64,000 nucleotides of DNA. It comes from Candidatus Adlerbacteria bacterium. Its GTDB lineage: Bacteria > Patescibacteriota > Minisyncoccia > Phycocordibacterales > SBAW01. How positions within the stretch are numbered: the stretch's first letter is position 1; every line of letters begins with the position of its first letter. The stretch spans positions 94,986 to 158,985 of the forward strand of contig JARIGK010000002.1 in assembly GCA_029288895.1 (NCBI GenBank). The letters run 5' to 3'. The notes beneath the pieces are model-generated. The model ran no database searches, was not told where the DNA came from, and was given only the letters and a program-made list of their open reading frames with translations. Positions 1 through 64,000 of this stretch are shown piece after piece. The translations under genes were made by a program, and so were the position numbers.

Positions 1-643
1 TTTTTTGTTTTTGTAAGCTCGACGCGTTCGCGGAGGCTCAAAAGTTTGCCGTCCACCAACGCACGCTCATACCCCTTACCGAGCATGTCATATAACATCT
101 GGTAGTACTCACCTTTGCGGCCAACAACAACTGGCGCATAAATACGCACCGTGTCTTCGTTAATCTCAACACCCATCACCTTCTTTGTTTTCTTTGGGGT
201 GCTTTTAGTAACAGAGTCGACAATGCCGTGGATAATTTCTTCGTTCGAAAGTTTTTTAATTTCGCGGCCACACACAATACAGTGTGGCTTGCCAACGCGC
301 GCAAAAAGCACACGCAAATAGTCGTAAATTTCCGTAATCGTCGCCACGGTCGAGCGTGGGTTGTTAGAACGCGACTTTTGATCAATAGAAATAGCTGGAG
401 AAAGGCCCGTGATTTCTTCAACATCAGGCTTCTGCATCTGGCGCAAAAATTGGCGTGCGTATGAGGAAAGTGACTCGATATAGCGGCGCTGGCCTTCGGC
501 AAAAATAGTGTCGAACGCCAAAGACGACTTCCCGCTTCCGGAAAGCCCCGTAAACACAACCATTTTGTTTCGCGGAATGGAGAGCGAAATATCCTTCAGA
601 TTGTGTGTTTTTGCACCTTTAATTGTGATTTTATCTTCCATGG
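1..643 (-). CDS. uvrA: Excinuclease ABC subunit A, N-terminal part (gene continues past window start)
   Basis: Reverse translation from ATG at 643 gives [66 protein letters not shown], the canonical UvrA N-terminus with Walker A. Confidence 0.85.
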
Positions 644-757
644 TCTTCTAGAGACGCACACTGCCCCCAGGCAAGCGCCGTAGGGGTTAGTAGGAGCATT
701 CTAGCAGATTAGAGGCCTCTCTGCATACAGTCCTCTTCATCCAATGCATAGACATCG

Positions 758-1150
758 ATGCTACAACTCGTACTAGACCAACGTTCCTCATCCACTCATA
801 TCATAGCGGGGCGCTATATGCTCAAGTTCGTAATCGTCATCCTCTACGTCATATGCATCACTCTCGACCTCATTACGCTTATGCTCGGGTTTCGGCATAC
901 GCACGAGCTTGATTGGTCGATTGTTGCATCTGTTGCGTTTCTCGGCGTGCTTGCCTGGGAAGCATCTATATCAATTCGTTTCCATCCAACAATGGCAGCA
1001 CTGGCGCTTGTAAGCGTGCTGTGGACATGGTGGGAGCACAGCAATGAAATTATCAACCTCGAGCCGCACGCTCTGATACATATCGCGTGGAGTCTGGGCC
1101 TTTTTGTCGCAATGTACTTGCAAGCCAGGCTCACGTACGAAAAATACTAA
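758..1150 (+). CDS. Hypothetical small membrane protein (about 4 predicted TM helices)
   Basis: 130-aa ORF between uvrA and uvrB with several hydrophobic helices; no recognised family; 3' end overlaps uvrB stop. Confidence 0.35.
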   Translation: MLQLVLDQRSSSTHIIAGRYMLKFVIVILYVICITLDLITLMLGFRHTHELDWSIVASVAFLGVLAWEASISIRFHPTMAALALVSVLWTWWEHSNEIINLEPHALIHIAWSLGLFVAMYLQARLTYEKY

Positions 1151-3189
1151 CGGCCCTTTCGGCCGTTCTTCTTTTTCGGCTCCTTCCCCATCAGCACAGC
1201 AATTTCATCGCGAATAATTGCGGCAGTTTCAAAGTCGAGTTCTTTTACCGCTTCGTCCATCTGCTTCTTTTTATCAGCCAAGAATTTCTTTGGGTTCTTT
1301 TCGAACAGCTCTTTGTCGATATCGAGCAGTACACCCACAGCCTTACCATGCTCGGTACGCAGCTGGTCGGTGATATCTTTGATTGCCTTGTGCACTGTCT
1401 TTGGCGTAATGCCGTGCTTTGTGTTGTACGCCATCTGCAACTCGCGGCGGCGCGCAGTTTCGCCCATAGCTTTTTCAAGCGAGCCTGTCATCTGGTCGGC
1501 ATACACAATGACGCGGCCGTTGACGTTGCGCGCAGCGCGGCCAATAGTTTGGATAAGCGATGTTTCCGAACGGAGGAATCCTTCTTTGTCGGCATCCAAA
1601 ATTGCCACCAACTCTACTTCGGGCAAGTCCAAGCCTTCGCGCAGCAAGTTCACACCCACGAGCACGTCATATTCGCCTTTGCGGAACTCAGTAAGGATAG
1701 TGATGCGGTCGAGCGTGAGCACTTCGCTATGGATATACGCAGCTTTAAATTTCCTATCCTTCAAAAACTCCGACAAATCTTCTGCCATCTTTTTGGTAAG
1801 CGTTGTGACCAAGACACGGCCACCACCCTTGATGACTTTTTCTGCCTCTTTCAAGAAATCTTGTACTTGGCCGAGTTGTTTGGTTGAACCGGTAACCGGA
1901 CGGACGATAATTTCTGGGTCGACCAAGCCTGTCGGGCGGATAATTTGCTCGACAACATTTTTGCCCGAGTGCTCTTTTTCGTACGGTCCTGGTGTTGCCG
2001 AGGTATACACCACTTGCCCCACATCCTTTTGGAATTCTTCAAATTGCAATGGGCGGTTGTCTATTGCCGATGGTAGTCGGAAGCCGAACTCGATCAAATT
2101 TTCTTTGCGCGCCCTGTCGCCTGCATACATGCCCGCAATTTGCGGCACCGTAACGTGGCTTTCGTCGATTACCGTCAAAAAGTCGGGCGCGCCATCGGCT
2201 TTGTGTGGGAAGTAATCAAGCAAGGTAAACGGCGGCTGGCCCGGTTTGCGGCCGTCAAAGTGGCGCGAGTAGTTTTCGATACCAGGGCAAACGCCAATCT
2301 CGCGGATAAGTGCGATGTCGTGGTTGGTGCGGCGTTTTAGACGTTCGGCTTCCAAGACTTTGCCTGCGCGTTCAAGTATCGCCAAACGCTCTTTCAATTC
2401 ATGTTTGATATCTTCGATGGCGCGCGTTCGCTCATCTGCTGGCGTAACATAATGTTTTGCTGGAAAGAGGAACAGCGAGTCCAACGATTCGCGTTCTGCG
2501 CGCGAGACCGCATCAATCACGCGGACACGTGCAACAACATCGCCCTCAAATTCGACGCGGTACAAAACGCGCTCGCCTGTCGGCATAATCTCGACACTGT
2601 TGCCAAGTGCGCGGAATTTGCCCGGCGCCAGGTCTGCAGTCGTGCGCTCGAAGTACACCGCGATAAGGTCGCGGATGAGTTCAGCACGATTCTTGTGCAT
2701 GCCGGTCTTCAATTCAATGTGCACTTTGCGATACTCCTCAGGGCTGCCAAGCGCGTAGATGCACGAGACAGACGCAACAATAATCACATCGCTGCGCGAA
2801 AGAAGCGCTTGCGTGGATGCATGGCGCAAACGGTCAATCTCTTCGTTGATCTGCGCCTCTTTTTCGATGTAGGTGTCGCTGTGCGGGATGTACGCCTCCG
2901 GCTGGTAGTAGTCGTAGTACGACACAAAGTAGTGCACGGCATTGTCGGGGAAGAACTCGCGATACTCCTGTGCCAACTGCGCGGCAAGCGTTTTGTTGTG
3001 TGCAATAACAAGTGTCGGCTTTCCGATTTTCTGTATCACATTCGCGATGGTGTAGGTTTTGCCCGAGCCAGTCACACCCAAGAGCGTCTGGTCGCGCTTC
3101 CCTTCCTTAATACCTTTCACCAACGCATCAATAGCCTTGGGTTGGTCCCCGGCTGGTGCGTAGTTGGATTTCAAGTTAAATCCGGCCAT
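1147..3189 (-). CDS. uvrB: Excinuclease ABC subunit B
   Basis: 680 aa; N-terminus MAGFNLKSNYAPAGDQPKAID, GSGKT Walker A, helicase motifs, C-terminal UVR coiled coil. Confidence 0.95.
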   Translation of the reverse strand: MAGFNLKSNYAPAGDQPKAIDALVKGIKEGKRDQTLLGVTGSGKTYTIANVIQKIGKPTLVIAHNKTLAAQLAQEYREFFPDNAVHYFVSYYDYYQPEAYIPHSDTYIEKEAQINEEIDRLRHASTQALLSRSDVIIVASVSCIYALGSPEEYRKVHIELKTGMHKNRAELIRDLIAVYFERTTADLAPGKFRALGNSVEIMPTGERVLYRVEFEGDVVARVRVIDAVSRAERESLDSLFLFPAKHYVTPADERTRAIEDIKHELKERLAILERAGKVLEAERLKRRTNHDIALIREIGVCPGIENYSRHFDGRKPGQPPFTLLDYFPHKADGAPDFLTVIDESHVTVPQIAGMYAGDRARKENLIEFGFRLPSAIDNRPLQFEEFQKDVGQVVYTSATPGPYEKEHSGKNVVEQIIRPTGLVDPEIIVRPVTGSTKQLGQVQDFLKEAEKVIKGGGRVLVTTLTKKMAEDLSEFLKDRKFKAAYIHSEVLTLDRITILTEFRKGEYDVLVGVNLLREGLDLPEVELVAILDADKEGFLRSETSLIQTIGRAARNVNGRVIVYADQMTGSLEKAMGETARRRELQMAYNTKHGITPKTVHKAIKDITDQLRTEHGKAVGVLLDIDKELFEKNPKKFLADKKKQMDEAVKELDFETAAIIRDEIAVLMGKEPKKKNGRKGR

Positions 3190-3212
3190 CCGCCCACTAT
3201 ATCAAACCCGGA

Positions 3213-4469
3213 CTACTTTCTGTACTTCTCAAGGAAGCCGTCTTTAAACTGGTCGAACTGGTCGTTTAAGATCGCTTCGCGGATTTGCTTGCAGAGGTTC
3301 GTGAGGAAGAAGATGTTGTGCATCGAGGCCAAGATGGGGCCGAGCATTTCGTGCGTGCGGAAGAGATGGTGCACGTAGGCGCGCGTGTGATTTTTACATA
3401 CTGGACACGCACACCCTTCGTCCAACGGCCCATAATCATATTGATACTGCGCATTAGGAATTTGGATCTTCCCTTCTGATGTGTACAAACCTCCCGTGCG
3501 GCCGTTGCGAGTTGGAGTAACACAATCGAAGGTGTCGACACCGTGCGCAGCACCCAACAAAATATCTTCCGGCTCGCCCACACCCAAACCGTGGACTGGC
3601 ATGCCAGCTGGAAGTTCTTTTAACATTTCGAGTGCCGACTGCAACGAATTGCCGCCGTATTTGCGGCTAAAGGAGCCTCCCAACCCAAACCCATCAAAGC
3701 CCATCTCGCCAATAGTGCGAGCGCTTTCCTTTCGTAAATCATCAAACTGCCCGCCTTGGCCGATGCCATAGATACCTTGCGTTTTGTTTGCTTCAAAATT
3801 TTGACGATGCGCTTGCAATGAACGCTTTGCCCATGCATGCGTGCGCTCCATCGCCTCCTTTTGCTCTTCGTAAGAATCAGTTGGCGCCGTGCATTGATCG
3901 AATGCGAAGAAAATGTCGGCACCCAAACGATGCTGGATCTCAACAGAACGCTCAGGCGTAAAGCGATGGAGTGAACCATCCAAGTGGGATGTAAATGTTA
4001 CGCCTTCGTCATCTACTATTGCGAGCTTGCCATGGGAGGTTGCCAGTTCTTCGTCGTAGAACGCAGGAGAAAAACTCTCAGCGGAAGGGCGAGGTATATC
4101 TCCCTGAAGCGGAAAGTTTTTCTCCGCAGATGTAAACTTAGAAACTTTCTTGCCAAAGCCAGTGCCGAGAGAAAACACTTGGAAGCCGCCCGAATCGGTA
4201 ATCGTCGGGCCATTCCAATTCATAAACTTTGCCAACCCCCCGGCTTTTTCGACGGCATCCAAGCCAGACAAATAAAGATGGTACGTGTTTGAGATATATG
4301 TCTGGATACCAAGCCAGTCGAACTTGGCAGACTCTATGCCTTTAATGTCGGCCTTGGTTGCCACTGGCACAAACGCTGGCGTTTGAATATCACCATGCGG
4401 CGTATGCAAAACCCCGGCGCGCGCACCGCCGGGGAGTTGTTTTACGATTTCAAGACGTACAGGTTGCAC
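3213..4469 (-). CDS. tgt: Queuine tRNA-ribosyltransferase (418 aa, with about 35-aa internal insertion)
   Basis: DSGGFQ, FDQCT, LGGS motifs and zinc motif CxCxxC...H near C-terminus; insertion between FSLG and IVDDEGVTF corresponds to a palindromic repeat element. Confidence 0.9.
   Translation of the reverse strand: MQPVRLEIVKQLPGGARAGVLHTPHGDIQTPAFVPVATKADIKGIESAKFDWLGIQTYISNTYHLYLSGLDAVEKAGGLAKFMNWNGPTITDSGGFQVFSLGTGFGKKVSKFTSAEKNFPLQGDIPRPSAESFSPAFYDEELATSHGKLAIVDDEGVTFTSHLDGSLHRFTPERSVEIQHRLGADIFFAFDQCTAPTDSYEEQKEAMERTHAWAKRSLQAHRQNFEANKTQGIYGIGQGGQFDDLRKESARTIGEMGFDGFGLGGSFSRKYGGNSLQSALEMLKELPAGMPVHGLGVGEPEDILLGAAHGVDTFDCVTPTRNGRTGGLYTSEGKIQIPNAQYQYDYGPLDEGCACPVCKNHTRAYVHHLFRTHEMLGPILASMHNIFFLTNLCKQIREAILNDQFDQFKDGFLEKYRK
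4063..4129. repeat. Palindromic RPE-like mini-element copy 1 (about 67 bp, 14-bp terminal inverted repeats) inserted in-frame in tgt
   Basis: TIRs gcaggagaaaaact / agtttttctccgcag; 25-nt core cagggagatatacctcgcccttccg (tgt coding strand) identical to the copy at 29984..30008. Confidence 0.7.
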
Positions 4470-4474
4470 GTGGA

Positions 4475-4966
4475 CTAGTTCGCCGCCCCAGGGTTCGTTG
4501 CAGGCGCAACACCCACAAGCGTCACTTCAAAGATAAGCGTCGAGTTGCCAGGGATAGGGCCGTAGTCTTGTGCGCCATAGCCCAACTGTGGAGGGATGAT
4601 GAGCAAGCGCTTGCCGCCCACTTTCATGCCCTGAAGGCCTTGATCCCAGCCCGGGATAACCTGGCCTATGCCGAGCGTAAATTGGATCGGCTTTTTGCCA
4701 ATAGACGAATCAAAGACTGTGCCGTTCTGCAATTTGCCCGTGTAGTCGACCGTCACGACATCGCCTGCATGCGCCTCGGCACCAGTGCCGACAGTTTCAT
4801 CCTGCGCGACCAACGAGCCGCTCTGTGATGCTGCCGCTGCTGCACTATTGTCTGACTGCTGCATAGAAGTAGAAAAAGGATTAAATACAATAAAAAAGAA
4901 TGCTACGACGACGAGCGATACTGCAACTGCAATACCAATTTTGAGCTTGTTCTTATCCATAGGCAA
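4475..4966 (-). CDS. FKBP-type peptidyl-prolyl cis-trans isomerase, membrane-anchored
   Basis: N-terminal TM helix; FKBP domain [19 protein letters not shown]...[33 protein letters not shown]. Confidence 0.85.
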
Positions 4967-4978
4967 ACGATACCCTGC

Positions 4979-5344
4979 TTACATCATGCCCGCAACCTGG
5001 GCGTTGGTGACAATAAGCGATATTGCAAACATTGCAACCAGGGCGCCGCTAAAGAGCATTTCGGGCTGCTGGATCTGCACATGGATAAAGAAGGTAAACA
5101 ATAGCGCAATAATGAGCATGGTTGCGATGGTGCCTAAAATCCATGGCTCAATATCGCGCGAGTCGACAGAGAAACGGGCAAACTGGCGAGACAATGATTG
5201 CGAAAGCGACTGTGCTTCGCCCGCGGGCGTTGGTGCTGTGGCTACAGCAGCGGCCATTGGTACAGCCATGCTTTGATCGACAAAAAAGCTTGAGACAAAC
5301 ATGCCTTCGGTGACAAAAATTACTGCAACAAAAAATGCGAGCAT
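4979..5344 (-). CDS. Hypothetical membrane protein
   Basis: ORF trimmed to ATG at 5344 preceded by GAGGAAGG RBS; three hydrophobic segments; first gene of a minus-strand run with the FKBP gene and tgt. Confidence 0.4.
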   Translation of the reverse strand: MLAFFVAVIFVTEGMFVSSFFVDQSMAVPMAAAVATAPTPAGEAQSLSQSLSRQFARFSVDSRDIEPWILGTIATMLIIALLFTFFIHVQIQQPEMLFSGALVAMFAISLIVTNAQVAGMM

Positions 5345-5478
5345 TTCCTTCCTCAATATATGAGGGCGATAGTTATTGCGCTGCGATGGCACAAAGTGCC
5401 GATGTATCTTTTCGCGCATGTACATGCAGAAATTTTACCATATGGTATTGTCACGGCAGGAGCACAAGGAGGCAAACA

Positions 5479-5846
5479 TGTTTCGATACATCACGATTCC
5501 ATTGTGGCATGTGTGGTACGGGAGCAGAGTTCCAGATCTCGCTTCCGCAACACTCAAGTTCATCCGTCGTCGTCGCTTTATGTGGTTTCCACCCAAGAGC
5601 GCACAGCATCTTTCAGAGGCTGAACGTTATCGAGTACTGACCGATATCGATTTCCAATTTCAACAGACACAGCTCGCGCTCATCCGAAAGCGCGACAAGT
5701 GTCATGAACAAGGTATCGGGCCCCTGGATCGGCGCTATCCCGATATTTTTGAGATCGACCATGAATGGGGTTTCCGCGACACTCTTTCACCCATGGTCAG
5801 ACGCTGGGAAAGACTCGGGCGCGTGTCACCAACCAAGCCGGCATAA
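5479..5846 (+). CDS. Hypothetical protein
   Basis: ATG at 5479 preceded by AGGAGG RBS; followed by hairpin plus T-run near 5834..5860; no recognised domain. Confidence 0.45.
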
Positions 5847-5878
5847 GTCGGCTTTTTTCTTTGCTATACTTTTTAGTA

Positions 5879-6709
5879 ATGAAGAAGTTTGTTGTTGGCG
5901 TGCTGATGTTTGTATTGCCATGGGTGGCAAGCGCCGCCGGCTTTGCACAGTCGCCCATCTTTTTGTCGAAGACGCCTGCCGTCGAAGGCCAGCGAGTACG
6001 CGTCTACACTATTGTTTCCAACGACACATCCGCCCCCTTTACCGGGATAGTCATTATGGCAGTCGACGGCATCAAACTCGGCAGCCCTGCAGCAACAATT
6101 GCCGCAGGCGCAGCACAAACCGTTTCGGTAAATTGGACACCAACCGCGGGCACCCACACCATTTCGGCACAGCTCACCAACAACGACGGCACCAGTGTGC
6201 AGCAAGTCTCGCAAGATTTTACGGTTGCAAGCAATGAGCCTGCCCCCACAAATACATCGAACAGTCTTTCTGGAACGAATGCATTTGGTAATGCTGCTGC
6301 AGCCGCAGGCAGTGTCGGCAGCGCACATGTCGAACCATCGACAGATATTCAAGACTCAATAAAAAGCTTCTCCCCTGCAACAGAAAATGTTGTAGCGCCT
6401 GTCTTCAACGCAATCGACACAGGCCGCGCCGCTGCAGCCACCCAAATCCAAAAAGCAGCACAATGGTCGAAGGATCAAACAAACACGTCAATAAAATCAC
6501 CCGTGAGTGGTTTTGTAAAAACGCCTGACACCAAAACACAAAACAAAGTAGCAACTGGTTTTTGGAGCGTGCTCGCAACCGGAATGTTATGGATATTTAA
6601 TGCGCTGCTCTTTATTATCACAAACGCAGGTGTCTTCTACCCTGTCCTTGCGATACTCATCGCCTACATTTTGTGGCGCTGCTGGAAGCGCTATCGCCGC
6701 CCCTACTAA
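5879..6709 (+). CDS. Hypothetical secreted protein with C-terminal membrane anchor
   Basis: Signal peptide MKKFVVGVLMFVLPWVASA, Thr/Ala-rich low-complexity body, hydrophobic C-terminal segments. Confidence 0.5.
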   Translation: MKKFVVGVLMFVLPWVASAAGFAQSPIFLSKTPAVEGQRVRVYTIVSNDTSAPFTGIVIMAVDGIKLGSPAATIAAGAAQTVSVNWTPTAGTHTISAQLTNNDGTSVQQVSQDFTVASNEPAPTNTSNSLSGTNAFGNAAAAAGSVGSAHVEPSTDIQDSIKSFSPATENVVAPVFNAIDTGRAAAATQIQKAAQWSKDQTNTSIKSPVSGFVKTPDTKTQNKVATGFWSVLATGMLWIFNALLFIITNAGVFYPVLAILIAYILWRCWKRYRRPY

Positions 6710-7131
6710 TTTTTAGTTGTGCGCCAGTGCCACACTGCGAGGCCAAACAATACAAGTGTCGTGAGCGCTGAAATCGCGCAGTACTGGCACAGTGCGCCAA
6801 TCACAAAGTATTGGAAAAGTTCGAAGAAAATAGAAAACGCGAGACCGATAGTTGCATACGCCATAAGACCTATGCGGAGACCTTTTGAATATGGGTCGAT
6901 AGCGAGCAACACCGCGAGCGCCAACATATACACGTAATACACGAGGCCAATGTGTGCCAATGTCACACCAAATACGCTCGAATATGGGCTGTTAAGCACG
7001 CGCTCGCATCCGTGGAGCACCAAACACCCAGGCACGACGCCATGCAATTTTTCGTACACCAAGTACAAGGTGTCACCGATGCCAATAAATGTTGTGGCAA
7101 TGAGCCAGTATGGCGTGAGAATTACTTTCAT
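6706..7131 (-). CDS. Vitamin K epoxide reductase (VKOR) family membrane protein
   Basis: 141 aa, 4 TM helices, loop cysteine pair (GCLVLHGCE) and CQYC motif in the last TM helix, consistent with VKOR disulfide-generating enzymes. Confidence 0.55.
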   Translation of the reverse strand: MKVILTPYWLIATTFIGIGDTLYLVYEKLHGVVPGCLVLHGCERVLNSPYSSVFGVTLAHIGLVYYVYMLALAVLLAIDPYSKGLRIGLMAYATIGLAFSIFFELFQYFVIGALCQYCAISALTTLVLFGLAVWHWRTTKN

Positions 7132-7670
7132 TGTGTAAATGTAACACTGGAAAGGAGGTTCTTGAAGTCGGTGCGGATGGCGTCATCGGCCTTCATCCAG
7201 GATGCGGCAAAGATATAGACCGCGCCGCTGTGTTCGACAGCAACCGCATCAGACTCGTACAAGCCACTATAGCGATATGCGAGTGCAGGCTGGCCTGCCA
7301 CTGTTGTTTGCGTAATCTTTTTGTCGGGCGAGAGATAGAAGTTGGTAATAGATGAATCACGCACCCATTGCTCGAGCGTTGTTGTTGCTGGGCGTGCGAC
7401 TTTGATGATTGAGATAGCGGTCGGACCCTTGCTCATGTCGGGCACCGTGCTTGATGCATCAATGAGGGTTAATATCTGCACCGGCATGCCATTAAAACTA
7501 TCGTGGCGAGCGTTCAGGTCGTACGTTGGCGGGTACGTAAACGCCAACCCTATTTCATTTGAGCGGTACGAGCCTTCCGTTATTGCAGAGTGGCTGCCCA
7601 TGCGCGATGCGTACCATACGCCCGCACCTGCTACGAGCAGAAGTATCGCAATTACAGAAAGGCGTTTCAT
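7128..7670 (-). CDS. Hypothetical secreted protein
   Basis: Start trimmed to MKRLSVIAILLLVAGAGVWYAS (signal/anchor); no recognised family. Confidence 0.5.
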   Translation of the reverse strand: MKRLSVIAILLLVAGAGVWYASRMGSHSAITEGSYRSNEIGLAFTYPPTYDLNARHDSFNGMPVQILTLIDASSTVPDMSKGPTAISIIKVARPATTTLEQWVRDSSITNFYLSPDKKITQTTVAGQPALAYRYSGLYESDAVAVEHSGAVYIFAASWMKADDAIRTDFKNLLSSVTFTQ

Positions 7671-7671
7671 A

Positions 7672-8217
7672 CTATTTAAGTAAGTCTTTAAACTTCGTTT
7701 CGACTTTCTCGACCTTGGGCGCAATCACAAGCTGGCAGTACCCCGCGCCTTTATTTCGCTCGTAATAATTTTTGTGATAGTCCTCCGCTGGGAAGTAGTT
7801 TTCGAACGGGCGGACGTCTGTGACGATGGGTTTTACAAACCCTCCTTTATTTAAGACTGATATGTAGTGCTCGGCTTTTTCTTTTTGGCGAGGAGTTGTG
7901 TAGAAGATAGCAGAATGATATTGCGGGCCAACATCATTCCCTTGCCTGTTTGGAGTTGTTGGGTCATGGCTCGCAAAAAATACGCGAAGTAACTCTTCGA
8001 ATGCAATTTCGTCTGGATTAAATTCGATTTTGATGACTTCAATATGGCCCGTGGTGCCGGTGCAGACCTGTTCGTAGGTTGGATGCATCACATGCCCGCC
8101 TGCGTAGCCAGGCTCGACCGCTTTCACTCCCTTTATCATTAAAAAAACTGCTTCGGTGCACCAAAAGCATCCTCCGCCAAACGCCACTGTCTCTATAATG
8201 TTATCCACATCTTGCAT
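7672..8217 (-). CDS. msrA: Peptide methionine sulfoxide reductase MsrA
   Basis: GGGCFWC active-site motif and full-length MsrA similarity (181 aa). Confidence 0.9.
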   Translation of the reverse strand: MQDVDNIIETVAFGGGCFWCTEAVFLMIKGVKAVEPGYAGGHVMHPTYEQVCTGTTGHIEVIKIEFNPDEIAFEELLRVFFASHDPTTPNRQGNDVGPQYHSAIFYTTPRQKEKAEHYISVLNKGGFVKPIVTDVRPFENYFPAEDYHKNYYERNKGAGYCQLVIAPKVEKVETKFKDLLK

Positions 8218-8374
8218 TATACGACATTTACTTTATTATCGTTGTTCTGGAAGCTGGTTTGTGTTTCGAACTCGTATCAGATGGTGGACGGATGGCCGTA
8301 CGACCTCGGTCTCGCTAGACCTACTACATTGTCTGACAGACTTCAGTTTTACCAACTTCCAGGACCGCTCTTTC

Positions 8375-8408
8375 GCCGACACCTCGTGTGTCGGCTTTTT
8401 CTTTTATT
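8375..8408 (+). terminator. Intrinsic terminator (plus-strand polarity)
   Basis: gccgacac ctcgt gtgtcggc hairpin followed by TTTTTCTTTTATTT; minus-strand flank lacks a U-run. Confidence 0.5.
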
Positions 8409-9570
8409 TCTCTTTTTTCTCGTCTTTCACTTTCAAGTATTTTTTGTTTTTAAGTTTGTCGGGCAAGTACGATTCTTTATCGTAGAGTTTGTAGCCCTTG
8501 TGATAGTCCAAATCGCGCATCAACTTTGTTGGCGCATTACGGATTCGTAGCGGCACAGGCAAGTTTCCTAGTTTCTGCACATCAGCCAGCGCTTCAAAAT
8601 ACGCATCATAACTTTCCCTACTCTTTTTGCATCGCGCTAAATATGCCGCCCCGTGCGCCAAGTTTATCTGTGCTTCGGGGTAGCCAATTTTTTCGCACGC
8701 CTCAAACACAGCATTTGCCACCACAAGCGCCGTCGGTACTGCCAAGCCAATATCTTCGCTGGCAAAAATCACCATGCGCCGCGCAATAAACAGCGGGTCC
8801 TCGCCCGCATCAACCATCCGTGCCAAATAGTAGAGCGCCGCATCCGCCTGCCCTGCGCGCATACTTTTAATAAAGGCAGAAATGGTGTTGTAGTGCTCCT
8901 CGCCTTTTTTGTCGTAGCGCAGATGCTTGCTCTGTACAGTTTCTTTGAGCGTCTCGAGCGTTATTTTGCCGTACAACCCTTGTGCGTTTTCGAGCACGCC
9001 AAGCGCCTGGCGCGCATCACCGCCCGCCATTTGCACGAGCCATTCCTTCGCATCTTTTGGAACTTTAAGTTTTGTGCGCTTGATGATCTTTTCCATGTCA
9101 TCTTCGTTGAGCTCGTTCAACACAAAGACACGGCAGCGCGAAAGAAGTGCCGAGATTACCTCAAACGAGGGGTTCTCAGTTGTCGCACCAATAAGCGTGA
9201 TGTCGCCGCGCTCGACAAACGGCAGCAAAAAATCCTGCTGCGCTTTATTAAAGCGATGTATTTCGTCGATAAAAAGAATCTTCGGCTTGCCGGAGAAATT
9301 AATCTTTCCGCTCGCAAGCACTTGCTTGATATCATCTTTGCCCGAGTCGACGGCCGAGAGCTCGAAGAATTCTGCATCAAGCGCATTGGCATAGATACGT
9401 GCAAGCGTTGTCTTACCCGAGCCCGGCGGGCCCCACAATATAAACGAGAAGAGGTGCTTCCCTTCTATTGCCTCGCGCAACGGCTTGCCTTTGCCCACCA
9501 AATGTTCTTGGCCAAAGAAATCACCAAGCGACTGCGGACGGATTTTGGATGCCAAAGGCTCAGGACTCAT
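8404..9570 (-). CDS. rarA: Replication-associated recombination protein A (AAA+ ATPase)
   Basis: GPPGSGKTTLA Walker A, DEIHRFNK Walker B/sensor, MgsA C-terminal domain; start trimmed to MSPEPLASK at 9570. Confidence 0.85.
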   Translation of the reverse strand: MSPEPLASKIRPQSLGDFFGQEHLVGKGKPLREAIEGKHLFSFILWGPPGSGKTTLARIYANALDAEFFELSAVDSGKDDIKQVLASGKINFSGKPKILFIDEIHRFNKAQQDFLLPFVERGDITLIGATTENPSFEVISALLSRCRVFVLNELNEDDMEKIIKRTKLKVPKDAKEWLVQMAGGDARQALGVLENAQGLYGKITLETLKETVQSKHLRYDKKGEEHYNTISAFIKSMRAGQADAALYYLARMVDAGEDPLFIARRMVIFASEDIGLAVPTALVVANAVFEACEKIGYPEAQINLAHGAAYLARCKKSRESYDAYFEALADVQKLGNLPVPLRIRNAPTKLMRDLDYHKGYKLYDKESYLPDKLKNKKYLKVKDEKKEK

Positions 9571-9650
9571 ACCAGCCAGTATACAAAATCGCCCCACATG
9601 CGCCTTTCTGTATACTTCATGCGTATACACTACAAACAAGGGGTATTTTC

Positions 9651-10223
9651 ATGGATGAAAGAACGGATGAAGAATTGCTTGCCGCAAGTGTCGAGGGCGA
9701 GAATAGTGCATTCGACAAGCTGGTGGAACGCCACGCGGCAGGAGTCTATTCGTTTGTGCTGCGCCTTGTTGGTGATTCGCGGGAGGCAGAAGACATCACT
9801 CAAGACATATTTCTTAAAGTCTGGCAGAGCCGAAAAAAATACGACATCCATGCAAGCCGATTTAAGACATGGATGTTTCGTATTGCACGCAACACAACCA
9901 TCGACTATCTCCGCAAAAAGAAGTACGCAGTCTTTTCTGAGTTTGACGATGCGGAAGGCACTAATTCGATAACCGACACTTTAGCGGACAGCGAGCTCTT
10001 GCCGGACGAAGCATTCGCCGCACACGAAACCGCAGAAGAGGTCCGCACAGCCCTTCTTACTCTCTCACCCAAATATCGCGAGGTAATCGCACTCCACTAC
10101 ACAAATCATATGACACTCGAAGATATATCACGCGTACTACAGGAGTCGCACAATACGGTTAAAAGTAGGCATCGCCGGGCGCTCCTGGCCCTCCGCGCTG
10201 CCCTGCTGCCCACACGCACCTAA
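9651..10223 (+). CDS. ECF-type RNA polymerase sigma factor (sigma-70 family)
   Basis: Region 2 (AFDKLVERHAAGVYSFVLRLVGDSREAEDITQDIFLKVW) and region 4 HTH (TLEDISRVLQESHNTVKSRHRRAL); ATG at 9651. Confidence 0.85.
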   Translation: MDERTDEELLAASVEGENSAFDKLVERHAAGVYSFVLRLVGDSREAEDITQDIFLKVWQSRKKYDIHASRFKTWMFRIARNTTIDYLRKKKYAVFSEFDDAEGTNSITDTLADSELLPDEAFAAHETAEEVRTALLTLSPKYREVIALHYTNHMTLEDISRVLQESHNTVKSRHRRALLALRAALLPTRT

Positions 10224-10246
10224 CGAGACTATATATACGTATATCT

Positions 10247-10648
10247 ATGGACATGAACTTGAATAACCCACTTTCTCTGGCACTCCGCGAAGAGCAGGCC
10301 CCTCAGGGCTTGGTTCGTGCTATTTGCGCACGCATCGCTCTGGCCCGCCAGCAAAACGCGCGCCGTAAAACATTGCTGCTCGGTATTGCATCTATTGTCT
10401 TTGGCATTTCACTAGTGCCCGCGTTCCAGTACGCAGCTGGCGAGCTCTACGCATCGGGCTTTTATGAATATATGTCGCTGATCTTCTCCGACAGCGGTTT
10501 GGTGTTGTCTGTCTGGCGCCAATTTGCCTTCTCGCTTATTGAATCTATTCCCTCCCTTGCCATCCTTGTATTACTCGCGCTGTGCGGCGCGCTAGGATGG
10601 TCGCTGCGCCGTGCATTTATTAACGCACGCACAGCATTTTCGTTCTAA
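10247..10648 (+). CDS. Putative anti-sigma factor (membrane protein)
   Basis: 133-aa ORF immediately downstream of the ECF sigma gene with a cytoplasmic N-terminus and two TM helices; assignment by context only. Confidence 0.4.
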   Translation: MDMNLNNPLSLALREEQAPQGLVRAICARIALARQQNARRKTLLLGIASIVFGISLVPAFQYAAGELYASGFYEYMSLIFSDSGLVLSVWRQFAFSLIESIPSLAILVLLALCGALGWSLRRAFINARTAFSF

Positions 10649-10660
10649 ATCATTGTATAT

Positions 10661-11116
10661 ATGGACACCCGCGAAAAGGTTCGTTTTGGCTGGTTACGAT
10701 GGGCACTTCTTGCACTCGGCGCATTGCTCATCTTTTTTTTGATCTTTGACGCAGGTGTCGCGGTTGGCATGCGCTACTCGATGGGGATGCGCGGCCCAGG
10801 CGGGCATGTCGGTATGCCTGCACAACAATTTGGGTTTGGCGGCTTTGGTATCGCCGTACCGCATGGATATATCCCAGAAGGCCATGGTGCAGTAGGGACT
10901 ATCCAAACCATAGACGCCACTACTATTACATTACAAACACGCGAAGGAGGCACCCAGGTTGTTGCCATTAATGCAAACACACATATTCAGAGCGCAACCA
11001 CAACCGGCACTCTGAAAGACCTCCGGCCTGGACAGACAATTGTTGTACTTGGCGACCCACATGAAGCAACTTCAAGCCAGCAATTAACTGCTGCGTTTAT
11101 TCGCATACTCCGATAA
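10661..11116 (+). CDS. Small membrane-anchored protein, paralog 1 (Gly-rich linker plus beta-rich C-terminal domain; DUF5666-like)
   Basis: N-terminal TM, Gly-rich segment, C-terminal ...GTIQTIDATTITLQTREGGTQVVAINANTHIQ...; clearly homologous to the ORF at 14911..15318. Confidence 0.5.
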   Translation: MDTREKVRFGWLRWALLALGALLIFFLIFDAGVAVGMRYSMGMRGPGGHVGMPAQQFGFGGFGIAVPHGYIPEGHGAVGTIQTIDATTITLQTREGGTQVVAINANTHIQSATTTGTLKDLRPGQTIVVLGDPHEATSSQQLTAAFIRILR

Positions 11117-11121
11117 CAAGC

Positions 11122-12930
11122 ATGAGCATCAAAATGACTGCGCTTTCATATTGGATACCCGTTAAAAAGTATATTGTTGCGCACAAAGCTATCAGCGGTG
11201 TTATTGCTGTTGCCCTGCTTGGTGGCATATGGTGGGCGTACAACACAGCCACTGCAGCACCTGCACAAACGCGCTACATCCTTGGGACCGTTGCCTCGAG
11301 CACAACGATTATCTCGACCGTGTCCGCATCAGGCCAGGTTGCAGCTTCCAATAGCATCGACATCAAACCGCAAGTAAGCGGGCAAATTACCTGGATTGGC
11401 GTTAAAGCTGGCCAGACTGTGTACCAAGGGCAAGCGCTTGCGTCGATAGACAGTACGGATGCGCGGCAGACACTACAGGAAGCAGAGAGCAACCTTGCAA
11501 CGGACAAACTCAACTTCCAAAAATCACAAGCGCAAGCACCCATTGATTATCAAAACGACCAGACAACGCTCGCAAACGCACAGACGGATTTACAGGATTC
11601 GTATAACGATATGTTTAACGACCTCACGGGAGTCTACCTCGACTTGCCTGCCGTGATGACGACGTCGCAAACCGTGCTCTACGGATATGATTTCGACAAT
11701 AAAAAAGTGCAGTGGAATGTTGATGCCTTGATGAATATTTTTAACCCAACATACGAAGACACAACGAGCGTAAAATCCTTCCAAACCACTGCAGTCAGCA
11801 ACTATAACGCTGCGAAAACTGCGTACCAGAATGCATTGTCTGCGTACCAGCTCTTTACCCGCACATCAGACAATGCGTCGATGGATGCAATGCTCAGCCA
11901 GTCCATTACGATGACAACGGCAGTGGCGCAAGCGCTCCAGAGCGAACTCAACTATCTGGGCAGCGCGTCTGACTTAGCTAACAAAAACAATATTTCCCTT
12001 CCTGCAAATTTCTCCAGCATCCAAAGCAGCGCACGCACCAACCTCGCAACTGCAAACACTGACCTGTCAAAGTTGTTGGTCGATAAAAAGACACTCACGA
12101 GCAATAAACAAGCAATTGTGAACGCCCAACACACTATTTCTCTTGACCAAGTCGGCAACACGTCCGACGGCAGCAACCCCATTAGCCTCCAGGTGTCAGC
12201 AAACAACATAGCGAAAGAAGAACAAGATATCGCAAACCAAAAAGCTGACTTGGCTAAATACACTATCGTCGCACCATTTAACGGCACGCTCTCTGCAGTA
12301 GATGCAAAAGTTGGCGACACAGCAGGCTCGAGCGCTGTTGCAACCATCATCACCCATTCGCAAATTGCAAATTTGAGCCTGAACGAAGTCGATGCTGCAA
12401 AAATTAAACTTGGCCAAAAAGCGACACTTACCTTCGATGCAATTGACGGCCTAACACTGACGGGCACCATCGCAGAAATTGACAGCGTTGGCACCGTGAG
12501 CCAAGGCGTCGTCTCCTACCAAGTACAAATTAGCTTTGACACCCAGGACCCGCGCATAAAACCTGGCATGACGATTAATGCATCAATCCAAACAGGCGTA
12601 GTGCAGGATGCCCTTTCGGTTCCATCAAGCGCGGTCAAAACGCTGAATGGTGAAAGTTACGTACAGATGTTTACCCCGCCGCTTACAGACACCGGCGGCA
12701 CAACAGGCGTTACATCAGACACGCCGCCGCAAATGGTGCCAGTGACGATAGGCATTTCTGATGACACCAACATCCAGATACTTTCAGGACTCGAAGCAGG
12801 CCAGCAGATTGTTGTAGGCACTCGCTCAAGCACAAAAACAACAACATCAGCTGCACGCCCTACAACAGGTGGCGCCGGGGGCAATCGAGGATTTGGCGGC
12901 GGAGGCGGCGGTATCCGCATCGGAGGATAA
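11122..12930 (+). CDS. Efflux membrane fusion protein (HlyD/MacA family periplasmic adaptor)
   Basis: N-terminal TM, biotinyl-lipoyl-like IDIKPQVSGQITWIGVKAGQTVYQGQALASID, long coiled-coil, beta-barrel domain ...YTIVAPFNGTLSAVDAKVGD...; Gly-rich C-terminus. Confidence 0.8.
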   Translation: MSIKMTALSYWIPVKKYIVAHKAISGVIAVALLGGIWWAYNTATAAPAQTRYILGTVASSTTIISTVSASGQVAASNSIDIKPQVSGQITWIGVKAGQTVYQGQALASIDSTDARQTLQEAESNLATDKLNFQKSQAQAPIDYQNDQTTLANAQTDLQDSYNDMFNDLTGVYLDLPAVMTTSQTVLYGYDFDNKKVQWNVDALMNIFNPTYEDTTSVKSFQTTAVSNYNAAKTAYQNALSAYQLFTRTSDNASMDAMLSQSITMTTAVAQALQSELNYLGSASDLANKNNISLPANFSSIQSSARTNLATANTDLSKLLVDKKTLTSNKQAIVNAQHTISLDQVGNTSDGSNPISLQVSANNIAKEEQDIANQKADLAKYTIVAPFNGTLSAVDAKVGDTAGSSAVATIITHSQIANLSLNEVDAAKIKLGQKATLTFDAIDGLTLTGTIAEIDSVGTVSQGVVSYQVQISFDTQDPRIKPGMTINASIQTGVVQDALSVPSSAVKTLNGESYVQMFTPPLTDTGGTTGVTSDTPPQMVPVTIGISDDTNIQILSGLEAGQQIVVGTRSSTKTTTSAARPTTGGAGGNRGFGGGGGGIRIGG

Positions 12931-13637
12931 TGATTGAAGTTACAGACATAACAAAAACATACGGCAACGGCGACACTACTTTTCAAGCATTGAAGGGCGT
13001 TTCGTTTACCATCGAAGATGGCGAATTTGTGGCAATCATGGGGCCATCTGGCTCGGGCAAATCAACAATGATGCATATTTTAGGCTGCCTCGACATACCA
13101 ACTACGGGCACATACTTCCTCGATGGGAAAGATGTCTCAACGATGGACGACGAGCAATTGGCTGACATCCGAAAAGATAAAGTCGGCTTCGTCTTTCAGG
13201 CATTTAACCTGCTCCCCCGCACGACGGTGCTCCGCAATGTTGTGCTGCCGCTTGTGTACGCTGGCGTGGGCATAGATGAACGAGAGAAGCGTGCAAAACA
13301 TGCACTTGTGTCTGCTGGTTTGACCGAAAGCCACTTCTTACACAAAAGCAATGAGCTCTCTGGCGGACAAATTCAGCGTGTAGCAATTGCACGCGCATTG
13401 GTAAACGAACCAACACTTATTTTGGCCGACGAACCGACAGGCAATCTAGACACTAAAACCGGCGAGGTCGTCCTTGGCACATTCCAAAAACTAAACGAAG
13501 AACACGGCCGCACTATCGTGCTCATTACCCACGAGCCAGATGTTGCCGAACACGCAAAACGCATCATAACGCTGCGCGACGGAACTATAGTGTCCGACAC
13601 CACATCACACACGCGCCGTCGCGCACATCACATATGA
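12930..13637 (+). CDS. ABC transporter ATP-binding protein (MacB/LolD type)
   Basis: Walker A GPSGSGKST, signature LSGGQIQRVAIARAL, Walker B ILADEPTGNLD. Confidence 0.9.
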   Translation: MIEVTDITKTYGNGDTTFQALKGVSFTIEDGEFVAIMGPSGSGKSTMMHILGCLDIPTTGTYFLDGKDVSTMDDEQLADIRKDKVGFVFQAFNLLPRTTVLRNVVLPLVYAGVGIDEREKRAKHALVSAGLTESHFLHKSNELSGGQIQRVAIARALVNEPTLILADEPTGNLDTKTGEVVLGTFQKLNEEHGRTIVLITHEPDVAEHAKRIITLRDGTIVSDTTSHTRRRAHHI

Positions 13638-14884
13638 CACTGAACGACACATTACAAGAAACATTTACTGCCCTCTCGGCAAACAAAGTCCGCTCAGGGC
13701 TCACAGTACTTGGCATCGTCATTGGCATCGGCTCTGTCATTGCCATGGTGTCCGTTGGACAAGGTGCGGCGTCTGGCATCCAGTCGTCTATACAGTCGCT
13801 TGGCTCAAACCTGTTGCAAGTAACGCCAGGGGCCGCACGCACCGCAGGCGGTTTTGGCGTCTCGGGCGGCCGCGGAACCTCTTCGACATTAAAACAGGAT
13901 GACGCTAACGCTATTGCGTCACAGGTGCAATATGTTGCAGGCGTTGCAAGCGAAGTGTCGAGCCGCCAGCAAATTACGGCAAAAGGCACAAACACAAACA
14001 CCTCTGTTATTGGCGTCACCAGCGCATACCCAGAAATTCGCAACGTCTCTATAGATCAAGGCAGTTTTATTAGCGACGATCAAAATAACTCACTGGCCAA
14101 AGTCGCCGTACTCGGGCCCACCGCCGCAGGCGACCTGTTTGGCACCGACGACACCACAGCAGATGGCTTGCCTAACGGCATTGTCGGCCAAACTATCCGC
14201 ATCAAAGGGATGGAATTTAAAGTTATTGGCATCACTGCAGCAAAAGGTTCGAGCGGCTTCTCCAATCAAGACGACACTGTCTATATACCAGCAAAAAGCG
14301 CACAGCGATTTCTCACAGGCAACGATTCCGTCTCATCAATCGATATCCAAGCGTCGAGCGCAGACACTATGGCAACAGTACAAGACGATGTGACGAACCT
14401 TCTTCTTGCCCTCCATGGCATCAGCGACCCGACAAAAGCAGATTTTAGCGTTTTAAACCAAAACGATTTACTTTCTGCAGTGTCCAATGTGTCACAAACA
14501 CTCACCATTCTCTTGGCGTCCATTGCAGGCATCTCACTTATTGTTGGAGGCATCGGCATTATGAACATGATGCTCACCACTGTGACAGAGCGCACGCGCG
14601 AAATCGGCCTACGCAAAGCTATTGGCGCAAAGAAAGCAGATATCAGCCGCCAATTTCTCATCGAAGCCACGGTCCTTACCCTCATCGGTGGCACACTTGG
14701 TGTCGTGCTTGGCGGTGGCGTTGCCTTAGCCATAAACGCATTGGGTCTGATTACAACCAGCATATCCGTATCGTCGGTCGTGCTGGCGTTTGGTGTTTCG
14801 GCAGCGATTGGCATCCTCTTTGGGTGGTACCCGGCGCGGCGTGCAGCCTCGCTCAACCCTATCGAGGCGTTGCGATATGAATAA
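13634..14884 (+). CDS. ABC transporter permease (FtsX/MacB family)
   Basis: N-terminal TM, large periplasmic domain, C-terminal FtsX 4-TM domain (...IMNMMLTTVTERTREIGLRKAIGAKK...). Confidence 0.9.
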   Translation: MTLNDTLQETFTALSANKVRSGLTVLGIVIGIGSVIAMVSVGQGAASGIQSSIQSLGSNLLQVTPGAARTAGGFGVSGGRGTSSTLKQDDANAIASQVQYVAGVASEVSSRQQITAKGTNTNTSVIGVTSAYPEIRNVSIDQGSFISDDQNNSLAKVAVLGPTAAGDLFGTDDTTADGLPNGIVGQTIRIKGMEFKVIGITAAKGSSGFSNQDDTVYIPAKSAQRFLTGNDSVSSIDIQASSADTMATVQDDVTNLLLALHGISDPTKADFSVLNQNDLLSAVSNVSQTLTILLASIAGISLIVGGIGIMNMMLTTVTERTREIGLRKAIGAKKADISRQFLIEATVLTLIGGTLGVVLGGGVALAINALGLITTSISVSSVVLAFGVSAAIGILFGWYPARRAASLNPIEALRYE

Positions 14885-14910
14885 TTAGTAATGATAAGAG
14901 AATAGATAGT

Positions 14911-15318
14911 ATGAACACACAGAGTAAAATTATTAGTGCGGTTGTAGTACTTATATTGATGGGCGGTTCATTCTGGGGCGGCATAACGTATGCAAAAGCG
15001 CACCCGACGCGCGGGCAGTTTAATACTCAGTTTGGAGGCGCAGCGGGTGGCCGCGCAGGTGGATTTGGCCGCGGCGGCATGGGTGGCGCGTCTGTGGGAC
15101 AAGTAGTCTCCGCTGACAAAACCACCATGACTATTAAACTCGCCAGCGGCTCGACGCAGATTGTACTCTTTAGTACGTCAACTCAAATTATGAAAAGTGT
15201 CGCGGGTACTGCATCCGATCTTTCTGCCGGAACAAATGTTATAATCATGGGGCAACCGAACAGTGACGGCAGCCTTACGGCCCAGTCTGTTCAAATTAGG
15301 CCAGCAGTAAATAGATAA
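14911..15318 (+). CDS. Small membrane-anchored protein, paralog 2 (DUF5666-like)
   Basis: Same architecture as 10661..11116: TM, Gly-rich linker (GGAAGGRAGGFGRGGMGG), C-terminal ...TTMTIKLASGSTQIVLFSTSTQI... domain. Confidence 0.5.
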   Translation: MNTQSKIISAVVVLILMGGSFWGGITYAKAHPTRGQFNTQFGGAAGGRAGGFGRGGMGGASVGQVVSADKTTMTIKLASGSTQIVLFSTSTQIMKSVAGTASDLSAGTNVIIMGQPNSDGSLTAQSVQIRPAVNR

Positions 15319-15327
15319 TTAAAACGT

Positions 15328-15831
15328 ATGAATAAAAAGTTTCTTGTAGGAGGAATCATCGTTGTACTTTTAGGAGGCTACGCGCTCTGGGCGGCATCGC
15401 GCTCGAGCACCGCTACGCCCGCAACGACAAATCAAAACGGTCAGACGTCAGCGTCATCAGAGACAACCAACCCTAACGCGGGCGGCACTGCGCAAGATGG
15501 CGGCGTGGGCGACTCATCATCACCTGCCGACAACAATACGGCGCAATACAAAGATGGAACATATACCGGCAAAGTAGGGAGTGCCGCGCCGTATGGTAAC
15601 GTCCAAGTAAAGGCAACTATTTCGGGCGGCAAACTCACCAAAGTAGATGTGCTTACCAAGCCAAGCGGCCCAGGCTATACCGACCAATTGTCAGCACAGA
15701 CATTCCCTCTGCTGGTACAAGAAGCCATTAAGGTCCAAGGTTCGGGTGTACACATTGTGAGCGGCGCAACGCAGGACAGCGAAGGCTTCCAGCAGTCGCT
15801 CGCATCGGCGCTCGCACAGGCTTCGATCTAG
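15328..15831 (+). CDS. FMN-binding domain protein, membrane-anchored, with ApbE flavinylation motif
   Basis: N-in TM anchor MNKKFLVGGIIVVLLGGYALWAA, FMN_bind-like domain (YKDGTYTGK...VQVKATISGGKLTKVDVL), SGAT flavinylation motif in GSGVHIVSGATQDSEGF. Confidence 0.7.
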   Translation: MNKKFLVGGIIVVLLGGYALWAASRSSTATPATTNQNGQTSASSETTNPNAGGTAQDGGVGDSSSPADNNTAQYKDGTYTGKVGSAAPYGNVQVKATISGGKLTKVDVLTKPSGPGYTDQLSAQTFPLLVQEAIKVQGSGVHIVSGATQDSEGFQQSLASALAQASI

Positions 15832-15835
15832 CACT

Positions 15836-16573
15836 ATGAAAGAGACGCGTGCCATCATGGGCATGCCCATCACTGTCGAAGTGGTGGATGAACATGCCTC
15901 CCAACATATGCTTGAGGAGGTATTTTCATATTTCACCCGCATCGACGAACAATTCAGCACCTACAAAGAGACAAGCGAGATCTCAAAACTAAATAGAAAA
16001 GAAATTGCTGAATTAAGCGATGAAATGCATGAGGTATTGATGTTGGCAGAAAAAACAAAACAAGAAACAAAAGGCTACTTTAATATCAAAAAACTAGACG
16101 GAACTCTAGACCCCTCAGGGATAGTAAAAGGCTGGGCGATTAATAACGCGGCCGATTTGCTGATGCATTGCGGGGCAACTAACTTTTACATTGAAGCAGG
16201 TGGCGATATACAAACACACGGCACAGCAGCCGACGGCGCACAGTGGAGCGTTGGTATAAAAAACCCCTTTAATAAAAACGAAATAGTAAAAGTTATCTAT
16301 CCGCGCGGCCGCGGCGTTGCAACGTCGGGGAGCTATGAGCGCGGCAGCCATATCTACAACCCCCACTCACCCACCGACATATTGTCCGACATAATAAGCA
16401 TTACCGTCGTTGGCCCCAACGTTTTAGAAGCCGACCGTTTCGCCACTGCAGCATTTGCCATGGGCCGCGCTGGAGTCCAGTTCATTGAACAACTGGCCGG
16501 TTTTGAGGCATACTCAATAGATAAAGATGGCATCGCAACCATGACCAGTAATTTCTTTACACTCACTGTATGA
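15836..16573 (+). CDS. apbE: FAD:protein FMN transferase (ApbE family), short form without obvious signal peptide
   Basis: GMPITVEV, DPSGIVKGWA, GGDI, WSVGIKNP, VATSGSYER motifs typical of ApbE; 245 aa. Confidence 0.85.
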   Translation: MKETRAIMGMPITVEVVDEHASQHMLEEVFSYFTRIDEQFSTYKETSEISKLNRKEIAELSDEMHEVLMLAEKTKQETKGYFNIKKLDGTLDPSGIVKGWAINNAADLLMHCGATNFYIEAGGDIQTHGTAADGAQWSVGIKNPFNKNEIVKVIYPRGRGVATSGSYERGSHIYNPHSPTDILSDIISITVVGPNVLEADRFATAAFAMGRAGVQFIEQLAGFEAYSIDKDGIATMTSNFFTLTV

Positions 16574-18057
16574 ATATAAACATCCCCTTCGTCGACCCCC
16601 TGCTCAACCGCATCACGATGTATCGCGTCGTGCTCTACCATTTGTGCATTCTGTGGCTTGTCGCACTCGCCTATACATTCTTTGGCGTCCTGTCGTTTAC
16701 ACCGCTTGCGCTTATATTCTCGACCGTCGTTATCCTCGGCGTCTGCTGGATAGTCAACGAGCTGTGCGCATGGGCCTGGAATGTGACGCCAAACGTCGAG
16801 TCGGTTTATATCACGGGCTTTATCATCGCGCTTATCATGACGCCAGTCGCAATAGACAACATACATGGCGCTCTTATACTCGCCGCCGCATCTGCCGCAG
16901 CAATGGCATCAAAATACCTGCTTGCGTGGAAGCGCCAACATATCTTTAACCCTGCAGCGTTTGGCGTTGCCTTTACGGGCATTTTGCTTAGCGGTTACGC
17001 CAGCTGGTGGGTTGGAGGCACGCTACCTCTTCTGCCATTTGTGGCAATTGGCGGCTTGCTTATTGTGCGTAAAATACAGCGCTTTGATTTGTTTTGGACC
17101 TACGCTGCAGTCGCTGCCGCGGGCGTATGCATCACGTTTCTGCCGCTCTCGCCGTGGGAGACGCTCAGTGATTTTGCCATTCATTCATCAGCACTCTTTT
17201 TGGCAACAGTAATGCTCACAGAGCCGCTTACGTCGCCTCCGACGCGCCTCAATAGAATTATCTACGCGGCCATTGTCGGCTTTGTCTTTATTCCGCACCT
17301 GCACATTGGAACGTTCTACACATCGCCAGAACTCGCACTGCTCGTTGGTAACATCTTTGCATTTGCAGTGATGCCAAAAAGCCGCCGCATACTGACGCTT
17401 GTCAAAAGCACGCAAATTGCCGAAGGCATCTACGACTTTACCTTCCGCCCCGACGCGCCGCTCGCCTTCCACGCGGGGCAATATATGGAGTGGACACTCA
17501 AACACTCGCCGTCCGACAGCCGCGGTAACCGCCGGTACTTCACCATCGCCTCTGCCCCCACAGAACAAGAAATCCACTTAGGTATCAAAACCTACGACCC
17601 AGCAAGTACGTTTAAAAAAGCGCTCGTCGGGATGAAGACCGGCGACACTATTTCTGTGGGCCAGCTTTCGGGTGAGTTTACTCTTCCGCACAATGAAAAA
17701 GAGAAACTCTGCTTTATCGCAGGCGGCATCGGCATCACACCCTTCCGCGCGATGGTGCAGCATATGCTCGACACTGGGAGCCAGCGCGATGCGATACTCC
17801 TCTACTCAACAAAAACTCCTGCCGAAGTTGCCTATAAAGAAGTATTTGACGAGGCAGCGCAGAAACTCGCTTTCCGCGCGCACTACACCAACATGCTCAA
17901 CAAAGAGAGCCTTATGCGCGAAGTGCCAGACTACAAAGAACGGATGTTCTACATCTCGGGCCCGCGTGGCATGGTTGTGGCATTCGAACACACCCTCAAA
18001 TCCTTGGGCGTCCCATCGTCCAAAATAAAAATCGACTTCTTCCCCGGGTTTGCCTAA
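16570..18057 (+). CDS. Fusion protein: RnfD/NqrB-like polytopic membrane domain plus C-terminal FNR-like FAD/NAD(P)-binding oxidoreductase domain
   Basis: N-terminal about 260 aa with about 8 TM helices and HIFNPAAFG motif; C-terminal RRYFTIAS (RxYS FAD motif), GGIGITP NAD(P) loop, MFYISGPRGMV. Confidence 0.65.
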   Translation: MNINIPFVDPLLNRITMYRVVLYHLCILWLVALAYTFFGVLSFTPLALIFSTVVILGVCWIVNELCAWAWNVTPNVESVYITGFIIALIMTPVAIDNIHGALILAAASAAAMASKYLLAWKRQHIFNPAAFGVAFTGILLSGYASWWVGGTLPLLPFVAIGGLLIVRKIQRFDLFWTYAAVAAAGVCITFLPLSPWETLSDFAIHSSALFLATVMLTEPLTSPPTRLNRIIYAAIVGFVFIPHLHIGTFYTSPELALLVGNIFAFAVMPKSRRILTLVKSTQIAEGIYDFTFRPDAPLAFHAGQYMEWTLKHSPSDSRGNRRYFTIASAPTEQEIHLGIKTYDPASTFKKALVGMKTGDTISVGQLSGEFTLPHNEKEKLCFIAGGIGITPFRAMVQHMLDTGSQRDAILLYSTKTPAEVAYKEVFDEAAQKLAFRAHYTNMLNKESLMREVPDYKERMFYISGPRGMVVAFEHTLKSLGVPSSKIKIDFFPGFA

Positions 18058-18689
18058 AACTCACGAGTCTCGCCGTCTGGGATAGTGACGTATTCGGTGT
18101 TTGGGACAAACATCTTGAGCGCATTGCCAACGAAGCCGCGGAAGAACGGCATAATCATGCCATCGTGCACGCCAAAAGCTTTTGTGGCGTTTACTTGTTT
18201 AGCAAAATCTATTGCATCGCCCATCTTCATCCACGGGCCAGAGACTGGAAGCGCCAACACCTCGACTGGTTTGCCGCACACATGGAAATTGTCTCCTGGG
18301 AAATAAAATTTCTCGGCGACCATATATGCCGTATTTTCACACTGCCCCATCTCGCCATAAATGGGGGCGTGGTCCTTCCCAAACCCTTCGATCGTGATTC
18401 CATTTATTTCCGCACGCTGTCCGTCGCCCACACATGTAGATGCAATTCTTTCTTTTTCTAACAACGCACCTACTGCACTATTAGTAACAACCGTCGCACC
18501 TGGGTTATTTTCGAGCATCTGTTTGACCGATTCAACGTGGAAGTGATCTTGATGTTCGTGTGTTATCAAAATGATATTTATTTCGTGCAGTTCATTCTGC
18601 GCTGTCGTAAAACTACCTGGGTCTGTCACAATCTTTGTGCCATTGATATCCAGCAGCAAACAGCAATGCCCGAATTTAGTGATGTTCAT
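18054..18689 (-). CDS. MBL-fold metallo-hydrolase
   Basis: HEHQDH zinc-binding motif and further His/Asp ligands; start trimmed from the long ORF to MNITKFGHCCLLLDINGTKIV at 18689. Confidence 0.75.
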   Translation of the reverse strand: MNITKFGHCCLLLDINGTKIVTDPGSFTTAQNELHEINIILITHEHQDHFHVESVKQMLENNPGATVVTNSAVGALLEKERIASTCVGDGQRAEINGITIEGFGKDHAPIYGEMGQCENTAYMVAEKFYFPGDNFHVCGKPVEVLALPVSGPWMKMGDAIDFAKQVNATKAFGVHDGMIMPFFRGFVGNALKMFVPNTEYVTIPDGETREF

Positions 18690-18821
18690 AGACCTAGTAT
18701 AGTCGATTGTATTGAGAATTTCCTGAAGTACTGTTGTATTAATAGTAACTGGACAATATAAATTTGGTATTGTAATGCACTTTTCGGTGACATGTTCGTC
18801 ATCTCTTGTAAGAGGTTTGGA

Positions 18822-19154
18822 ATGAAAAAGATGCTGGTTTGCGCTTTTGCGCTGACGCTGACTCCCTGGTTTTCTGCTTCCGCCCAGCAGAACGAGCTCT
18901 ACATGGATCGAATTCTGAAGTTGGGCGACGCCTACTGCCCCAAGTCGGTGTCGCCCATTCCGTGCTCGACGGAGTTCATGAAGATGGCCACCCTGGCCGC
19001 CCATATTGACTTGGCGATGGCGACCTCCAAAGCCTACGCCGCAATCGGGGACCAGAAAGCCGTCGAGGAGCTGCTCCCCGAGCTGAAGAAGAATAGCTCT
19101 GAACTGGAAGTGATGGTGAAGGGATTCGACCAGAAATTCCCCCTGAAGCAGTGA
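18822..19154 (+). CDS. Small secreted protein with atypical high GC3 codon usage
   Basis: Signal peptide MKKMLVCAFALTLTPWFSASA; CTG/GCC/GAG-rich codons unlike neighbours; followed by intrinsic terminator. Confidence 0.5.
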   Translation: MKKMLVCAFALTLTPWFSASAQQNELYMDRILKLGDAYCPKSVSPIPCSTEFMKMATLAAHIDLAMATSKAYAAIGDQKAVEELLPELKKNSSELEVMVKGFDQKFPLKQ

Positions 19155-19178
19155 TCTACTTCGGCGTCACACAACTCA

Positions 19179-19215
19179 CCCCGCAGTTCGCTGCGGGGTT
19201 TTCTTTTTATTTTTT
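19179..19215 (+). terminator. Rho-independent terminator
   Basis: ccccgcag ttcg ctgcgggg hairpin followed by TTTTCTTTTTATTTTTT. Confidence 0.8.
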
Positions 19216-20868
19216 GGGCAAGTCCAAATGGACAAAGGCATCACTAAAGGTGGTGCCTACTTTTTTGCCTGGGTTGAAGATGTTGTGCGGGTCGAAGATT
19301 TTTTTAGTTTGGAGGAAGAGCGCATACATCTCGGGGCCGAACATTTTTTTGACGTACGGCGTGCGGATAAAGCCGTCGTTATGCTCCCCTGTTATCGAGC
19401 CATGGTAGGCAACGACCAAGTCATACACTTTGTGCGAAAGTTCATCAATCGTTTTTGCAGTTGTAGGGTCCTTGGGGTTTACCAAGGGGATGATATGGAA
19501 ATTGCCGTCGCCCACGTGCCCCGCGACCGTGTACATCATCGATTTTTCGTACGGTTTTAAAATCGCTTCAAGCTTTGGCAAAAACTCGGGCAGTGTTTTG
19601 GGCGGCACGACAAAGTCGTCGATAAACGGCGCCGTGCGTTTGCCGCGCACTTTTTTGCGCAGCAAGTTAAAGCTCTCGCGGCGAATGGTCCAGTATTTGC
19701 GGCTCGCTGCTTCATTTTCTGCCACGCGCGTACTGACCTTTGGGTTATTCTTCTTAATCTCTTCTGCCAACTCGTGTGCTTTTTTGTCCGCTTCTTCTTG
19801 CGTGTCGGCGCGGAACTCGATCATAAGCACCAGTTTTGGAATGCCGCCTGTAAGGAGCATCCATATCTCTGGCAAAAACGAAAGTCCGAGCGATATAATC
19901 CCGGCCTTCATCTGTGTGGCAAACTCAGGGAAATATTTTACGGCCAACTTAAAGGTATTGTCGTCGTATGATTCAAAACTATCAGGTTGTTTCTCTAATA
20001 CTTCTGGCACTATTTTGCCTAACTCTGAAAGCGAGTCTAAAAATGCAACAGTCATCGCCGAATACGGCTTTGGAGTCACTAGTGTAAATTTTATTTTGGT
20101 CGTGATACCAAGCGTCCCCTGCGCACCCACCATCAGCCGCGCTAAGTTGAGCGAATTTACGCCGTCGCCTATATCCCACAGTGCGTAACCCGACGAGTTT
20201 TTCTCCACCTTTGGTTTGTTCTTTTCTATTATTTCTTTATGCAGCGACACAAGGCGCGCCATGCCGCGATAGATGTTACCCTCAAAATCCTGCTGTCCCA
20301 ATTTTTGCTTCAGCGCCTCGCCTTCCACATTTTTGAGCGTATAGGCCTGCCCGTCAGCCAGGACAACTTCGAGCTCTTCGGCGTAGCGTGCAGTTTTGCC
20401 GTATTTGAGGTTCTTCTCGCCGCCCGAGTTATTGCCCACCATACCGCCCACAGTGTTTATCTCGCGCGACGCGGTATAGCTTGGTAATTCTAAATTCTTC
20501 TTTTTTGTTTCTTTGTCAAAATCGCGGAAGTACATACCCGGCTGCACAACAGCGTAGTCACTTCCAAGTTCCAAAAGCTTCGTAAAGTGCGCTGTCATAT
20601 CCACAATAATGGATGTGTTGAGCGGTCCGCCCGACATATCGGTACCGGCAGAGCGCGCCGTTAAGGAAATGATGCTGTCCGGGTTCTTTTCTTTTTCTTT
20701 GTTGGCATAGCGCACCAGCACGCCGATGTCTGTCGCATCTTTTGGGTGTACAACCGCTTGCGGTGTCACCGCAAACAAGCTCGCATCACGAGAAAATTTC
20801 TCTAACACCTGCGGCGCATCTTCCACTTCCCCGCGCACAAGTTTGCGCAGGTCACTGCCAATAGACAT
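19207..20868 (-). CDS. FAD-linked oxidase (FAD_binding_4 plus FAD-oxidase C-terminal domain; GlcD/D-lactate dehydrogenase-like)
   Basis: 553 aa; FAD-binding PCMH domain (ARSAGTDMSGGPL, VQPGMYFRDFDKE) and C-terminal HVGDGNFH...GSITGEHNDG motif. Confidence 0.85.
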   Translation of the reverse strand: MSIGSDLRKLVRGEVEDAPQVLEKFSRDASLFAVTPQAVVHPKDATDIGVLVRYANKEKEKNPDSIISLTARSAGTDMSGGPLNTSIIVDMTAHFTKLLELGSDYAVVQPGMYFRDFDKETKKKNLELPSYTASREINTVGGMVGNNSGGEKNLKYGKTARYAEELEVVLADGQAYTLKNVEGEALKQKLGQQDFEGNIYRGMARLVSLHKEIIEKNKPKVEKNSSGYALWDIGDGVNSLNLARLMVGAQGTLGITTKIKFTLVTPKPYSAMTVAFLDSLSELGKIVPEVLEKQPDSFESYDDNTFKLAVKYFPEFATQMKAGIISLGLSFLPEIWMLLTGGIPKLVLMIEFRADTQEEADKKAHELAEEIKKNNPKVSTRVAENEAASRKYWTIRRESFNLLRKKVRGKRTAPFIDDFVVPPKTLPEFLPKLEAILKPYEKSMMYTVAGHVGDGNFHIIPLVNPKDPTTAKTIDELSHKVYDLVVAYHGSITGEHNDGFIRTPYVKKMFGPEMYALFLQTKKIFDPHNIFNPGKKVGTTFSDAFVHLDLPKK

Positions 20869-20883
20869 GCCTCTAGTATATCG

Positions 20884-22332
20884 CTACTTCAGCACGTTCC
20901 AGATGTTTGGATCTTCAGAGCCGTCGAGTTTAAAGACTGCGACGCCGCGGACGCCAAGTCTCTTTGCCAATGCAACTTTGTCTGCAATTGCCTGCGCGTC
21001 GCTCCACCACACGATGTTAAACGGCGGCTGCATGGATGTTGCTAATGCCGACTGCGAGTACACATCAGACGGAGGTGCGTTCGTATTCCCGCCGCCCACA
21101 ACCGCACCCGGCGCGCTTGCCTGACTGGAAAGCGCCTGTGTTGCTGATGTTGATTTATACAGGAAGGAGAGTTCGCCTGCGCTATTGCGCGACGGCGTGA
21201 CACCAAGCAAGGACGCTAACTGCGTTGCGTATGCTGGGTTAAATGGCCACTGCACTTGGTACGAATAGCCCGAGCCATTTGGGGTCACAGCATACTCGTA
21301 GCCATAGGTTGGCACACCAATAAGTATCTTCTTTTTGTCGATGGTTTGTGCTGCCAAATTAACAACATTTTCAACCCATGCTGGGTCTGCCACTGGCGCG
21401 TACGGTGCTGCGCGCGCAGCATTAAGCAACGCATCGATGCGGCCCTGGTCGTAGGTCATAATCTCGACACGATCGCAGTATTTGTTTATTGCAACGTAGT
21501 CGTTGGCATACTCTGTTGCATCGTCAGGGGGCGTCACGTTGTAGCCATACCGCTCGGTAATTGGCATGCGTGCCTCGATCGAGCAGTACACCCATTTGTT
21601 ACCCATGCGCTGATAGAGCCCTTTCAAGAACGTAGAAAAATAATCTTTTGTTTCTGCATGTTTTGCTTCGAAATCGATATCGATGCCGTCGTAGTTATTA
21701 TCTTTAACGAGTTTTGCAATTGCATCCTCAAGCGCCACACGTTTCGTTGCGTCAGACAGCACGGCGTGTTCCGTATCGCCATTGCCCCACATGATTGTCG
21801 GAACAACGCGCACCTTCTGTGCCTTTGCTGCTGCGATAAATGACACCCATGGCTCCTGATTCATCCCCGCGGCATCGTTTAAGGTACCGTCGCTCTTCAT
21901 CGTGTACGTAAAGGGGTTGATTGTAGCCATCTGCGAGAGGTGCGGCTGCACATCCTGGGTACCTTCTGTCTCGTGCCAGTACGGGATCCACCCGCTGTAT
22001 TCGAGCGCACCTTTATACGAAGCAGTCACCGACGTGGGTGCCGCTGCGCCAAGCAAGGCCGCCTGCGTTGACGCACCCACAACACCATAGCTTGCGCCCG
22101 AGCATGCAATGCCGCTCGCGCACTGGAATTTCTTTACTGCGGCCAATGTCATTGAGCCAAACTTACCCGTATTGTTCCCTGCTGCTAAATATCCTTTTGC
22201 AATAAGTTGATTTTGGAGCGAAACAACATCACTGCCAGACATACCAGAGGTAAGCGTACGCGTTGCCGCATACACCGGAGAAACTACAAGAAAACCTAGG
22301 GCGACCAGTGCCCCGAGCAGGAACTTATTCAT
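20884..22332 (-). CDS. Secreted glycoside hydrolase family 18 protein with N-terminal peptidoglycan-binding domain
   Basis: Signal peptide, PG_binding_1-like SGSDVVSLQNQLIAKGYL...VKKFQ, GH18 catalytic DGIDIDFE motif. Confidence 0.8.
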   Translation of the reverse strand: MNKFLLGALVALGFLVVSPVYAATRTLTSGMSGSDVVSLQNQLIAKGYLAAGNNTGKFGSMTLAAVKKFQCASGIACSGASYGVVGASTQAALLGAAAPTSVTASYKGALEYSGWIPYWHETEGTQDVQPHLSQMATINPFTYTMKSDGTLNDAAGMNQEPWVSFIAAAKAQKVRVVPTIMWGNGDTEHAVLSDATKRVALEDAIAKLVKDNNYDGIDIDFEAKHAETKDYFSTFLKGLYQRMGNKWVYCSIEARMPITERYGYNVTPPDDATEYANDYVAINKYCDRVEIMTYDQGRIDALLNAARAAPYAPVADPAWVENVVNLAAQTIDKKKILIGVPTYGYEYAVTPNGSGYSYQVQWPFNPAYATQLASLLGVTPSRNSAGELSFLYKSTSATQALSSQASAPGAVVGGGNTNAPPSDVYSQSALATSMQPPFNIVWWSDAQAIADKVALAKRLGVRGVAVFKLDGSEDPNIWNVLK

Positions 22333-22367
22333 ATTTTTTATTTTAGCACAATTAGCGGCGGGGCTAT

Positions 22368-24149
22368 TTAGCGACGAGCCTTCGTGCGGTCGAGCTCTGT
22401 CAGCCCTTGTTTGCGTAGACGTACAGACAGTGGAGTTATTTCAAGATATTCGTCTTCCACCATCACTTCGAGGCCGCGCTCGATGGTGAGTTCATACGGC
22501 GGGATGAGGTTGATAGCTTCATCTGAGCCCGATGCACGCATGTTGGTGAGTTGTTTGCCCTTCGTTGGGTTAACAGTCATTTCTTCGCCCTTTGAGGTGT
22601 TGCCGATAACCATGCCTTCGTAGACTTCCGTAGCAGCTTTGATGTAGAGCACACCGCGGTCTTGCAAGTTCCACAGCGAGAAGCCGAGTGCTTTGCCTGA
22701 CGCCATCGAAATCATTGAACCTACGGCACGCTTCACAATTTCGCCTGCGTACGGGCGGAATTCGATAAAGCGCGACGAAAGGATGCCTTCGCCTTTGGTG
22801 TCCAAGACAAACTGCGAGCGATAGCCAAGAAGGCCGCGTGTTGGGCCTTCGAGTGTAAGGCGGACGCTGTCAGCGTGGTTTTTGATATCAGTCAAAATAA
22901 ATTTGCGGGTGCCGAGGCGTTCGATAATCGCACCCTGGTAGGTCGACGGTGTGTCGATAACAACTTCTTCAAACGGCTCATGTCGTTCGCCGTTAATTTC
23001 TTGGAAGATAACCTGTGGCTGCGAAACCTGGAGTTCGTACCCTTCGCGACGCATGTTTTCAAGCAAGATTGCGATGTGCAATTCGCCGCGACCCGATACT
23101 TTGTAGGCAACGTCGCTCGAAAAGTCGATCTTCAAACCGACGTTCACTTCGAGTTCGCGCTCCAAGCGCTCGCGGATCTGGCGGCCTGTCACAAACTTAC
23201 CTTCACGGCCAGCAAACGGAGAGTTGTTAACCAAAAAGTTAAGCGTGATGGTAGGCTCGTCGATTGCGATGACAGGAAGAAGCTCTGCATCAGGAGAATC
23301 TGCGACCGTTTCGCCGATAAAGATGTCAGTGAGGCCTGCAATAAGTGCGATGTCGCCTGCGCCAACTTCTGCTGTCTCCTCTTTCTGAAGTCCTCGGAAG
23401 GTGAACATCTTAATGACCTTGCCTTGGCGGACTTCGCCGTTTGGCTTCTTTATAAAAACGTTTTGGCCAGTCTTAATGGTGCCTTCGTAGACACGTGCAA
23501 CAGCCAAGCGGCCAAGGAAGTTGTCGTAGCCGAGGTTAAACGGCTGCAAGCGGAGCGGTTTGTCGGCCAAGCCAGTACCCGCAGCAGGGACTTTCTCCAA
23601 GATCATGTCTAAAAGCGGCGTAAGATCTTTCGAATCATCTGTCAGATTCTTTTTTGCGATGCCTTGGCGGCCAATGGCATACATCACGGGGAAGTTTGCT
23701 TGTTCGTCCGAGGCACCAAGCTCCAAGAAGAGTTCGAGCACCTGTTCTTCTGCGCGTGCAGGGTCGGCAGCTGGTTTGTCGATTTTGTTGATGATGACGA
23801 TTGGCTTGAGACCTAACTCAAGAGATTTCTTGAGCACGAAGCGGGTCTGCGGCATCGGGCCCTCCTGGGCGTCGACGACGAGGAGCACGGAATCGATGGA
23901 ACGGAGTACGCGCTCCACTTCCGAACCGAAGTCGGCGTGGCCTGGCGTGTCGACGATGTTGATTTTGACGCCCTTGTAGAAAATAGCAGCGGGCTTGGAG
24001 TAAATGGTGATACCGCGCTCGCGCTCCAAATCGTTAGAGTCCATCGAGACACCCTCTTCTGCCACGCCCGTCTGGCGCATCAACGCATCGGTCAAGGTTG
24101 TCTTGCCGTGGTCAACGTGCGCAATAATTGCAATATTCCGAATTTCCAT
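22368..24149 (-). CDS. typA: Translational GTPase TypA/BipA
   Basis: [11 protein letters not shown]1 motif, [14 protein letters not shown]; 593 aa with BipA C-terminal domain. Confidence 0.95.
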
Positions 24150-24162
24150 ACTCGTTAATTAA

Positions 24163-24192
24163 AAAAGCGGACGGACCCCGCGTTTGTTGTTA
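24163..24192 (-). terminator. Probable intrinsic terminator downstream of 24224..24517 gene
   Basis: On minus strand: gcgggg tcc gtccgc hairpin followed by TTTTTTAATT. Confidence 0.45.
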
Positions 24193-24223
24193 CTATACCA
24201 GAAAAAATTGAAAAGAAAAAGGG

Positions 24224-24517
24224 CTACTGGATCATCCCTTTAACCTGCTCGGCGATCATTTTTTCGATGCGGCCTTCGAACATGCGGAGCATAAGCGGGA
24301 GCTTAGCGTCGACGATAAATTTCCTTTCTTCAACAACGACAGTGCCGGTGATGTGCTGCTTTTGCGCAGTAAAGGCGAAGTGGAGCGTGTTGCCCTCCCA
24401 CTCTTCTTTATCGATAACGAGCTGGTCGCCCGCCTGTTTCTTGCCTTGCTCCAAGGCATTCTTTACACGGCTTACTGCTTCTACTGTTCCAAATTTGTGC
24501 GGTATATCGAAATGCAT
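24224..24517 (-). CDS. Small protein resembling putative polyhydroxyalkanoic acid system protein family (PHA_gran_rgn-like)
   Basis: 97 aa; MHFDIPHKFGTVEAVSRVKNALEQGKK...EEWEGN...F.F pattern resembles the PHA_gran_rgn family; assignment from memory. Confidence 0.4.
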   Translation of the reverse strand: MHFDIPHKFGTVEAVSRVKNALEQGKKQAGDQLVIDKEEWEGNTLHFAFTAQKQHITGTVVVEERKFIVDAKLPLMLRMFEGRIEKMIAEQVKGMIQ

Positions 24518-24544
24518 AGAAAGTAAGTATACATAATTTTAAAA

Positions 24545-24576
24545 AGAAAACGCCGCCAATCTCGAAAGACGGCGGC
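24545..24576 (-). terminator. Intrinsic terminator ending a 330-nt non-coding interval
   Basis: Minus strand: gccgccg tctttcgagatt ggcggc followed by GTTTTCTTTTT. Confidence 0.7.
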
Positions 24577-24908
24577 AGAATGAGGTGAGGAACTCGGTTT
24601 AGGCTTGGAAGCAATCGCTCCCGGGTACATACATGCATCCAATAGGAACTTGGTTACACCTAACGGCTTAGCCTGTTTCTCCCGTGTTCTTCGTGAGCTA
24701 TGACCACTCACGAATACTCAAGTCCGTTTCGATCCTGTCCTGTACGGGACTATCACCTTCTATGGTGCTTCTTCGCAGAAAGCTTCTAGTTTAGGATTTT
24801 GACGGCTAGCTGGCCTGGTCCGGCAATTTCTTACCGGAATCTCTGTTGATTTATTCCTTGTTCCTCTAAATATAATCGTACACCTACAGATAGTTTGTGC
24901 AAGTGGTT

Positions 24909-26366
24909 TTATTTTTCGAGGTCTAATACTTCATCAATACGGATCTTTTCGACGAAGTCGGGTACGTGGCTCACCAAAATCATCGCGCCTTCGTATTTGT
25001 TGAGTGCTTCTGCAATAACAGGAATGTGGCGGAAGTTAATATGGTTGGTCGGCTCGTCCAAAATGAGCAACCCTGGGCGCAATAATACCAAACGTGCAAA
25101 TGCGACGAGGCCCTTCTGCCCTTCTGAAAGGTTGCCGATTTTTGTATTGATGAGCTCGCCAGTTATTAGGAAACCAGCTGCGGTGCGGCGCAAATCTTCG
25201 TCGATCAATTTTTCCATCACGGCACCCAACTCTTCGTACACTGTTTTGTCGAAATCGAGGTTAGAGAAATCTTGGCGGTAGTAGCCCACGCGCACGCCCT
25301 CCATCACCTGCGCACCTTTTGATGTGCCGTTGACGATGCTTTCAAGCAAGGTGCTTTTGCCGATGCCGTTGGGGCCGCGTAAAAAGAGATGGTTATTTTT
25401 CTTAAGCTTGAGCTCTGCTGTGCGCTTTGTGGCCTTGCCATTCTTAATAGTCTGGAAGCTCGAAATAGTGAGCAGGTCGCCAATAAGTTCTGGCTGCGAT
25501 GGAATAACAAACGAGCGGATCACTCTGTCTTCTTTGCGAACATCGACGATGTCTTCTTCCAACTCTTCGGCCTTTTCGCGCATGCGCTTTGCAACCATAC
25601 GCATCTGGCCGCCCTTGTTAGCAAAGAAGTTTGCTTTGTCTTTGTTTGCCTGGATTTCTTTTGCCAAAAGCGCGTTGGCGCGGTTTTCTTTCTCGATGCG
25701 GGCAGCAATGTCTTGCACCACGTTTTTGTAGGTGCCAACGTACTGCTCAACCTTATGTGTATGCACGTCCAAGTAAAGGACGCCTTGGGTAAATGAGTTC
25801 AAGAACTCTGCATCGTGCGAAATAACGATGACGGTCTTCTTATATTCTTGCAAAAATTTAGTGAGATGTTCGATGCCAGCCTTATCGAGGTTGTTGGTCG
25901 GCTCGTCCAAGAGCAACAGGTCGGGGTTTTGGATAATTGCCGATGCCAACAAAAGACGTGCCTGCTGCCCGCCTGAAAATGAACGGACGATTTTGTCGTG
26001 GTCGGCAACAAGGTTTACAACCGCAAGCACTTTGTCGATGCGCGGGTCGATGTCGTAGATCTTTTCTTTAAAGACATTCTGGAAAAAATCACGCACCGTG
26101 AGGTCGAGTTGGTCGCGCGGGATAACCTGGCGCGCTGTTGCCACCGTCATACCCTCTTCTATATGTATCTCGCCGTTGTCCGGTTCGAGCACATGCTCGC
26201 CTGTGAGCAATTTAAACAATGTTGTCTTGCCTGCGCCGTTCTGACCCATGAGCGTGATCTTGGCGCCACGGCGCACGTTGAACGACACCTCATCCAAGGT
26301 TCTCTTCTTCGGGCCGTGTTCGAACGTCACGTCCTCAAAGCGCACTATGGTGTCGCCCTTAGCCAT
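24909..26366 (-). CDS. ABC-F family ATPase (two ABC domains, no TM domain)
   Basis: Two Walker A sites (GQNGAGKTTL, GPNGIGKSTL), two signature motifs (FSGGQQARLLLA, LSEGQKGLVAFARL), inter-domain linker. Confidence 0.9.
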   Translation of the reverse strand: MAKGDTIVRFEDVTFEHGPKKRTLDEVSFNVRRGAKITLMGQNGAGKTTLFKLLTGEHVLEPDNGEIHIEEGMTVATARQVIPRDQLDLTVRDFFQNVFKEKIYDIDPRIDKVLAVVNLVADHDKIVRSFSGGQQARLLLASAIIQNPDLLLLDEPTNNLDKAGIEHLTKFLQEYKKTVIVISHDAEFLNSFTQGVLYLDVHTHKVEQYVGTYKNVVQDIAARIEKENRANALLAKEIQANKDKANFFANKGGQMRMVAKRMREKAEELEEDIVDVRKEDRVIRSFVIPSQPELIGDLLTISSFQTIKNGKATKRTAELKLKKNNHLFLRGPNGIGKSTLLESIVNGTSKGAQVMEGVRVGYYRQDFSNLDFDKTVYEELGAVMEKLIDEDLRRTAAGFLITGELINTKIGNLSEGQKGLVAFARLVLLRPGLLILDEPTNHINFRHIPVIAEALNKYEGAMILVSHVPDFVEKIRIDEVLDLEK

Positions 26367-26370
26367 CGCT

Positions 26371-27033
26371 CTACCGTATCGTATTTTTGGCTTTTTTGGA
26401 AGCTAATTTCTTTGGTTGCGCTTTTGCTACCTTCGCACCATCGGCGGCGCGCCAGAGGTACCACGAGGCGACAGAGGCATGTTCGCGCCAATCTTTAGCA
26501 AGTTTTTCCATCTGTGTAGGAGTTGGAAGTTTTTTTAAATTGAAAACTGCTTGGAAGCCTTTTTGAATGCCTAAGTCCCCCGTTGGCAAAATGTCCAAGC
26601 GCTCAAGGGTGAAGATCAAGAACATATGTGCGGTCCACACGCCAATGCCTTTTACACGCGTGACATGCTCGATGATTTCATCGTTCGTCATTTTTTTGAA
26701 CTTCTTTGGCTCGATGGTGCCGTCGACAAATTTCTCACTTAAGTCTTTTATATATGATGCTTTTTGCATCGAAAGGCCCGCGCTGCGGAGTTTGTCCATG
26801 GGCATAGCCAAAACTTCTTCGGGTGTTGGAAATCGCTTCGCGGAAAATAGCGCTTCGAACTTTGCCAAAATGCTTGCTGCTGCTTTGCCCGTTACCTGCT
26901 GGTAGATGATAGAACGCACCAGCGACTGGAACGGCTTCATGCCGCGGTTTAATTGCGGCGCGCCGTGCTGCTTAATAAGCGCAGCAAAGCGTTTGTCTTT
27001 TTTTAAGACTTTGAGGGATGCTTCGTGTGCCAT
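26371..27033 (-). CDS. DNA-3-methyladenine glycosylase II family (HhH-GPD, AlkA-like)
   Basis: HhH-GPD motif VTRVKGIGVWTAHMFLIF...LPTGDLG; start trimmed to MAHEASLKVLKK at 27033. Confidence 0.8.
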   Translation of the reverse strand: MAHEASLKVLKKDKRFAALIKQHGAPQLNRGMKPFQSLVRSIIYQQVTGKAAASILAKFEALFSAKRFPTPEEVLAMPMDKLRSAGLSMQKASYIKDLSEKFVDGTIEPKKFKKMTNDEIIEHVTRVKGIGVWTAHMFLIFTLERLDILPTGDLGIQKGFQAVFNLKKLPTPTQMEKLAKDWREHASVASWYLWRAADGAKVAKAQPKKLASKKAKNTIR

Positions 27034-27734
27034 GCAAAGAGAGTAACGGCTGCAGCGGCAGCAACATTCAATGATTCTGCTTTTTCTTCGATCGGGATAG
27101 AGAGGAGCGTGTCGCACAAGTCGGCTGTGCTTTTTGGTAAACCCTTCGACTCGTTGCCCATGATAAACAATGCGCGTTCGTTAAACTGCTCGTCTGCAAC
27201 GGACGTTTTACCCTCACCTGCCAGACCGTACACTTTGTACCCTTCTTTCTTCAGGTCAGAAATAGTTTTTTGTAGGTTGGAGATTGAAACAAGCGGCATC
27301 GAAAATGCCATCCCTGCCGATGCTTTAATGACAGCGCCTGTGACAGGCGCTTGCTTTGCCTGCGGCATCAGCACTGCTTCTGCACCAAACGCAGCCGCCG
27401 AGCGGATGATAGTGCCCACGTTGTGCGGATCCTGGATCTCGTGCAACAACACCACTGCTTTGCCTTGCGGCTTCCATTTTTCGTACGGTGTAACAAGTTC
27501 AAAAAGCGAGACAAGTGCAATAGCACCCTGATGCGGCGCATTACCCTCGACCCACGATGTTGCTTTGCGCTCATCGAGCAGCTCGACGTCGACCCCTACC
27601 TGTTTTGCAAGTTTGCGGAGCTTGTCGTCCTGCATCTGCTTTGCAAAATACACTTTTCGTATTGCCAAAGGCGCATTCGTCAACGCTTCGCGTACTGCAT
27701 GCCGACCGTATATATAAATTTTGTTTTGCTTCAT
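27003..27734 (-). CDS. TrmH/SpoU-family rRNA 2'-O-methyltransferase (RlmB-like)
   Basis: N-terminal substrate-binding domain (IYGRHAVREAL) and SpoU MTase motifs (LLHEIQDPHNVGTIIRSAAAFG, IMGNESKGL). Confidence 0.85.
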   Translation of the reverse strand: MKQNKIYIYGRHAVREALTNAPLAIRKVYFAKQMQDDKLRKLAKQVGVDVELLDERKATSWVEGNAPHQGAIALVSLFELVTPYEKWKPQGKAVVLLHEIQDPHNVGTIIRSAAAFGAEAVLMPQAKQAPVTGAVIKASAGMAFSMPLVSISNLQKTISDLKKEGYKVYGLAGEGKTSVADEQFNERALFIMGNESKGLPKSTADLCDTLLSIPIEEKAESLNVAAAAAVTLFAWHTKHPSKS

Positions 27735-28447
27735 AGTGATGGAATTGTTTCTTTCAATCTGTCGAACCACAACCCGTACCCTGCCCCCGACGGATGGAAC
27801 CCGTCTGCTGCCAAGTAGGTCTCTGGGTGGGCTGTGAATGGGTCTTCCCCAGGTGGCGTATAGAGATTTACATAGACCGCACGCTCCTGCTTTGCCACTG
27901 TGCCAAATGCTTCGTGATACTGCAAGTTAAGCCGCGTGTAGAACGGACGAACAAAGGGCGGGAAATTTGTTGTCGCGCCCACATTTCCTGCCGACATAAG
28001 TATCACCTGCGTGCTTCGGGACACGGCTTTTGCAAGCAGCGGGGCGAGCGCATCTGCTGTTTTCTGCGCATCATGGAAGTGCGTAATATCATTGCCCCCA
28101 ATTTGTATGAGTATCGTGTCGTACCGCTCGAGCGACGCCTGAGCAAATTGCATCGGCAGGTCGGCCACGACAGCGCCTGACACTGCCCTATTTTCGACAT
28201 AGGTTGCATCGAGAGTCTTCGCAAGTCGCCCTGCGACAGAGTCTTCTGCTTTTTCTGCACCGACTCCTACACCCGTACTGTCACCAAGCACAAGTAGTGT
28301 CTTGGAATAGTCTGTCGAGAGTTTTTGATACGGAACTGTTTCATTAACCAGCTTCAGAGATATCTGGTATTTGTAGAAAAAGATGCATGCCCAATACACC
28401 AGCAGCGCTCCACACACAACTGCCAGCATCAGGAAAAACAACTTCAC
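27731..28447 (-). CDS. SGNH/GDSL-family hydrolase, membrane-anchored
   Basis: LVLGDSTG (GDS block I), GGNDI (block III), DGFHPS (block V); N-terminal TM. Confidence 0.75.
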   Translation of the reverse strand: MKLFFLMLAVVCGALLVYWACIFFYKYQISLKLVNETVPYQKLSTDYSKTLLVLGDSTGVGVGAEKAEDSVAGRLAKTLDATYVENRAVSGAVVADLPMQFAQASLERYDTILIQIGGNDITHFHDAQKTADALAPLLAKAVSRSTQVILMSAGNVGATTNFPPFVRPFYTRLNLQYHEAFGTVAKQERAVYVNLYTPPGEDPFTAHPETYLAADGFHPSGAGYGLWFDRLKETIPSL

Positions 28448-28452
28448 AATAG

Positions 28453-29106
28453 TTACTGCGTCACACTGACGCTCGTGATGGTGATCGGCTGGAGCGGGCG
28501 GTCGCTTGAATCAGTTTGCACTTTGTTGATTGCCTCAACGACATCCATGCCAGAAATTACTTTGCCAAAGACGGTGTACTTGCCGTCCAAGAAGTGATTG
28601 TCGACTGCGTTGATAAAGAATTGGCTGCCTGCAGAATTTGGCTGGCCAGTGTTTGCCATAGCAATAGTGCCTTTGACGTTGGTTGCCGTCGAAGAGATTT
28701 CGTCTTCGATGGTGTAGCCCGGGCCGCCAGTGCCCCAGCGTGCCTGCATAGAATCATCCTTTGTAAGCGGGTCGCCGGCCTGGTCCATAAAGCCCGCGAT
28801 AACGCGGTGGAATTTTACGCCATTATAAAAACCCGACTCTGCGAGCTTGGTAAAGTTTGCCACCGTGTTTGGCGCGATGGTTGCAAGCATTTGGATGGAA
28901 ATGTCGCCCTTTGTTGTGTGCAATGTAACTGTCATAGGTTGATTACGGATTGGGTTAGTAGATGGTGTCGTGGTTGCGGGCGTTTGTACGGTGCTTGTTG
29001 CTTGGGCTTCGGCAGGTGTTTGCACTGGCGTTTTGCCAGAGAGAAACCAAAACCCGCCAACCAAAATAATAATGAGCGCTGCTGCTCCAGCTATCAATTT
29101 CCACAT
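28453..29106 (-). CDS. Cyclophilin-type peptidyl-prolyl cis-trans isomerase, membrane-anchored
   Basis: FHRVIAGFMDQAGDP, GTIAMANTGQPNSAGSQFFI cyclophilin signatures; start trimmed to MWKLIAGAAALIIILVGG. Confidence 0.85.
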   Translation of the reverse strand: MWKLIAGAAALIIILVGGFWFLSGKTPVQTPAEAQATSTVQTPATTTPSTNPIRNQPMTVTLHTTKGDISIQMLATIAPNTVANFTKLAESGFYNGVKFHRVIAGFMDQAGDPLTKDDSMQARWGTGGPGYTIEDEISSTATNVKGTIAMANTGQPNSAGSQFFINAVDNHFLDGKYTVFGKVISGMDVVEAINKVQTDSSDRPLQPITITSVSVTQ

Positions 29107-29119
29107 ACAGAAAAGTATA

Positions 29120-30040
29120 TCACCAACCGCCTGATGCACCTCCGCCGCCCGAGCGGCCGCCGCCAAAACCGCCGAACCCGCCACCGCGGCCGCCGCCCAT
29201 TCCACCACCGCCTATCCACCACGGCGGGCGCGTACCGTTTTGTTTTGAATTGGCGTATGCGTTTGAAACGACATAGTCAAAAAGGAGACCAAGCACGATA
29301 AGCCCAAGGAAACTGACCCCGCCCCACAATGCCGCGAGTGCAAAGTACCACCAGACACCCGCGCCAATGACGCCCCCAACAACACCACCCGCCCACCACG
29401 ATCGGCTTCGCGCCAATATTGCAGCAATCCACTGTAGTGCAATAAAAAGCGCGAAGAATATGCCCGCGTAGTCTTTAGGATTTGCATCAACAGTGCCCGT
29501 GCCCGTATATTCGTTTTCCGTTGCACGTTCAATATCTTGGACCGCTGCTGTGACACCTGCGTCATAGTGCCCTGCTTTAAATGCTGGGGTGATGTCATTA
29601 TTTATGATGCGCTGTGCCACACTGTCGGGCAGCGCGCCTTCGAGCCCGTAGCCTACTTCGATACGTACGGCGTGGTCCTGCATCGAGATAAGGAGCAGCA
29701 CACCGTTGTCGCGATTTTTCTGGCCAATACCCCACGTTTTGAATAACTCTTCTGCGTAGTGTTCGACATAATCGCCACCCATGTCTGGCACGATAGCGAC
29801 TGCGATTTGGTTTGATGTCGACGCTTCAAATTGCGAAAGTTCTGCGTCCAATTGCTGCACTACCTGCGGCTGCAGCGTGTGTGCGAAATCGTTTACATAC
29901 CCAGTCGCACTCCCTGGTGCTGTAAAGGCAAAAACAGGAGCCGCAAAAAGAAACAGAAGGGCTGCGCAAAAACCTCCCCACTCCAGGGAGATATACCTCG
30001 CCCTTCCGTGGGGAGTTTTTGCTGTAGCCCCGAACTTCAT
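29120..30040 (-). CDS. TPM-domain protein (YgcG-like) with Gly-rich C-terminal tail
   Basis: TPM domain YVNDFAHTLQ...QIAVAIVPDMGG...GVLLLISMQDHAVRIEVGYGLEG; TM; GGGGMGGGRGGGFGG tail; N-terminal region contains palindromic element copy 2. Confidence 0.7.
   Translation of the reverse strand: MKFGATAKTPHGRARYISLEWGGFCAALLFLFAAPVFAFTAPGSATGYVNDFAHTLQPQVVQQLDAELSQFEASTSNQIAVAIVPDMGGDYVEHYAEELFKTWGIGQKNRDNGVLLLISMQDHAVRIEVGYGLEGALPDSVAQRIINNDITPAFKAGHYDAGVTAAVQDIERATENEYTGTGTVDANPKDYAGIFFALFIALQWIAAILARSRSWWAGGVVGGVIGAGVWWYFALAALWGGVSFLGLIVLGLLFDYVVSNAYANSKQNGTRPPWWIGGGGMGGGRGGGFGGFGGGRSGGGGASGGW
29966..30022. repeat. Palindromic RPE-like mini-element copy 2 (about 57 bp, 15-bp TIRs) inside the 5' coding region of the TPM-domain gene
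   Basis: TIRs gcaaaaacctcccca / tggggagtttttgc; core cagggagatatacctcgcccttccg identical to the tgt copy. Confidence 0.7.
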
Positions 30041-30044
30041 ACGT

Positions 30045-30620
30045 TTAGAGGTTGACCGTCGGAGGAGTTTCCGCGCCGGCCTGGGCCTGGAACATCGTGC
30101 GCGCATGGAAGCCAAACATCTTGGCGATGATATTGCCTGGGAAGGTCTGCACGCCCGCGTTGTACGACGCGACCATGTCGTTGTAGCGCATACGTTCGAC
30201 TGCGATGCGGTTTTCTGTACCAGAAAGTTCGGCCATCAAGCTCTGCACCGTGTCGACAGATTTAAGCTGCGGATAGTTTTCCATCACAACAAGCAAACGA
30301 GAAAGCGACGATTCGACATTGCTTGCAGCCGCTGCCTGCGCATCTGGCGTTGTGGCACCCGCATACTGCGTGCGTGCTTGTGCAATAGCGTCAAAGACGG
30401 CTTGCTCTTGCTTCATTGCACCTTTGACCGAGTTTACGAGATTCGGAATAAGGTCAAAACGGCGCTGGTACTGCGACTGCACCTGTGCCCACTGCGCATC
30501 GACTGCAATGTTGCTCTTTACCAAGCTGTTATATTTTGCCCAGCCAAAGAGGACAACCAAAACGGCAATGATAATAAGGACCACCGGCCACGTAAGCCAC
30601 TTTCTAAATGAGTTTTCCAT
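30045..30620 (-). CDS. LemA family protein
   Basis: N-terminal TM plus LemA domain (NSLVKSNIAVDAQWAQVQSQYQRRFDLIPNLV...MENYPQLKS...RMRYND). Confidence 0.85.
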   Translation of the reverse strand: MENSFRKWLTWPVVLIIIAVLVVLFGWAKYNSLVKSNIAVDAQWAQVQSQYQRRFDLIPNLVNSVKGAMKQEQAVFDAIAQARTQYAGATTPDAQAAAASNVESSLSRLLVVMENYPQLKSVDTVQSLMAELSGTENRIAVERMRYNDMVASYNAGVQTFPGNIIAKMFGFHARTMFQAQAGAETPPTVNL

Positions 30621-30662
30621 GGTGTAAGTATAGAGCGATCATGGTATAAAACAAGTATTGTT

Positions 30663-31694
30663 ATGAGCCGCCGTACAGAAAAACTCAGCCGCACGCCAAG
30701 CCGCACCATGCATATACGCATGGGTGCAAGTTTTCTAGTAGGCGCTCTATGCGCCGCAGGCGCCTTTCTGGTGTGGATGCAGTACCACCCATTCACCATC
30801 TACTCCAAACCGCTCCGCCTCGTGGGCGAATATAAGTTAGTTGCCCCACTGTTGGCGTGCCAAACACTGGACTCGGGCGTTGTTCCCTCAGACAAAGCAC
30901 TCACGAAAAAAATCCAGACCATCATTACGTCGGCAGAAGCAAACCACAACGCAGAAGATGTATCAGTCTATATCCAACACTTTAACACTGGGCAGTGGGT
31001 TGGTATTGGTGAAAATAAATTGTATGCCCCCGCAAGCTTGGCAAAAGTGCCTCTCTTTATTGCGTACCTCAAGGCAGCGCAGGATGACCCGAGCATTTTA
31101 AACAAAAGCGTTCTCTACAGCGGCTCTCTTGAAAGCGAAGACGAGGAAGATTTCCAACCGATGACAGTTGGCAAAACGTATACCATCCAAGATTTGCTGT
31201 ACCGGCTTATCATCTACTCGGACAATGATGCAAAGGATTATTTACACAACATCATCAACCCCACAGTAGTAACCGACGTGTTTAAGGACTTCGGTCTAGA
31301 AGAGCCGTCGGCGCAAGACACCGGCGACTCGATGTCTCCAAAAGAATATTCGATCTTCTTCCGCACGCTCTACAACTCGACCTACCTCACACCCGACATA
31401 TCAGAAGCTGCACTCCAGATTTTGAGCGAGACTAAATTTAATGATGGACTTGTCGCAGGCGTTGCTTCGAGTACGCCGGTGGCGCACAAATTTGGCCATC
31501 GCCGCTTCGATATGCCGCAACTAGGCCAGGGCGGTATTACAGAAGAATTGCATGACTGCGGCATCGTCTATACACAACCAAACCCGTACTTTATTTGCGT
31601 GATGACCAAGGGCTGGAATGTAGGCGACCTCAAGTCGACCATCGCACGCATTTCACAAGCTGCGTACCAAACTATTTCAGCAGAGAAAAATTAA
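30663..31694 (+). CDS. Serine hydrolase of the class A beta-lactamase fold
   Basis: S-x-x-K (ASLAK), SDN (YSDND) and KTG-like (HKFGH) motifs in correct order and spacing; N-terminal TM anchor. Confidence 0.6.
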   Translation: MSRRTEKLSRTPSRTMHIRMGASFLVGALCAAGAFLVWMQYHPFTIYSKPLRLVGEYKLVAPLLACQTLDSGVVPSDKALTKKIQTIITSAEANHNAEDVSVYIQHFNTGQWVGIGENKLYAPASLAKVPLFIAYLKAAQDDPSILNKSVLYSGSLESEDEEDFQPMTVGKTYTIQDLLYRLIIYSDNDAKDYLHNIINPTVVTDVFKDFGLEEPSAQDTGDSMSPKEYSIFFRTLYNSTYLTPDISEAALQILSETKFNDGLVAGVASSTPVAHKFGHRRFDMPQLGQGGITEELHDCGIVYTQPNPYFICVMTKGWNVGDLKSTIARISQAAYQTISAEKN

Positions 31695-32386
31695 AGTCCT
31701 GCTGCACCAAAGAGGACGCCTGCTCCGTAGGTAATTGCCATCGCGGCAACGCCGCCCAGGACAACACGCACCACAGCCGCGCCTTTGTGTGCACCTCCGG
31801 CCTGCGCGCTCAAGATGCCCGTCACAATAAGTACGATAATGACTGCGACAGACATCACAGTGATGTGAATAGAAATGGGCGCAAACATAACCGCCAAAAG
31901 CGGGATAATTGCGCCTGCAACAAACGATGTTGCGGATGCAATTGCGGCATGCCACGGGTTTGTTAAATCGTTAGGGTCGATGTTGAGTTCGGCGTCGGCG
32001 TGGGCTGCAAGCGCGTCGTGCGCTGTGAGTTCGCGCGCAACAATGTGCGCAGTTTCATCGCTCATGCCTTTAGAGCGGTAGATCGCTGCCAGCTCTTCCA
32101 ATTCTTGTTCAGGCATTTCTTCCAATTCGCGCTTCTCTTTTTCAAGAAGAGCCTGTTCGGTGTCGCGCTGGGTCGAGACCGAGACATATTCGCCCGTCGC
32201 CATCGAAAGTGCGCCGGCTACCATACCCGCTACGCCTGCAGCAAAAATTGCACGGACCGAACCATCGGCACCAGCCACACCCATAATTATCGAAGATACT
32301 GACACAACGCCGTCTTGCGCACCCAGTACCGCAGCGCGCAGCCAGTTGAGGCGGGCATTTATACCCGCGTTCGATTCCTTATGCAT
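31691..32386 (-). CDS. VIT1/CCC1 family iron/manganese transporter
   Basis: VIT-family N-terminal LRAAVLGAQDGVVSVSSIIMGVAGA, central cytoplasmic helix region, C-terminal TM helices; start trimmed to MHKESNAG. Confidence 0.8.
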   Translation of the reverse strand: MHKESNAGINARLNWLRAAVLGAQDGVVSVSSIIMGVAGADGSVRAIFAAGVAGMVAGALSMATGEYVSVSTQRDTEQALLEKEKRELEEMPEQELEELAAIYRSKGMSDETAHIVARELTAHDALAAHADAELNIDPNDLTNPWHAAIASATSFVAGAIIPLLAVMFAPISIHITVMSVAVIIVLIVTGILSAQAGGAHKGAAVVRVVLGGVAAMAITYGAGVLFGAAGL

Positions 32387-32430
32387 ATACGCGTAGTATA
32401 CCGTACACGCTGAATCACTTATGAATACAC

Positions 32431-33594
32431 TTAGTAGCGCGGAGGCGGCGGAGGCATCATGCCCGGGCCCCCTTGGCCGCTGTGCCCACCTGTTGGTTTT
32501 GGCTCGTGCGATGTGCCGCGGTAGCAACTCACCGAATATGGGAAGTCGTACGTCAGCACGTAGTGATATGTCGTGACTTGTTTGCCATCAAGTTCGATGG
32601 TACTCGTGAGGCCGTGGCATTCGTCCAAGTCGGCTGACGTTAGATACTTCCCTGCCGACACTTCGGGCCCCGTGATTGGGAAGCCGTCGAACGCGTAGCC
32701 AATGGTTTGTGTGACCATCGGCGATGTAAAACATGCGCTCAAGTTGTGATAGTGGTAGCCCTCTTCATTGTTCGGGTGGCCGTCGCAGCTATCTTGCTCT
32801 TCGTGTGCAGGTGCGTCTCGGTAGAGCGCATCAAATGCATCATTTAAGGTGACGCCGTTTGTCATAATGCCAACCTCGCCGTAGATACAATCAGGTGTCG
32901 ACGCAATGCTGGGGTACGCCGGCAATGAGTAATTATTATTTTGTGCGGTGATAGAGCTTTGATTGCGGTCGTACTGCGATGCCGGGTCGCTTGTCTGCAC
33001 CGGGAAGGTGCCGGTGTTGTGATTGGTCGGCAGATCATTACTTGCAATGCTGCGCGTGCCGTTTGCCACCGAAACTTTCATCGATGCGTTTGGCCACGGC
33101 ACACTCCCCTGCACGTGTACTTTTGTTGTTGCATCCCACGTAGCGCCGTGGATCCACGGGCCGTTTACTTGGGCACCTTGGCCGCCCGATGCAACGTGGC
33201 ACACATACACGTACCCCTTCTTTGCGCCCGAAGTCGTGTACTTGCTGTCGCCAAGCGGAAGCTGTGTCAGATCGACCGGACCTGCCATCGCGACAAGCTC
33301 GGCGTTGGTGTACACGTGGCCATACGTTGTTGCTGATGATGTCTGCGCAGATGTTGTGTTTGCCTGCACAGAAGTTGTGTTTACCTGCGCAGAGCTTTCC
33401 GATCGGCTTCCTGTCGGAACCGCGGAGAAGCTCTGCTCCGGCGTCACATTTGTCGCGGATGCCGAAGCCCCTCCATCGGTAACGCTACTTTCTATTACAT
33501 TAGTTCGCGGTGGCTGATGAAAATGGAAGAAGCCAAACAACAGCAACCCTGCGCCCACGACAATGCCGCCCGCCATTTGGAAAATATTCATGCC
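32431..33594 (-). CDS. Secreted YHYH-domain protein
   Basis: EGYHYH and YHYVLTYDFPYSVSCYRG motifs of the YHYH family; N-terminal TM/signal, Ser/Thr-rich linker, Pro-rich C-terminus. Confidence 0.7.
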   Translation of the reverse strand, partial: GMNIFQMAGGIVVGAGLLLFGFFHFHQPPRTNVIESSVTDGGASASATNVTPEQSFSAVPTGSRSESSAQVNTTSVQANTTSAQTSSATTYGHVYTNAELVAMAGPVDLTQLPLGDSKYTTSGAKKGYVYVCHVASGGQGAQVNGPWIHGATWDATTKVHVQGSVPWPNASMKVSVANGTRSIASNDLPTNHNTGTFPVQTSDPASQYDRNQSSITAQNNNYSLPAYPSIASTPDCIYGEVGIMTNGVTLNDAFDALYRDAPAHEEQDSCDGHPNNEEGYHYHNLSACFTSPMVTQTIGYAFDGFPITGPEVSAGKYLTSADLDECHGLTSTIELDGKQVTTYHYVLTYDFPYSVSCYRGTSHEPKPTGGHSGQGGPGMMPPPPPRY

Positions 33595-33637
33595 TCTATT
33601 GTACCCAAAAGAAAAAGCCCCTCGAGAGGGGCTTGTG

Positions 33638-34333
33638 TTAGCTCTGTGGGAAAAGATTTTTCTCTCCCGATGGAATTGCAATACTTTGCACGAAGTTTAG
33701 AAGCTTGGCCTGTATCGCAGCTTGGTCGCTCGAGGTAAATTCTTGTATCGTGCCCGCTGGGTAGTTAGCAAACTGTGTCTGCCCTACGCGTGTTTCAAAC
33801 TCGTAACACGTCGAGTTGCTGCGCACGTACAAACGATAGAGCGAACCCTGCGCCATATGCCCGGCACCCGCGTCGCCGACATTGCCAAAGACAGATGACG
33901 AGTATGCGTCCGCACTGCGCTGTGATGTCGGCACGGTCTTCGCATCAAAGCCCGAGGGCGGCGTGTTCAAACACGTGCGTTCGGTCGAGAGGTCAGCGCG
34001 TTTTTGGATACGCACACCAGCACTCTCAAAATTGGTGCCTTTATAATCGCCGCCGTTGTAATAGAGGCAGTAGGTAAAGCCTTCGCTGCATGGCGGGATG
34101 TATGAGTGTACGAGCACCTGCGCTTTGTTTGTTGCCAAACCAAAGTCGGCGGGTTTTGCAAACGTTATCGTGCCATCGGACGTGGTGTCCCCCATGTTGG
34201 TGGTGGTAGCGACAGTTCCGCCAGGGTTACCCGGCACAGCAGGAGCCTGCGTGTATTTTGCACCAATAAAAAGGAGTACAACCGCAATCGCCACAACAAG
34301 CACAATAAGCCCGTTACGAGTGTTGGTATTCAT
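33638..34333 (-). CDS. Hypothetical secreted protein
   Basis: N-terminal signal/anchor MNTNTRNGLIVLVVAIAVVLLFIGA; no recognised domain. Confidence 0.45.
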   Translation of the reverse strand: MNTNTRNGLIVLVVAIAVVLLFIGAKYTQAPAVPGNPGGTVATTTNMGDTTSDGTITFAKPADFGLATNKAQVLVHSYIPPCSEGFTYCLYYNGGDYKGTNFESAGVRIQKRADLSTERTCLNTPPSGFDAKTVPTSQRSADAYSSSVFGNVGDAGAGHMAQGSLYRLYVRSNSTCYEFETRVGQTQFANYPAGTIQEFTSSDQAAIQAKLLNFVQSIAIPSGEKNLFPQS

Positions 34334-34390
34334 ATATATAACTATAGCGTACCCATACGATGACGAGCTTTGACCGTCTCTATTACAACC

Positions 34391-34651
34391 TCATCTGTGG
34401 AGCTGTGACGCAACATTTTGGATGTAGTGCGCTATCCAGCCAAAGCCAGGCAATAGCCCAAAGAGCGACAAGAGCCAGCCCAATACAATAAGGGCGATGA
34501 TGCTGCCCACGATGGCACCCACACCCTGCAGCACGCCGCCGCGGAAGGCATTCCACGGGCTTGATGTGCGCTCTTTCAACTCGCTCAGCTCTTCTTCAAT
34601 ATTCTTTAAATGCTCAAGCCCCTCTTCAAGCTGGTCGTCTGTTTCGTCCAT
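34391..34651 (-). CDS. Small membrane protein
   Basis: ATG at 34651 directly downstream of a terminator; acidic N-terminus then two hydrophobic helices. Confidence 0.4.
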   Translation of the reverse strand: MDETDDQLEEGLEHLKNIEEELSELKERTSSPWNAFRGGVLQGVGAIVGSIIALIVLGWLLSLFGLLPGFGWIAHYIQNVASQLHR

Positions 34652-34665
34652 ATATAAAAAGTATA

Positions 34666-34700
34666 CCAACAAAAGAAAAACGGCCCGTGCGGGGGCCGTC
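34666..34700 (-). terminator. Intrinsic terminator
   Basis: Minus strand: gacggccc ccgcac gggccgt followed by TTTTCTTTTGTT. Confidence 0.6.
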
Positions 34701-34863
34701 ACATAAGAATCAAAATCCTGCCGCAGCAAGAACAACGCTTGTCGGGAGGAAATTCAACCTCTGCAATCTTCTCCTCTTCAGGGGTCAATTTCTCCTTGCG
34801 CTGTATCTTGTTGTAGATACGCTTTACTTCGTCAATGCGTGCAGATAATTCCTCGAATTTCAT
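34699..34863 (-). CDS. Unannotated small ORF (54 aa) with strong Shine-Dalgarno
   Basis: AAGGAGG 6 nt upstream of ATG at 34863; MKFEELSARIDEVKRIYNKIQRKEK...DKRCSCCGRILILM; stop lies in terminator stem; below the ORF-track size cutoff. Confidence 0.3.
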   Translation of the reverse strand: MKFEELSARIDEVKRIYNKIQRKEKLTPEEEKIAEVEFPPDKRCSCCGRILILM

Positions 34864-34958
34864 GTCGCGCCTCCTTGCGTGACAATTGCCTGCCGGAACT
34901 ATAGCACAAGAGATATAGCCGTGTATGATAACGAAAGAAATGTTCAGCGAGGTGCCCG

Positions 34959-35369
34959 ATGTCGATATTCTACGAATCGACCAGGCGGGCCCGCAAAGCC
35001 CGCTACTGCGATTATTGCCCCCACATGATCGAGCCTGGAAACATCTACGAGCGAAAGTTCATCCGGCACGATAAGGGTGAAGCATCGCTCCGCAACATGC
35101 TCTGGTGCGAGCATATCGACCCACCCTGCCCTGACCCTTATATGGAGATGGTCGAGCCGGGTCTTGCCGAGATAGAGATCAAGGTAGAGCTTGGTGTGCC
35201 GATCGAGATGGTTTTAGAGAATCGTCTCATGCAAAAAGTTCTTATCAACGGAGAAGTGGTAACCGAAAATGAAGTGGTTACTGTCTTCCGCGAAGGTCAG
35301 GCAGTGCCCATGTTCGCCGACATCTTCGTTGGCCCCGATACAGGCGGCGATGAAGACATTGCGTTTTAG
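34959..35369 (+). CDS. Hypothetical Cys-rich protein
   Basis: 136 aa with CDYCPH...C...CPDP cysteine cluster; followed by hairpin plus T-run near 35372..35400. Confidence 0.45.
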   Translation: MSIFYESTRRARKARYCDYCPHMIEPGNIYERKFIRHDKGEASLRNMLWCEHIDPPCPDPYMEMVEPGLAEIEIKVELGVPIEMVLENRLMQKVLINGEVVTENEVVTVFREGQAVPMFADIFVGPDTGGDEDIAF

Positions 35370-35451
35370 CCCCAGCTGCATGCCGGGGCTTTTTTTATTA
35401 AAAAACCAAACCTCGCAAAAATGCCTATTTTTGCTATTCTTCTATATGTAT

Positions 35452-35522
35452 TGCCCGATCGTCTAATGGTAGGACAGAGGCCTTTGAAGCCTTTAATCGT
35501 GGTTCGAATCCATGTCGGGCAG
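35452..35522 (+). tRNA. tRNA-Gln (anticodon TTG)
   Basis: Cloverleaf: acceptor TGCCCGA/TCGGGCA, anticodon loop CTTTGAA, T-arm CGTGG-TTCGAAT-CCATG, discriminator G; no encoded CCA. Confidence 0.8.
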
Positions 35523-35544
35523 CTCGTTAAGGTAGAATAAAGCT

Positions 35545-35949
35545 ATGGAAAAAACTTATATCGATAAGCTCGCTTTTATCGAGTTGAAAGATAGAAAAGT
35601 TTTGGAAACTAAAAGCCGCGGCAAAGATACATGGTATATACCCGGCGGGAAACGTGACGAAGGCGAAAGTGACGAACAAGCTTTAATACGAGAAGTCAAA
35701 GAGGAGTTAAATGTAGAAATTGATCCAACTACGATAGTTCATTATGGAACTTTCGAAGCGCAGGCTCATGGCAAACCAGAAGGCACGGTTGTTCGTATGA
35801 CTTGCTATCAGGCAAAATATTTTGGTGACCTGACCCCCAGTGCGGAAGTAGAAATGATGGATTGGTTCGACTACTCAAAAAAGAACTTAACATCTCCTGT
35901 AGATCAGATTATTTTTGACGATCTAAAAGATAGAAATCTGATTGATTAG
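35545..35949 (+). CDS. NUDIX hydrolase (cassette 1, tRNA-proximal; low GC about 40%)
   Basis: Nudix box GGKRDEGESDEQALIREVKEELNV. Confidence 0.85.
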   Translation: MEKTYIDKLAFIELKDRKVLETKSRGKDTWYIPGGKRDEGESDEQALIREVKEELNVEIDPTTIVHYGTFEAQAHGKPEGTVVRMTCYQAKYFGDLTPSAEVEMMDWFDYSKKNLTSPVDQIIFDDLKDRNLID

Positions 35950-35960
35950 GTTTGAAAAAA

Positions 35961-36045
35961 GTTCGAATATCGTCACCACACGAGTATTTCCATTTTTATA
36001 CTCACTTTGTTCGTTAAAAATGAGGTCGCCCAGACGGCCAGCTCG
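35961..36045 (+). repeat. Cassette-boundary repeat R1 (split copy: gttcgaatatcgtcacca ... cccagacggccagctcg with about 50-bp insert)
   Basis: Halves of the 30-bp consensus GTTCGAATATCGTCCCAGACGGGCAGCTCG; 3' flank CAGCTCGTTAGATAAAAG matches tRNA-Gln 3' flank CAGCTCGTTAAGGTAGAATAAAG. Confidence 0.65.
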
Positions 36046-36077
36046 TTAGATAAAAGAAAAACGACGCACATGCGTCG

Positions 36078-36416
36078 TTAATGGAGAGATGTTTTCCGGA
36101 TACTTTTCATCTTCTCCTCCAAGTCACAAAAGCCGAGTTTAATGAGTGCTGGCCTAGCTTCAATTGGGCCGCTCCAATACGCACCCATCTCATCGATGAT
36201 ATAGAGCGCCCCCTCAGATGTTAGGAGAGCAGGAAGATGTTTTTGTGCGACAAGACGTTTGATCTCCCTCCGAGACATTTTTGTAGACGGTTCCAATCCA
36301 AAAGAACTCATATTGGCTTCAATTTTTTCGAAGTCATTTTTGGAAAGAATTTCATCGCCGGGCATACATCCAAGAGCGCGGAGATTCTGTTCGTGCTTGC
36401 TCGGTTTCTTTGGCAT
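36078..36416 (-). CDS. Hypothetical protein (cassette 2)
   Basis: 112 aa; GAGGAGG RBS before ATG at 36416; palindromic terminator acgacgca-c-tgcgtcgt at 36057..36076. Confidence 0.5.
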   Translation of the reverse strand: MPKKPSKHEQNLRALGCMPGDEILSKNDFEKIEANMSSFGLEPSTKMSRREIKRLVAQKHLPALLTSEGALYIIDEMGAYWSGPIEARPALIKLGFCDLEEKMKSIRKTSLH

Positions 36417-36475
36417 GCAAATGCCTCCTCGATATATTTGAATCTAAGAGCAACGTACCATATCTTCCAGCAAGG

Positions 36476-36504
36476 TTCCAACTTCGTACCAGACGGGCAG
36501 CTCG
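36476..36504 (+). repeat. Cassette-boundary repeat R2 (hybrid type: TTCCAACTTCGTACC + AGACGGGCAGCTCG)
   Basis: 3' half identical to consensus; 5' half matches the variant seen in R6/R9. Confidence 0.65.
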
Positions 36505-36553
36505 TAAAAAAAGAAGAAGGCCGTCCATCCCATAAGGGAAGACGACCTTGAGT

Positions 36554-36862
36554 TCATGGCTTGTCGGGTGTCTCCTCGAAAGTGGCGACGCACTCCTTCA
36601 GGGAAAGGAAGAGTTCCTTTCGTTTGTTGAGGATAAAGGCATCGCCGACTTTGACGCGAAGTAACCAGATGTAGTTTGAGCCTTGAAAGACGGTCACACC
36701 GTTAAGGGTTACAGAATGATCACTAGGGTGACAGGCCATGACCCTCACGACCTCTTCAGGCGCGATGTAGAAATAACCACCGAGGCTGATTGAACGCTCG
36801 GCTCCAAAAGCTGGGGATGAAAGAACGAGTAGCGCACACACACCGGCGAATCGATTCAACAT
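36554..36862 (-). CDS. Hypothetical small secreted protein (cassette 3)
   Basis: Signal peptide MLNRFAGVCALLVLSSPAFGA; GGAGGA RBS. Confidence 0.5.
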   Translation of the reverse strand: MLNRFAGVCALLVLSSPAFGAERSISLGGYFYIAPEEVVRVMACHPSDHSVTLNGVTVFQGSNYIWLLRVKVGDAFILNKRKELFLSLKECVATFEETPDKP

Positions 36863-36977
36863 CACAATCCTCCAGATAAACAGGCCTTGATGAATTTACC
36901 ACACTTTTCTAAAATGTCAGCTCCATTTAATCGAGGAAGTTGGAGATTGCATGCACCATGCCCGCTCCCCTAAACTA

Positions 36978-37019
36978 GTTCGAATATCGTCACCACTATC
37001 GTCCCAGACGGGCAGCTAG
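36978..37019 (+). repeat. Cassette-boundary repeat R3 (gttcgaatatcgtcacca-ctatcgtc-ccagacgggcagctag)
   Basis: Consensus with 8-bp internal duplication; lies between divergent cassette genes. Confidence 0.65.
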
Positions 37020-37077
37020 TGACTTTTTGAATAATTTATTGTAGTTTCCATGGCGGGTCAGCACATGGAGGAACATA

Positions 37078-37617
37078 ATGACTGAGACAGCGGCTCGTGA
37101 GGGCAAGGGCGGTAGACTTCGTAGCGTCGAACGTCCAACGCGGCATCTGCCGAATTGCGCGCCGCCGGCACACACGAAGGTTTATGGCACGGGCGAGACC
37201 GAGCAGGAGCGACAGAGTGACATCTTCGAATTCGTCTGTGCAGAGGAATGGCACGACCACTTCGTCGGCTATTCATACGACCGCTCCAACCATCGGACTG
37301 GTCGCTACGACCGTCAGGGGTTGGTCCAGTCCGGCGCCATCATCTCGCTGGCATGCGGTCTCTCGAGCTGGATCTACCCAGATCATGTCCTGATCGACAT
37401 GGGCGAGATCAAGTTTCCGATTCCAATCTATGTCGGAGACAAGATTCGTCTGACATTCAGGAATCGTGCTCCGCAGGGCGTGCGGTACATCGACATCAAG
37501 CTCGAAGTCTTCCGCGAAGAGGAATGGCATGCGGTCTGCTCGACTCGCGCGGTTATTACCCGCTTCATCCCGCCGATTCGCAAGGACTATGTCGAGGCAC
37601 CGGATCAGTCGGCATAA
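37078..37617 (+). CDS. Hypothetical protein, possible hotdog-fold (cassette 4; high GC about 58%)
   Basis: GGAGGA RBS; 179 aa; composition markedly GC-richer than neighbours; followed by terminator 37631..37667. Confidence 0.5.
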   Translation: MTETAAREGKGGRLRSVERPTRHLPNCAPPAHTKVYGTGETEQERQSDIFEFVCAEEWHDHFVGYSYDRSNHRTGRYDRQGLVQSGAIISLACGLSSWIYPDHVLIDMGEIKFPIPIYVGDKIRLTFRNRAPQGVRYIDIKLEVFREEEWHAVCSTRAVITRFIPPIRKDYVEAPDQSA

Positions 37618-37630
37618 GTAGCAACATTGC

Positions 37631-37667
37631 AGACCGTTCCACTCAATCGGACGGTCTTTTCTTTTTA
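37631..37667 (+). terminator. Intrinsic terminator
   Basis: agaccgt tccactcaatcgg acggtct followed by TTTTCTTTTTAT. Confidence 0.7.
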
Positions 37668-37674
37668 TATATTT

Positions 37675-37704
37675 GTTCGAATATCGTCCCAGACGGCCAG
37701 CTCG
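37675..37704 (+). repeat. Cassette-boundary repeat R4 (GTTCGAATATCGTCCCAGACGGCCAGCTCG)
   Basis: Near-perfect consensus copy, 16 nt upstream of the next cassette ATG. Confidence 0.7.
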
Positions 37705-37720
37705 AGTATACTATTATCTA

Positions 37721-38225
37721 TATGCACCCAGAAGAATATCTAGACCTGGTGGATGAGAATGATCGGGTAATTGGGCGAGAACTTCGATCTACGATATACG
37801 CGAATGGTTGGAAGAATTTTCGGGTAGTTAATGTTTTTCTAAAAAATTCTAAAGGTCAACTTTGGATTCCTCGCCGCACTGCACACAAGGCAATATTTCC
37901 GTCAGCTCTAGACTTTAGCGCAGCAGGACATGTTTCAAGCGGAGAGTCATACGATGAAGCGTTTGCAAAAGAAGTCCAAGAAGAATTGAATATTGATGTT
38001 TCAAAGGTACGTCACCGACTATTGGGCTACCTCACCCCTAAGGATGGTGCCGTTCTTTTTATGCAGGTATACGAAATCGAAAGTGATGAGACGCCGCAGT
38101 ACAATCCAGATGACTTCAGCGAATCGTACTGGCTTACCCCTCAAGAAGTTGTTACTCGAATAGAGAATGGAGATTCTGCAAAAAATGATATTCCATTTTT
38201 GATCAAACGTTTCTATTTACAATAA
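37721..38225 (+). CDS. NUDIX hydrolase (cassette 5; low GC)
   Basis: Nudix box GHVSSGESYDEAFAKEVQEELNI; start ATG at 37721 (MHPEEYLDLV). Confidence 0.8.
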
Positions 38226-38250
38226 TTCGGATATCGTCCCAGACGGCTCG
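38226..38250 (+). repeat. Cassette-boundary repeat R5 (degenerate: TTCGGATATCGTCCCAGACGG-CTCG)
   Basis: Begins immediately after the NUDIX stop codon; 3-nt deletion relative to consensus. Confidence 0.6.
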
Positions 38251-38268
38251 TTTTGTTACAATTATTGA

Positions 38269-38610
38269 ATGCTGAAGATAAAGCGTGTATACGAACCGAT
38301 GGAGAAAAAAGATGGGTTGAGAATACTCGTTGATCGTCTCTGGCCTCGTGGGCTTACCAAAAACAAAGCTCATGTAGACTTCTGGATGAAAGATATTGCA
38401 CCCAGCCCAAAGTTACGAATATGGTTTGGGCATGAGCCAACAAAGTGGGTATTGTTCAAACGCCGCTATCTTGCAGAGCTGCATAAGAACAAAAAAGTGG
38501 TTGAGGAAATAAAGACCCATATGAAAGAGAATAAGAAAATTACTTTGCTATATGGAGCAAAAGATACAATGCACAACCATGCTCTCATACTTCAGGATTT
38601 TTTGTCCTAA
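38269..38610 (+). CDS. DUF488 (YeaO-like) family protein (cassette 6)
   Basis: RVYE...GLRILVDRLWPRG...W.KDIAPS..LR.WFGHEP..W..F...Y..EL......ITLLYGAKD pattern typical of DUF488. Confidence 0.75.
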   Translation: MLKIKRVYEPMEKKDGLRILVDRLWPRGLTKNKAHVDFWMKDIAPSPKLRIWFGHEPTKWVLFKRRYLAELHKNKKVVEEIKTHMKENKKITLLYGAKDTMHNHALILQDFLS

Positions 38611-38615
38611 TATAA

Positions 38616-38648
38616 TCCCAACTTCGTACCACACACCCAGCTAATGAC
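38616..38648 (+). repeat. Cassette-boundary repeat R6 (variant type: TCCCAACTTCGTACCACACACCCAGCTAATGAC)
   Basis: Shares TCCAAC.TCGTACCA with R2 and R9; diverged 3' half. Confidence 0.55.
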
Positions 38649-38700
38649 TTTTTAGTATAAATATTGTAAATTCTTTTTTGGAATAGAGGGAGGTGTTTGA

Positions 38701-39225
38701 ATGGACGAAGCTATGGAAAGTGCTCTTCGTTTTTATGAAGAGAATCGAGTGGGAAGTTTTGGGCGCCATGCTCATTTCCATTTTATGCAAGCGATGAAGT
38801 TAGGGTACGCCACTATGGCGCCCGAAGGCTCAATCGCTGAATTGCCAGGCTCGAAGACCATCGAGTATTCACATGAAAGATGGCGTGTTGTTGATACCTA
38901 CATCGTCACGCCGAACAGTCCGTATAGTGGCGGGACAACGATGCTGTACTATGATCCGCTGCCGGTGTTCATGATGCAATACCTCGGAAAGTATGAGGAG
39001 ATTGCAATCCCGTGCCTGAAAGCTGCACTCAAGGCCGGCTCAAGTGCCGGTGAATTCAATGGCGGACGCGGCCAAGATCTCTTTGTGCACGAAGGGTTCA
39101 CTTACACGAACGATGCATATGGAGATTTTTTCACCCACTCAAGCGCTTTCGAACAGATCTTCGATCCGAACAGACAACGCGTCGGTTGGCATCGTTGTCA
39201 GTCGATCTGGATGCTCCGGAAATAG
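38701..39225 (+). CDS. Hypothetical protein (cassette 7)
   Basis: GAGGGAGG RBS; 174 aa, no recognised domain; followed by terminator 39237..39268. Confidence 0.55.
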   Translation: MDEAMESALRFYEENRVGSFGRHAHFHFMQAMKLGYATMAPEGSIAELPGSKTIEYSHERWRVVDTYIVTPNSPYSGGTTMLYYDPLPVFMMQYLGKYEEIAIPCLKAALKAGSSAGEFNGGRGQDLFVHEGFTYTNDAYGDFFTHSSAFEQIFDPNRQRVGWHRCQSIWMLRK

Positions 39226-39236
39226 TAATTTCAACG

Positions 39237-39268
39237 ACGGCCGACTCAGTTGGCCGTTTTTCTTTTAT
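39237..39268 (+). terminator. Intrinsic terminator
   Basis: acggcc gactcagt tggccgt followed by TTTTTCTTTTAT. Confidence 0.7.
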
Positions 39269-39274
39269 AAATTC

Positions 39275-39304
39275 GTTCGAATATCGTCCTAGACGGGCGG
39301 CTCG
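39275..39304 (+). repeat. Cassette-boundary repeat R7 (GTTCGAATATCGTCCTAGACGGGCGGCTCG)
   Basis: Two substitutions relative to consensus; sits between convergent cassette genes, each with its own terminator. Confidence 0.7.
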
Positions 39305-39353
39305 TAAAATAAAAACATCGCGGATCATGCCGCGATGTGGAAGAACCGAGATT

Positions 39354-39620
39354 CTATTGATCAGGATCCCACGGTTTGAGTTGTGCACTATCGATGTCAC
39401 CAAACCCCTGAAAAAATACCCGTCTAAGCTCAGCAGCCTTGACGAGACATGTGTCGTGAATAACGATTTTCAATCTGTCGCCGTTCCCCGGGTCGAAGAC
39501 AGTTGATCCATAATTCCCTGTAGAGACAAACTCAACGCCGTCCTTTGGCAGATCAGTGCCTGGTCCGTTGAGATTTTCAATTTCTCTGCCGCATACGATG
39601 CAGGGAAGAGCGTTGACCAT
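39354..39620 (-). CDS. Hypothetical protein (cassette 8)
   Basis: 88 aa, AGGAGAG RBS; terminator hairpin catcgcgg-atcatgc-cgcgatg at 39316..39345 on minus strand. Confidence 0.5.
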   Translation of the reverse strand: MVNALPCIVCGREIENLNGPGTDLPKDGVEFVSTGNYGSTVFDPGNGDRLKIVIHDTCLVKAAELRRVFFQGFGDIDSAQLKPWDPDQ

Positions 39621-39682
39621 ATGTCTCTCCTGTGTTTAATCTGAGCAAAAGTTAGCACACATTTTTTCCTTTTTCCATATTC

Positions 39683-39712
39683 GTTCGAATATCGTCCCAG
39701 ACGGGCAGCTCG
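39683..39712 (+). repeat. Cassette-boundary repeat R8 (GTTCGAATATCGTCCCAGACGGGCAGCTCG, consensus copy)
   Basis: Exact consensus; between stop of cassette-9 gene and start region of cassette-8 gene. Confidence 0.7.
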
Positions 39713-39763
39713 CTAGATAATAGAAAACCGCTCACCTTTCAGTGAACGGTTCGTGCCGAACGG

Positions 39764-40072
39764 CTACTCTGCGTTCGAAAATTCCATTTTTCCTGTTCGA
39801 TCGTTGCTATTGTACTCGACCGAAATCCAATTGTATGGAGGTAATTTCTTTTTATCTTCGGCACTAATTTCTGACAATTGTCCGCCAAGTTTGTAATTTG
39901 ATCCATGGCACGTGACGAATTGAAAGTTGTAAATCTTTAGCCTAACAACTAAGGGCTGACCTTCAACGAAAAGTGTGAACTTAGCCACTGCTCCCAAATT
40001 ACGTGCGACGAACGCCTGCTCAAGATCGCGCTGACCTGGGCCATTGCCTATGTAGAGCCATGGAAGAGTCAT
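39764..40072 (-). CDS. Hypothetical protein (cassette 9)
   Basis: 102 aa, no recognised domain. Confidence 0.5.
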   Translation of the reverse strand: MTLPWLYIGNGPGQRDLEQAFVARNLGAVAKFTLFVEGQPLVVRLKIYNFQFVTCHGSNYKLGGQLSEISAEDKKKLPPYNWISVEYNSNDRTGKMEFSNAE

Positions 40073-40206
40073 AAAGATCTCCGGGGTTTGAAAAGAACAA
40101 TCACATCAAACATAAAGAAGGATGTGAGCCGTCAGACTATCTGGCAGCAGGAAAACAGTAAATTTTTATCACGTATACGTCAAGTTCCTGAGTTAACTCT
40201 CTAAAA

Positions 40207-40236
40207 TTCCAACGTCATACCACACACCTCTCAAAC
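40207..40236 (+). repeat. Cassette-boundary repeat R9 (most diverged variant: TTCCAACGTCATACCACACACCTCTCAAAC)
   Basis: Aligns with R6/R2 5' half; distal-most copy. Confidence 0.5.
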
Positions 40237-40264
40237 TTATCCAAACAAGGCGTATTATTACCGA

Positions 40265-40501
40265 ATGTACTTCGTATATATGCTCGAGTGTAGCGACGGG
40301 TCGCTGTATACCGGCATTACGACTGATGTAAAAAGACGCTTCCAAGAACATAAGGCTGGCAAAGGCGGGCACTTCACCAGCTCGAGAGACGTTGTAAAAA
40401 TTGTATACACCGAAGAACATCCGGACAGGTCGTCTGCATCCAAACGCGAAGCCGAAATAAAACGCCTGCGCCGAGCAGACAAATTAAAGTTGATTTCATA
40501 G
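40265..40501 (+). CDS. GIY-YIG domain protein (UPF0213/YhbQ-like, 78 aa)
   Basis: MYFVYMLECSDGSLYTGITTDVKRRFQEHKAGKGGHFT GIY-YIG signature. Confidence 0.75.
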   Translation: MYFVYMLECSDGSLYTGITTDVKRRFQEHKAGKGGHFTSSRDVVKIVYTEEHPDRSSASKREAEIKRLRRADKLKLIS

Positions 40502-40556
40502 AAATTTCAGTGCCCACCTTCAGCAACTTTTAACCGCGTATGCAGTTATATGAAGT

Positions 40557-40814
40557 ATGTCCAAAGGGAAACGGATTTTGGGAAGTATTGCTATTGCTGT
40601 CGTTGCAGTGGGTGCTTTTTTGGGGTACCAGGTGTACCGAACGAACGCGGCCCATTCATCATTTGAAAACTACTACGCATTCCGTGGATGCCAAGAATTG
40701 ATCGAAAAAACTGACTCCTTCGCTACCTGCCGGCTTGCCGACGGCTCGATTATTAAACTCGTACTCATAAACAACAAGTGGTACCTCGACGGCGACGGCC
40801 CCGGTATTTGGTAG
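40557..40814 (+). CDS. Small membrane-anchored hypothetical protein
   Basis: 85 aa with N-terminal TM helix; possible degenerate boundary repeat just upstream (40507..40535). Confidence 0.4.
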   Translation: MSKGKRILGSIAIAVVAVGAFLGYQVYRTNAAHSSFENYYAFRGCQELIEKTDSFATCRLADGSIIKLVLINNKWYLDGDGPGIW

Positions 40815-40833
40815 AAATTGGTATAATTGATAG

Positions 40834-41130
40834 ATGAAACTTACTGGCGGCACCGTACACACCCTTCCTCCAGATTTGAAAGCGGCGCTCGCCAAAGATG
40901 CGAAGGCAGCACGTTTGTGGGAAGAGATTACCCCGCTCGCCCGCAATGAATGGATCTGCTGGACCATTTCAGTAAAGCAAGACAAAACGCGCAACGACCA
41001 TGTTAAGCGCGTCGTATCGGAGTTAAAAGACGGCATGCGCCGCCCCTGCTGCTGGATAGGCTGCATCCATCGCACCGACAAAAAAGTGAGCCGCTCTGTA
41101 CAGTTCGTCCTCGCAAAACGCTCTAAATAA
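40834..41130 (+). CDS. YdeI/OmpD-associated (OmdA) family protein
   Basis: DLKAALAKDAKAARLWEEITPLARNEWICWTISVKQDKTRNDHVKRVVSELKDGMRRPC matches the YdeI/OmdA family pattern. Confidence 0.6.
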   Translation: MKLTGGTVHTLPPDLKAALAKDAKAARLWEEITPLARNEWICWTISVKQDKTRNDHVKRVVSELKDGMRRPCCWIGCIHRTDKKVSRSVQFVLAKRSK

Positions 41131-41148
41131 TAGTGCTACAATTCCCGC

Positions 41149-41520
41149 ATGAAGGAACGGCACAAAAAGCGGATCGTTCATTGGTTTACGTCCGAAGAAA
41201 AATTTATTAAAACTCCTGTCGGCATTTTTTTGCTTGGATGTTTTTTGGGCGAGCTTTCTCCCGACCCTACAGACGCCGTTCATTTTTGGCTGCAACAGCA
41301 TGTACTTAACAATCCTACATTCCCTGCATTTTGGCGTGCATTTTTGCAGGTCTTCGACTGGTACTTTATGAGCGCATGTTACTTTCTCCTGTTGCTCATA
41401 CTCGCCTACTTCTTGCACATAACCAACGTCGGCGCTGTCAAACGCTTTACTATCGTTGCAGGTGTTTTAAGCATCGGCGCCGCTGTCGGCATCTTGGCGC
41501 AGTTTGTCATAGGCAGTTAG
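41149..41520 (+). CDS. Hypothetical membrane protein
   Basis: 123 aa, 3 hydrophobic helices; weak RBS. Confidence 0.35.
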   Translation: MKERHKKRIVHWFTSEEKFIKTPVGIFLLGCFLGELSPDPTDAVHFWLQQHVLNNPTFPAFWRAFLQVFDWYFMSACYFLLLLILAYFLHITNVGAVKRFTIVAGVLSIGAAVGILAQFVIGS

Positions 41521-41524
41521 TACG

Positions 41525-41974
41525 ATGAACTACTGGCTTCTCAAAACAGAACCAAGCGCGTATTCGATAGACGATTTAAAGCGCGACAAAACAACTGCCT
41601 GGGAGGGCGTGCGCAACTACCAGGCGCGCAACTTTATGCAACAGATGAAGAAGGGAGATTTATGCCTCTTCTACCACTCGAGCACGGAACCTGTTGGTGT
41701 ATTTGGCGTCGCAAAGGTAACAAAAGAAGCCTATCCTGATGCATCACAGTTTAATAAAAAAGATTCGCACTTCGACCCGAAGGCCACGAAAGAAAAACCT
41801 ATCTGGTTTTGCCCCGACATTACCTTTGTCAAAAAATTTAAAGAGCCGTTCCTTTTGACGCATATCAAAGCCGACCATGCCCTGCGCGGCATTATGGTCG
41901 CCCAGCAAGGCTCGCGCCTTTCCGTCCAGCCCGTATCCGAAATGCATTTCACATATATCACCAAAAACGCGTAG
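41525..41974 (+). CDS. EVE (PUA-like) domain protein
   Basis: MNYWLLKTEPSAYSIDDLKRDKTTAWEGVRNYQARNFMQQMKKGDLCLFYHS is the typical EVE-domain N-terminus. Confidence 0.8.
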   Translation: MNYWLLKTEPSAYSIDDLKRDKTTAWEGVRNYQARNFMQQMKKGDLCLFYHSSTEPVGVFGVAKVTKEAYPDASQFNKKDSHFDPKATKEKPIWFCPDITFVKKFKEPFLLTHIKADHALRGIMVAQQGSRLSVQPVSEMHFTYITKNA

Positions 41975-42019
41975 CATTCTACACGCGAAATTCACGAGTG
42001 CTCTGCGACTATTGAGCAC

Positions 42020-42490
42020 ATGAACGAATTTGTAAGTACAAAGGTTGGCGAGGTACTGGCGTTTGCACGCCTCTGTACCGATACGCTTGAAATGGGGCGC
42101 AGCGCGCTCGCAGAGATGGTTGGCGAAGAACGCCTCGACAGCGCAGAAGACGAACTTGAGACCCTCGAGCGCTCGATAGCTGCCTTGGCACAGGACGAAC
42201 ATGCCGTTGTGGCAATCGAGACATCCGCGACACAGACGCAAGAAAAATTGCGCACCATGCGCGACACCTATATCGACGGCAATTGGGACGAAGCCAGCGA
42301 AGTGCTTGAATGGCTCGGCTTTTCGACTGGCGCCGCATTGGTGCATTGGCACTTGCTCGCCGGCGCTGCACGCGCCACGGACGACAGCGGGCTTGCCGAT
42401 GTGGCAAAAGACGCGATCCGTTTCTACACATCGCTCTTTAGCTCGGACGAAGCAGTTCTTGCCGAGATCGGTGCATCAGCGGCCGCCTAA
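42020..42490 (+). CDS. Hypothetical acidic protein
   Basis: 156 aa, Ala/Glu-rich, relatively GC-rich; no recognised family. Confidence 0.4.
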   Translation: MNEFVSTKVGEVLAFARLCTDTLEMGRSALAEMVGEERLDSAEDELETLERSIAALAQDEHAVVAIETSATQTQEKLRTMRDTYIDGNWDEASEVLEWLGFSTGAALVHWHLLAGAARATDDSGLADVAKDAIRFYTSLFSSDEAVLAEIGASAAA

Positions 42491-42533
42491 GAAAAACCCG
42501 CGAGCAATGCCCGCGGGTGTAGTAGGTACAGAA

Positions 42534-43124
42534 CTATTCTTCCTCACTTTCATCCTCGCCCTGGCCGCCCTCTGGTTTGCCGCTCTTGGGCCTGCGAGAC
42601 GAAGGCGAAATGACAGAGACGCGAAGTTTTTTTACCTGCATGGCACTTGCTGTTGCAGTACGCACATCGGCATTTTCCTTACCCTCTGCCAACAAGCGTA
42701 TGGGCTGGAGCGCACGTTCGGTGACTTTTTGCCATACCGGTTTCGACAGTGCCTGCTCGAGATAGCCCGGGTTCACGGTCAGCTCAAAACTCGTTGCAAT
42801 GAGCGTTTTTCCTAGCTTCCCTTCTATCTCCTCGACGCCAGTGTGCGCCCAGTGCGGAAGCAATTGCCCCACAAGCGTCTCGCGGCGTTCCAGCAGCGGA
42901 TTCAACTGTTGCTGGATTTTTTCAAGCTCGTCGACAAGTTCGACAACCTTCTCTGGCTTAAGTTGCGGGCCTTTTGCTCTCTCTGCCCTGCGGCGTTTCG
43001 AGATCGCCTGATTTTTAACACTCTCTGCAAGTGCCTCAAACCAGCTATATGCCTGTCGTAGTTTTTTTGTAACTCCAACATGCGTTGGGCCCGATGCTTT
43101 TCGTGCCTGCGCAGTGACTACCAT
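42534..43124 (-). CDS. Hypothetical protein with acidic C-terminal tail
   Basis: Start trimmed to ATG at 43124 preceded by GAGGAGAAGAGGG RBS; 196 aa, basic N-terminus, coiled-coil-like centre, EDESEEE tail. Confidence 0.5.
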   Translation of the reverse strand: MVVTAQARKASGPTHVGVTKKLRQAYSWFEALAESVKNQAISKRRRAERAKGPQLKPEKVVELVDELEKIQQQLNPLLERRETLVGQLLPHWAHTGVEEIEGKLGKTLIATSFELTVNPGYLEQALSKPVWQKVTERALQPIRLLAEGKENADVRTATASAMQVKKLRVSVISPSSRRPKSGKPEGGQGEDESEEE

Positions 43125-43243
43125 CCCTCTTCTCCTCGATCTGCTATGAATTAACTCGTCAATGAAGAACTCTCCGACCAGCAACTCTACACAACCCACA
43201 TAAACCTCACATGAAGTACAGAACGAGTTGCTATACTTGGTAT

Positions 43244-43753
43244 ATGCAAAAAATCACAGCTCATCTTTGGTACGACAAAGAAGCAGAAGAGGCCATCAAT
43301 TACTACGTCGACGTGTTTAACGGCGCCCCCAACAAAGAGGCCGAGTCACAAGTGCTCAGCATCACCCGCTACCCTGAAGGTGGCACAGGCCCCATGGCCG
43401 GTATGGACGGCAAAGTGCTTACTGGCGTCTTCGAGTTGGCCGGCCAGCGCTTTATGGCGCTCGATGGCGGCCCCATCTTCAAGTTCAACGAGTCGATCTC
43501 AATGCTCGTCAATTGTAAAACCCAAGAAGAAATAGACTATTTCTGGGGCAAACTCTCTGCCGTGCCCGAAAGCGAACAGTGCGGCTGGTGCAAAGACAAA
43601 TTCGGCCTTTCGTGGCAAATCAACCCCACCGAAATTATGGGCAAGATGATGGACGGTTCTAACCCAGCAAAAACAAAAGCTGTCATTGCAGCCTTTATGC
43701 CGATGAAGAAGCTGGATATCGCAGCACTCCAAGCCGCCTACGACGCGGCGTAG
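43244..43753 (+). CDS. VOC-family protein of the 3-demethylubiquinone-9 3-methyltransferase-like (PhnB-like) domain family
   Basis: MQKITAHLWYD...AEEAINYYVDVF...VLTGVFELAGQRFMALDGGP.FKFNESISMLVNCKTQEEIDYFWGKLS...CGWCKDKFGLSWQI. Confidence 0.75.
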   Translation: MQKITAHLWYDKEAEEAINYYVDVFNGAPNKEAESQVLSITRYPEGGTGPMAGMDGKVLTGVFELAGQRFMALDGGPIFKFNESISMLVNCKTQEEIDYFWGKLSAVPESEQCGWCKDKFGLSWQINPTEIMGKMMDGSNPAKTKAVIAAFMPMKKLDIAALQAAYDAA

Positions 43754-43754
43754 C

Positions 43755-44306
43755 CTACATTAGCTTCGTTTCCTCATCTTCTTCGTCCATATCGTTGGCG
43801 CGCTCGTTTACGCCCGACGTTGCGAGCTCGTTCAACTTTTCATCCGTTGCCTCTTCCTCCTCGAGCGTCTCCTCAAGCAGGTCGGCGACTTCGGTGTGGC
43901 CCATTTCGCGCGCCCACTCCACAGCGCTGCCATAGCCAGCGATTTCGTAATGCTCTACATACTGCGCCGCGGCGATCAAGTTTGCGTCAAGCGCTTCGCT
44001 TCCCTCGACGTTCTTGATCACCCATTCGCCATCAGCTATAAGGCCGCGTATCGCTTCGCTTTTTAATTTCTTCGGCTTTTCATTAAGCAATTCAAATGCT
44101 TTTTCGAGGCGCTCGATCTGCCCTTTTGTTTGCTCCAAATGTTCTTCAAACCCTGATTTCAATTCTGCATCGCTCGCAGCCTTTGCCATCTTAGGCAAGG
44201 CTTTGGTAATTTCATGCTCAACGTCGTAGAGCGACTGCATCTTGGTAATAAGCAAATCATGGAGCGTCATAGACTCCTGTGATTTTGATTTCTTTGTTGT
44301 AGCCAT
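43755..44306 (-). CDS. Ferritin-like DUF892 (YciE/YciF) family protein
   Basis: LHDLLITKMQSLYDVEHEITKALPKMAKAA...FEEHLEQTKGQIERLEKAFELL pattern of DUF892; acidic C-terminus. Confidence 0.75.
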   Translation of the reverse strand: MATTKKSKSQESMTLHDLLITKMQSLYDVEHEITKALPKMAKAASDAELKSGFEEHLEQTKGQIERLEKAFELLNEKPKKLKSEAIRGLIADGEWVIKNVEGSEALDANLIAAAQYVEHYEIAGYGSAVEWAREMGHTEVADLLEETLEEEEATDEKLNELATSGVNERANDMDEEDEETKLM

Positions 44307-44369
44307 AGAAAATGATGGGTTAGGTATAACCTACCCATTATCCGTACAGCCTTCTGTTGGTGTGATGAA

Positions 44370-45431
44370 TCAGGCTGCACCAAGTGCACGGTAGAGCGCA
44401 AGCTCAAGCGGTATAGCAGGGACCGGCGCTTTGCCCATCTCGAGCAGTGCAGTAATAAGTTCTGAAAGTAGATGCGCATTAATAGCTGCGCCCGAGGCAC
44501 CCGCCAAGTTGGAGAGAAATGCGATATCGTCCTCGCTCAACTGCTCGGCTAACTGAGCCTTTAATTCTGGCGCAAAGCGCAGCAGTAGCACACCGCGCAC
44601 TTTTGCGATGGCTAGCATCGCAAATACTTTAGGCTGGGCGCCAGCCTTCAACCCCGCATGAAATTGTGCGAGTGCCTGTGCAATATTTTTTGCCGCAAGC
44701 GCGTCCAAAAACGCATTCACGCTCTTTGATGAAGGCGCGCCTACAACCTGCGCCACCTCTTCTTCTGTCAGTGTTGCATCTTCTGAAATCGTGAGAACTT
44801 TCTGCAAAATACCAAGCGTGTCGCGGAAGGAACCATCACCCATCATGGCAATAAGTTCGGCGCCTGCAGGAGCAAGCGATGCACCCTCTTTCTTTGCAAC
44901 ATCAAGCACGAGCTTCTTTAATGTCTCGTGCGACGGGTTCTTAAATTGGAATGTCTGGCAGCGCGATTTGATTGTGTCTGGAACTTTATCAAGCTCTGTT
45001 GTGGCAAGCACAAACACCACGTGCTCGGGCGGCTCTTCCAAGGTCTTGAGTAACGCACCCCAGGCTTGCGGCGTTAGCGCATGCGCTTCGTCGACGATAT
45101 AAAACTTGTACGCCGACTGAAATGGCAGCGTTGCAACACCCTCGCGCAGCTCGCGTATCTCGTCGATACCGCGGTTGCTTGCCGCATCCATCTCGTAGAT
45201 GTCAGCATCAGCGGTACCCAAGGCGCGCGCCAAAGCGCGCGCCATCGATGTTTTGCCTGTGCCGCGCCCGCCCGAAAAGAGGTAGGCATGCGCGATCTTC
45301 TTTTGTGCGACAGCTGCACGTAAGACAGCGGTAATATGCTCTTGGTCGCGGAATTCATCAAACTCCCCTGGCCTATACTTTCTGTATAGCGCTACGGGCG
45401 CACGCGTATCGGCTGGAGTGCTCTTTGCCAT
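44370..45431 (-). CDS. dnaX: DNA polymerase III subunit gamma/tau, short form (355 aa)
   Basis: YRKYRPGEFDEFRDQEHI, GGRGTGKTS Walker A, VDEAHAL, SRCQTFQFK sensor motifs; no tau C-terminal extension. Confidence 0.85.
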   Translation of the reverse strand: MAKSTPADTRAPVALYRKYRPGEFDEFRDQEHITAVLRAAVAQKKIAHAYLFSGGRGTGKTSMARALARALGTADADIYEMDAASNRGIDEIRELREGVATLPFQSAYKFYIVDEAHALTPQAWGALLKTLEEPPEHVVFVLATTELDKVPDTIKSRCQTFQFKNPSHETLKKLVLDVAKKEGASLAPAGAELIAMMGDGSFRDTLGILQKVLTISEDATLTEEEVAQVVGAPSSKSVNAFLDALAAKNIAQALAQFHAGLKAGAQPKVFAMLAIAKVRGVLLLRFAPELKAQLAEQLSEDDIAFLSNLAGASGAAINAHLLSELITALLEMGKAPVPAIPLELALYRALGAA

Positions 45432-45449
45432 CCACACCAGTATACTGGC

Positions 45450-45842
45450 TTATTTCTTTTTTGAAACTTTTTTGGCCTTTTTCTTAGCCTTTGTGACAGC
45501 CCGCGTGCCAGTGGTGCGTGCAGCCTCCATATGGCCCCAGGTATTCTTCAAATCGCGGGTTACCGATGCAATTTCAGCCGCCGTGACGCCCGACATCTTC
45601 GAGTAACGAGACATGACTTCTTGGACGAGTGCCAAATACTTTTTCTTATCAATGTCTTCCATCTTCTCAATTGCCTCCATCACTTCAGCACGAGCTTTCA
45701 GCATCCAGCTCTTTGCTTGGCGACGATGCTTTTCTGCATCCTTAGCACCATAAAACCAATACGCACCTGCTGCGGCAACTGCAGCTGCTGCAGCCAACCC
45801 TGCACCCACTGCAATAGTAGAACTGGTATCTTTTTTCGCCAT
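45450..45842 (-). CDS. Hypothetical protein with Ala-rich TM and Lys-rich C-terminus
   Basis: 130 aa; N-terminal hydrophobic Ala-rich helix, KKKAKKVSKKK tail. Confidence 0.45.
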   Translation of the reverse strand: MAKKDTSSTIAVGAGLAAAAAVAAAGAYWFYGAKDAEKHRRQAKSWMLKARAEVMEAIEKMEDIDKKKYLALVQEVMSRYSKMSGVTAAEIASVTRDLKNTWGHMEAARTTGTRAVTKAKKKAKKVSKKK

Positions 45843-45866
45843 AATGTTTAAAGTATCGCTTACTAA

Positions 45867-46199
45867 TTATGAATTGTCGCTGAAGGGTTCGTTCTCCACC
45901 TCTCCAACTTTCTTCTGTTTGCGCGGCATTGTACGTTTCTTCATACGCGAGGCAATAAAGCCGAGCCCCAAGTCGACTATCGCGCGCATTTTGACACCCT
46001 CGTTCTTTACCTCGCGGCGCAGTGTTTCAAAATCTTCTTCCAATTCGCGGCTCGCACGATTGAGCTTTGCGGTAATCTCTTTAAGATCGCGTAAAATCTG
46101 CACCACGTAATACGAGGCAATAAGGCCAGCCCCAGCAAACAGCACAACAACAATAGAAGTAATAAAGAAAAAGATATCTGCGTGTACAACTTCGCTCAT
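45867..46199 (-). CDS. Hypothetical membrane-anchored coiled-coil protein
   Basis: 110 aa; N-terminal TM then charged helical segment. Confidence 0.45.
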   Translation of the reverse strand: MSEVVHADIFFFITSIVVVLFAGAGLIASYYVVQILRDLKEITAKLNRASRELEEDFETLRREVKNEGVKMRAIVDLGLGFIASRMKKRTMPRKQKKVGEVENEPFSDNS

Positions 46200-46205
46200 A
46201 TCACC

Positions 46206-47177
46206 CTATTGTACGCGCTCTTTTATAAATGCTTCGATAATTTCCTCTATCTCCTGTGCATTATGTGTCTCCATGAGCTTTATGCGGAGCTCTTTGGCGC
46301 CCGGAAAGCCCTCAGCATATGCTTTAAAGTGCTTTTTCATAAGCGCAAAGTTTTTGATGTCGCCGAGCATTGTTTCAAATAGCTTTGCATGCTCAACAGA
46401 TACACGCAGACGCTCTTCCACAGACGGGACTTGGTCTACAAACAGCCACGGGTTGCCAAAGATAGCGCGGCCCATCATAACGCCGTCAGCACCCGAGTAC
46501 GCCGCCTTTTCTTTCGCATCTTCCAAATTCTTTGCATCACCGTTGCCGAGAATAAGGGAGTCACTACCCAGCTCGTTGCGTATCTCAACCGCGCGTTTGA
46601 CTCTCTCCCATCGCGCAGGCACAAGCGACATTTCTTTGCGCGTGCGTGCATGTATCGTTACCGCAACTGGGTTTGTCGAAAGTATCTTAGGCAACCACTC
46701 TTCCAAGATGTCTTTGTTGTACCCAAGACGTGTTTTAACCGAGACAGGTAGGGTGGGCGCACCGCGCTTTGCAGCCTCAATAACTTGTACGGCCACGTCG
46801 GGCGTCGTGATCAGTTTTGCACCTGCACCTTGTTTTTCGATGCTACGGTCTGGGCAACCCATATTGATATCAATGCCGTCAAAGCCAAGCTCTTGTGCAA
46901 GTGCTGCGGCTTTTTCCATTGTTTCTGGATTGGATGTAAACAGCTGCGCAACAATGGGTCTCTCTTCCTCGCTAAACACTAAGTCGCGCATAAGCTTTTG
47001 CTTACCTTCTTCTGTTGCAAGAATCAAACCATCGGCCGAGACAAATTCGGTCCACAAGATATCTGGCTTGCCGTACTTGGCTATGAGTTTACGGAAGGCA
47101 GCGTCCGTGACGTTTGCCAAGGGCGCCAGCACGAAAAATGGTTTGGGTAGGTCTGCCCAGAAGCCTTTCATACTCAC
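46206..47177 (-). CDS. dus: tRNA-dihydrouridine synthase
   Basis: FFVLAPLANVTDAAFR, IDINMGCP, catalytic Cys and TIM-barrel Dus motifs (VTIHARTR, GNGDA). Confidence 0.9.
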   Translation of the reverse strand: MSMKGFWADLPKPFFVLAPLANVTDAAFRKLIAKYGKPDILWTEFVSADGLILATEEGKQKLMRDLVFSEEERPIVAQLFTSNPETMEKAAALAQELGFDGIDINMGCPDRSIEKQGAGAKLITTPDVAVQVIEAAKRGAPTLPVSVKTRLGYNKDILEEWLPKILSTNPVAVTIHARTRKEMSLVPARWERVKRAVEIRNELGSDSLILGNGDAKNLEDAKEKAAYSGADGVMMGRAIFGNPWLFVDQVPSVEERLRVSVEHAKLFETMLGDIKNFALMKKHFKAYAEGFPGAKELRIKLMETHNAQEIEEIIEAFIKERVQ

Positions 47178-47180
47178 ACC

Positions 47181-47984
47181 TTACTCGTTTTTAAGCTTGT
47201 AGTACACCTTGTCGCCAAAACGCAGGTCGATGTACTGGAAGTCGGACAACGGGTGCGAGGAAAATGGCGCGGAGGTGAGTGCGAGCGAGAAATTATTAAA
47301 TATGGTGCCCGTGTCGGCATCGAGCGGCAATATCAATTCATACCCGCTCGAGATTTTGAGATGCACGTCTTCGTTTTCATCAACGCCAACCTCACGCACG
47401 TGGTCGGACCCAAGTTTTTTCGAAAATGCATCAACAAGGGCCGCGAGCGTATGGAATTTTTCGGGCGTTAGAAATTGTTGCGGCAATGTATTGCCTCGCT
47501 GGCCGCTTACATACGTTGTATACACCTGGCCCGAATATTCGGGCGCATTCGCGTACGCCAAACCATCGGCATCCAAGAGCACACAGTGCGCGTCGTCGGC
47601 GAAACACCACAGCGCATATGGAGAGCGTTCTGTTACTTCGATTTGTATCGTATGGAAATCTTTGGCACCAACGCGCACGGTTTTAAGCGTTGGGTAGAGC
47701 GCCAACAAATCGCGGGTTATCTGGTCTTTGGGGTAGAAAAAGATGTCAGCTTTGGAGAAGAGGCCGATGTATTTCCCCAGAGTATCGTGGAGCGCGGCCG
47801 CTTCAATAGATGATGCAGGCACAACGTTGTTACCCGACACTTCGACATCGCGGATGAGCAAAAACGATGCATTCAAAAACCACCAGATACATAAAAACAG
47901 CACGAGCAAAAAACCCACCCCTATTCCTGCAAGAATAAGAATTCGTTTTCGCCTTCGTTGCTTGAGTGTCAGAGCCCGAGCCAC
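47181..47984 (-). CDS. ftsQ: Cell division protein FtsQ/DivIB (POTRA domain)
   Basis: Basic N-terminus, single TM, POTRA LIRDVEVSGNNVVPASSIEAAA, FtsQ beta domain. Confidence 0.7.
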   Translation of the reverse strand: MARALTLKQRRRKRILILAGIGVGFLLVLFLCIWWFLNASFLLIRDVEVSGNNVVPASSIEAAALHDTLGKYIGLFSKADIFFYPKDQITRDLLALYPTLKTVRVGAKDFHTIQIEVTERSPYALWCFADDAHCVLLDADGLAYANAPEYSGQVYTTYVSGQRGNTLPQQFLTPEKFHTLAALVDAFSKKLGSDHVREVGVDENEDVHLKISSGYELILPLDADTGTIFNNFSLALTSAPFSSHPLSDFQYIDLRFGDKVYYKLKNE

Positions 47985-47998
47985 TATTTCAGTGTACC

Positions 47999-49270
47999 CT
48001 ACTTCTTCTCTATCTTTTCGCGGCCGCCCATGTACGGACGGAGGGCTTCGGGGATGGTGATGGAGCCGTCTTCGTTTTGGTTGTTTTCGATGATGGAGAT
48101 AAAGATGCGCGGAGTTGCGAGTGCAGTGTTGTTAAGCGAGTGCGCGTGCTGCATGGCACCTTCGTCGTCTCGGTAGCGGATGTTCAAACGGCGAGTTTGG
48201 AAGTCGTGGAAGTACGACGACGAGTGTGTCTCGCGGTAGCGGTTTTCGGACGGCACCCACGATTCGATGTCGTATTTCTTTACTTGCCCTAACCCCAAGT
48301 CGCCGCCACAGTTAACGACAACATGGTATGGGATGTTCAGCGCCTGGAGCAGATCTTCGGCATTCTTGGTGAGCTCCTCGTGGAGGCGCACCGACTCTTC
48401 GTGTGACGCTTCCGAGAGCACCACTTGTTCAAACTTAAAGAATTCATGCACGCGCATAAGGCCCTTGGTGTCTTTGCCATGACTGCCCGCTTCGCGGCGG
48501 AAGCATGGCGAGAATGACATAAACTTCAGCGGCAATTCTTTTTTATCAAGCACTTCGCTCATGTAGTAGGCCATCGTTGCAACTTCTGCAGTGCCTGCCA
48601 AGAAATCATCATCCTGCGTTTTGTACAAATCTTCTTCGCCCTGGGGCAAGTAGCCAGTGCCCAAGAATGCAACACGTTTTACCAACGATGGCACGATCAT
48701 CGGCGTAAAGCCGCCTTTTTTAACAAAGTGGTCGAGCACAAACTGCCACACGGCAAAGTTCAACAACGCACCATCGCCTTTTAAAACATAGCCGCGGAAG
48801 CCGGCAACTTTCGTGCCGCGCTCAAAATCAGCCATATCTAAATTCTGCATCAATTCGACATGAGATTTGGGCGTGAAGGAAAAGTTCGACGGCGTGCCCC
48901 ACGTACGCACTTCGACGTTGTCTGCGTCCGAGGCGCCTTCTGGCACCGAGAGGTCCGGGATGTTTGGCACCTGCACCATGAGGGCCTGCCATTCATGTTC
49001 GACAGTTTTGAGTTCTTCTTCGCCCTTGGCCATTTCTTCCTTTACCTGCTTCATATCTGCAAGTAGAGCCTCTTTTTCTTCGGGCGAGGCAGAGACAATT
49101 TTTGCATTTGCTGCATTCTGTTTTGCGCGCAACGTTTCCGTCTCTGTGAGCAATTCGCGGCGGCGTGCGTCTACGGCCAAGAGCTTGTCCAAATCGACAT
49201 CAATATGCTTTTTCTTCGCACCCGCTTTTACCGCATCGATATTTTCGCGGATGAATTTTATATCCAACAT
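47999..49270 (-). CDS. serS: Serine--tRNA ligase
   Basis: N-terminal coiled-coil arm, class II aaRS motifs (FRRE, GSHGKDTKGLMRVHEF, GDLGLGQ); start MLDIKFIREN at 49270. Confidence 0.9.
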   Translation of the reverse strand: MLDIKFIRENIDAVKAGAKKKHIDVDLDKLLAVDARRRELLTETETLRAKQNAANAKIVSASPEEKEALLADMKQVKEEMAKGEEELKTVEHEWQALMVQVPNIPDLSVPEGASDADNVEVRTWGTPSNFSFTPKSHVELMQNLDMADFERGTKVAGFRGYVLKGDGALLNFAVWQFVLDHFVKKGGFTPMIVPSLVKRVAFLGTGYLPQGEEDLYKTQDDDFLAGTAEVATMAYYMSEVLDKKELPLKFMSFSPCFRREAGSHGKDTKGLMRVHEFFKFEQVVLSEASHEESVRLHEELTKNAEDLLQALNIPYHVVVNCGGDLGLGQVKKYDIESWVPSENRYRETHSSSYFHDFQTRRLNIRYRDDEGAMQHAHSLNNTALATPRIFISIIENNQNEDGSITIPEALRPYMGGREKIEKK

Positions 49271-49300
49271 ATAGCCAGTTTTATACTTACAAATAGTACA

Positions 49301-50164
49301 ATGCGCTTCCCTATACGACAACTAACCCACAAAGAGTTCCCGAGGCTCCTCAAAGAGATCCCCGACCCGCCAAAACACCTCTATATACGAGGCGAGCTAC
49401 CCTCGGACGACACTATATATCTATGTGTCGTGGGTTCGCGCTCGTGCACATCGTACGGGCGGCGCATGGTGCGTAAACTAATCGCAGGGTTGGCACAGTA
49501 CAAGGTCGCAATTGTCTCGGGGTTGGCCTTGGGTATGGATTCGGAGGCACACAGGGCCGCACTTGATGTCGGCTTACCCACTGTGGCTGTGTTGCCATCG
49601 TCCTTAGACGACGCATCGCTCTACCCGTCGACCAACGTGCCGCTCGCGCACACCATACTTACAAAGGGCGGCGCGCTCATTTCTGAAAACGAGGCGCCGT
49701 TTATTGCGATGCTGCACTCCTTCCCACAACGCAACCGCATTGCCGCAGGGATGTCGAAAGTTACACTTATTGTAGAAGCTGGCGAAAAGTCGGGCACGCT
49801 CATAACTGCACGCCTCGCACTCGACTACAACCGCGAAGTGCTCGCCATCCCACACGAGCTTGAAAGACCCACGGGCGTCGGTATCAATCGCTTGCTCCGG
49901 GAGGGCGCAACGCTGGTGCGTGACTCACGCGATATCGCACAGGCACTGGGTTTAAAAACAGACGACATACCCGTACAAGCCACACTCCCTGTAGACCTCA
50001 CAGAGCACGAATCCGCCATACTCACTCTATTAATAGAGCCGCTTGCTGCAGACGAATTAATTGAGCAATCAAATCTTTTGGCGCATGAAGTAAACATCGT
50101 GCTTTCGTCATTGCTCATCCGTGGGCTGATAACAGAGCGGTTAGGAAAAATTGAACGTGTATGA
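49301..50164 (+). CDS. dprA: DNA processing protein A (Smf)
   Basis: Rossmann-like DprA domain (VVGSRSCTSYGRRM...VSGLALGMDSEAHRAAL...LIVEAGEKSGTLITARLALDYNREV) and C-terminal winged-helix. Confidence 0.85.
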   Translation: MRFPIRQLTHKEFPRLLKEIPDPPKHLYIRGELPSDDTIYLCVVGSRSCTSYGRRMVRKLIAGLAQYKVAIVSGLALGMDSEAHRAALDVGLPTVAVLPSSLDDASLYPSTNVPLAHTILTKGGALISENEAPFIAMLHSFPQRNRIAAGMSKVTLIVEAGEKSGTLITARLALDYNREVLAIPHELERPTGVGINRLLREGATLVRDSRDIAQALGLKTDDIPVQATLPVDLTEHESAILTLLIEPLAADELIEQSNLLAHEVNIVLSSLLIRGLITERLGKIERV

Positions 50165-50177
50165 TAGAACAACTGGC

Positions 50178-52520
50178 ATGAAGCTCGTCATTGTGGAAAG
50201 CCCCGCAAAGGCAAAGACGATCGAAAAATATTTAGGCGACGTCGGCGACGGCGATTTTGTTGTGCGCGCATCCGTCGGCCATGTGCGCGATTTGCCTAAG
50301 AGCAACAAGAAGGCAATTGATATCGACGCGGGCTTCGTCCCCCACTACGAAGTGGTGCCTGCCAAGGTGGAAGTCATCCATGATTTGAAAACACTCGCGA
50401 AGAAGGCGAGCAAGGTCATCCTCGCAACCGACCCCGACCGCGAAGGCGAAGCGATTGCCTGGCACATCCAGGATGAGCTTGGGTTGAAAAAACCAGAACG
50501 CATCGTCTTCCACGAAATCACCAAAGAAGCTATCAAAGAAGCCGTGGAGCACCCGCGTCTTATAGATGAGAACCTCCGCCAGGCGCAAGAAGCGCGCCGC
50601 GTGCTCGACCGCCTTGTAGGCTACGACCTCTCGGGCCTTATCTGGAAAAAGGTGCGTTACGGCCTTTCGGCTGGCCGCGTGCAGAGCCCAGCGCTTCGCA
50701 TTGTGATGGAACGCGAGCGCGAGATCCGCGCCTTCGTGCCCCAGACGTTCTACGTTGTCTCGGCAGATACAGAAACAAAAAAGAAAGAGGGTTTGACGCT
50801 CGTAGCAAACCGCGACTTGGGCGATAAAAAACATGCGGACGAACTTATTGCGCTTGTTACAAAAGAGGGTCTGACTGTTGCGGGCGTCACCGAGACCGAA
50901 GCAAAGCGCTCGACCCGCGCACCATTTACGACATCAACGCTGCAGCAGACGGCGAGCTCGCGCCTTGGCTTTTCGCCGGCAAACACGATGCGCATTGCGC
51001 AGAAATTGTACGAAGCGGGCCACATTACCTATATGCGTACCGACTCGACCAACCTAGGCAAGCCAGCACAAGCTGCCATCCTTGCGCATGTCGAGAAAAA
51101 GTACGGAGCAAACTACGTGCAGCCTCGCGTGTTTACGACCAAGTCGAAGAATGCGCAGGAAGCACACGAAGCTATCCGCCCAACAAACGTGGGCAAAGAG
51201 TCGCTTGGTTCAACCCCGGAGCAGAAAAAGCTCTACGAATTGATTTGGGCGCGCACGGTTGCCTCGCAGATGGCAGATGCAAAAATCTTGCGCACCAAAG
51301 TTATTGCAAAAACAAAGACGGAAGTTATTGCGTACGAGAAGGCACACGTCGAATCGCACACCGGAGATGATGATACGCAAGATAAAGAAGACACATCGGA
51401 TTTTGTAACGTACGACCTCACCTTTGGTGAAAAAGAAAAGAAGGATGCGGTAGATTTCTTCTTCCAGGCAAACGGCTCGCGCGTTTTGTTCGACGGCTGG
51501 CTCCGCGCAGACCCGGCAGCGCGCGGCGAAGATGTCGAATTGCCAGAAGTAAAAGAAGGCGAGGCATTGTCTGTGAAAGAGACGCACCTGGAAGAAAAGC
51601 AGACCACCCCACCCCAGCGCTACACAGAAGCGGGCCTTATTAAAGAGCTCGAAAAGCGCGGCATCGGCCGCCCGTCGACGTACGCATCCATCATGCGCAC
51701 ACTCGAAGAACGCGGCTACGTCACCAAAGAAGGCCGCTCATTGGTGCCCACAGACACAGGCGACGTTGTATCGACCTTCCTCGAAGACAACTTCCCTACG
51801 TATATCAGCGATACCTTTACGGCCGAGATGGAAGACGAGCTCGACGATATTGCCCAAGGCAAGCGCGAATATGCAAAGACGCTCAAAGATTTTTACACGC
51901 CGTTCTTAAAAGAAGTAAAAATAAAAGACAAAGAAGCCGGCAAGCTTACGGACTTGGGGCCAGCACCGCAGGAATTTACCTGCCCCGTGTGTGGTTCGCC
52001 AATGGTCTACAAACTTTCGCGCCAAGGCAAATTTATGAGCTGCGCGCGCTTCCCCGACTGCGTGGGTGCACGCACAGAAACAGGCGAAGTTATTTCAAAC
52101 GACCCCGCAAAACCAATCGGCAACCATCCAGAAACTGGCGAGCCAATCTACGTGCTCTCGGGGCGCTTTGGGCCGTATGTGCAGTTGGGCGAAATGCCAA
52201 CCGGCAAAGGCTCGACCAAAAAAGCAAAACCAAAACGTGCATCGATTCCAAAAGAAGTTGACCCAGCTACTGTCACGGTAGAACTAGCAGCGCACTACTT
52301 GGCATTGCCGCGTAAATTGGGCGTGCACCCAGACACCGGCATGGATATTGTTACCAACGTCGGCCGCTTTGGCCCCTACATCGCACACAACACCAAACCT
52401 AAAGCTGACTTCCGTTCGCTCAAAACCGACAACCCGTACGACATCACGTTTGAACGCGCCTTGGAAATCCTCAAAGAAGAAAAGAAACGTCGCGGCTTCG
52501 CAAAGAAAAAGTCTGAATAA
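50178..52520 (+). CDS. topA: DNA topoisomerase I
   Basis: TOPRIM MKLVIVESPAKAKTIEKYLG, active-site Tyr region (GHITYMRTDS), C-terminal C4 zinc ribbons (CPVCGSPM...C..C). Confidence 0.95.
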   Translation: MKLVIVESPAKAKTIEKYLGDVGDGDFVVRASVGHVRDLPKSNKKAIDIDAGFVPHYEVVPAKVEVIHDLKTLAKKASKVILATDPDREGEAIAWHIQDELGLKKPERIVFHEITKEAIKEAVEHPRLIDENLRQAQEARRVLDRLVGYDLSGLIWKKVRYGLSAGRVQSPALRIVMEREREIRAFVPQTFYVVSADTETKKKEGLTLVANRDLGDKKHADELIALVTKEGLTVAGVTETEAKRSTRAPFTTSTLQQTASSRLGFSPANTMRIAQKLYEAGHITYMRTDSTNLGKPAQAAILAHVEKKYGANYVQPRVFTTKSKNAQEAHEAIRPTNVGKESLGSTPEQKKLYELIWARTVASQMADAKILRTKVIAKTKTEVIAYEKAHVESHTGDDDTQDKEDTSDFVTYDLTFGEKEKKDAVDFFFQANGSRVLFDGWLRADPAARGEDVELPEVKEGEALSVKETHLEEKQTTPPQRYTEAGLIKELEKRGIGRPSTYASIMRTLEERGYVTKEGRSLVPTDTGDVVSTFLEDNFPTYISDTFTAEMEDELDDIAQGKREYAKTLKDFYTPFLKEVKIKDKEAGKLTDLGPAPQEFTCPVCGSPMVYKLSRQGKFMSCARFPDCVGARTETGEVISNDPAKPIGNHPETGEPIYVLSGRFGPYVQLGEMPTGKGSTKKAKPKRASIPKEVDPATVTVELAAHYLALPRKLGVHPDTGMDIVTNVGRFGPYIAHNTKPKADFRSLKTDNPYDITFERALEILKEEKKRRGFAKKKSE

Positions 52521-52523
52521 AAA

Positions 52524-52557
52524 AAACCCTGGATTTTCATCCAAGGGTTATCACAAG
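52524..52557. terminator. Bidirectional terminator between topA and a small minus-strand gene
   Basis: ccctgga-ttttca-tccaaggg hairpin flanked by A7 (plus) / T7 on the minus strand. Confidence 0.6.
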
Positions 52558-52567
52558 CGGCACTGCA

Positions 52568-52786
52568 TCAGTCTTTGACGCACTGTAACTCATCGCGCTT
52601 GTCGCTATTGCTGTGCACGACGACGTAGCAGGTCGTCTTCTGCGCTTCATTGCGAACAGCAACGAACGTAACTTTCCCACTGCCGATGTTCGTGAATCGG
52701 GCAGGCAAACCCTCTTGCGGCTGCTGTGCATGGGCGGAACAGACCGCACTTAAAGCGAGGGCGATAAACAGAACAAATGTGCGCAC
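52568..52786 (-). CDS. Small secreted protein
   Basis: 72 aa; signal peptide MRTFVLFIALALSAVCSAHA; two Cys. Confidence 0.4.
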   Translation of the reverse strand: MRTFVLFIALALSAVCSAHAQQPQEGLPARFTNIGSGKVTFVAVRNEAQKTTCYVVVHSNSDKRDELQCVKD

Positions 52787-52891
52787 GGTATAGCTCCTTC
52801 TAAGGCTCGAACGGAATGTCCAAAGCTGTTGAGCAAATTACATCACAAATATTTAATGGTCAATAAATTCTAAAATTGCTACACTGGCTAC

Positions 52892-54463
52892 ATGCCAGAG
52901 GTGAAAGACATAATAAACCTCATGAATGGGCCGTCGAAGGACGACCAGGCTTTGGTAGAGAAAGCGTACAACTTTGCGAAAGAAGCTCATAAAGACCACA
53001 AACGATTCTCGGGTAAGCCATACTTTATCCACCTCGTGGAGACTGCTAAAGGCTTGGCCAAACTAGGCATGAGCGCTCGGGTTGTTGCTGCAGGCCTCCT
53101 CCACGACTCCATTGAAGACGTCGGCGTAAAACCCGAAACAATCGAGCGCGAATTTGATAAAGAAGTCCGCTTCCTTGTCGAGGGCGTGACAAAACTCGGC
53201 CAATTTAAATACAGCGGCGCGGAACGTCATCGTGAAAGTTTGCGCAAATTGCTTGTGGCAACAGGCCAAGACGCACGCGTTTTGATCATTAAGTTGATGG
53301 ACCGTTTGCACAATATGCGCACGCTCCAGCACGTGCCGCCCGAAAAGCAAAAGCGCATCGCACTTGAGACGCTCGAAATTTACGCTGCTATCGCCCACCG
53401 CTTGGGTATGGGCTTGGTGCGCCGCGAATTGGAAGACTTGGCGTTTAAATATGCCTACCCGGAAGACTATGCCGAGGCGAAGAAGCTCTTGAGCGAACGC
53501 GCACAAGAAACAGAAGATCGCTTGGAAAAAATGTCGCGCGCGCTTAAAACTGAACTTGCCAAGAACGGCATCCGCAATTTCCATGTGGAACAGCGCGTCA
53601 AAGGCCTATGGAGTTTGTGGCAAAAACTGCAGCGCAAAGGCGGCGATATCGAAAACGTCTTTGACGTGGCGGCGTTACGCGTGATTGTGCCGGACGTTGC
53701 CGAGTGCTACCGCGTGCTTGGGCTGGTACACAACCTGTGGCAGCCGCTGCCAAACAAAATTAAAGACTATATCGCCTTCCCTAAGCCAAACGGCTATCAA
53801 GGGCTGCACACGACGATCTTCTCGGGCGATGGCGGCATTGTCGAAATACAGATCCGCACGGAAGACATGCACCAAGAGGCACAGTTCGGCATCGCAGCGC
53901 ACGTCATGTACAAAGAAAATACGGCGCCTGACGGGAAGTCGGGTGCACAGCGCCGCCGTGGCACATCAAGCTTTGACTGGATACGCAGTTTGATGCCGCG
54001 CCTCAAACGCCCATCGCCGCGCCAAGCATCGGATACAACACAGGAGCCCGAAGTGCGCACGCGTGCACGCTATGGCGCACCAGAGACGCCGACCTGGCTT
54101 GCCGAACTCGACGACGAGGTATCAGACCCAGACTTTGAAACAACGCTGCGCACCGACATCTTTACGCATCGCGTGTTTGCCTTTACCCCAAAGGGCGATG
54201 TGGTGGACCTGCCGCTTAATTCAAGCCCGATAGACTTTGCCTATGCCATCCACTCTGACATCGGCGACCACGTCGCTGGCGCCAAAGTAAACGGCAATAT
54301 GGCGCCGCTCGACACCGTGCTCCACAACGGCGACATTGTCGAAATCCAAACCAAAAAGAATGCAAAGCCGTCTAAAAAATGGCTCGACTTCGCCAAGACC
54401 ACTTTGGCCCGCCGCCACATCCGCCACGCACTGGAAGGCAGCCAGCCTAATTCACAAAAATAG
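52892..54463 (+). CDS. rel: (p)ppGpp synthetase/hydrolase of the RelA/SpoT family, short form
   Basis: HD hydrolase domain (HDSIEDV), synthetase domain (RVKGLWSLWQKLQRKG, ALRVIVPD...GYQGLHT), TGS domain; 523 aa without ACT region. Confidence 0.9.
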   Translation: MPEVKDIINLMNGPSKDDQALVEKAYNFAKEAHKDHKRFSGKPYFIHLVETAKGLAKLGMSARVVAAGLLHDSIEDVGVKPETIEREFDKEVRFLVEGVTKLGQFKYSGAERHRESLRKLLVATGQDARVLIIKLMDRLHNMRTLQHVPPEKQKRIALETLEIYAAIAHRLGMGLVRRELEDLAFKYAYPEDYAEAKKLLSERAQETEDRLEKMSRALKTELAKNGIRNFHVEQRVKGLWSLWQKLQRKGGDIENVFDVAALRVIVPDVAECYRVLGLVHNLWQPLPNKIKDYIAFPKPNGYQGLHTTIFSGDGGIVEIQIRTEDMHQEAQFGIAAHVMYKENTAPDGKSGAQRRRGTSSFDWIRSLMPRLKRPSPRQASDTTQEPEVRTRARYGAPETPTWLAELDDEVSDPDFETTLRTDIFTHRVFAFTPKGDVVDLPLNSSPIDFAYAIHSDIGDHVAGAKVNGNMAPLDTVLHNGDIVEIQTKKNAKPSKKWLDFAKTTLARRHIRHALEGSQPNSQK

Positions 54464-55069
54464 TTAGCCCAAATGCGCGTGATCGTTCCAGGTGAGCAGT
54501 TTCCACGCACCATCATATTCGAGTACCGTTATACCTGTGTTTGAAGTCATTATATTGTTCATTGCGCGCTCTTCCTGCTCCCACGTTGCTGAATCACCAA
54601 ACAAAACAGCAAGCACCATATGGCGCAAGAAGCGTCCGTGAGTTACAACAACGATAGAATCTTCGGGCTGCTCTGCAATATATGCGAGTGCCTGTTTTGC
54701 ACGCGCATGTAGCATCGCCGGGGTTTCTTCATCTTCGTACTGCCAATCGCGATTGCGCTTAACTAGATAGTCTTGAACAATTTCTTCTTTGTACTGAATT
54801 CCAATAAAAGAGGTTGGATATTTAGCTTCTGCAAATAAAGGAGAGAAGCGCGGTTCGTGCCCTGTGCGTTCTGCAATCTTTTCTGCAGTTTGCTTTGCAC
54901 GAAGCATATCGCTCGAAAGCAAAAGATCGAATTGAACACGCGTAAGGCGGTCTGCAATCATTCCTGCTTGCTCTATGCCCTTTTCAGCCAACGCATCAGC
55001 GCCGTCTTGCACGCGGCTTTCTATATTAAATTTGGTCAGCCCGTGCCGGACAAAATAAACTTTTTTCAT
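54464..55069 (-). CDS. Histidine phosphatase family protein (phosphoglycerate mutase-like)
   Basis: Catalytic RHG (YFVRHGLT), second His in VVVTHGRF. Confidence 0.8.
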   Translation of the reverse strand: MKKVYFVRHGLTKFNIESRVQDGADALAEKGIEQAGMIADRLTRVQFDLLLSSDMLRAKQTAEKIAERTGHEPRFSPLFAEAKYPTSFIGIQYKEEIVQDYLVKRNRDWQYEDEETPAMLHARAKQALAYIAEQPEDSIVVVTHGRFLRHMVLAVLFGDSATWEQEERAMNNIMTSNTGITVLEYDGAWKLLTWNDHAHLG

Positions 55070-56175
55070 AGAGAGAAGTTGCTTGGGTCGAAGCTGTTTT
55101 CGTCAGCTTCTTTTTCTTCTTTACTGCGATCGTCCAAAATTTCTGCCGGTTTTTCGTCAGGTACTACTTCTGCAGGGGTTACTGCTTCTGTAGCAGGAAT
55201 AAGCTCGGTCGAAACGTTGGGTGACGAAGGCGAAATATCGGCTGTAGGGGGTTTGCTGAGCGACGGCGAAGCAACTTCAGCTGATTCGGCAGCAGTCGAA
55301 TCAGCGTACCCGGAGGACGATGATTTCGCCGTAGTTTTGCCCTGTGCGATGCGGCTTGCGAGAGCGGCGAAGAGAACGCGAAGGTCATCTTCGCTCATAA
55401 AGTCTATAGAAAGTTTGCCGCCGTGTTCTTTTGGCTCGATTGCCACGCGAGTACCAAGCGCCTGCGTCAATTCGCTTTCCATCTCCAAAATCTCGGGCGA
55501 ATAGATATATTCTTTCTTGCGCACGCGGTCAAACGCGATGCGGCGCGCGATCGACTCCGTGTCGCGCACTGTGAGGCGCTTGAGCATGATCTCGCGGAAG
55601 AGCACGCCCTGCTCTTGCGGCCTGTCTGCAAGCATCAAGAGCGGGCGTGTGTGGCCTTCGGCGATTTTGCCGTCTGCCAACGCGTCCTGCATGTCTTTGG
55701 GCAACATCAAAAGGCGCAACGTGTTCGAAACATACTCGCGGCTCTTGCCCACTTTTTGTGCAACTTCTATATGCTTAAATCCGAACTCGTTTACCAAGCG
55801 GGCAAACGCATGCGCGCGGTCCATTGGGTTTAGGTCTTCGCGCTGGAGGTTTTCGATGATAGCGACTTCTAGCTTTGTTTTGTCGTCATCGTAGTCGGCG
55901 CGGATAATAACCGGCACTTGCGCGACGCCCGCCAAGCGCGACGCGCGCAAACGGCGCTCGCCCGCTATCAATTCATATTCGGTACCAATACCGCCGTCGG
56001 ATTTCTCGAATTCTTTGCGCGTAACGGTCAGCGGCTGGATGACACCGTACTGGCGGATGGACTTTGCCAAGTCCTCGAGCTTGGCTTGGTCGAACTCGCG
56101 GCGGGGTTGGTACGGGTTTGGCTTAATTTTGTCGACTTCGACCCAGAAGATAGCGTTGTTGAAAAATTCTGACAT
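55066..56175 (-). CDS. parB: ParB/Spo0J-like partition protein with low-complexity Ser/Pro/acidic C-terminal tail
   Basis: ParB box (GVIQPLTVTR, ELIAGERRLRASRLAG), HTH; start trimmed to MSEFFNNAIF at 56175 because the longer ORF runs through tRNA-Leu. Confidence 0.85.
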   Translation of the reverse strand: MSEFFNNAIFWVEVDKIKPNPYQPRREFDQAKLEDLAKSIRQYGVIQPLTVTRKEFEKSDGGIGTEYELIAGERRLRASRLAGVAQVPVIIRADYDDDKTKLEVAIIENLQREDLNPMDRAHAFARLVNEFGFKHIEVAQKVGKSREYVSNTLRLLMLPKDMQDALADGKIAEGHTRPLLMLADRPQEQGVLFREIMLKRLTVRDTESIARRIAFDRVRKKEYIYSPEILEMESELTQALGTRVAIEPKEHGGKLSIDFMSEDDLRVLFAALASRIAQGKTTAKSSSSGYADSTAAESAEVASPSLSKPPTADISPSSPNVSTELIPATEAVTPAEVVPDEKPAEILDDRSKEEKEADENSFDPSNFSL

Positions 56176-56220
56176 TGACGATATTCTAGCATAGCTAGAC
56201 AAACGTTCGAAAAATCGTAA

Positions 56221-56301
56221 GCCGGAGTGGCGTAATGGTAGCCGCGCACGACTCAAAATCGTGTCCCGCAAGGGGTGAGAGTTCGAGTCTCTCCTCCGGC
56301 A
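56221..56301 (+). tRNA. tRNA-Leu (anticodon CAA), type II with long variable arm
   Basis: Acceptor GCCGGAG/CTCCGGC, anticodon loop CTCAAAA, variable arm TCCCGCAAGGGGTGAGA, T-arm GAGAG-TTCGAGT-CTCTC, discriminator A. Confidence 0.85.
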
Positions 56302-56371
56302 CAAAGTTTCCTGTAGCCTATTTTTATAGTAAGGTCTCCCTAGTTGAACATTTAACCCAAGGAGACGTCCG

Positions 56372-57112
56372 ATGGCTACAAAGCCACAGCTTATTCTCGC
56401 GTACGATCGCAGCACGTTTAACCCCGAAGATATTCGGCTGCTCAAGAATCTTGTGCCCATGGTCGACATGGTTAAACTCGGCTTCGAAGCAATGAGTGCC
56501 GAGGAACCTCTTGAAGGTGGGGCGTGTTCAGTGGCGTATCTTGTTCGCGATTTCCTCCACGATAGGGATGAGTTCGATTCCCCTATCCCAATCATGTGGG
56601 ACGCGAAACTCAACGACGTCTACAAGACCGTGTCTCGTACGCTGCCAAATATCATCCGGAGCGACGTTCATTTCGTCACGCTGCATGCAAACATGAGTGA
56701 GGCAACCCTTCGCCGCGCAGTCGAAATCTGCAAAGGTACAAGGACGAGACCTGTGGCAGTGACCCTCCTGAGCGATATGACGGAGGCCGACACTGCAATG
56801 TGTTTCGATGCAAGCACAAAAGATGCAACATTGAGATTCGCCTGCAGAGCGCGGATGTGCGGTTTTGAACATATCGTATGTTCGGCCCAAGAGCTTGAAT
56901 ATCTACGTGACGGCAGAGCTATCGAAGAGTTCAAGCTTATCGTGGTCGGCATTCGCCACAAAATGCCCGCCCACGGCCAAGTACGTATTGCCACCCCTCG
57001 GGAGGCAGCTCGCCTTGGCGCTGATTACATTGTGCTTGGTACTGAAGTGACGGGCGCCTCCGATCCGCTCTCAGCACTGAAAGCGATACATGAAGATCTT
57101 GAAAATCTATAG
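56372..57112 (+). CDS. pyrF: Orotidine 5'-phosphate decarboxylase family protein
   Basis: LILAYD, VKLGFEA, WDAKLNDV (D-x-K-x-x-D), C-terminal ADYIVLG; followed by terminator agcgctccc-ttcg-ggggcgct + T-run (57113..57145). Confidence 0.7.
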   Translation: MATKPQLILAYDRSTFNPEDIRLLKNLVPMVDMVKLGFEAMSAEEPLEGGACSVAYLVRDFLHDRDEFDSPIPIMWDAKLNDVYKTVSRTLPNIIRSDVHFVTLHANMSEATLRRAVEICKGTRTRPVAVTLLSDMTEADTAMCFDASTKDATLRFACRARMCGFEHIVCSAQELEYLRDGRAIEEFKLIVVGIRHKMPAHGQVRIATPREAARLGADYIVLGTEVTGASDPLSALKAIHEDLENL

Positions 57113-57168
57113 CAGCGCTCCCTTCGGGGGCGCTTTTCTTTTTTGTATAAACACGGTAGAAGTTTGGT

Positions 57169-58053
57169 ATGCAAAGGCAGAAGGTTATAGCAGTTGTGGG
57201 GCCGACGGCGTCGGGCAAGACGTCGCTGGGGATTTTTCTTGCGCAGAAGTTGAAAGGCGAGGTGATTTCGGCCGACTCGCGCCAGGTCTACAAAGGCTTG
57301 GATATTGGCACCGGCAAGGTTACGAAGAAAGAAGCGGCTGGCATCCCCCACCATCTGATTTCTATAACAAACCCCAAGAAGCAGTTTAGCGTTGATGATT
57401 TTGTAAAACTTGGCACAGACGCAATTACTACTATTTTAAATAAAAAGCACGTGCCGATTCTAGTAGGTGGCACAGGCCTGTATGCGGACACATTGCTTGG
57501 CCGTATGAGTTACCCAAACGTGCCGCCAAACGAGGCACTGCGAAAAAAGCTCAATAAAAAAAGTACGGCAGAATTATTTGCCATGCTGCAAAAAGCCGAC
57601 CCTGCGCGCGCCGCAACGATAGAGAAAGAAAATCCACGCCGCCTTGTGCGCGCCTTGGAAATTGCAGCAGCACTTGGCGCATCCCCTGCACCCAACCCCG
57701 AACAGAGATACGATGTGCTCTGGATTGGGCTTAAACCTTCAGACGATATACTCAAGAAAAACATCCGCACACGCCTTTTGGAGCGCATCAAAGGTGGCAT
57801 GGTCAAAGAAGCAGTAGAACTGCATGGAGACGGCCTTTCCTATAAACGCATGGAAGAACTCGGACTCGAATATCGCTTTCTCGCGCAACTCTTGCAGGGA
57901 AAACTTTCAAAAGAAGAATTTGTCGAGCAGCTCGAGAGCGCCATTAACGCCTATGCAAAACGCCAATGGCGTTGGTTTAAGCGCAACAAAGACATCCACT
58001 GGGTCAAAAACAAAACAGAGGCTTTGAAACTCACAAAAGAATTTCTTTCGTAG
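57169..58053 (+). CDS. miaA: tRNA dimethylallyltransferase
   Basis: P-loop GPTASGKT, SADSRQVYKGLDIGTGK, core MiaA motifs. Confidence 0.9.
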   Translation: MQRQKVIAVVGPTASGKTSLGIFLAQKLKGEVISADSRQVYKGLDIGTGKVTKKEAAGIPHHLISITNPKKQFSVDDFVKLGTDAITTILNKKHVPILVGGTGLYADTLLGRMSYPNVPPNEALRKKLNKKSTAELFAMLQKADPARAATIEKENPRRLVRALEIAAALGASPAPNPEQRYDVLWIGLKPSDDILKKNIRTRLLERIKGGMVKEAVELHGDGLSYKRMEELGLEYRFLAQLLQGKLSKEEFVEQLESAINAYAKRQWRWFKRNKDIHWVKNKTEALKLTKEFLS

Positions 58054-58056
58054 AAA

Positions 58057-59406
58057 TTATAGAAGCGCTGCGCGGATAAAATTTTCTTGCATCTGAGAAA
58101 GTTCAGTTGCAGGAAGATTATCAAACGCCTCTGCCGTGGTTGCAGACTGTTCGCGGAACTCTTCGTCTTTTTCCAAAACCTCAGGATGCACTTCGAGCGA
58201 TTTGTCGTTAAAGCCCATCAAATAGAGCCCGCCGAGCGTACGCACACGCGACAGCGCTACGTACCCCTGGCCATACTCAAACGCCTGCGTAAGGTCTATA
58301 ACGGCCGAATCGAGCGACATACCCTGGCTTTTGTGCACAGTAATTGCCCACGCCAAACGCAGCGGCAACTGTTCAATCGTTGCCAATTTTTTATTACCCT
58401 CCTGTACAGCCCACTCGACAGACTGCACTTCCAATACGCGGCCGTTGTTGAGTTTTATAATCGGCAACCCGCTTAGTTTTGAAAATTCGCGCACTTCGCC
58501 CAAGCTCCCATTGTAGTAGTCGCCGTCGGGGTCATTTTTGGTAAACATCACCTTTGCCCCAACTTTAAGCAGCAGCGTTTCGGGTGATAGGCAGTTGCGC
58601 TTCAAAGCCTCCACAAGCGGCAAGGATCCTTTGCTGCGCATGTCGTAGCGGCGCGGCAAGGCAGGCAATTTTTCTAGTTCTGCGGTGTTGAGCCGGTCGA
58701 CGTTGGCGTTATGTGGAAATAGTTTTGTGTGCACGACGGTAGCGCCTGGCTCTTTCACGCGTACGGCCAACTTTTTGCGCAATGCGTCTGGCACATTGCC
58801 ACGGCGGAGCGCCGCTAGAATCTGCAAAAAATCTGCATCCTCTTGGCGATGCTGTTCTTCCAAATAGCACACCAAAGGCTTTGCCTGTTTCCACGCACGC
58901 GCATGGAAGGCAAACGGCGACTGGGGCTCGTCGTAGGAAATTTCTAAAGTATCATCTGTGCGCGCTTTTACTATGGGCGGGAGCTGAAAGAAGTCACCTA
59001 CAAAAATTACTTGTACGCCGCCAAACGCCTCTTCGCGTGCGCGCAGCATCCGCATCACAGCGTCCACCATGTCGAGGGTGTCGGCCGAGAGCATCGAGAT
59101 CTCGTCGATAATTAGCACTTTTGCCGCACGCACGCGTTTTACGACCTTTTCCTTCTGCCCTATTTGGTCCAAATCATACTCCGTGAGCTGCGGCTTTACG
59201 CCGATGCCGCTCCACGAATGGATGGTGTAGCCGTTGATGTGTGTGGCAGCAATACCAGTCGATGCAGTGATAGCAGGCTCCACGCCTTGGCTGCGCAAAT
59301 ACGCCACGTACTGGTTTATCGTGTGTGTTTTACCGGCACCCGGCTCGCCCGTCAAAAAGACGTTCGCGCCAGTCTTCAATACCGCCAATGCTTCCTCTTG
59401 AGTCAC
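58057..59406 (-). CDS. Pif1/RecD-family ATP-dependent DNA helicase
   Basis: Walker A GEPGAGKTH, IIDEISML Walker B, C-terminal UvrD_C_2-like ITVHKSQGMSLD...ALSRVR motifs. Confidence 0.85.
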   Translation of the reverse strand: MTQEEALAVLKTGANVFLTGEPGAGKTHTINQYVAYLRSQGVEPAITASTGIAATHINGYTIHSWSGIGVKPQLTEYDLDQIGQKEKVVKRVRAAKVLIIDEISMLSADTLDMVDAVMRMLRAREEAFGGVQVIFVGDFFQLPPIVKARTDDTLEISYDEPQSPFAFHARAWKQAKPLVCYLEEQHRQEDADFLQILAALRRGNVPDALRKKLAVRVKEPGATVVHTKLFPHNANVDRLNTAELEKLPALPRRYDMRSKGSLPLVEALKRNCLSPETLLLKVGAKVMFTKNDPDGDYYNGSLGEVREFSKLSGLPIIKLNNGRVLEVQSVEWAVQEGNKKLATIEQLPLRLAWAITVHKSQGMSLDSAVIDLTQAFEYGQGYVALSRVRTLGGLYLMGFNDKSLEVHPEVLEKDEEFREQSATTAEAFDNLPATELSQMQENFIRAALL

Positions 59407-59454
59407 CAGAGCAGTGTATCACCCCAGGGATAAAAGAAAGATAAGACCGAAATC

Positions 59455-60321
59455 TTATGAAGTCGTAGTCAACGCCAAGGTTATTGCGGCACAAACGGCC
59501 GCAACCAGCCCTACCTTTTGATGAAAGAGGAGTTTTTCTTTATTAAACGTGAGACCTAAAAGTACCGCACATGCGATATAACTTTCTGTAAGCCCTGTTA
59601 CGAGGCCAATAGGAAGTGAAAGTGTGCTGGCAGAATACCCTATCCACGCCACCATATCGAAAAATCCCACAGCAAATAGCAGGCGTCCGTTGTGGCGGAT
59701 ATGCGTAGCGATGCTCCCAATTTTTTCGTGATAGAGAAGGTATGCAAATGTTGCAACCGCCATAAACACACTTGTAAACCACAACACCATGAGCGGGCCC
59801 GCTGCACGTGACGTGAAGCCATATAAAAAGTTTGATGCGCCCATGCCAAACGACGTAAGCAGTGCGCCAATAACGCCACGCTCGAGCATCTTCATGCGGA
59901 CTCTGCCAAAATGTTTCGTCGATATTAAATACACACTAACGATCAGAATAGCGATGAGCCCTAACTGCACAGGCGCCAAATGTTCCCCCACAATAAATGT
60001 CGCTAGCGCTATCGTTACCGGCACTTCCATCGCATAGATTGGCTCCACCACCGCCATCTTTCCAACACGCATGGATTCGAAATCGAGCAGCGATGCCGCA
60101 AGAATAATAAAACTCGTCAGGAACAACACCATCAAATCAAACGATGAGAGTCCTTTGAGTGCCGAATAACAAAACGGATAAAGTGCGACAGCAGCAAAAA
60201 ACGTAACAAAAAAGAGCGCTTCCCAATCGCCTACTTTCCGGGCGCTGCGCTGTATTAAAAAATCACCGATGCCCCAGCCAATGATGGCCACAACGGCATA
60301 CACAAGTCCTATATCTGCCAC
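59455..60321 (-). CDS. DMT-superfamily (EamA-like) transporter
   Basis: 10 TM helices in two EamA-like repeats. Confidence 0.75.
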   Translation of the reverse strand: MADIGLVYAVVAIIGWGIGDFLIQRSARKVGDWEALFFVTFFAAVALYPFCYSALKGLSSFDLMVLFLTSFIILAASLLDFESMRVGKMAVVEPIYAMEVPVTIALATFIVGEHLAPVQLGLIAILIVSVYLISTKHFGRVRMKMLERGVIGALLTSFGMGASNFLYGFTSRAAGPLMVLWFTSVFMAVATFAYLLYHEKIGSIATHIRHNGRLLFAVGFFDMVAWIGYSASTLSLPIGLVTGLTESYIACAVLLGLTFNKEKLLFHQKVGLVAAVCAAITLALTTTS

Positions 60322-60342
60322 ACCACTATTCTAACGTAGAAA

Positions 60343-60951
60343 TTACTCCTTGCGGCGAATTTGGACGAAGTTGAATACCGAAAGTGCGAGTGCCGCGATG
60401 CTAACAACCAAGAGTGGCGTGTTTGATGCGCCCGCGGGTGCAGGCGCGGCACCGATATCATTCACTACCTGTGTTTTGGAATAGGGGCCGACACGCGAAA
60501 AATCAGCTTTACCATTGGCATCTTTGGGCTGTTCTACAGAGGGGTCTTGGTCCCATGATACGACAGAACCATCAGCATAGGTTTGATATGCTTTCCATTC
60601 AAGCGTAGTAGCCGATGCTGGAACTTGCGCGCTAAACAAAAAGTCATCGCGTTGGCCTGCAGGAATAGAGCTGCCGGTCCAAAAAATTTCAGTTGCGTGA
60701 CCGTCAGCATCTTTTTTAACTATCACCTTCCACCCAGGTTTTACGTTCGGCGTAACAGCATTCACGCCAGTAGGAACCATTAACTTCAAAGCAACCGTTG
60801 CGATAGGTTTCTCGGACGGAACGCCCATATCAAATGTTTGGTACGCAGCGACGCCAGCCTGTGCTGGCTTTACGACAACGTGTGCTGAGGCAATGCCAGC
60901 CGTGGCAAGAAACAGGGCGCCAGATAAAACAACTGTGGTGGGTGTGCGCAT
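60343..60951 (-). CDS. YcnI-like (DUF1775) copper-binding envelope protein with C-terminal TM anchor
   Basis: Signal peptide ending ASA followed by HVVVKP (N-terminal His of mature protein), DUF1775 pattern, C-terminal TM. Confidence 0.65.
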   Translation of the reverse strand: MRTPTTVVLSGALFLATAGIASAHVVVKPAQAGVAAYQTFDMGVPSEKPIATVALKLMVPTGVNAVTPNVKPGWKVIVKKDADGHATEIFWTGSSIPAGQRDDFLFSAQVPASATTLEWKAYQTYADGSVVSWDQDPSVEQPKDANGKADFSRVGPYSKTQVVNDIGAAPAPAGASNTPLLVVSIAALALSVFNFVQIRRKE

Positions 60952-60955
60952 AAAT

Positions 60956-61447
60956 TTATTTTTTCTTAATACTGATCATCATACCAGCAATACCTGCAAG
61001 CGCCGCGACGGCACCCGCAATGGCATACACCACGATACCTGAATCTATGATGCGTTTGGTAATACTCCCTGCCTCCACGCGCTGGTCGAATGAGACGCTA
61101 AATGTTGACGCCTTGTTGTCGGTGCCCGAGAGTACCAGCTGATATACGCCCGCATGCGGGAAGACGTATGGCACGGTGGGGTTTGAGTCTAGAGTGCCGC
61201 TCGTAAAGATTGTTTTGCCCTGGTCGACAACCGACACCTGACAGGTGCACGTGTAGGCAGAGTAGTCTGCATACGACACAAGAAATACAAGGCTCGCCTT
61301 CTCGCTTGCACGCGGGTCGTCTTCCGGGTTTACGTGCATCATAGCGGCAACACCCTGTTCGAATTTAAATGTATGTGCAGACGCTGGCCGCGGCATAAGC
61401 GCCACAAAGAGCACCACAACCACGAGAATGCCGAACGCTCTATTCAT
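60956..61447 (-). CDS. Hypothetical secreted protein, mature N-terminus begins with His; C-terminal TM anchor
   Basis: Signal peptide ...RPASA then HTFKFEQG; predicted beta-rich; C-terminal hydrophobic helix. Confidence 0.45.
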   Translation of the reverse strand: MNRAFGILVVVVLFVALMPRPASAHTFKFEQGVAAMMHVNPEDDPRASEKASLVFLVSYADYSAYTCTCQVSVVDQGKTIFTSGTLDSNPTVPYVFPHAGVYQLVLSGTDNKASTFSVSFDQRVEAGSITKRIIDSGIVVYAIAGAVAALAGIAGMMISIKKK

Positions 61448-61829
61448 GCGAGAGCGATGTCGAGGACGCATCCACCCCGTACCACGTTTTGAGCCAACGG
61501 CTCATGTCTGCGATTTGCCCGTCTTGGCTTGAGATAATATCCGCTGAAAGTTTTTTGATTTCTGAATGCTTGGCGTTTTGGAGTGCCATCTGTGCCATTG
61601 CAACAGCGCCTTGGTGATGCACTATCATTTCGCTCAAAAACTCTTTATCAAACTCATCACCTGTCTTTCCCTGCAAACCAGAAGTCATACTCAACATCAT
61701 GGACTGCATATCCATCACCATTCCGCGGTCGTTGTTCGCAGCACTAGCAGATTTCCCAATAACGTACCCTCCTCCAAAACCGACAATAAGTAACACTGCT
61801 CCCATGAGCATTGGCAGGTATGATTTCAT
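61440..61829 (-). CDS. DUF305 family protein
   Basis: DxxFxxxMIVHHQGAVAMAQ motif characteristic of DUF305; N-terminal TM; start trimmed to MKSYLPMLMGAV at 61829. Confidence 0.7.
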   Translation of the reverse strand: MKSYLPMLMGAVLLIVGFGGGYVIGKSASAANNDRGMVMDMQSMMLSMTSGLQGKTGDEFDKEFLSEMIVHHQGAVAMAQMALQNAKHSEIKKLSADIISSQDGQIADMSRWLKTWYGVDASSTSLSHE

Positions 61830-61910
61830 ATTCAAATGGTAGCATTTTTTGGCGAACCATCGGCAGTTAGTAAGCATCAGCATTAAAGTCATTTCTGATA
61901 TACTTTCTAT

Positions 61911-62543
61911 ATGAAAGCAACAATACTTTTGGCATCACTTAAAACGAGCGCGAGCGGAGAATATTCCCATACCGAGGCGTTGTCTCAACTTTTGGTTGAT
62001 GAATTACAAAAGCTTGGCTGCGAAAGCGAGTTTGTGCGTTTGGCCGATCACAACATCCCCGTTGGGCTCAAAAGCGACATGGGGCAAGGCGATGAGTGGC
62101 CTTCTATTTTGCCAAAAATAACTTCTGCAAACATTGTCATCTTTGCGACTCCTATCTGGTGGGGCGGCCATTCGTCGCTTATGCAGCGCGTTATTGAACG
62201 CATGGACGCACTTAACGACGAGCTTATCGAAAAAGGCACTTCCGGTCTCTTGGGCAAAGTGGGCGGTATGGTAATTACCGGCGAAGAAGACGGCGCCGAA
62301 CATGTCATCGGCAACCTCGCTAACTTTTTAATCTGGAACGGCATGACGCTGCCGCCCGCAGTTACACTTTCCTACCTTGGCAGCTACGAAGATACCGAAA
62401 CCGCAACCGTCGAGAAACTAAAAAAGCAGGAAGCCACTGCCGGCATGGCAAAAACCATGGCCCAGAACCTTGTGCACATGGCGAAACTTCTCAGCGAAAA
62501 CCCCTACCCCGACCAAGAAAAAAATTCGCAGTATATTCGGTAA
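61911..62543 (+). CDS. Flavodoxin-like fold NAD(P)H-dependent FMN reductase family protein
   Basis: ATILLASLKTS...IVIFATPIWWGGHSSLMQRVIERMD pattern of NADPH-dependent FMN reductase/flavodoxin-like proteins. Confidence 0.7.
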   Translation: MKATILLASLKTSASGEYSHTEALSQLLVDELQKLGCESEFVRLADHNIPVGLKSDMGQGDEWPSILPKITSANIVIFATPIWWGGHSSLMQRVIERMDALNDELIEKGTSGLLGKVGGMVITGEEDGAEHVIGNLANFLIWNGMTLPPAVTLSYLGSYEDTETATVEKLKKQEATAGMAKTMAQNLVHMAKLLSENPYPDQEKNSQYIR

Positions 62544-62635
62544 TCGGTAGATTCTCAGAAGGCTACGCAAAAGAAAAACCTCCGCGTGGATAGCGGAGGA
62601 AAAGAGAATGCTCTCTAGCGGCTTTATCCTAAAGA

Positions 62636-62830
62636 CTAGGACGTGTTTTTGATCGACCCGCTCGGGGTGTAGTTCCGAGCAACGCCGCCCAGCAGCCTTT
62701 GGAAGTCTTCGATACTGCCACCAGGGCCAATGTCGGGCGGACCACTGATTGGGTTCGCCGCAAGCCCTTGCATGTGTTGATCCACAAGCTCCTTACGACG
62801 CTTGTCGAACTCTTCGTCTTGTGACGACAT
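62636..62830 (-). CDS. Small hypothetical protein
   Basis: 64 aa; AGGAGG RBS 6 nt upstream of ATG at 62830. Confidence 0.4.
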   Translation of the reverse strand: MSSQDEEFDKRRKELVDQHMQGLAANPISGPPDIGPGGSIEDFQRLLGGVARNYTPSGSIKNTS

Positions 62831-63066
62831 GTGCGCCTCCTGCGCAGTTAAAGCCTCACCATAATGGCGACGCTAATACTGAGCAGGAGCTGTCTGAGTT
62901 CAGTGAATCACAGATAACGAAACTGGCAAGGCGGACTTAGCAACTAACGAGAGTGCTTTTTGTAGCTATAAGGTTGCGGAACCTCGAACTTTTCAAATGC
63001 GCGAAAAATGACCCCCTGACTCACGGATTGCGTTTCAGGAACTCTCCAGAGTGAAAAACTATGGTG

Positions 63067-63140
63067 TGGCGGGCGATGAGGGAATCGAACCCCCGCCAGC
63101 GGTTTTGGAGACCGCTGTTCTACCACTAAACTAAGCGCCC
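63067..63140 (-). tRNA. tRNA-Trp (anticodon CCA), CCA end encoded
   Basis: rc sequence GGGCGCTTAGTTTAGTGGTAGAACAGCGGTCTCCAAAACCGCTGGCGGGGGTTCGATTCCCTCATCGCCCGCCA; anticodon loop CTCCAAA; one acceptor-stem mismatch. Confidence 0.8.
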
Positions 63141-63320
63141 TATAATCGGCATATTACCTTAAAACATAACGTTTTGGGAGTATCTTCAGAATCAGCAATA
63201 GTATTTAACAATAATTAGGTTTAATTAGTTTTTATCACTTTTTGGGCAACCCGTGGGCAACCATGGGCATTATTACCAAAGAGCAGTACAGGCAAAAGTG
63301 ATAGATTGAAAAAGTCGCTC

Positions 63321-64000
63321 CTAATTCAGAGCGGCTTTTTGTATGATGCGAACGTATCCGGCATCTGCATCCACTTCAATCTCATCACCGTCTTTCAAGA
63401 TTTGTGTAGCGGTCTTGGTCCCAATTACGCAGGGCTTTTTCATCTCACGCGCGACGATAGCGGCATGGGACATGATTCCTCCTTCGTCTGTCACAACTGC
63501 AACTGCTTTTTGCATGGCCGGCACATAGTCTGGGTCTGTTATGACACTTACAAGAATTTCTCCTTCTTGAAGCAAGGATACGTCGGCTTTGCGCGTTATA
63601 ACCCGTACCTTTCCTTTTGCATACCCTTTGTATCCAGTCGAACCTTTGATTTCACTAGCGTTCGTATCAACTGATTCAAGTCTAAGACCTTTGCTTCGCA
63701 GATTTTCATTAAGTTCAGGAAGTGGAATCAGTGTTTCGTCCAGTAATGCACATCCTTCTTGAGCCCTCTTCTCCAAGGCGGCAAGGAAGTCTGGCGATGC
63801 TCCCTTTTCTAGCGCCAAAATATCTTCAGTAAGGACGTGGTGTGATAAATGCACATATTGCGGGAAGAGTCTCTCAAAAGATTCAGTGAGCATATTTGCA
63901 GTCTTGTCAGTGTATTCCTGTGTCTTCTCACGAACTCGGTTCATACCGTCGAAGAATTCTTTATCTATATCGGCATGGTTGGGTAGGCGGAAATACACAG
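63321..64000 (-). CDS. PEP-utilising enzyme family protein, C-terminal part (gene continues beyond window end)
   Basis: Phosphohistidine mobile domain GGIMSHAAIVAREMKKPCVIGT near C-terminus; ORF is open to the window edge. Confidence 0.65.
   Translation of the reverse strand, partial: VYFRLPNHADIDKEFFDGMNRVREKTQEYTDKTANMLTESFERLFPQYVHLSHHVLTEDILALEKGASPDFLAALEKRAQEGCALLDETLIPLPELNENLRSKGLRLESVDTNASEIKGSTGYKGYAKGKVRVITRKADVSLLQEGEILVSVITDPDYVPAMQKAVAVVTDEGGIMSHAAIVAREMKKPCVIGTKTATQILKDGDEIEVDADAGYVRIIQKAALN

Follow-up and report, generated by a model that had tools for sequence, protein, structure and literature searches.

A tRNA-Gln gene of a candidate-phyla-radiation bacterium is followed by nine single-gene cassettes, each closed by a conserved 27-base mimic of the tRNA end

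The window analysed here, 64,000 nucleotides of a Candidatus Adlerbacteria contig, carries a tRNA-Gln(UUG) gene at 35452..35523 on the + strand (ARAGORN; 62.8 bits against the Rfam tRNA model). This gene anchors an array of nine cassettes, each with a single gene and each closed by a short repeat that imitates the end of the tRNA. The nine boundary repeats, R1 to R9, all lie on the + strand like the tRNA and span 35961-40232, with one gene per interval. Repeats at the cassette boundaries had been reported in a preliminary description and are real, and the 3′ end of the tRNA with its flank reads as given there, GGTTCGAATCCATGTCGGGCAGCTCGTTAAGGTAGAATAAAG. The stretch that the repeats resemble runs from the T-loop to 3 nt past the 3′ end of the tRNA (35502..35526, +, GTTCGAATCCATGTCGGGCAGCTCG), and within it GTTCGA lies 5 nt nearer to CAGC than it does in the repeats.

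The repeats fall into two classes. Type A is a sharply bounded site of 27 nt, GTTCGAATATCGTCCCAGACGG[C/T/G]CAGC, and type B reads GTTCC[C/A]AC.TCGTACCA...CAGC. Cassette 1 (35545..35949, +) encodes a 134-aa NUDIX hydrolase (Pfam PF00293, E=1.2e-12) and ends in R1 (35961..36042), a type-A site split after GTTCGAATATCGTC by ACCAC and about 49 nt, then continuing as CCCAGACGGCCAGC. Cassettes 2 (36078..36416, −, 112 aa, with its own terminator at 36079-36060) and 3 (36554..36865, −, 103 aa) have no Pfam match. R2 between them (36475..36501, GTTCCAACTTCGTACCAGACGGGCAGC) joins a type-B left half to a tRNA-like right end, and R3 (36978..37016) is a type-A site with a 12-nt internal insertion or duplication, GTTCGAATATCGTC-ACCACTATCGTC-CCAGACGGGCAGC. 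Cassette 4 (37078..37617, +), of 179 aa and again without a Pfam match, is closed by the intact type-A site R4 (37675..37701, GTTCGAATATCGTCCCAGACGGCCAGC, 44.5 bits). A second NUDIX hydrolase, of 167 aa, fills cassette 5 (37722..38225, +; PF00293, E=1.6e-13), and R5 (38225..38247, ATTCGGATATCGTCCCAGACGGC), a type-A site lacking the terminal CAGC, begins at its stop codon. Cassette 6 (38269..38610, +) encodes a 113-aa DUF488 protein (PF22752/PF04343) and ends in the type-B site R6 (38615..38641, ATCCCAACTTCGTACCACACACCCAGC), which is nearly identical to the site of Ca. Adlerbacteria relatives (L064-L067). Cassette 7 (38701..39225, +), whose 174-aa product has a weak DUF5680 match, has a terminator at 39236-39258 and is followed by the type-A site R7 (39275..39301, GTTCGAATATCGTCCTAGACGGGCGGC). 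The last two genes, of 88 aa (cassette 8, 39354..39620, −, terminator 39338-39315) and 102 aa (cassette 9, 39764..40072, −, terminator 39752-39725), have no Pfam match. They are closed by R8 (39683..39709, GTTCGAATATCGTCCCAGACGGGCAGC), an intact type-A site with a window-specific G, and by R9 (40206..40232, ATTCCAACGTCATACCACACACCTCTC), a degenerate type-B site that is not significant alone. In all, four of the nine cassette genes are on the minus strand, and terminators of their own were found for cassettes 2, 7, 8 and 9.

Beyond R9, a repeat-free stretch (40233..44306) reaches to dnaX and carries GIY-YIG, OmdA, EVE, PhnB-like, DUF892 and unknown genes (Pfam). The same families also fill the dnaX-to-VIT1 interval in the relatives L064 and L068, and this stretch is probably an older, repeat-free part of the same variable island. 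The content of this locus differs among relatives, with nine cassettes in the window, one site in L064 and none in L068. G+C is reduced across 35-42 kb, and the array is not at a GC-skew switch. Exact-protein look-ups found none of the window's genes on record, which leaves the window itself without strain-level alleles. Pfam scans of window ORFs detected no family of recombinase, integrase or transposase, and the ORFs outside these scans were recognised as housekeeping genes by eye only.

The resemblance of the repeats to the tRNA is better than chance for most of them. Local alignment of the tRNA 3′ end and flank to each repeat, compared with 2000 shuffles, gave p≤0.0005 for R1 (distal part), R2 and R8, 0.0025 for R3, 0.005 for R7 and 0.01 for R4. 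R5, R6 and R9 individually were not significant, so the similarity that had been proposed for the whole set holds for six of the nine repeats. It is specific to tRNA-Gln: the last 16 nt of the site match tRNA-Gln 3′ 16-mers at 10-13 of 16 positions, and other tRNAs at 3-10. The window has eight copies of the block GTTCGAAT, where 2.5 would be expected; six copies, all on the + strand, lie at 35502-39690. GGGCAGCTCG, allowing at most one mismatch, occurs 17 times against 5.0 ± 2.3 expected, a count that no shuffle reached; seven of the 17 copies lie at 35517-39712, all on the + strand, and those in the tRNA, R2 and R8 are exact. The 3′ flank of R1 parallels the tRNA flank at 22 of 26 positions, as had been noted. 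The claim that the distal copies R6 and R9 are the most degenerate did not survive. Disruption is greatest in R1, which lies nearest to the tRNA; R4 and R8 are the best-preserved copies, and R2, R6 and R9 belong to type B, a separate class that is conserved in other genomes. R1 is indeed split and R3 does carry a 12-nt duplication, but the 5 nt inserted between the two blocks are constant in the site across all genomes and are no accident of these two repeats.

The 27-mer is conserved well beyond this genome. It was found in 54 further Paceibacteria/Parcubacteria loci, from 22 species-representative genomes and 32 metagenome contigs, and within each locus all matches above 7.7 bits are on one strand. 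A tRNA-Gln lies upstream on the same strand in 19 of the 54 loci and in the window, that is, in every locus with a visible upstream end; no other tRNA takes this anchor place in the 19 loci. Conservation is limited to the 27 nt, with information content near zero at position −1 and past CAGC. The conserved block starts 25 nt ahead of the position equivalent to A72, and symmetry within it is limited to the 4-nt CGTC/GACG and TTCGAA; type-B sites have no TTCGA motif. From GTTCGA to CAGC the site spans 27 nt, against 22 nt for tRNA-Gln. All site classes and all tRNA-Gln genes have no stretch but CAGC in common, and the sequence after it falls into the same classes behind tRNAs as behind sites (AATTGACTTTT..., TCG..., CAACTCGTG...). 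Within the two site classes, the left half is strongly linked to the right half, and a type-A left half is never joined to a type-B right half, which rules out free crossover between the halves. A G at the variable position is seen in the window only, and it equals nucleotide 70 of the window's own tRNA. Since the same 27-mer is present in genomes with differing tRNA-Gln 3′ ends, it is mostly element-borne. Scans of viral contigs for type A and type B gave no match. Architectures like dif or attC, CRISPR and dispersed REP/MITE elements were all rejected on structure and distribution; REP/MITE elements come in many copies and both orientations, and here the sites keep to one strand per locus and are absent from the other 59 kb of the window. 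Our literature search on cassette arrays, integrons and tRNA-linked islands in Patescibacteria/Parcubacteria found no description of such arrays; its coverage was partial and makes this weak evidence of absence.

One array-bearing Paceibacteria species has an empty allele (L073) and a filled one (L075), and here an element that carries a recombinase gene is directly seen to have integrated, in nature, at this tRNA end. The two are 100% identical up to the tRNA end, and L073 has six A/B sites downstream. In L075 an insert of 9,477 bp, with a large serine recombinase (LSR) gene of the Resolvase/Recombinase type adjoining the tRNA, is placed between the tRNA and the array and is bounded on both sides by a 9-nt direct repeat of the tRNA end, TCCCGCAGC. 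Rebuilding the attP of this element gives a site with perfect terminal inverted repeats of 11 bp, whose centre is the C on which the TTCGA...TTCGAA dyad in the empty site is also centred. Genes for LSRs, which combine Resolvase, Recombinase and zinc-ribbon domains, also adjoin tRNA-Gln in L078 and in L079/L080, and one lies 4.6 kb downstream in L055. In a relative whose DnaX is 75% identical to that of the window genome, tRNA-Gln(UUG) is adjoined by an LSR gene of 502 aa. The three recombinases observed are homologous.

Site-specific integration at the tRNA-Gln 3′ end does take place in this clade, and the att-like origin that had been proposed is partly supported, but the repeats are not leftover duplications of the target, given that the 27-mer is the same despite differing tRNA ends. 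The 9.5-kb element sits between the tRNA and a pre-existing array, and therefore the older array was pushed outward; the idea of successive insertions at the tRNA displacing older units stands to this extent, but there is no proximal-to-distal age gradient. The crossover had been placed between the GTTCGAAT and GGGCAG blocks. In the sole case that can be mapped, however, it falls within the last 9 nt of the tRNA, the length of the identity block, and CAGC alone is shared by all site classes with the tRNA.

The search for an enzyme near the arrays themselves was negative. A motif screen of the 54 repeat loci found no recombinase, with only false positives returned when all of their ORFs were screened by regular expression for tyrosine and serine recombinase motifs, and the Pfam-annotated loci L063, L064 and L068 contain none either. 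Genes conserved upstream of tRNA-Gln(CUG) were considered as recombinase candidates and proved to be housekeeping genes (CTP synthase, SAM synthetase, FtsEX, DUF1761). A GIY-YIG nuclease occurs near tRNA-Gln(UUG) in the window, L064 and L079, and was dismissed as a common component, being present in none of the 54 repeat loci.

We read the region as a one-directional array of attR-type half-sites, produced by serine-recombinase-type integration at the tRNA-Gln 3′ end, and consider this reading about evenly poised between right and wrong. The array would be the footprint of a site-specific gene-capture hotspot whose recombinase class is probably serine. Its units are self-contained single-gene transcription units, with a 27-nt site at the distal end that imitates the T-loop GTTCGA, the 3′ strand of the T-stem after 5 extra nt (ATATC), the 3′ strand of the acceptor, G73 and C74 of tRNA-Gln. 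The 27-mer would then be a P-type half-site, derived from attP, of a serine-recombinase-type attachment site, and the end of the tRNA gene (...TCGGGCAGC) the matching B-type left half-site, attB. The attP half-site used by large serine recombinases measures 25 bp, and attB has its outer motif 5 bp closer to the centre (PMC3783163). The two spans, 27 nt against 22 nt, agree with this rule, and the 5-nt shift of GTTCGA is directly observed. Strand exchange, which for these enzymes takes place at a 2-bp crossover common to the two partners, would occur within the last nucleotides of the tRNA (...GCAGC), so that the tRNA is kept intact. Incoming DNA would enter beside the tRNA, its P half-site would be fused to the previous neighbour as an attR-type hybrid, and repeated rounds of insertion would make the array grow.

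By analogy, the 27-nt sites would be substrates or products of the same kind of enzyme as that of the L075-type element. The link between the 27-mer and a serine recombinase goes by analogy only, because the att site of the L075 element is neither type A nor type B. We infer that the small cassettes were moved in trans, and likewise the way in which repeated insertion is possible. A search for a mirror arm on the right-hand side of CAGC found neither the 27-mer in inverted form nor TTCGAA at a fixed offset. Under the published rules of serine recombinases, a tRNA end joined to a P′ arm (attL) should refuse another insertion, and tandem growth therefore needs an extra assumption. The sites are also far better conserved than would be expected of inert scars, which counts against reading them as serine-recombinase scars. 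The lack of the TTCGA motif in type B and the identical arrays in all contigs examined for two species weigh against this reading as well, as does the failure to find a recombinase in the scanned window ORFs and the repeat loci.

A more elaborate version is that Paceibacteria have a gene-capture system of their own. The tRNA-Gln 3′ end would be its primary site and the 27-nt mimic its cassette-borne site, an unlinked serine recombinase would act in trans, and a tRNA-like structured element of about 145 nt, which ends in an exact copy of the tRNA 3′ end, would offer an extra internal docking site. We regard this version as possible but doubtful. Rfam has no family that matches the repeats or the structured element. 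The motif of the latter had four matches in viral contigs, and its covariance model found nothing there, so we take these matches as due to chance.

Other explanations were considered as well. One would be an integron-like platform, in which the 27-nt sites are active and attC-like, the tRNA-Gln end acts like attI, and a dedicated recombinase encoded elsewhere, not necessarily of the serine type, excises single-cassette circles and re-inserts them at any site. The tight single-gene units, with sites that begin at or beside stop codons, would fit this, as would the extreme conservation of the site across species, which exceeds that of the tRNA itself. NUDIX, alpha/beta hydrolase, PhnB-like and DUF2200 genes recur as cassettes at different positions and in different genomes, a hydrolase cassette lies behind the tRNA in L030 and, 98% identical, behind another boundary element in L028, and the site variant is modestly homogeneous within genomes (p=0.03). 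No candidate enzyme was found, however, and the sites have neither the dyad structure of attC nor GTTRRRY cores. The four reversed cassettes, with signals of their own, are unlike those of integrons; neither circles nor cassette-level empty/filled alleles were seen, and the arrays are identical in all contigs examined for two species. On this evidence we think an integron-like platform unlikely.

It is improbable that the repeats are partial duplicates of the resident tRNA 3′ end that a series of integrase-carrying elements left behind before decaying to single genes. The 27-mer is unchanged where tRNA-Gln ends differ at 3-6 of their last 16 positions, and this cross-genome comparison contradicts such duplication for type-A and type-B sites; the 5 extra nt are constant, the array contains no integrase fragments, and its boundaries are too regular for random decay. 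Against this stand the exact copies of resident tRNA-Gln 3′ ends (16 nt or 9 nt) at some boundaries of other loci, the identity of the window sites to the tRNA over 8-11 nt around CAGC, and the Prochlorococcus islands known as tycheposons, which are built in this way (bioRxiv 10.1101/2020.12.28.424599). We give an equally slim chance to the idea that no dedicated recombination enzyme is involved. The 27-mer would then serve an accessory-gene regulon as a regulatory signal in DNA or RNA (an operator, insulator or processing site), or be a portable stretch of homology by which DNA that has been taken up undergoes homologous recombination. Roughly one site in four does adjoin a TTGACT −35 box, and 27 nt is near the minimum length for RecA-dependent exchange. 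But the orientation of the sites is fixed to the tRNA and not to the neighbouring genes, four of nine of which are reversed in the window; the sites are restricted to one locus per genome segment examined, separate terminators and promoters exist, and no Rfam family matches.

Candidate-phyla-radiation bacteria have tiny genomes, and little is understood of the ways in which accessory genes come and go in them. A conserved, sequence-defined hotspot beside one tRNA would offer a concrete way into the horizontal gene flow of this large group of uncultured bacteria, and it would supply short, well-defined recombination sites. Should the enzyme be found, it would form a new pair of serine recombinase and site, and such pairs are useful in genome engineering. 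A gene-capture system, if true, would be a functional analogue of the integron based on a different chemistry. Our reading of the array as attR-type half-sites makes a testable prediction, that the 27-mer is an attP-type and the tRNA end an attB-type half-site, separated by the 5-bp shift known from structural work.

The array shares features with several known systems. Xer-dependent modules (pdif modules, IMEX) are likewise bounded by sites of about 28 nt and rely on a recombinase encoded elsewhere. In the 28-bp Xer/dif site, a 6-bp spacer separates two 11-bp arms that are partly palindromic, and the sites alternate in orientation; the sites of the array have no palindromic arms, are all direct, and are anchored at a tRNA away from any GC-skew switch. 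Integrons and CALINs, the attC clusters without an integrase, resemble the array in their mostly single-ORF cassettes, their same-orientation sites and their one primary anchor site. Their attC sites, however, are imperfect inverted repeats of 57-141 nt with RYYYAAC/GTTRRRY cores, and integron cassettes are promoterless and in one orientation, whereas the array has conserved 27-nt sites without the attC dyad, a tRNA gene as anchor, and cassettes in both orientations with their own promoters and terminators. It has no intI gene, and the scanned window ORFs and L063, L064 and L068 gave no Phage_integrase match.

Tycheposons of Prochlorococcus form tRNA-anchored islands built by tandem integration (bioRxiv 10.1101/2020.12.28.424599). 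Like the array, these islands lie beside a tRNA gene where entry pushes older elements outward, contain partial tRNA copies and carry accessory genes as cargo. They differ in having tyrosine recombinases and replication modules over several kb, while the units of the array are 0.4-0.7 kb. The tRNA 3′ anchor of tRNA-targeting islands is present here, and an integrase in each unit is not. The flanking repeats of tycheposons are copies of the resident tRNA, which we find only for other boundary classes at other loci and not for types A and B, and the boundary of the array is a conserved tRNA mimic.

Finally, elements of large serine recombinases (phiC31, Bxb1, A118/LI) differ from the array in several respects. 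The window and most arrays lack a recombinase, single genes take the place of phages or conjugative elements as the units, no P′ arm that mirrors the 27-mer, and would complete the pseudo-palindromic full site of a free element, can be recognised, and tandem insertion beside an attL-type junction is unexpected for such enzymes. The likenesses lie in the sites and the setting: a left half-site whose outer end is about 25 nt from where the crossover is presumed, an outer motif that the chromosomal site has 5 bp nearer to its centre than the element site does, few nucleotides shared at this putative crossover, hybrid and stable products, and genes of this very family adjoining tRNA-Gln in relatives.

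Downstream of a tRNA-Gln(UUG) gene (35452-35523, + strand; ARAGORN and Rfam), nine short repeats (R1-R9), all on the + strand, lie between 35961 and 40232, and each inter-repeat interval holds exactly one open reading frame, of 88-179 aa. Five of these cassette ORFs lie on the + strand, the other four on the - strand. Pfam identified two NUDIX hydrolases, one DUF488 protein and one DUF5680-like protein, and 5/9 had no Pfam match. Hairpins like intrinsic terminators occur at cassette gene ends, on the appropriate strand and directly adjoining the repeats, and the cassettes are therefore independent transcription units. G+C content is 0.43-0.51 over 35-42 kb, against about 0.50-0.55 on both flanks. 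No recombinase was found in the 64-kb window by a Pfam scan of its ORFs, with the remaining ORFs identified by eye. The stretch from R9 to dnaX (40233-44306) carries GIY-YIG, OmdA/YdeI-like, EVE, PhnB-like (3-dmu-9_3-mt) and DUF892 genes and no recognisable sites. Relatives have PhnB-like and GIY-YIG genes in the same interval, PhnB-like genes are also present in the repeat loci retrieved from other genomes, and this stretch is probably an older part of the tRNA-Gln island. Elsewhere in the window, a class-A-type beta-lactamase family gene (PF13354, E=7e-34; 30663-31694) sits, in a small genome, between TPM/LemA genes and VIT1.

The repeats resemble the tRNA-Gln 3′ end, as the preliminary description had proposed, and this resemblance is real. 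When 45 nt of the tRNA 3′ end and flank were aligned to each repeat, with 2000 shuffles as control, R1, R2, R3, R4, R7 and R8 gave p<=0.01; the similarity of R5, R6 and R9 was not significant. The motif GTTCGAAT occurs 8 times in the window (2.5 expected), 6 of them in the array, and GGGCAGCTCG at <=1 mismatch occurs 17 times (5.0 expected), 7 of them in the array, where exact copies are found in the tRNA, R2 and R8. The last 16 nt of the type-A site, GT-CCCAG-ACGGCCA-G-C, align to the last two nt of the tRNA-Gln T-loop, the T-stem 3′ strand, the acceptor 3′ strand, G73 and C74. They match tRNA-Gln at 10-13/16 positions, compared with 3-10 for the other tRNAs available, which supports the proposed att-like relation. 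Bacterial tRNA-Gln typically has A72 and, next to it, G73. Both site and T-loop contain GTTCGA, which in the site lies 5 nt further upstream of the 16-nt block; from GTTCGA to CAGC the site measures 27 nt and the tRNA 22 nt, in all genomes.

The finding is also more general than a reading of one sequence could show. Searched as an exact pattern, 21 nt of the repeat matched species-representative genomes at 22 loci (nearly all in MAGs of Paceibacterota, Parcubacteria or Patescibacteria) and 32 metagenome contigs, with 0 matches in viral contigs. A profile search recovered about 165 site copies, and within each locus all copies above noise were on one strand. A tRNA-Gln gene lies upstream of the sites on the same strand in 19 loci, with one more cut by a contig end, and no other tRNA occupies that place at any repeat locus. 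High information content is confined to precisely 27 nt and to an A at position -6, falling to about 0 on either side. The type-A consensus is GTTCGAATATCGTCCCAGACGG[C/T]CAGC; the type-B class, to which R2, R6 and R9 belong, reads GTTCC[C/A]AC[G/A/T]TCGTACCA[G/A/C]AC...CAGC. Resident tRNA-Gln 3′ ends vary by genome (TCCCGCA, TCTCGCA, TCTGGCA, CCCGGCA, ACCGGCA, TCGGGCA) while the site remains unchanged. The site is therefore borne by the inserted DNA, and the suggestion that the repeats are duplications of the target is not supported.

CAGC alone is shared by every site class and every tRNA-Gln gene, and the sequences that follow it fall into the same classes behind tRNA-Gln genes as behind sites: a promoter-like AATTGACTTTT...GTGCTATTT, several TCG... 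starts (the window's TCGTTAAGGTAGAAT among them), CAACTCGTG.TAGGTTATCG..., and a hairpin with a structured element behind it. As boundaries, tRNA end and site end are equivalent. Four sites, in several loci, have a recurrent motif of some 50 nt, GGTCTTAGGTAAGAGGTTTnACnGG...GGTTAGAACC, 10-60 nt behind them; it may be a cis-regulatory RNA for the downstream cassette.

The structured element, of about 145 nt, is a third kind of cassette boundary. Copies lie on the - strand at L042:4512-4656, L028:2925-3068, L050:9898-10040 and L038:317-461, and on the + strand at L005:7393-7537, L005:6455-6610 and L020:7716-7869 (loci from other genomes or metagenome contigs); the window has none. The 16 nt at the element's 3′ end reproduce the 3′ end of the resident tRNA-Gln exactly and pair with the element's 5′ end (GCTGCGRGA, hairpin, CTAGGAC), with three conserved hairpins at the place equivalent to the T-loop. 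The minimum free energy is -75.6 kcal/mol (z=-7.6), 18/34 pairs show compensatory changes, and no Rfam family matched. The element always stands 20-35 nt behind a type-A or type-B site or a tRNA. A truncated copy (L006:1866-1985, - strand) follows tRNA-Asp, and its arms match tRNA-Asp.

Insertion at the tRNA, also proposed from the window, is supported by a natural pair of alleles. In one Paceibacteria species, an identical DUF1761 protein is found in about 24 contigs, and two allelic forms occur. In one form (L073, L074, L076, L077), a cyclodipeptide-synthase cassette and an array containing six sites of types A and B come after tRNA-Gln(CUG); in the other (L075, L078), a 9,477-bp insert separates the tRNA from that cassette, and the alleles are 100% identical on either side of it. 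The insert is bounded by a 9-nt direct repeat, TCCCGCAGC, equal to the final 9 nt of the tRNA gene, and encodes an AAA_25 protein, a KAP NTPase and a Resolvase/Recombinase-domain protein, the gene for the last having its 3′ end running into the tRNA end. Joined, its ends give GGTATATTAAG-GTTAAGCTCCCGCAGCCAACTCGTG-CTTAATATACC, a site of about 47 bp with perfect 11-bp terminal inverted repeats. In the empty site, by direct reading, TTCGA of the T-loop and TTCGAA are symmetric about the same C of ...GCAGC. Large serine recombinase attP/attB pairs have this architecture, and the insert allele shows that new DNA is added at the tRNA end and pushes the array already present outward.

The locus also varies closer to the window. 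In the Ca. Adlerbacteria RIFOXYC1_FULL_48 species (L064-L067; DnaX 78% identical to the window's), the dnaX-to-VIT1 interval is 3.4 kb and contains tRNA-Gln(UUG), along with one GIY-YIG gene and just one type-B site, nearly identical to R6. The interval of L068 is devoid of sites, and that of the window spans about 12 kb with nine cassettes. The locus is thus variable among related genomes. GIY-YIG genes flank the island in the window (40265-40501) and L064, and none occurs in any of the 54 repeat loci. In L079 (18097-18160 and 17778-18419), two GIY-YIG genes lie immediately upstream of tRNA-Gln(UUG), accompanied by a fragment that resembles the 5′ part of tRNA-Gln with an insert interrupting it (TTGGGATATCGTC...TAATGGTAGGAC). 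In L036 (253-6552), dnaX and tRNA-Gln(UUG) share a strand, with dnaX immediately upstream; in the window (35452-45437) dnaX has a convergent orientation and lies at the island's far end, so the tRNA-plus-array segment appears inverted between both genomes, whose arrays have no cassette in common. A 350-aa ORF immediately upstream of the L010 array (6683-7735, - strand) has an N-terminus that, by eye, resembles diversity-generating retroelement reverse transcriptases.

Recombinase genes are found at this tRNA in other genomes as well. In another relative (L079/L080; DnaX 75% identical to the window's), a 502-aa Resolvase/Recombinase/Zn-ribbon gene adjoins the tRNA-Gln(UUG) 3′ end. The three recombinases seen are homologous, with 29-37% identity. 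A perfect 133-bp inverted repeat surrounds the large serine recombinase gene in L079 (18489-18621 and 20055-20187), beginning at the tRNA-end CAGCCA; either the recombinase segment is invertible or the repeat is an assembly effect, and two independent assemblies stop about 200-330 nt past it. A species without 27-mers (L055:15155-20423, also L056-L062) has a defence island at this tRNA too: 4.6 kb downstream of tRNA-Gln(CUG), a large serine recombinase of 450 aa precedes type I restriction-modification genes (two HsdS, HsdM) and a ThsB-TIR gene.

The attP half-site of large serine recombinases is 25 bp, and in attB the corresponding outer motif is displaced inward by 5 bp (PMC3783163). The type-A site starts 25 nt before the position equivalent to A72, and this length, together with GTTCGA lying 5 nt further out than in the tRNA, leads us to read the 27-mers as P-type half-sites. 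They would be fused at ...CAGC to older DNA as attR-type hybrids, the tRNA end serving as the B-type half-site. Hybrids of the attR type are inert without a directionality factor, which would fit two species in which every contig read carried an identical array. The G specific to the window in GACGG-G-CAGC is the same as nt 70 of the window's own tRNA, a hint of exchange or heteroduplex repair at this point. R1 and R3 both read GTTCGAATATCGTC and then ACCAC, after which R3 restarts at TATCGTCCCAGACGG and R1 runs on for about 49 nt to CCCAGACGG. Judged from sequence, each resembles a type-A/type-B hybrid stump fused to a second site, and both may be scars of deletions between adjacent sites; their structure does not place the normal crossover, as had been suggested, and the supposed increase in age along the array found no support.

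Several observations misfit the serine-recombinase reading. The L075 att site is neither type A nor type B, no mirror-image arm was found in the right flanks of sites after CAGC, and type B lacks TTCGA. Large serine recombinases are not expected to insert beside an attL-type junction, and the sites are too well conserved for mere scars. For these reasons, and with no recombinase in the window, an integron-like system whose enzyme is encoded elsewhere in the genome remains a serious rival. A literature search of partial coverage found no published description of such arrays; the nearest published concept is that of the tRNA-anchored islands of Prochlorococcus (bioRxiv 10.1101/2020.12.28.424599).

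Follow-up and report, generated by a model that had tools for sequence, protein, structure and literature searches.

The sharp differences in GC content between neighbouring small genes in this stretch of a Patescibacteria (CPR) chromosome are real, and most likely arise because the genes form an integron-like row of separately acquired one-gene cassettes, located downstream of a tRNA-Gln gene and bounded by a 27-base site that is conserved across many Patescibacteria genomes. We found no published description of such a system. The window analysed here comprises 64,000 nucleotides of Candidatus Adlerbacteria bacterium (assembly GCA_029288895.1, contig JARIGK010000002.1, positions 94,986 to 158,985 of the forward strand). 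Within it, the tRNA-Gln(UUG) gene is followed by nine single-gene units (C1 to C9), separated by co-oriented copies of GTTCGAATATCGTCCCAGACGG(G/C)CAGC, a sequence that looks like the 3′ end of tRNA-Gln with a 5-nt insertion (Table 1).

Table 1. Features of the tRNA-Gln-anchored array (positions in the window)
Feature	Position	Strand	GC (%)	GC3 (%)	Description and basis
tRNA-Gln (anticodon UUG)	35452..35523	+			Proximal anchor; 3′ end ...GGTTCGAATCCATGTCGGGCAG(C) takes the place of a repeat as left junction of C1; ARAGORN, Rfam tRNA 62.8 bits, trailer comparison
C1 gene	35545..35949	+	39.5	35.6	NUDIX hydrolase, 134 aa; Pfam PF00293, E=1e-12
Repeat 1	35961..36042	+			Split: left part GTTCGAATATCGTCACCAC (35961-35979), right part GTCGCCCAGACGGCCAGC (36025-36042), about 45 nt apart; partial nhmmer hits at 35960-35974 and 36029-36043; repeat family D10
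C2 gene	36078..36416	-	45.1	45.1	112 aa, no family match; own terminator at 36079-36060 (-)
Repeat 2	36475..36501	+			Variant B, GTTCCAACTTCGTACCAGACGGGCAGC; nhmmer E=1.2e-5
C3 gene	36554..36865	-	51.6	57.7	103 aa, no family match; N-terminus resembles a signal peptide
Repeat 3	36978..37016	+			Composite, GTTCGAATATCGTCACCAC followed by TATCGTCCCAGACGGGCAGC; nhmmer hits at 36977-36991 and 36997-37018
C4 gene	37078..37617	+	58.0	68.3	179 aa, rare (only 3 protein clusters among 5.8 billion); promoter-like GTGACT-N17-TAGTTT just after repeat 3; stem-loop followed by T-run before repeat 4; weak hot-dog-fold hint (PDB 1IXL, E=0.034)
Repeat 4	37675..37701	+			Full consensus, GTTCGAATATCGTCCCAGACGGCCAGC; nhmmer E=1.2e-10, exact pattern match
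C5 gene	37722..38225	+	41.7	33.9	NUDIX (Pfam), 167 aa, named isopentenyl-diphosphate-isomerase by some sources
Repeat 5	38226..38247	+			Truncated, TTCGGATATCGTCCCAGACGGC, lacking the CAGC end; abuts the stop codon of C5
C6 gene	38269..38610	+	40.4	44.7	DUF488, 113 aa; Pfam PF22752/PF04343
Repeat 6	38616..38641	+			Degenerate variant, TCCCAACTTCGTACCACACACCCAGC; repeat family D5, weak nhmmer hit
C7 gene	38701..39225	+	50.3	54.9	174 aa, weak DUF5680 match; promoter-like ATGACT-N17-TAAATT after repeat 6; terminator at 39236-39258
Repeat 7	39275..39301	+			GTTCGAATATCGTCCTAGACGGGCGGC; pattern match and nhmmer
C8 gene	39354..39620	-	48.7	48.3	88 aa, no family match; terminator at 39338-39315 (-)
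Repeat 8	39683..39709	+			GTTCGAATATCGTCCCAGACGGGCAGC; 3′ part CGGGCAGCTCG identical to the host tRNA-Gln end plus trailer
C9 gene	39764..40072	-	43.7	44.7	102 aa, no family match; terminator at 39752-39725 (-)
Repeat 9	40206..40231	+			Strongly degenerate, ATTCCAACGTCATACCACACACCTC; last recognisable junction; repeat family D5, 85% to the copy at 38611; very weak nhmmer hit
GIY-YIG domain gene	40265..40501	+	47.3		78 aa (Pfam); probably a further cassette, as a homologue lies downstream of a repeat in the array of another locus (tblastn)

Compositional heterogeneity of the cassette genes

The earlier note had reported that adjacent units differ sharply in GC content, and all its figures hold. 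As a background, 49 recognisable core genes of the window have a GC content of 51.2 ± 2.5% (range 45.9-56.0) and a GC3 of 55.6 ± 4.7% (range 42.6-64.6). In 450-bp windows taken outside the array, the mean GC is 51.1% (sd 3.1, minimum 40.0, maximum 59.3), and only 0.13% of them are at or below 41%, while 2.0% are at or above 57.5%. Therefore, the cassettes of around 40% GC are extreme, whereas C4 is only a mild outlier on total GC, although its GC3 does exceed that of every core gene. Resampling with same-length, in-frame pieces of core genes (20,000 draws) gave an expected sd of GC of 3.2 against 6.1 observed (P=0.002), an expected sd of GC3 of 6.5 against 10.8 observed (P=0.007), and an expected mean difference between adjacent units of 3.7 points against 6.6 observed (P=0.02). 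The heterogeneity is thus about twice the background, but the evidence is moderate rather than overwhelming, because there are only nine short genes, and composition alone would not have proved independent acquisition.

Notably, each cargo family examined keeps its own GC3 regardless of that of its host. The C4 family shows a GC3 of 68-77% in contigs of 51-53% GC, and the C5 family one of 34-38% in loci of 43-56% GC, in one of which the neighbouring genes have a GC3 of 65-76%. In other arrays, cassettes deviate from the GC of their locus by -2.1 ± 4.6 points. The family-typical GC that C1, C4 and C5 each display in several hosts could also be expected from a native accessory gene cluster, in which compositional differences reflect gene-family constraints rather than mobility. 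GC3 deviations of 20 points cannot come from protein-level constraints, although a gene-family-specific compositional constraint cannot be fully excluded.

The note had further inferred that the cassettes are mobile and were independently acquired from different donors, in preference to a native operon. Independent acquisition is supported by evidence that does not depend on composition (see below). On the other hand, no donor was identified, and donors from different phyla, one of the checks suggested in the note, are not shown. C1 has more than 3400 homologues, the top ones 75-93% identical and those that carry names mostly CPR, and the named nearest homologues of C1 and C5 are nearly all Patescibacteria. 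Moreover, synonymous sites between C1 and its closest sampled relatives are largely saturated (third-position identity 41-57%), and no recent transfer can be documented.

A conserved tRNA-Gln-like site bounds the cassettes

In a profile search of the window, all six significant copies of the repeat and three partial pieces lie in 35960-39710 on the + strand, and the other ~59 kb holds only weak matches (E≥0.27). The exact 21-nt core occurs in 25 genome loci, all of them Patescibacteria MAGs except one contig labelled planctomycete, as well as in 40 metagenome loci, and it has no exact hit in 2.9 million viral contigs. Across 122 distinct copies, 27 positions are nearly invariant, and copies are co-oriented within every one of the 66 sequences examined (the 65 loci plus the window). 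A tRNA-Gln gene (CUG or UUG) lies upstream in the same orientation in 27 of 66, and in 15 of the 24 that have more than 2 kb of upstream room, although some arrays lack a tRNA-Gln within reach. The units delimited in this way have a median length of 639 nt, one ORF fills 81% of a unit, and 41 of 53 ORFs are co-oriented with the repeats. The remaining 23%, and 4 of 9 in this window, face the other way.

Interestingly, the tRNA end and the repeat are interchangeable left partners of a cassette. The same 75-nt leader follows the tRNA in one locus (L018) and a repeat in another (L049), with 86.7% identity starting right after CAG, and 8 of 23 tRNA trailers match a post-repeat flank in another locus above the maximum seen in shuffled controls. 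Cassette boundaries also coincide with the repeats. In a comparison of homologous cassettes in three genomes (loci L001, L024 and L018+L021), sequence is shared only between the repeats: the left repeats are 93-96% identical and the right repeats 57-100% (the L024 copy is decayed), while the cargo shows 51-64% and the outside 20-36% identity. Cargo differs between arrays, and the nearest relatives of C1, C4 and C5 sit in unrelated contexts and never together. Indeed, the C1 family is found in a tRNA-Gln array in one locus, after dnaK in three, inside an atp operon in one and next to murL in three others. Cassettes carry terminators of their own, and promoter-like modules lie right after the site.

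These data also bear on the possibility that the 27-nt element is a shared operator or UP-like element, or an RNA processing signal, placed in front of small, independently transcribed native genes. In favor of this view, in many copies the core lies 3 nt upstream of a TTGACT -35 box. However, the element is confined to one array per locus, it keeps its orientation when genes face the other way, similarity between genomes starts and stops at the repeats, the neighbours differ in every genome, and the tRNA end replaces the element at the first junction. Furthermore, the element has no Rfam match and no fold. We consider this explanation very unlikely.

A proposed model for cassette acquisition

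The explanation that we favor, with reasonable though not full confidence, is that the region is an integron-like array of independently acquired single-gene cassettes anchored at tRNA-Gln. According to this model, a cassette would consist of a short leader (often with its own sigma-70-type promoter), one gene, usually a terminator, and then the conserved 27-bp site GTTCGAATATCGTCCCAGACGG(C/T/G)CAGC, which mimics the 3′ end of tRNA-Gln with the 5-nt insertion after the T-loop. Cassettes would enter by site-specific recombination between their own site and either the 3′ end of the chromosomal tRNA-Gln or a resident site, with the junction at or just after the shared ...CAGC, so that the tRNA stays intact and older cassettes are pushed distally. 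The recombinase would be encoded elsewhere in the genome and act in trans; its existence and type, like the exact crossover position and a circular intermediate, are inferred. The mixed composition would follow from the circulation of cassettes among Patescibacteria whose sampled loci have 33-58% GC, without staying long enough in one host to take on its composition. Nothing like XerD, Cre or a resolvase appears in the window or in the other loci screened (L001-L067), and no candidate emerged from ORF clustering with Pfam either. Likewise, no circular cassette, empty site or presence/absence polymorphism was observed, the duplicate loci included, and the site, which has no dyad symmetry, does not resemble the core site of any recombinase family we could name.

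The absence of a linked recombinase leaves room for a mechanism without a dedicated enzyme, in which the conserved sites serve as portable homology and DNA taken up by natural transformation is inserted, replaced or deleted by RecA-dependent recombination between repeats. Natural transformation has been shown to drive cassette shuffling in chromosomal integrons (PMC12614218), and the window appears, from reading of the translation, to encode DprA at 49205-50164. In addition, repeats within a genome tend to share the variable position (GGG in the window, GGT in three other loci), a pattern that fits gene conversion. Nevertheless, this mechanism does not explain why an asymmetric 27-nt sequence is held at 93-100% identity while the cargo drifts to 51-64%, nor why the tRNA-Gln end, which shares only GTTCGA...CAGC with the site, is the proximal partner. 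A 27-bp stretch is probably at the lower limit for efficient RecA recombination, and a first insertion next to the tRNA would have homology on only one side. This alternative therefore remains possible but doubtful.

It could also be postulated that larger integrative elements, tycheposon-like or prophage-like and carrying their own tRNA-Gln-specific integrase, integrated repeatedly at the tRNA and later lost their integrase and replication modules, leaving cargo fragments separated by partial-tRNA att scars. A full-length tRNA at the proximal end with direct tRNA-3′-like repeats distally is the architecture described for tycheposon-seeded islands (10.1101/2020.12.28.424599), and the distal part of the window (40.2-44.3 kb) holds cassette-type genes without recognisable repeats, as expected from decay. 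However, no integrase, integrase fragment or replication gene was found in the window or in any of the array loci screened (L001-L067), the units are uniformly small with one intact ORF and its own promoter and terminator, and the core has no exact hit in 2.9 million viral contigs. Moreover, the repeats are not copies of the host tRNA end, but one sequence conserved across hosts whose tRNA-Gln genes differ. Decayed tandem islands thus seem an unlikely origin.

Relationship to known systems

As in sedentary chromosomal integrons and CALINs (attC clusters lacking an integrase), the array consists of short, mostly single-ORF cassettes (here with a median of about 640 nt and 77% of ORFs co-oriented), each ending in a recombination-type site, with a proximal primary site that differs from the cassette site, cargo mostly of unknown function and heterogeneous composition. 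As in CALINs, no integrase lies next to the array. In contrast, the site described here is conserved in sequence and has no imperfect palindrome or folded structure, while in attC sites structure is conserved and sequence is variable. No IntI is present, the primary site is the 3′ end of a tRNA gene rather than an attI next to intI, cassettes carry their own promoters and terminators instead of relying on a common Pc promoter, and a quarter of the genes are inverted. Since no recombinase gene is linked to any of the arrays screened and the sites lack an attC-like fold, this is not a classical integron.

Small gene modules bounded by short conserved recombination sites and moved by a recombinase encoded elsewhere in the host would also be a feature of pdif modules and other Xer-dependent elements. 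pdif sites, however, are probably 28-bp XerC/XerD sites with dyad symmetry that flank modules in alternating (inverted) orientation, while the sites in this array are asymmetric, all direct, tRNA-like and anchored at a tRNA gene.

Finally, the tycheposon-seeded, tRNA-anchored genomic islands of Prochlorococcus (10.1101/2020.12.28.424599), and tandem tRNA-integrated islands in general, share with this array a full-length tRNA at the proximal end and partial-tRNA-like direct repeats marking successive insertions, and both occur in streamlined genomes. In the tycheposon model heterogeneity is greatest next to the tRNA; here the most deviant gene, C1, is the one nearest the tRNA, but there is no trend along the array. 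Tycheposons are multi-kb elements that carry their own tyrosine or serine recombinase and replication genes, and their att repeats are copies of the host tRNA segment. Here, on the other hand, the units are about 0.3-1 kb with one gene and no recombinase, and the repeat is a pseudo-tRNA end with a 5-nt insertion, shared across hosts whose tRNA-Gln sequences differ.

Composition of the cassette genes

The earlier note had claimed that neighboring cassettes differ sharply in composition, with the two NUDIX genes and the DUF488 gene at about 40% GC and the fourth cassette gene at about 58%, and direct measurement confirms these figures. In contrast to the values of these four genes (C1, C5, C6 and C4, named after their position in the array; see the table of features), 49 recognizable core genes of the same window average 51.2 ± 2.5% GC (range 45.9-56.0) and 55.6 ± 4.7% GC3, and it is the GC3 values that make the point more strongly. 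Notably, among 450-bp windows outside the array only 0.13% are at or below 41% GC, while 2% are at or above 57.5%, so that the AT-rich cassettes represent the real outliers and C4 is a mild one. When same-length, in-frame pieces of core genes were resampled, the nine cassette genes proved to be about twice as dispersed as expected, with a sd of GC of 6.1 against 3.2 (P=0.002), a sd of GC3 of 10.8 against 6.5 (P=0.007) and a mean adjacent difference of 6.6 against 3.7 points (P=0.02). The pattern is therefore real, although with nine short genes the statistical support is only moderately strong.

The 27-nt site and its occurrence in Patescibacteria

A tRNA-Gln(UUG) gene is followed by nine single-gene units, five on the + strand and four on the - strand, separated by co-oriented copies of about 27 nt, GTTCGAATATCGTCCCAGACGG(G/C)CAGC. 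Four copies are complete, one is truncated, one is split by about 45 nt and one is composite, whereas one is a clear variant (GTTCCAACTTCGTACCAGACGGGCAGC) and two are degenerate forms of that variant. The composite copy consists of GTTCGAATATCGTCACCAC followed by TATCGTCCCAGACGGGCAGC, and the shared ...CGTCACCAC variant suggests recombination between different site variants. The repeat looks like the 3' end of tRNA-Gln with five extra bases after the T-loop, as illustrated by comparing the tRNA, GGTTCGAATCCATGTCGGGCAGC, with the repeat, GTTCGAAT[ATCGT]CCCAGACGGGCAGC. A profile built from 122 distinct copies finds every significant match of the 64-kb window within 3.8 kb on one strand. Several cassettes have their own intrinsic terminator inside the unit, and both C4 and C7 (the seventh cassette gene) begin, right after the repeat, with a promoter-like (G/A)TGACT-N17-TA(G/A)(T/A)TT. 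The cargo comprises NUDIX (twice), DUF488, a weak DUF5680 match and five proteins with no family in Pfam or NCBIfam. Exact look-ups of window proteins found nothing on record, a comparison with PDB provided only a weak hot-dog-fold hint for C4, and PADLOC returned only generic NUDIX similarity to a candidate defence family.

Coordinates of the features discussed (window, or locus where named)
Sequence	Position	Strand	Feature	GC / GC3 (%)	Remark
Window	18054-19004	-	Metallo-beta-lactamase-fold gene	47 /	Local 450-bp windows at or below 43% GC
Window	18069-18082		Weak repeat-like match, TCCCAGACGGCGAG		E=0.27
Window	35452-35523		tRNA-Gln(UUG)		
Window	35545-35949		C1, NUDIX	39.5 / 35.6	
Window	35960-39710	+	All significant matches to the repeat profile		
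Window	35961-36042		Repeat split by an insertion of about 45 nt		
Window	36978-37016		Composite repeat		
Window	37078-37617		C4	58.0 / 68.3	
Window	37722-38225		C5, NUDIX	41.7 / 33.9	
Window	38269-38610		C6, DUF488	40.4 / 44.7	
Window	40265-44306		Possible older, decayed distal part of the array		No recognizable repeats
Window	40265-40501		GIY-YIG gene		
Window	40834-41130		OmdA gene		
Window	41525-41974		EVE-domain gene		
Window	43211-43753		3-dmu-9_3-mt/glyoxalase-like gene		
Window	44370-47177		Segment compared with L068 1393-4439		
Window	55066-56613	-	Longest ORF containing the ParB-like gene		
Window	56221-56302	+	tRNA-Leu(CAA)		
L018	800-875		Conserved 75-nt leader		
L049	just downstream of the repeat at 7772-7792	-	Conserved 75-nt leader		
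L068	1393-4439		Segment compared with window 44370-47177		
L068	about 5040-5075 and 5975-6010		Third repeat variant		
L071	8640-10214	-	Large serine recombinase, 524 aa		Resolvase plus Zn_ribbon_recom
L078	6924-7910		C5-like NUDIX gene and SET-domain gene	/ 38-42	After a tRNA-Phe

The 21-nt core of the site, TTCGRATATCGTCCYAGACGG, occurs exactly in 25 loci of a one-genome-per-species collection, all of them Patescibacteria MAGs (Paceibacterota, Parcubacteria, some labelled Saccharibacteria) except one contig labelled planctomycete. It also occurs in 40 metagenome loci and, as an exact match, in no viral contig; a looser pattern gave 45 viral hits, but all of these lie in a conserved coding stretch of unrelated, mostly high-GC phage contigs and do not have the CAGC end, so they are irrelevant. 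With relaxed matching there are 142 copies, and within each of the 66 sequences examined all copies are on one strand. tRNA-Gln (CUG or UUG) lies upstream in the same orientation in 27 of 66, and in 15 of the 24 with more than 2 kb of upstream sequence. Arrays reach 8 copies in 5 kb and 10 in 10 kb (in the array loci L042 and L047, respectively). Units between repeats have a median of 639 nt (IQR 506-1075), one ORF fills 81% of a unit, and 41 of 53 ORFs point the same way as the repeats. Interestingly, in L068, a Parcubacteria MAG, the first cassettes of the array are bounded by a third repeat variant, GTTCTAACC(C/T)CG(C/T)TCA(A/G)T(G/T)CCCGCAGCAC, whose 3' end (CCCGCAGC) matches the 3' end (acceptor strand plus discriminator and one trailer base) of the tRNA-Gln(CUG) genes found in other loci, and the site family is therefore broader than the pattern used for the searches. 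The order in this MAG is Dus, DnaX, peptidase M10, tRNA-Gln(UUG) and then the array, all on one strand, while in the window DnaX and Dus lie downstream of the array on the opposite strand, suggesting that the segment carrying the tRNA and array is inverted in one lineage.

Three results support the view that the repeats are recombination-type boundaries and that the tRNA end is their partner. First, the sequence that follows the tRNA belongs to the same classes as the sequences that follow repeats, as 8 of 23 tRNA trailers match a post-repeat flank from another locus at 20 or more of 28 positions, when the maximum in shuffled controls was 19. Second, in the array locus L018 a 75-nt leader starts right after the tRNA's ...CAG, and the same leader, at 86.7% identity, starts right after a repeat's ...CAG in the locus L049, in front of a different gene. 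This conserved leader (ATTGA(C/T)AGCTAGACCGAGACGTGTCGAA...GACTGATATACTTTC) is a portable promoter or 5'-UTR module of unknown function that precedes different genes in different genomes. Third, a homologous cassette (repeat, TTGACT promoter-like element, RBS, a gene of roughly 130-150 aa, terminator, repeat) is present in three different MAGs (L001, L024 and L018+L021), in which the left repeats are 93-96% identical (the right repeats 57-100%, the L024 copy being decayed), the interior 51-64%, and the sequence outside 20-36%, which is the level of unrelated sequence. The site is thus under much stronger constraint than the cargo, and similarity begins and ends at it. In addition, a subfamily has an extended left arm of about 50 nt with unrelated genes on both sides. 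The notion of a native cluster with a shared operator is contradicted by these homology boundaries, as well as by the clustering of the element, its constant orientation and the GC3 deviations. On the other hand, RecA-mediated exchange of transformed DNA using the repeats as portable homology cannot be excluded, since it fits the within-genome uniformity of one variable repeat position, although it does not explain the strong conservation of the site or the role of the tRNA end.

Cassette-like genes may also extend beyond the recognizable repeats. The GIY-YIG, OmdA and 3-dmu-9_3-mt/glyoxalase-like genes located distally in the window have homologues in or next to arrays of other genomes, some directly beside a repeat, and an EVE-domain gene lies among them. 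Although no repeats are recognizable in this stretch, it may be an older, decayed distal part of the array. Likewise, a metallo-beta-lactamase-fold gene with low GC has homologues in the array loci L001 and L051, and a weak repeat-like match is located there; this could be a stray cassette far from the array, or chance. By contrast, the longest ORF containing the ParB-like gene, which runs across tRNA-Leu(CAA) on the other strand, is an artefact of mechanical ORF calling and not a biological feature, and the true ParB start must lie further downstream.

Cargo families and the search for a recombinase

C1 belongs to a very large NUDIX family, with more than 3400 proteins at E≤1e-10, the top hits being 75-93% identical and nearly all named ones coming from CPR. 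Its relatives sit in different places: one is in the tRNA-Gln(UUG) array of L068 with a repeat directly after the gene, while others lie after dnaK (loci L073, L074 and L076), between atpI and atpB (L075, the closest relative with context, 92% identical) and next to murL with degenerate repeat remnants (L070-072). In this family gene GC tracks host GC and is usually a little lower (gene/host 33.1/32.8, 36.0/38.4, 37.0/40.5, 41.0/44.9 and 43.6/47.6), the gap being largest in this window (39.5/50.5). The relatives of C5 keep GC3 at 37-38% both in a 43% GC locus (L077) and in a 56% GC locus (L078). In the latter the gene lies directly after a tRNA-Phe, together with a SET-domain gene, among genes with GC3 of 65-76%, forming an AT-rich islet at a different tRNA and without the 27-nt repeat. 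The C4 family is rare, with three protein clusters among 5.8 billion, and its members have GC3 of 68-77% in contigs of 51-53% GC, the two relatives seen having no repeats nearby. In other arrays, cassettes deviate from locus GC by -2.1 ± 4.6 points. The P-II-like family, considered as a further example of mobility, sits in multi-gene units and was uninformative.

Each family therefore carries its own composition from host to host, which is what turnover faster than amelioration would produce, and this explains the mosaic as a signature of cassette turnover and not noise from short genes. The interpretation put forward in the earlier note, namely that the units are mobile cassettes independently acquired from different donors rather than a native operon, is supported with respect to independent acquisition. 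However, the named nearest relatives of C1 and C5 are nearly all Patescibacteria, so donors from different phyla are not shown, and third-codon-position identity between C1 and its closest sampled relatives is only 41-57%, so no recent transfer can be documented and a recent transfer of C1 from a sampled donor was rejected.

No recombinase was found linked to the arrays within the sequences screened. All ORFs of 160 aa or more in the first half of the window and of 140 aa or more in the second half were read, Pfam was run on the flanking genes, and ORFs from the array loci (L001-L025, then L001-L065) were clustered and annotated with Pfam, from which only core synteny and cargo emerged. A motif search gave no hit, and a phmmer search of every stop-to-stop frame of at least 100 codons in the window and loci L001-L067, with XerD, Cre and gamma-delta resolvase queries, gave a best E-value of 0.09. 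In other genomes, the genes upstream of tRNA-Gln are FtsE/FtsX, CTP synthase, MetK, DUF1761 and surface proteins. Among them, a protein of ~325 aa directly upstream of tRNA-Gln in four loci has a signal peptide predicted by inspection and is Ala-rich, so it looks like a surface protein and not an enzyme. A 524-aa large serine recombinase is called next to tRNA-Ala in L071, a Nomurabacteria-type contig, 2.2 kb from the C1-like NUDIX, but it is not called at the same coordinates in L070 or L072, and no link to the 27-nt site was established. In addition, no circular cassette contig was detected by terminal overlaps. Decayed tandem integrations of integrase-bearing, tycheposon-like elements are disfavored by the complete absence of integrase remnants in the window and the array loci screened, by the uniformly small intact units, and by repeats that are not copies of the host tRNA.

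The best-supported reading is an integron-like platform in which the tRNA-Gln 3' end would play the part of attI and the 27-bp pseudo-tRNA end that of attC. Cassettes would move through an inferred circular intermediate, the junction is inferred to fall at or just after the shared CAGC, so that the tRNA is preserved, and an inferred, unknown recombinase would act in trans. It is about as likely as not that Patescibacteria (CPR) have a gene-capture platform that evolved independently of integrons and that stockpiles single-gene cassettes downstream of tRNA-Gln, with the site recognized by an unlinked recombinase, possibly of a new type or a repurposed housekeeping enzyme. If so, this would be a major route of gene exchange in these ultra-small, reduced genomes, in which the mechanisms of gene exchange are poorly defined; indeed, a general survey of horizontal transfer in the group does not mention tRNAs, integrases or cassettes (PMC12455944). 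A conserved, easily searchable 27-nt site would give a direct handle on the flexible gene pool of these organisms in metagenomes, a testable recombination substrate (27-bp site and tRNA-Gln end) with which to look for the enzyme, and a second, independent example of an integron-like way of organizing accessory genes.

Comparison with known systems

The system appears to be undescribed, as literature searches, including one for the sequence string itself, found no description of it, although the literature covered was incomplete and prior description cannot be ruled out. A GC mosaic alone is expected for any cassette array; what differs here is the anchoring at tRNA-Gln, the wide distribution in Patescibacteria and the absence of linkage to any integrase in the loci screened. 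Rfam 15 finds nothing except the tRNA itself in 34800-41500 at E≤1, and the repeat is neither CRISPR nor a dispersed intergenic (REP/MITE-like) repeat, copies of which would be scattered over the genome in both orientations.

The region works like a chromosomal integron or a CALIN in that it forms an array of short, mostly co-oriented single-ORF cassettes, each with one site, with the departure that cassettes have their own promoter-like elements and terminators. Nevertheless, it lacks two defining attributes of the classical integron. On one hand, no intI tyrosine recombinase gene was found adjacent to the array among the ORFs and frames screened. On the other hand, attC sites are imperfect inverted repeats (R''-L''/L'-R') that fold as single strands, with structure conserved and sequence variable, whereas here there are no reverse-strand copies, the sequence is nearly invariant over 27 nt, the mean pairing probability of the core equals that of the flanks, the folding z-score is 0.16 ± 0.95, and only a 4-bp CGTC/GACG mini-stem is present. 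Xer-dependent modules (pdif / IMEX) would be expected to carry a 28-bp site with two inverted 11-bp arms around a 6-bp spacer and to be flanked by oppositely oriented sites, but the core described here is asymmetric, without dyad symmetry, and all copies in each of the 66 sequences are direct. Finally, the region resembles tRNA-seeded islands such as those built by tycheposons (10.1101/2020.12.28.424599). An intact tRNA-Gln is present and the repeats resemble its 3' end (GTTCGA...GTCC.AG...CAGC). However, these repeats carry a 5-nt insertion, are not copies of the host tRNA and are more conserved across hosts than the tRNA itself, no element-borne integrase was found in the window or in any array locus screened, and the units are single genes.
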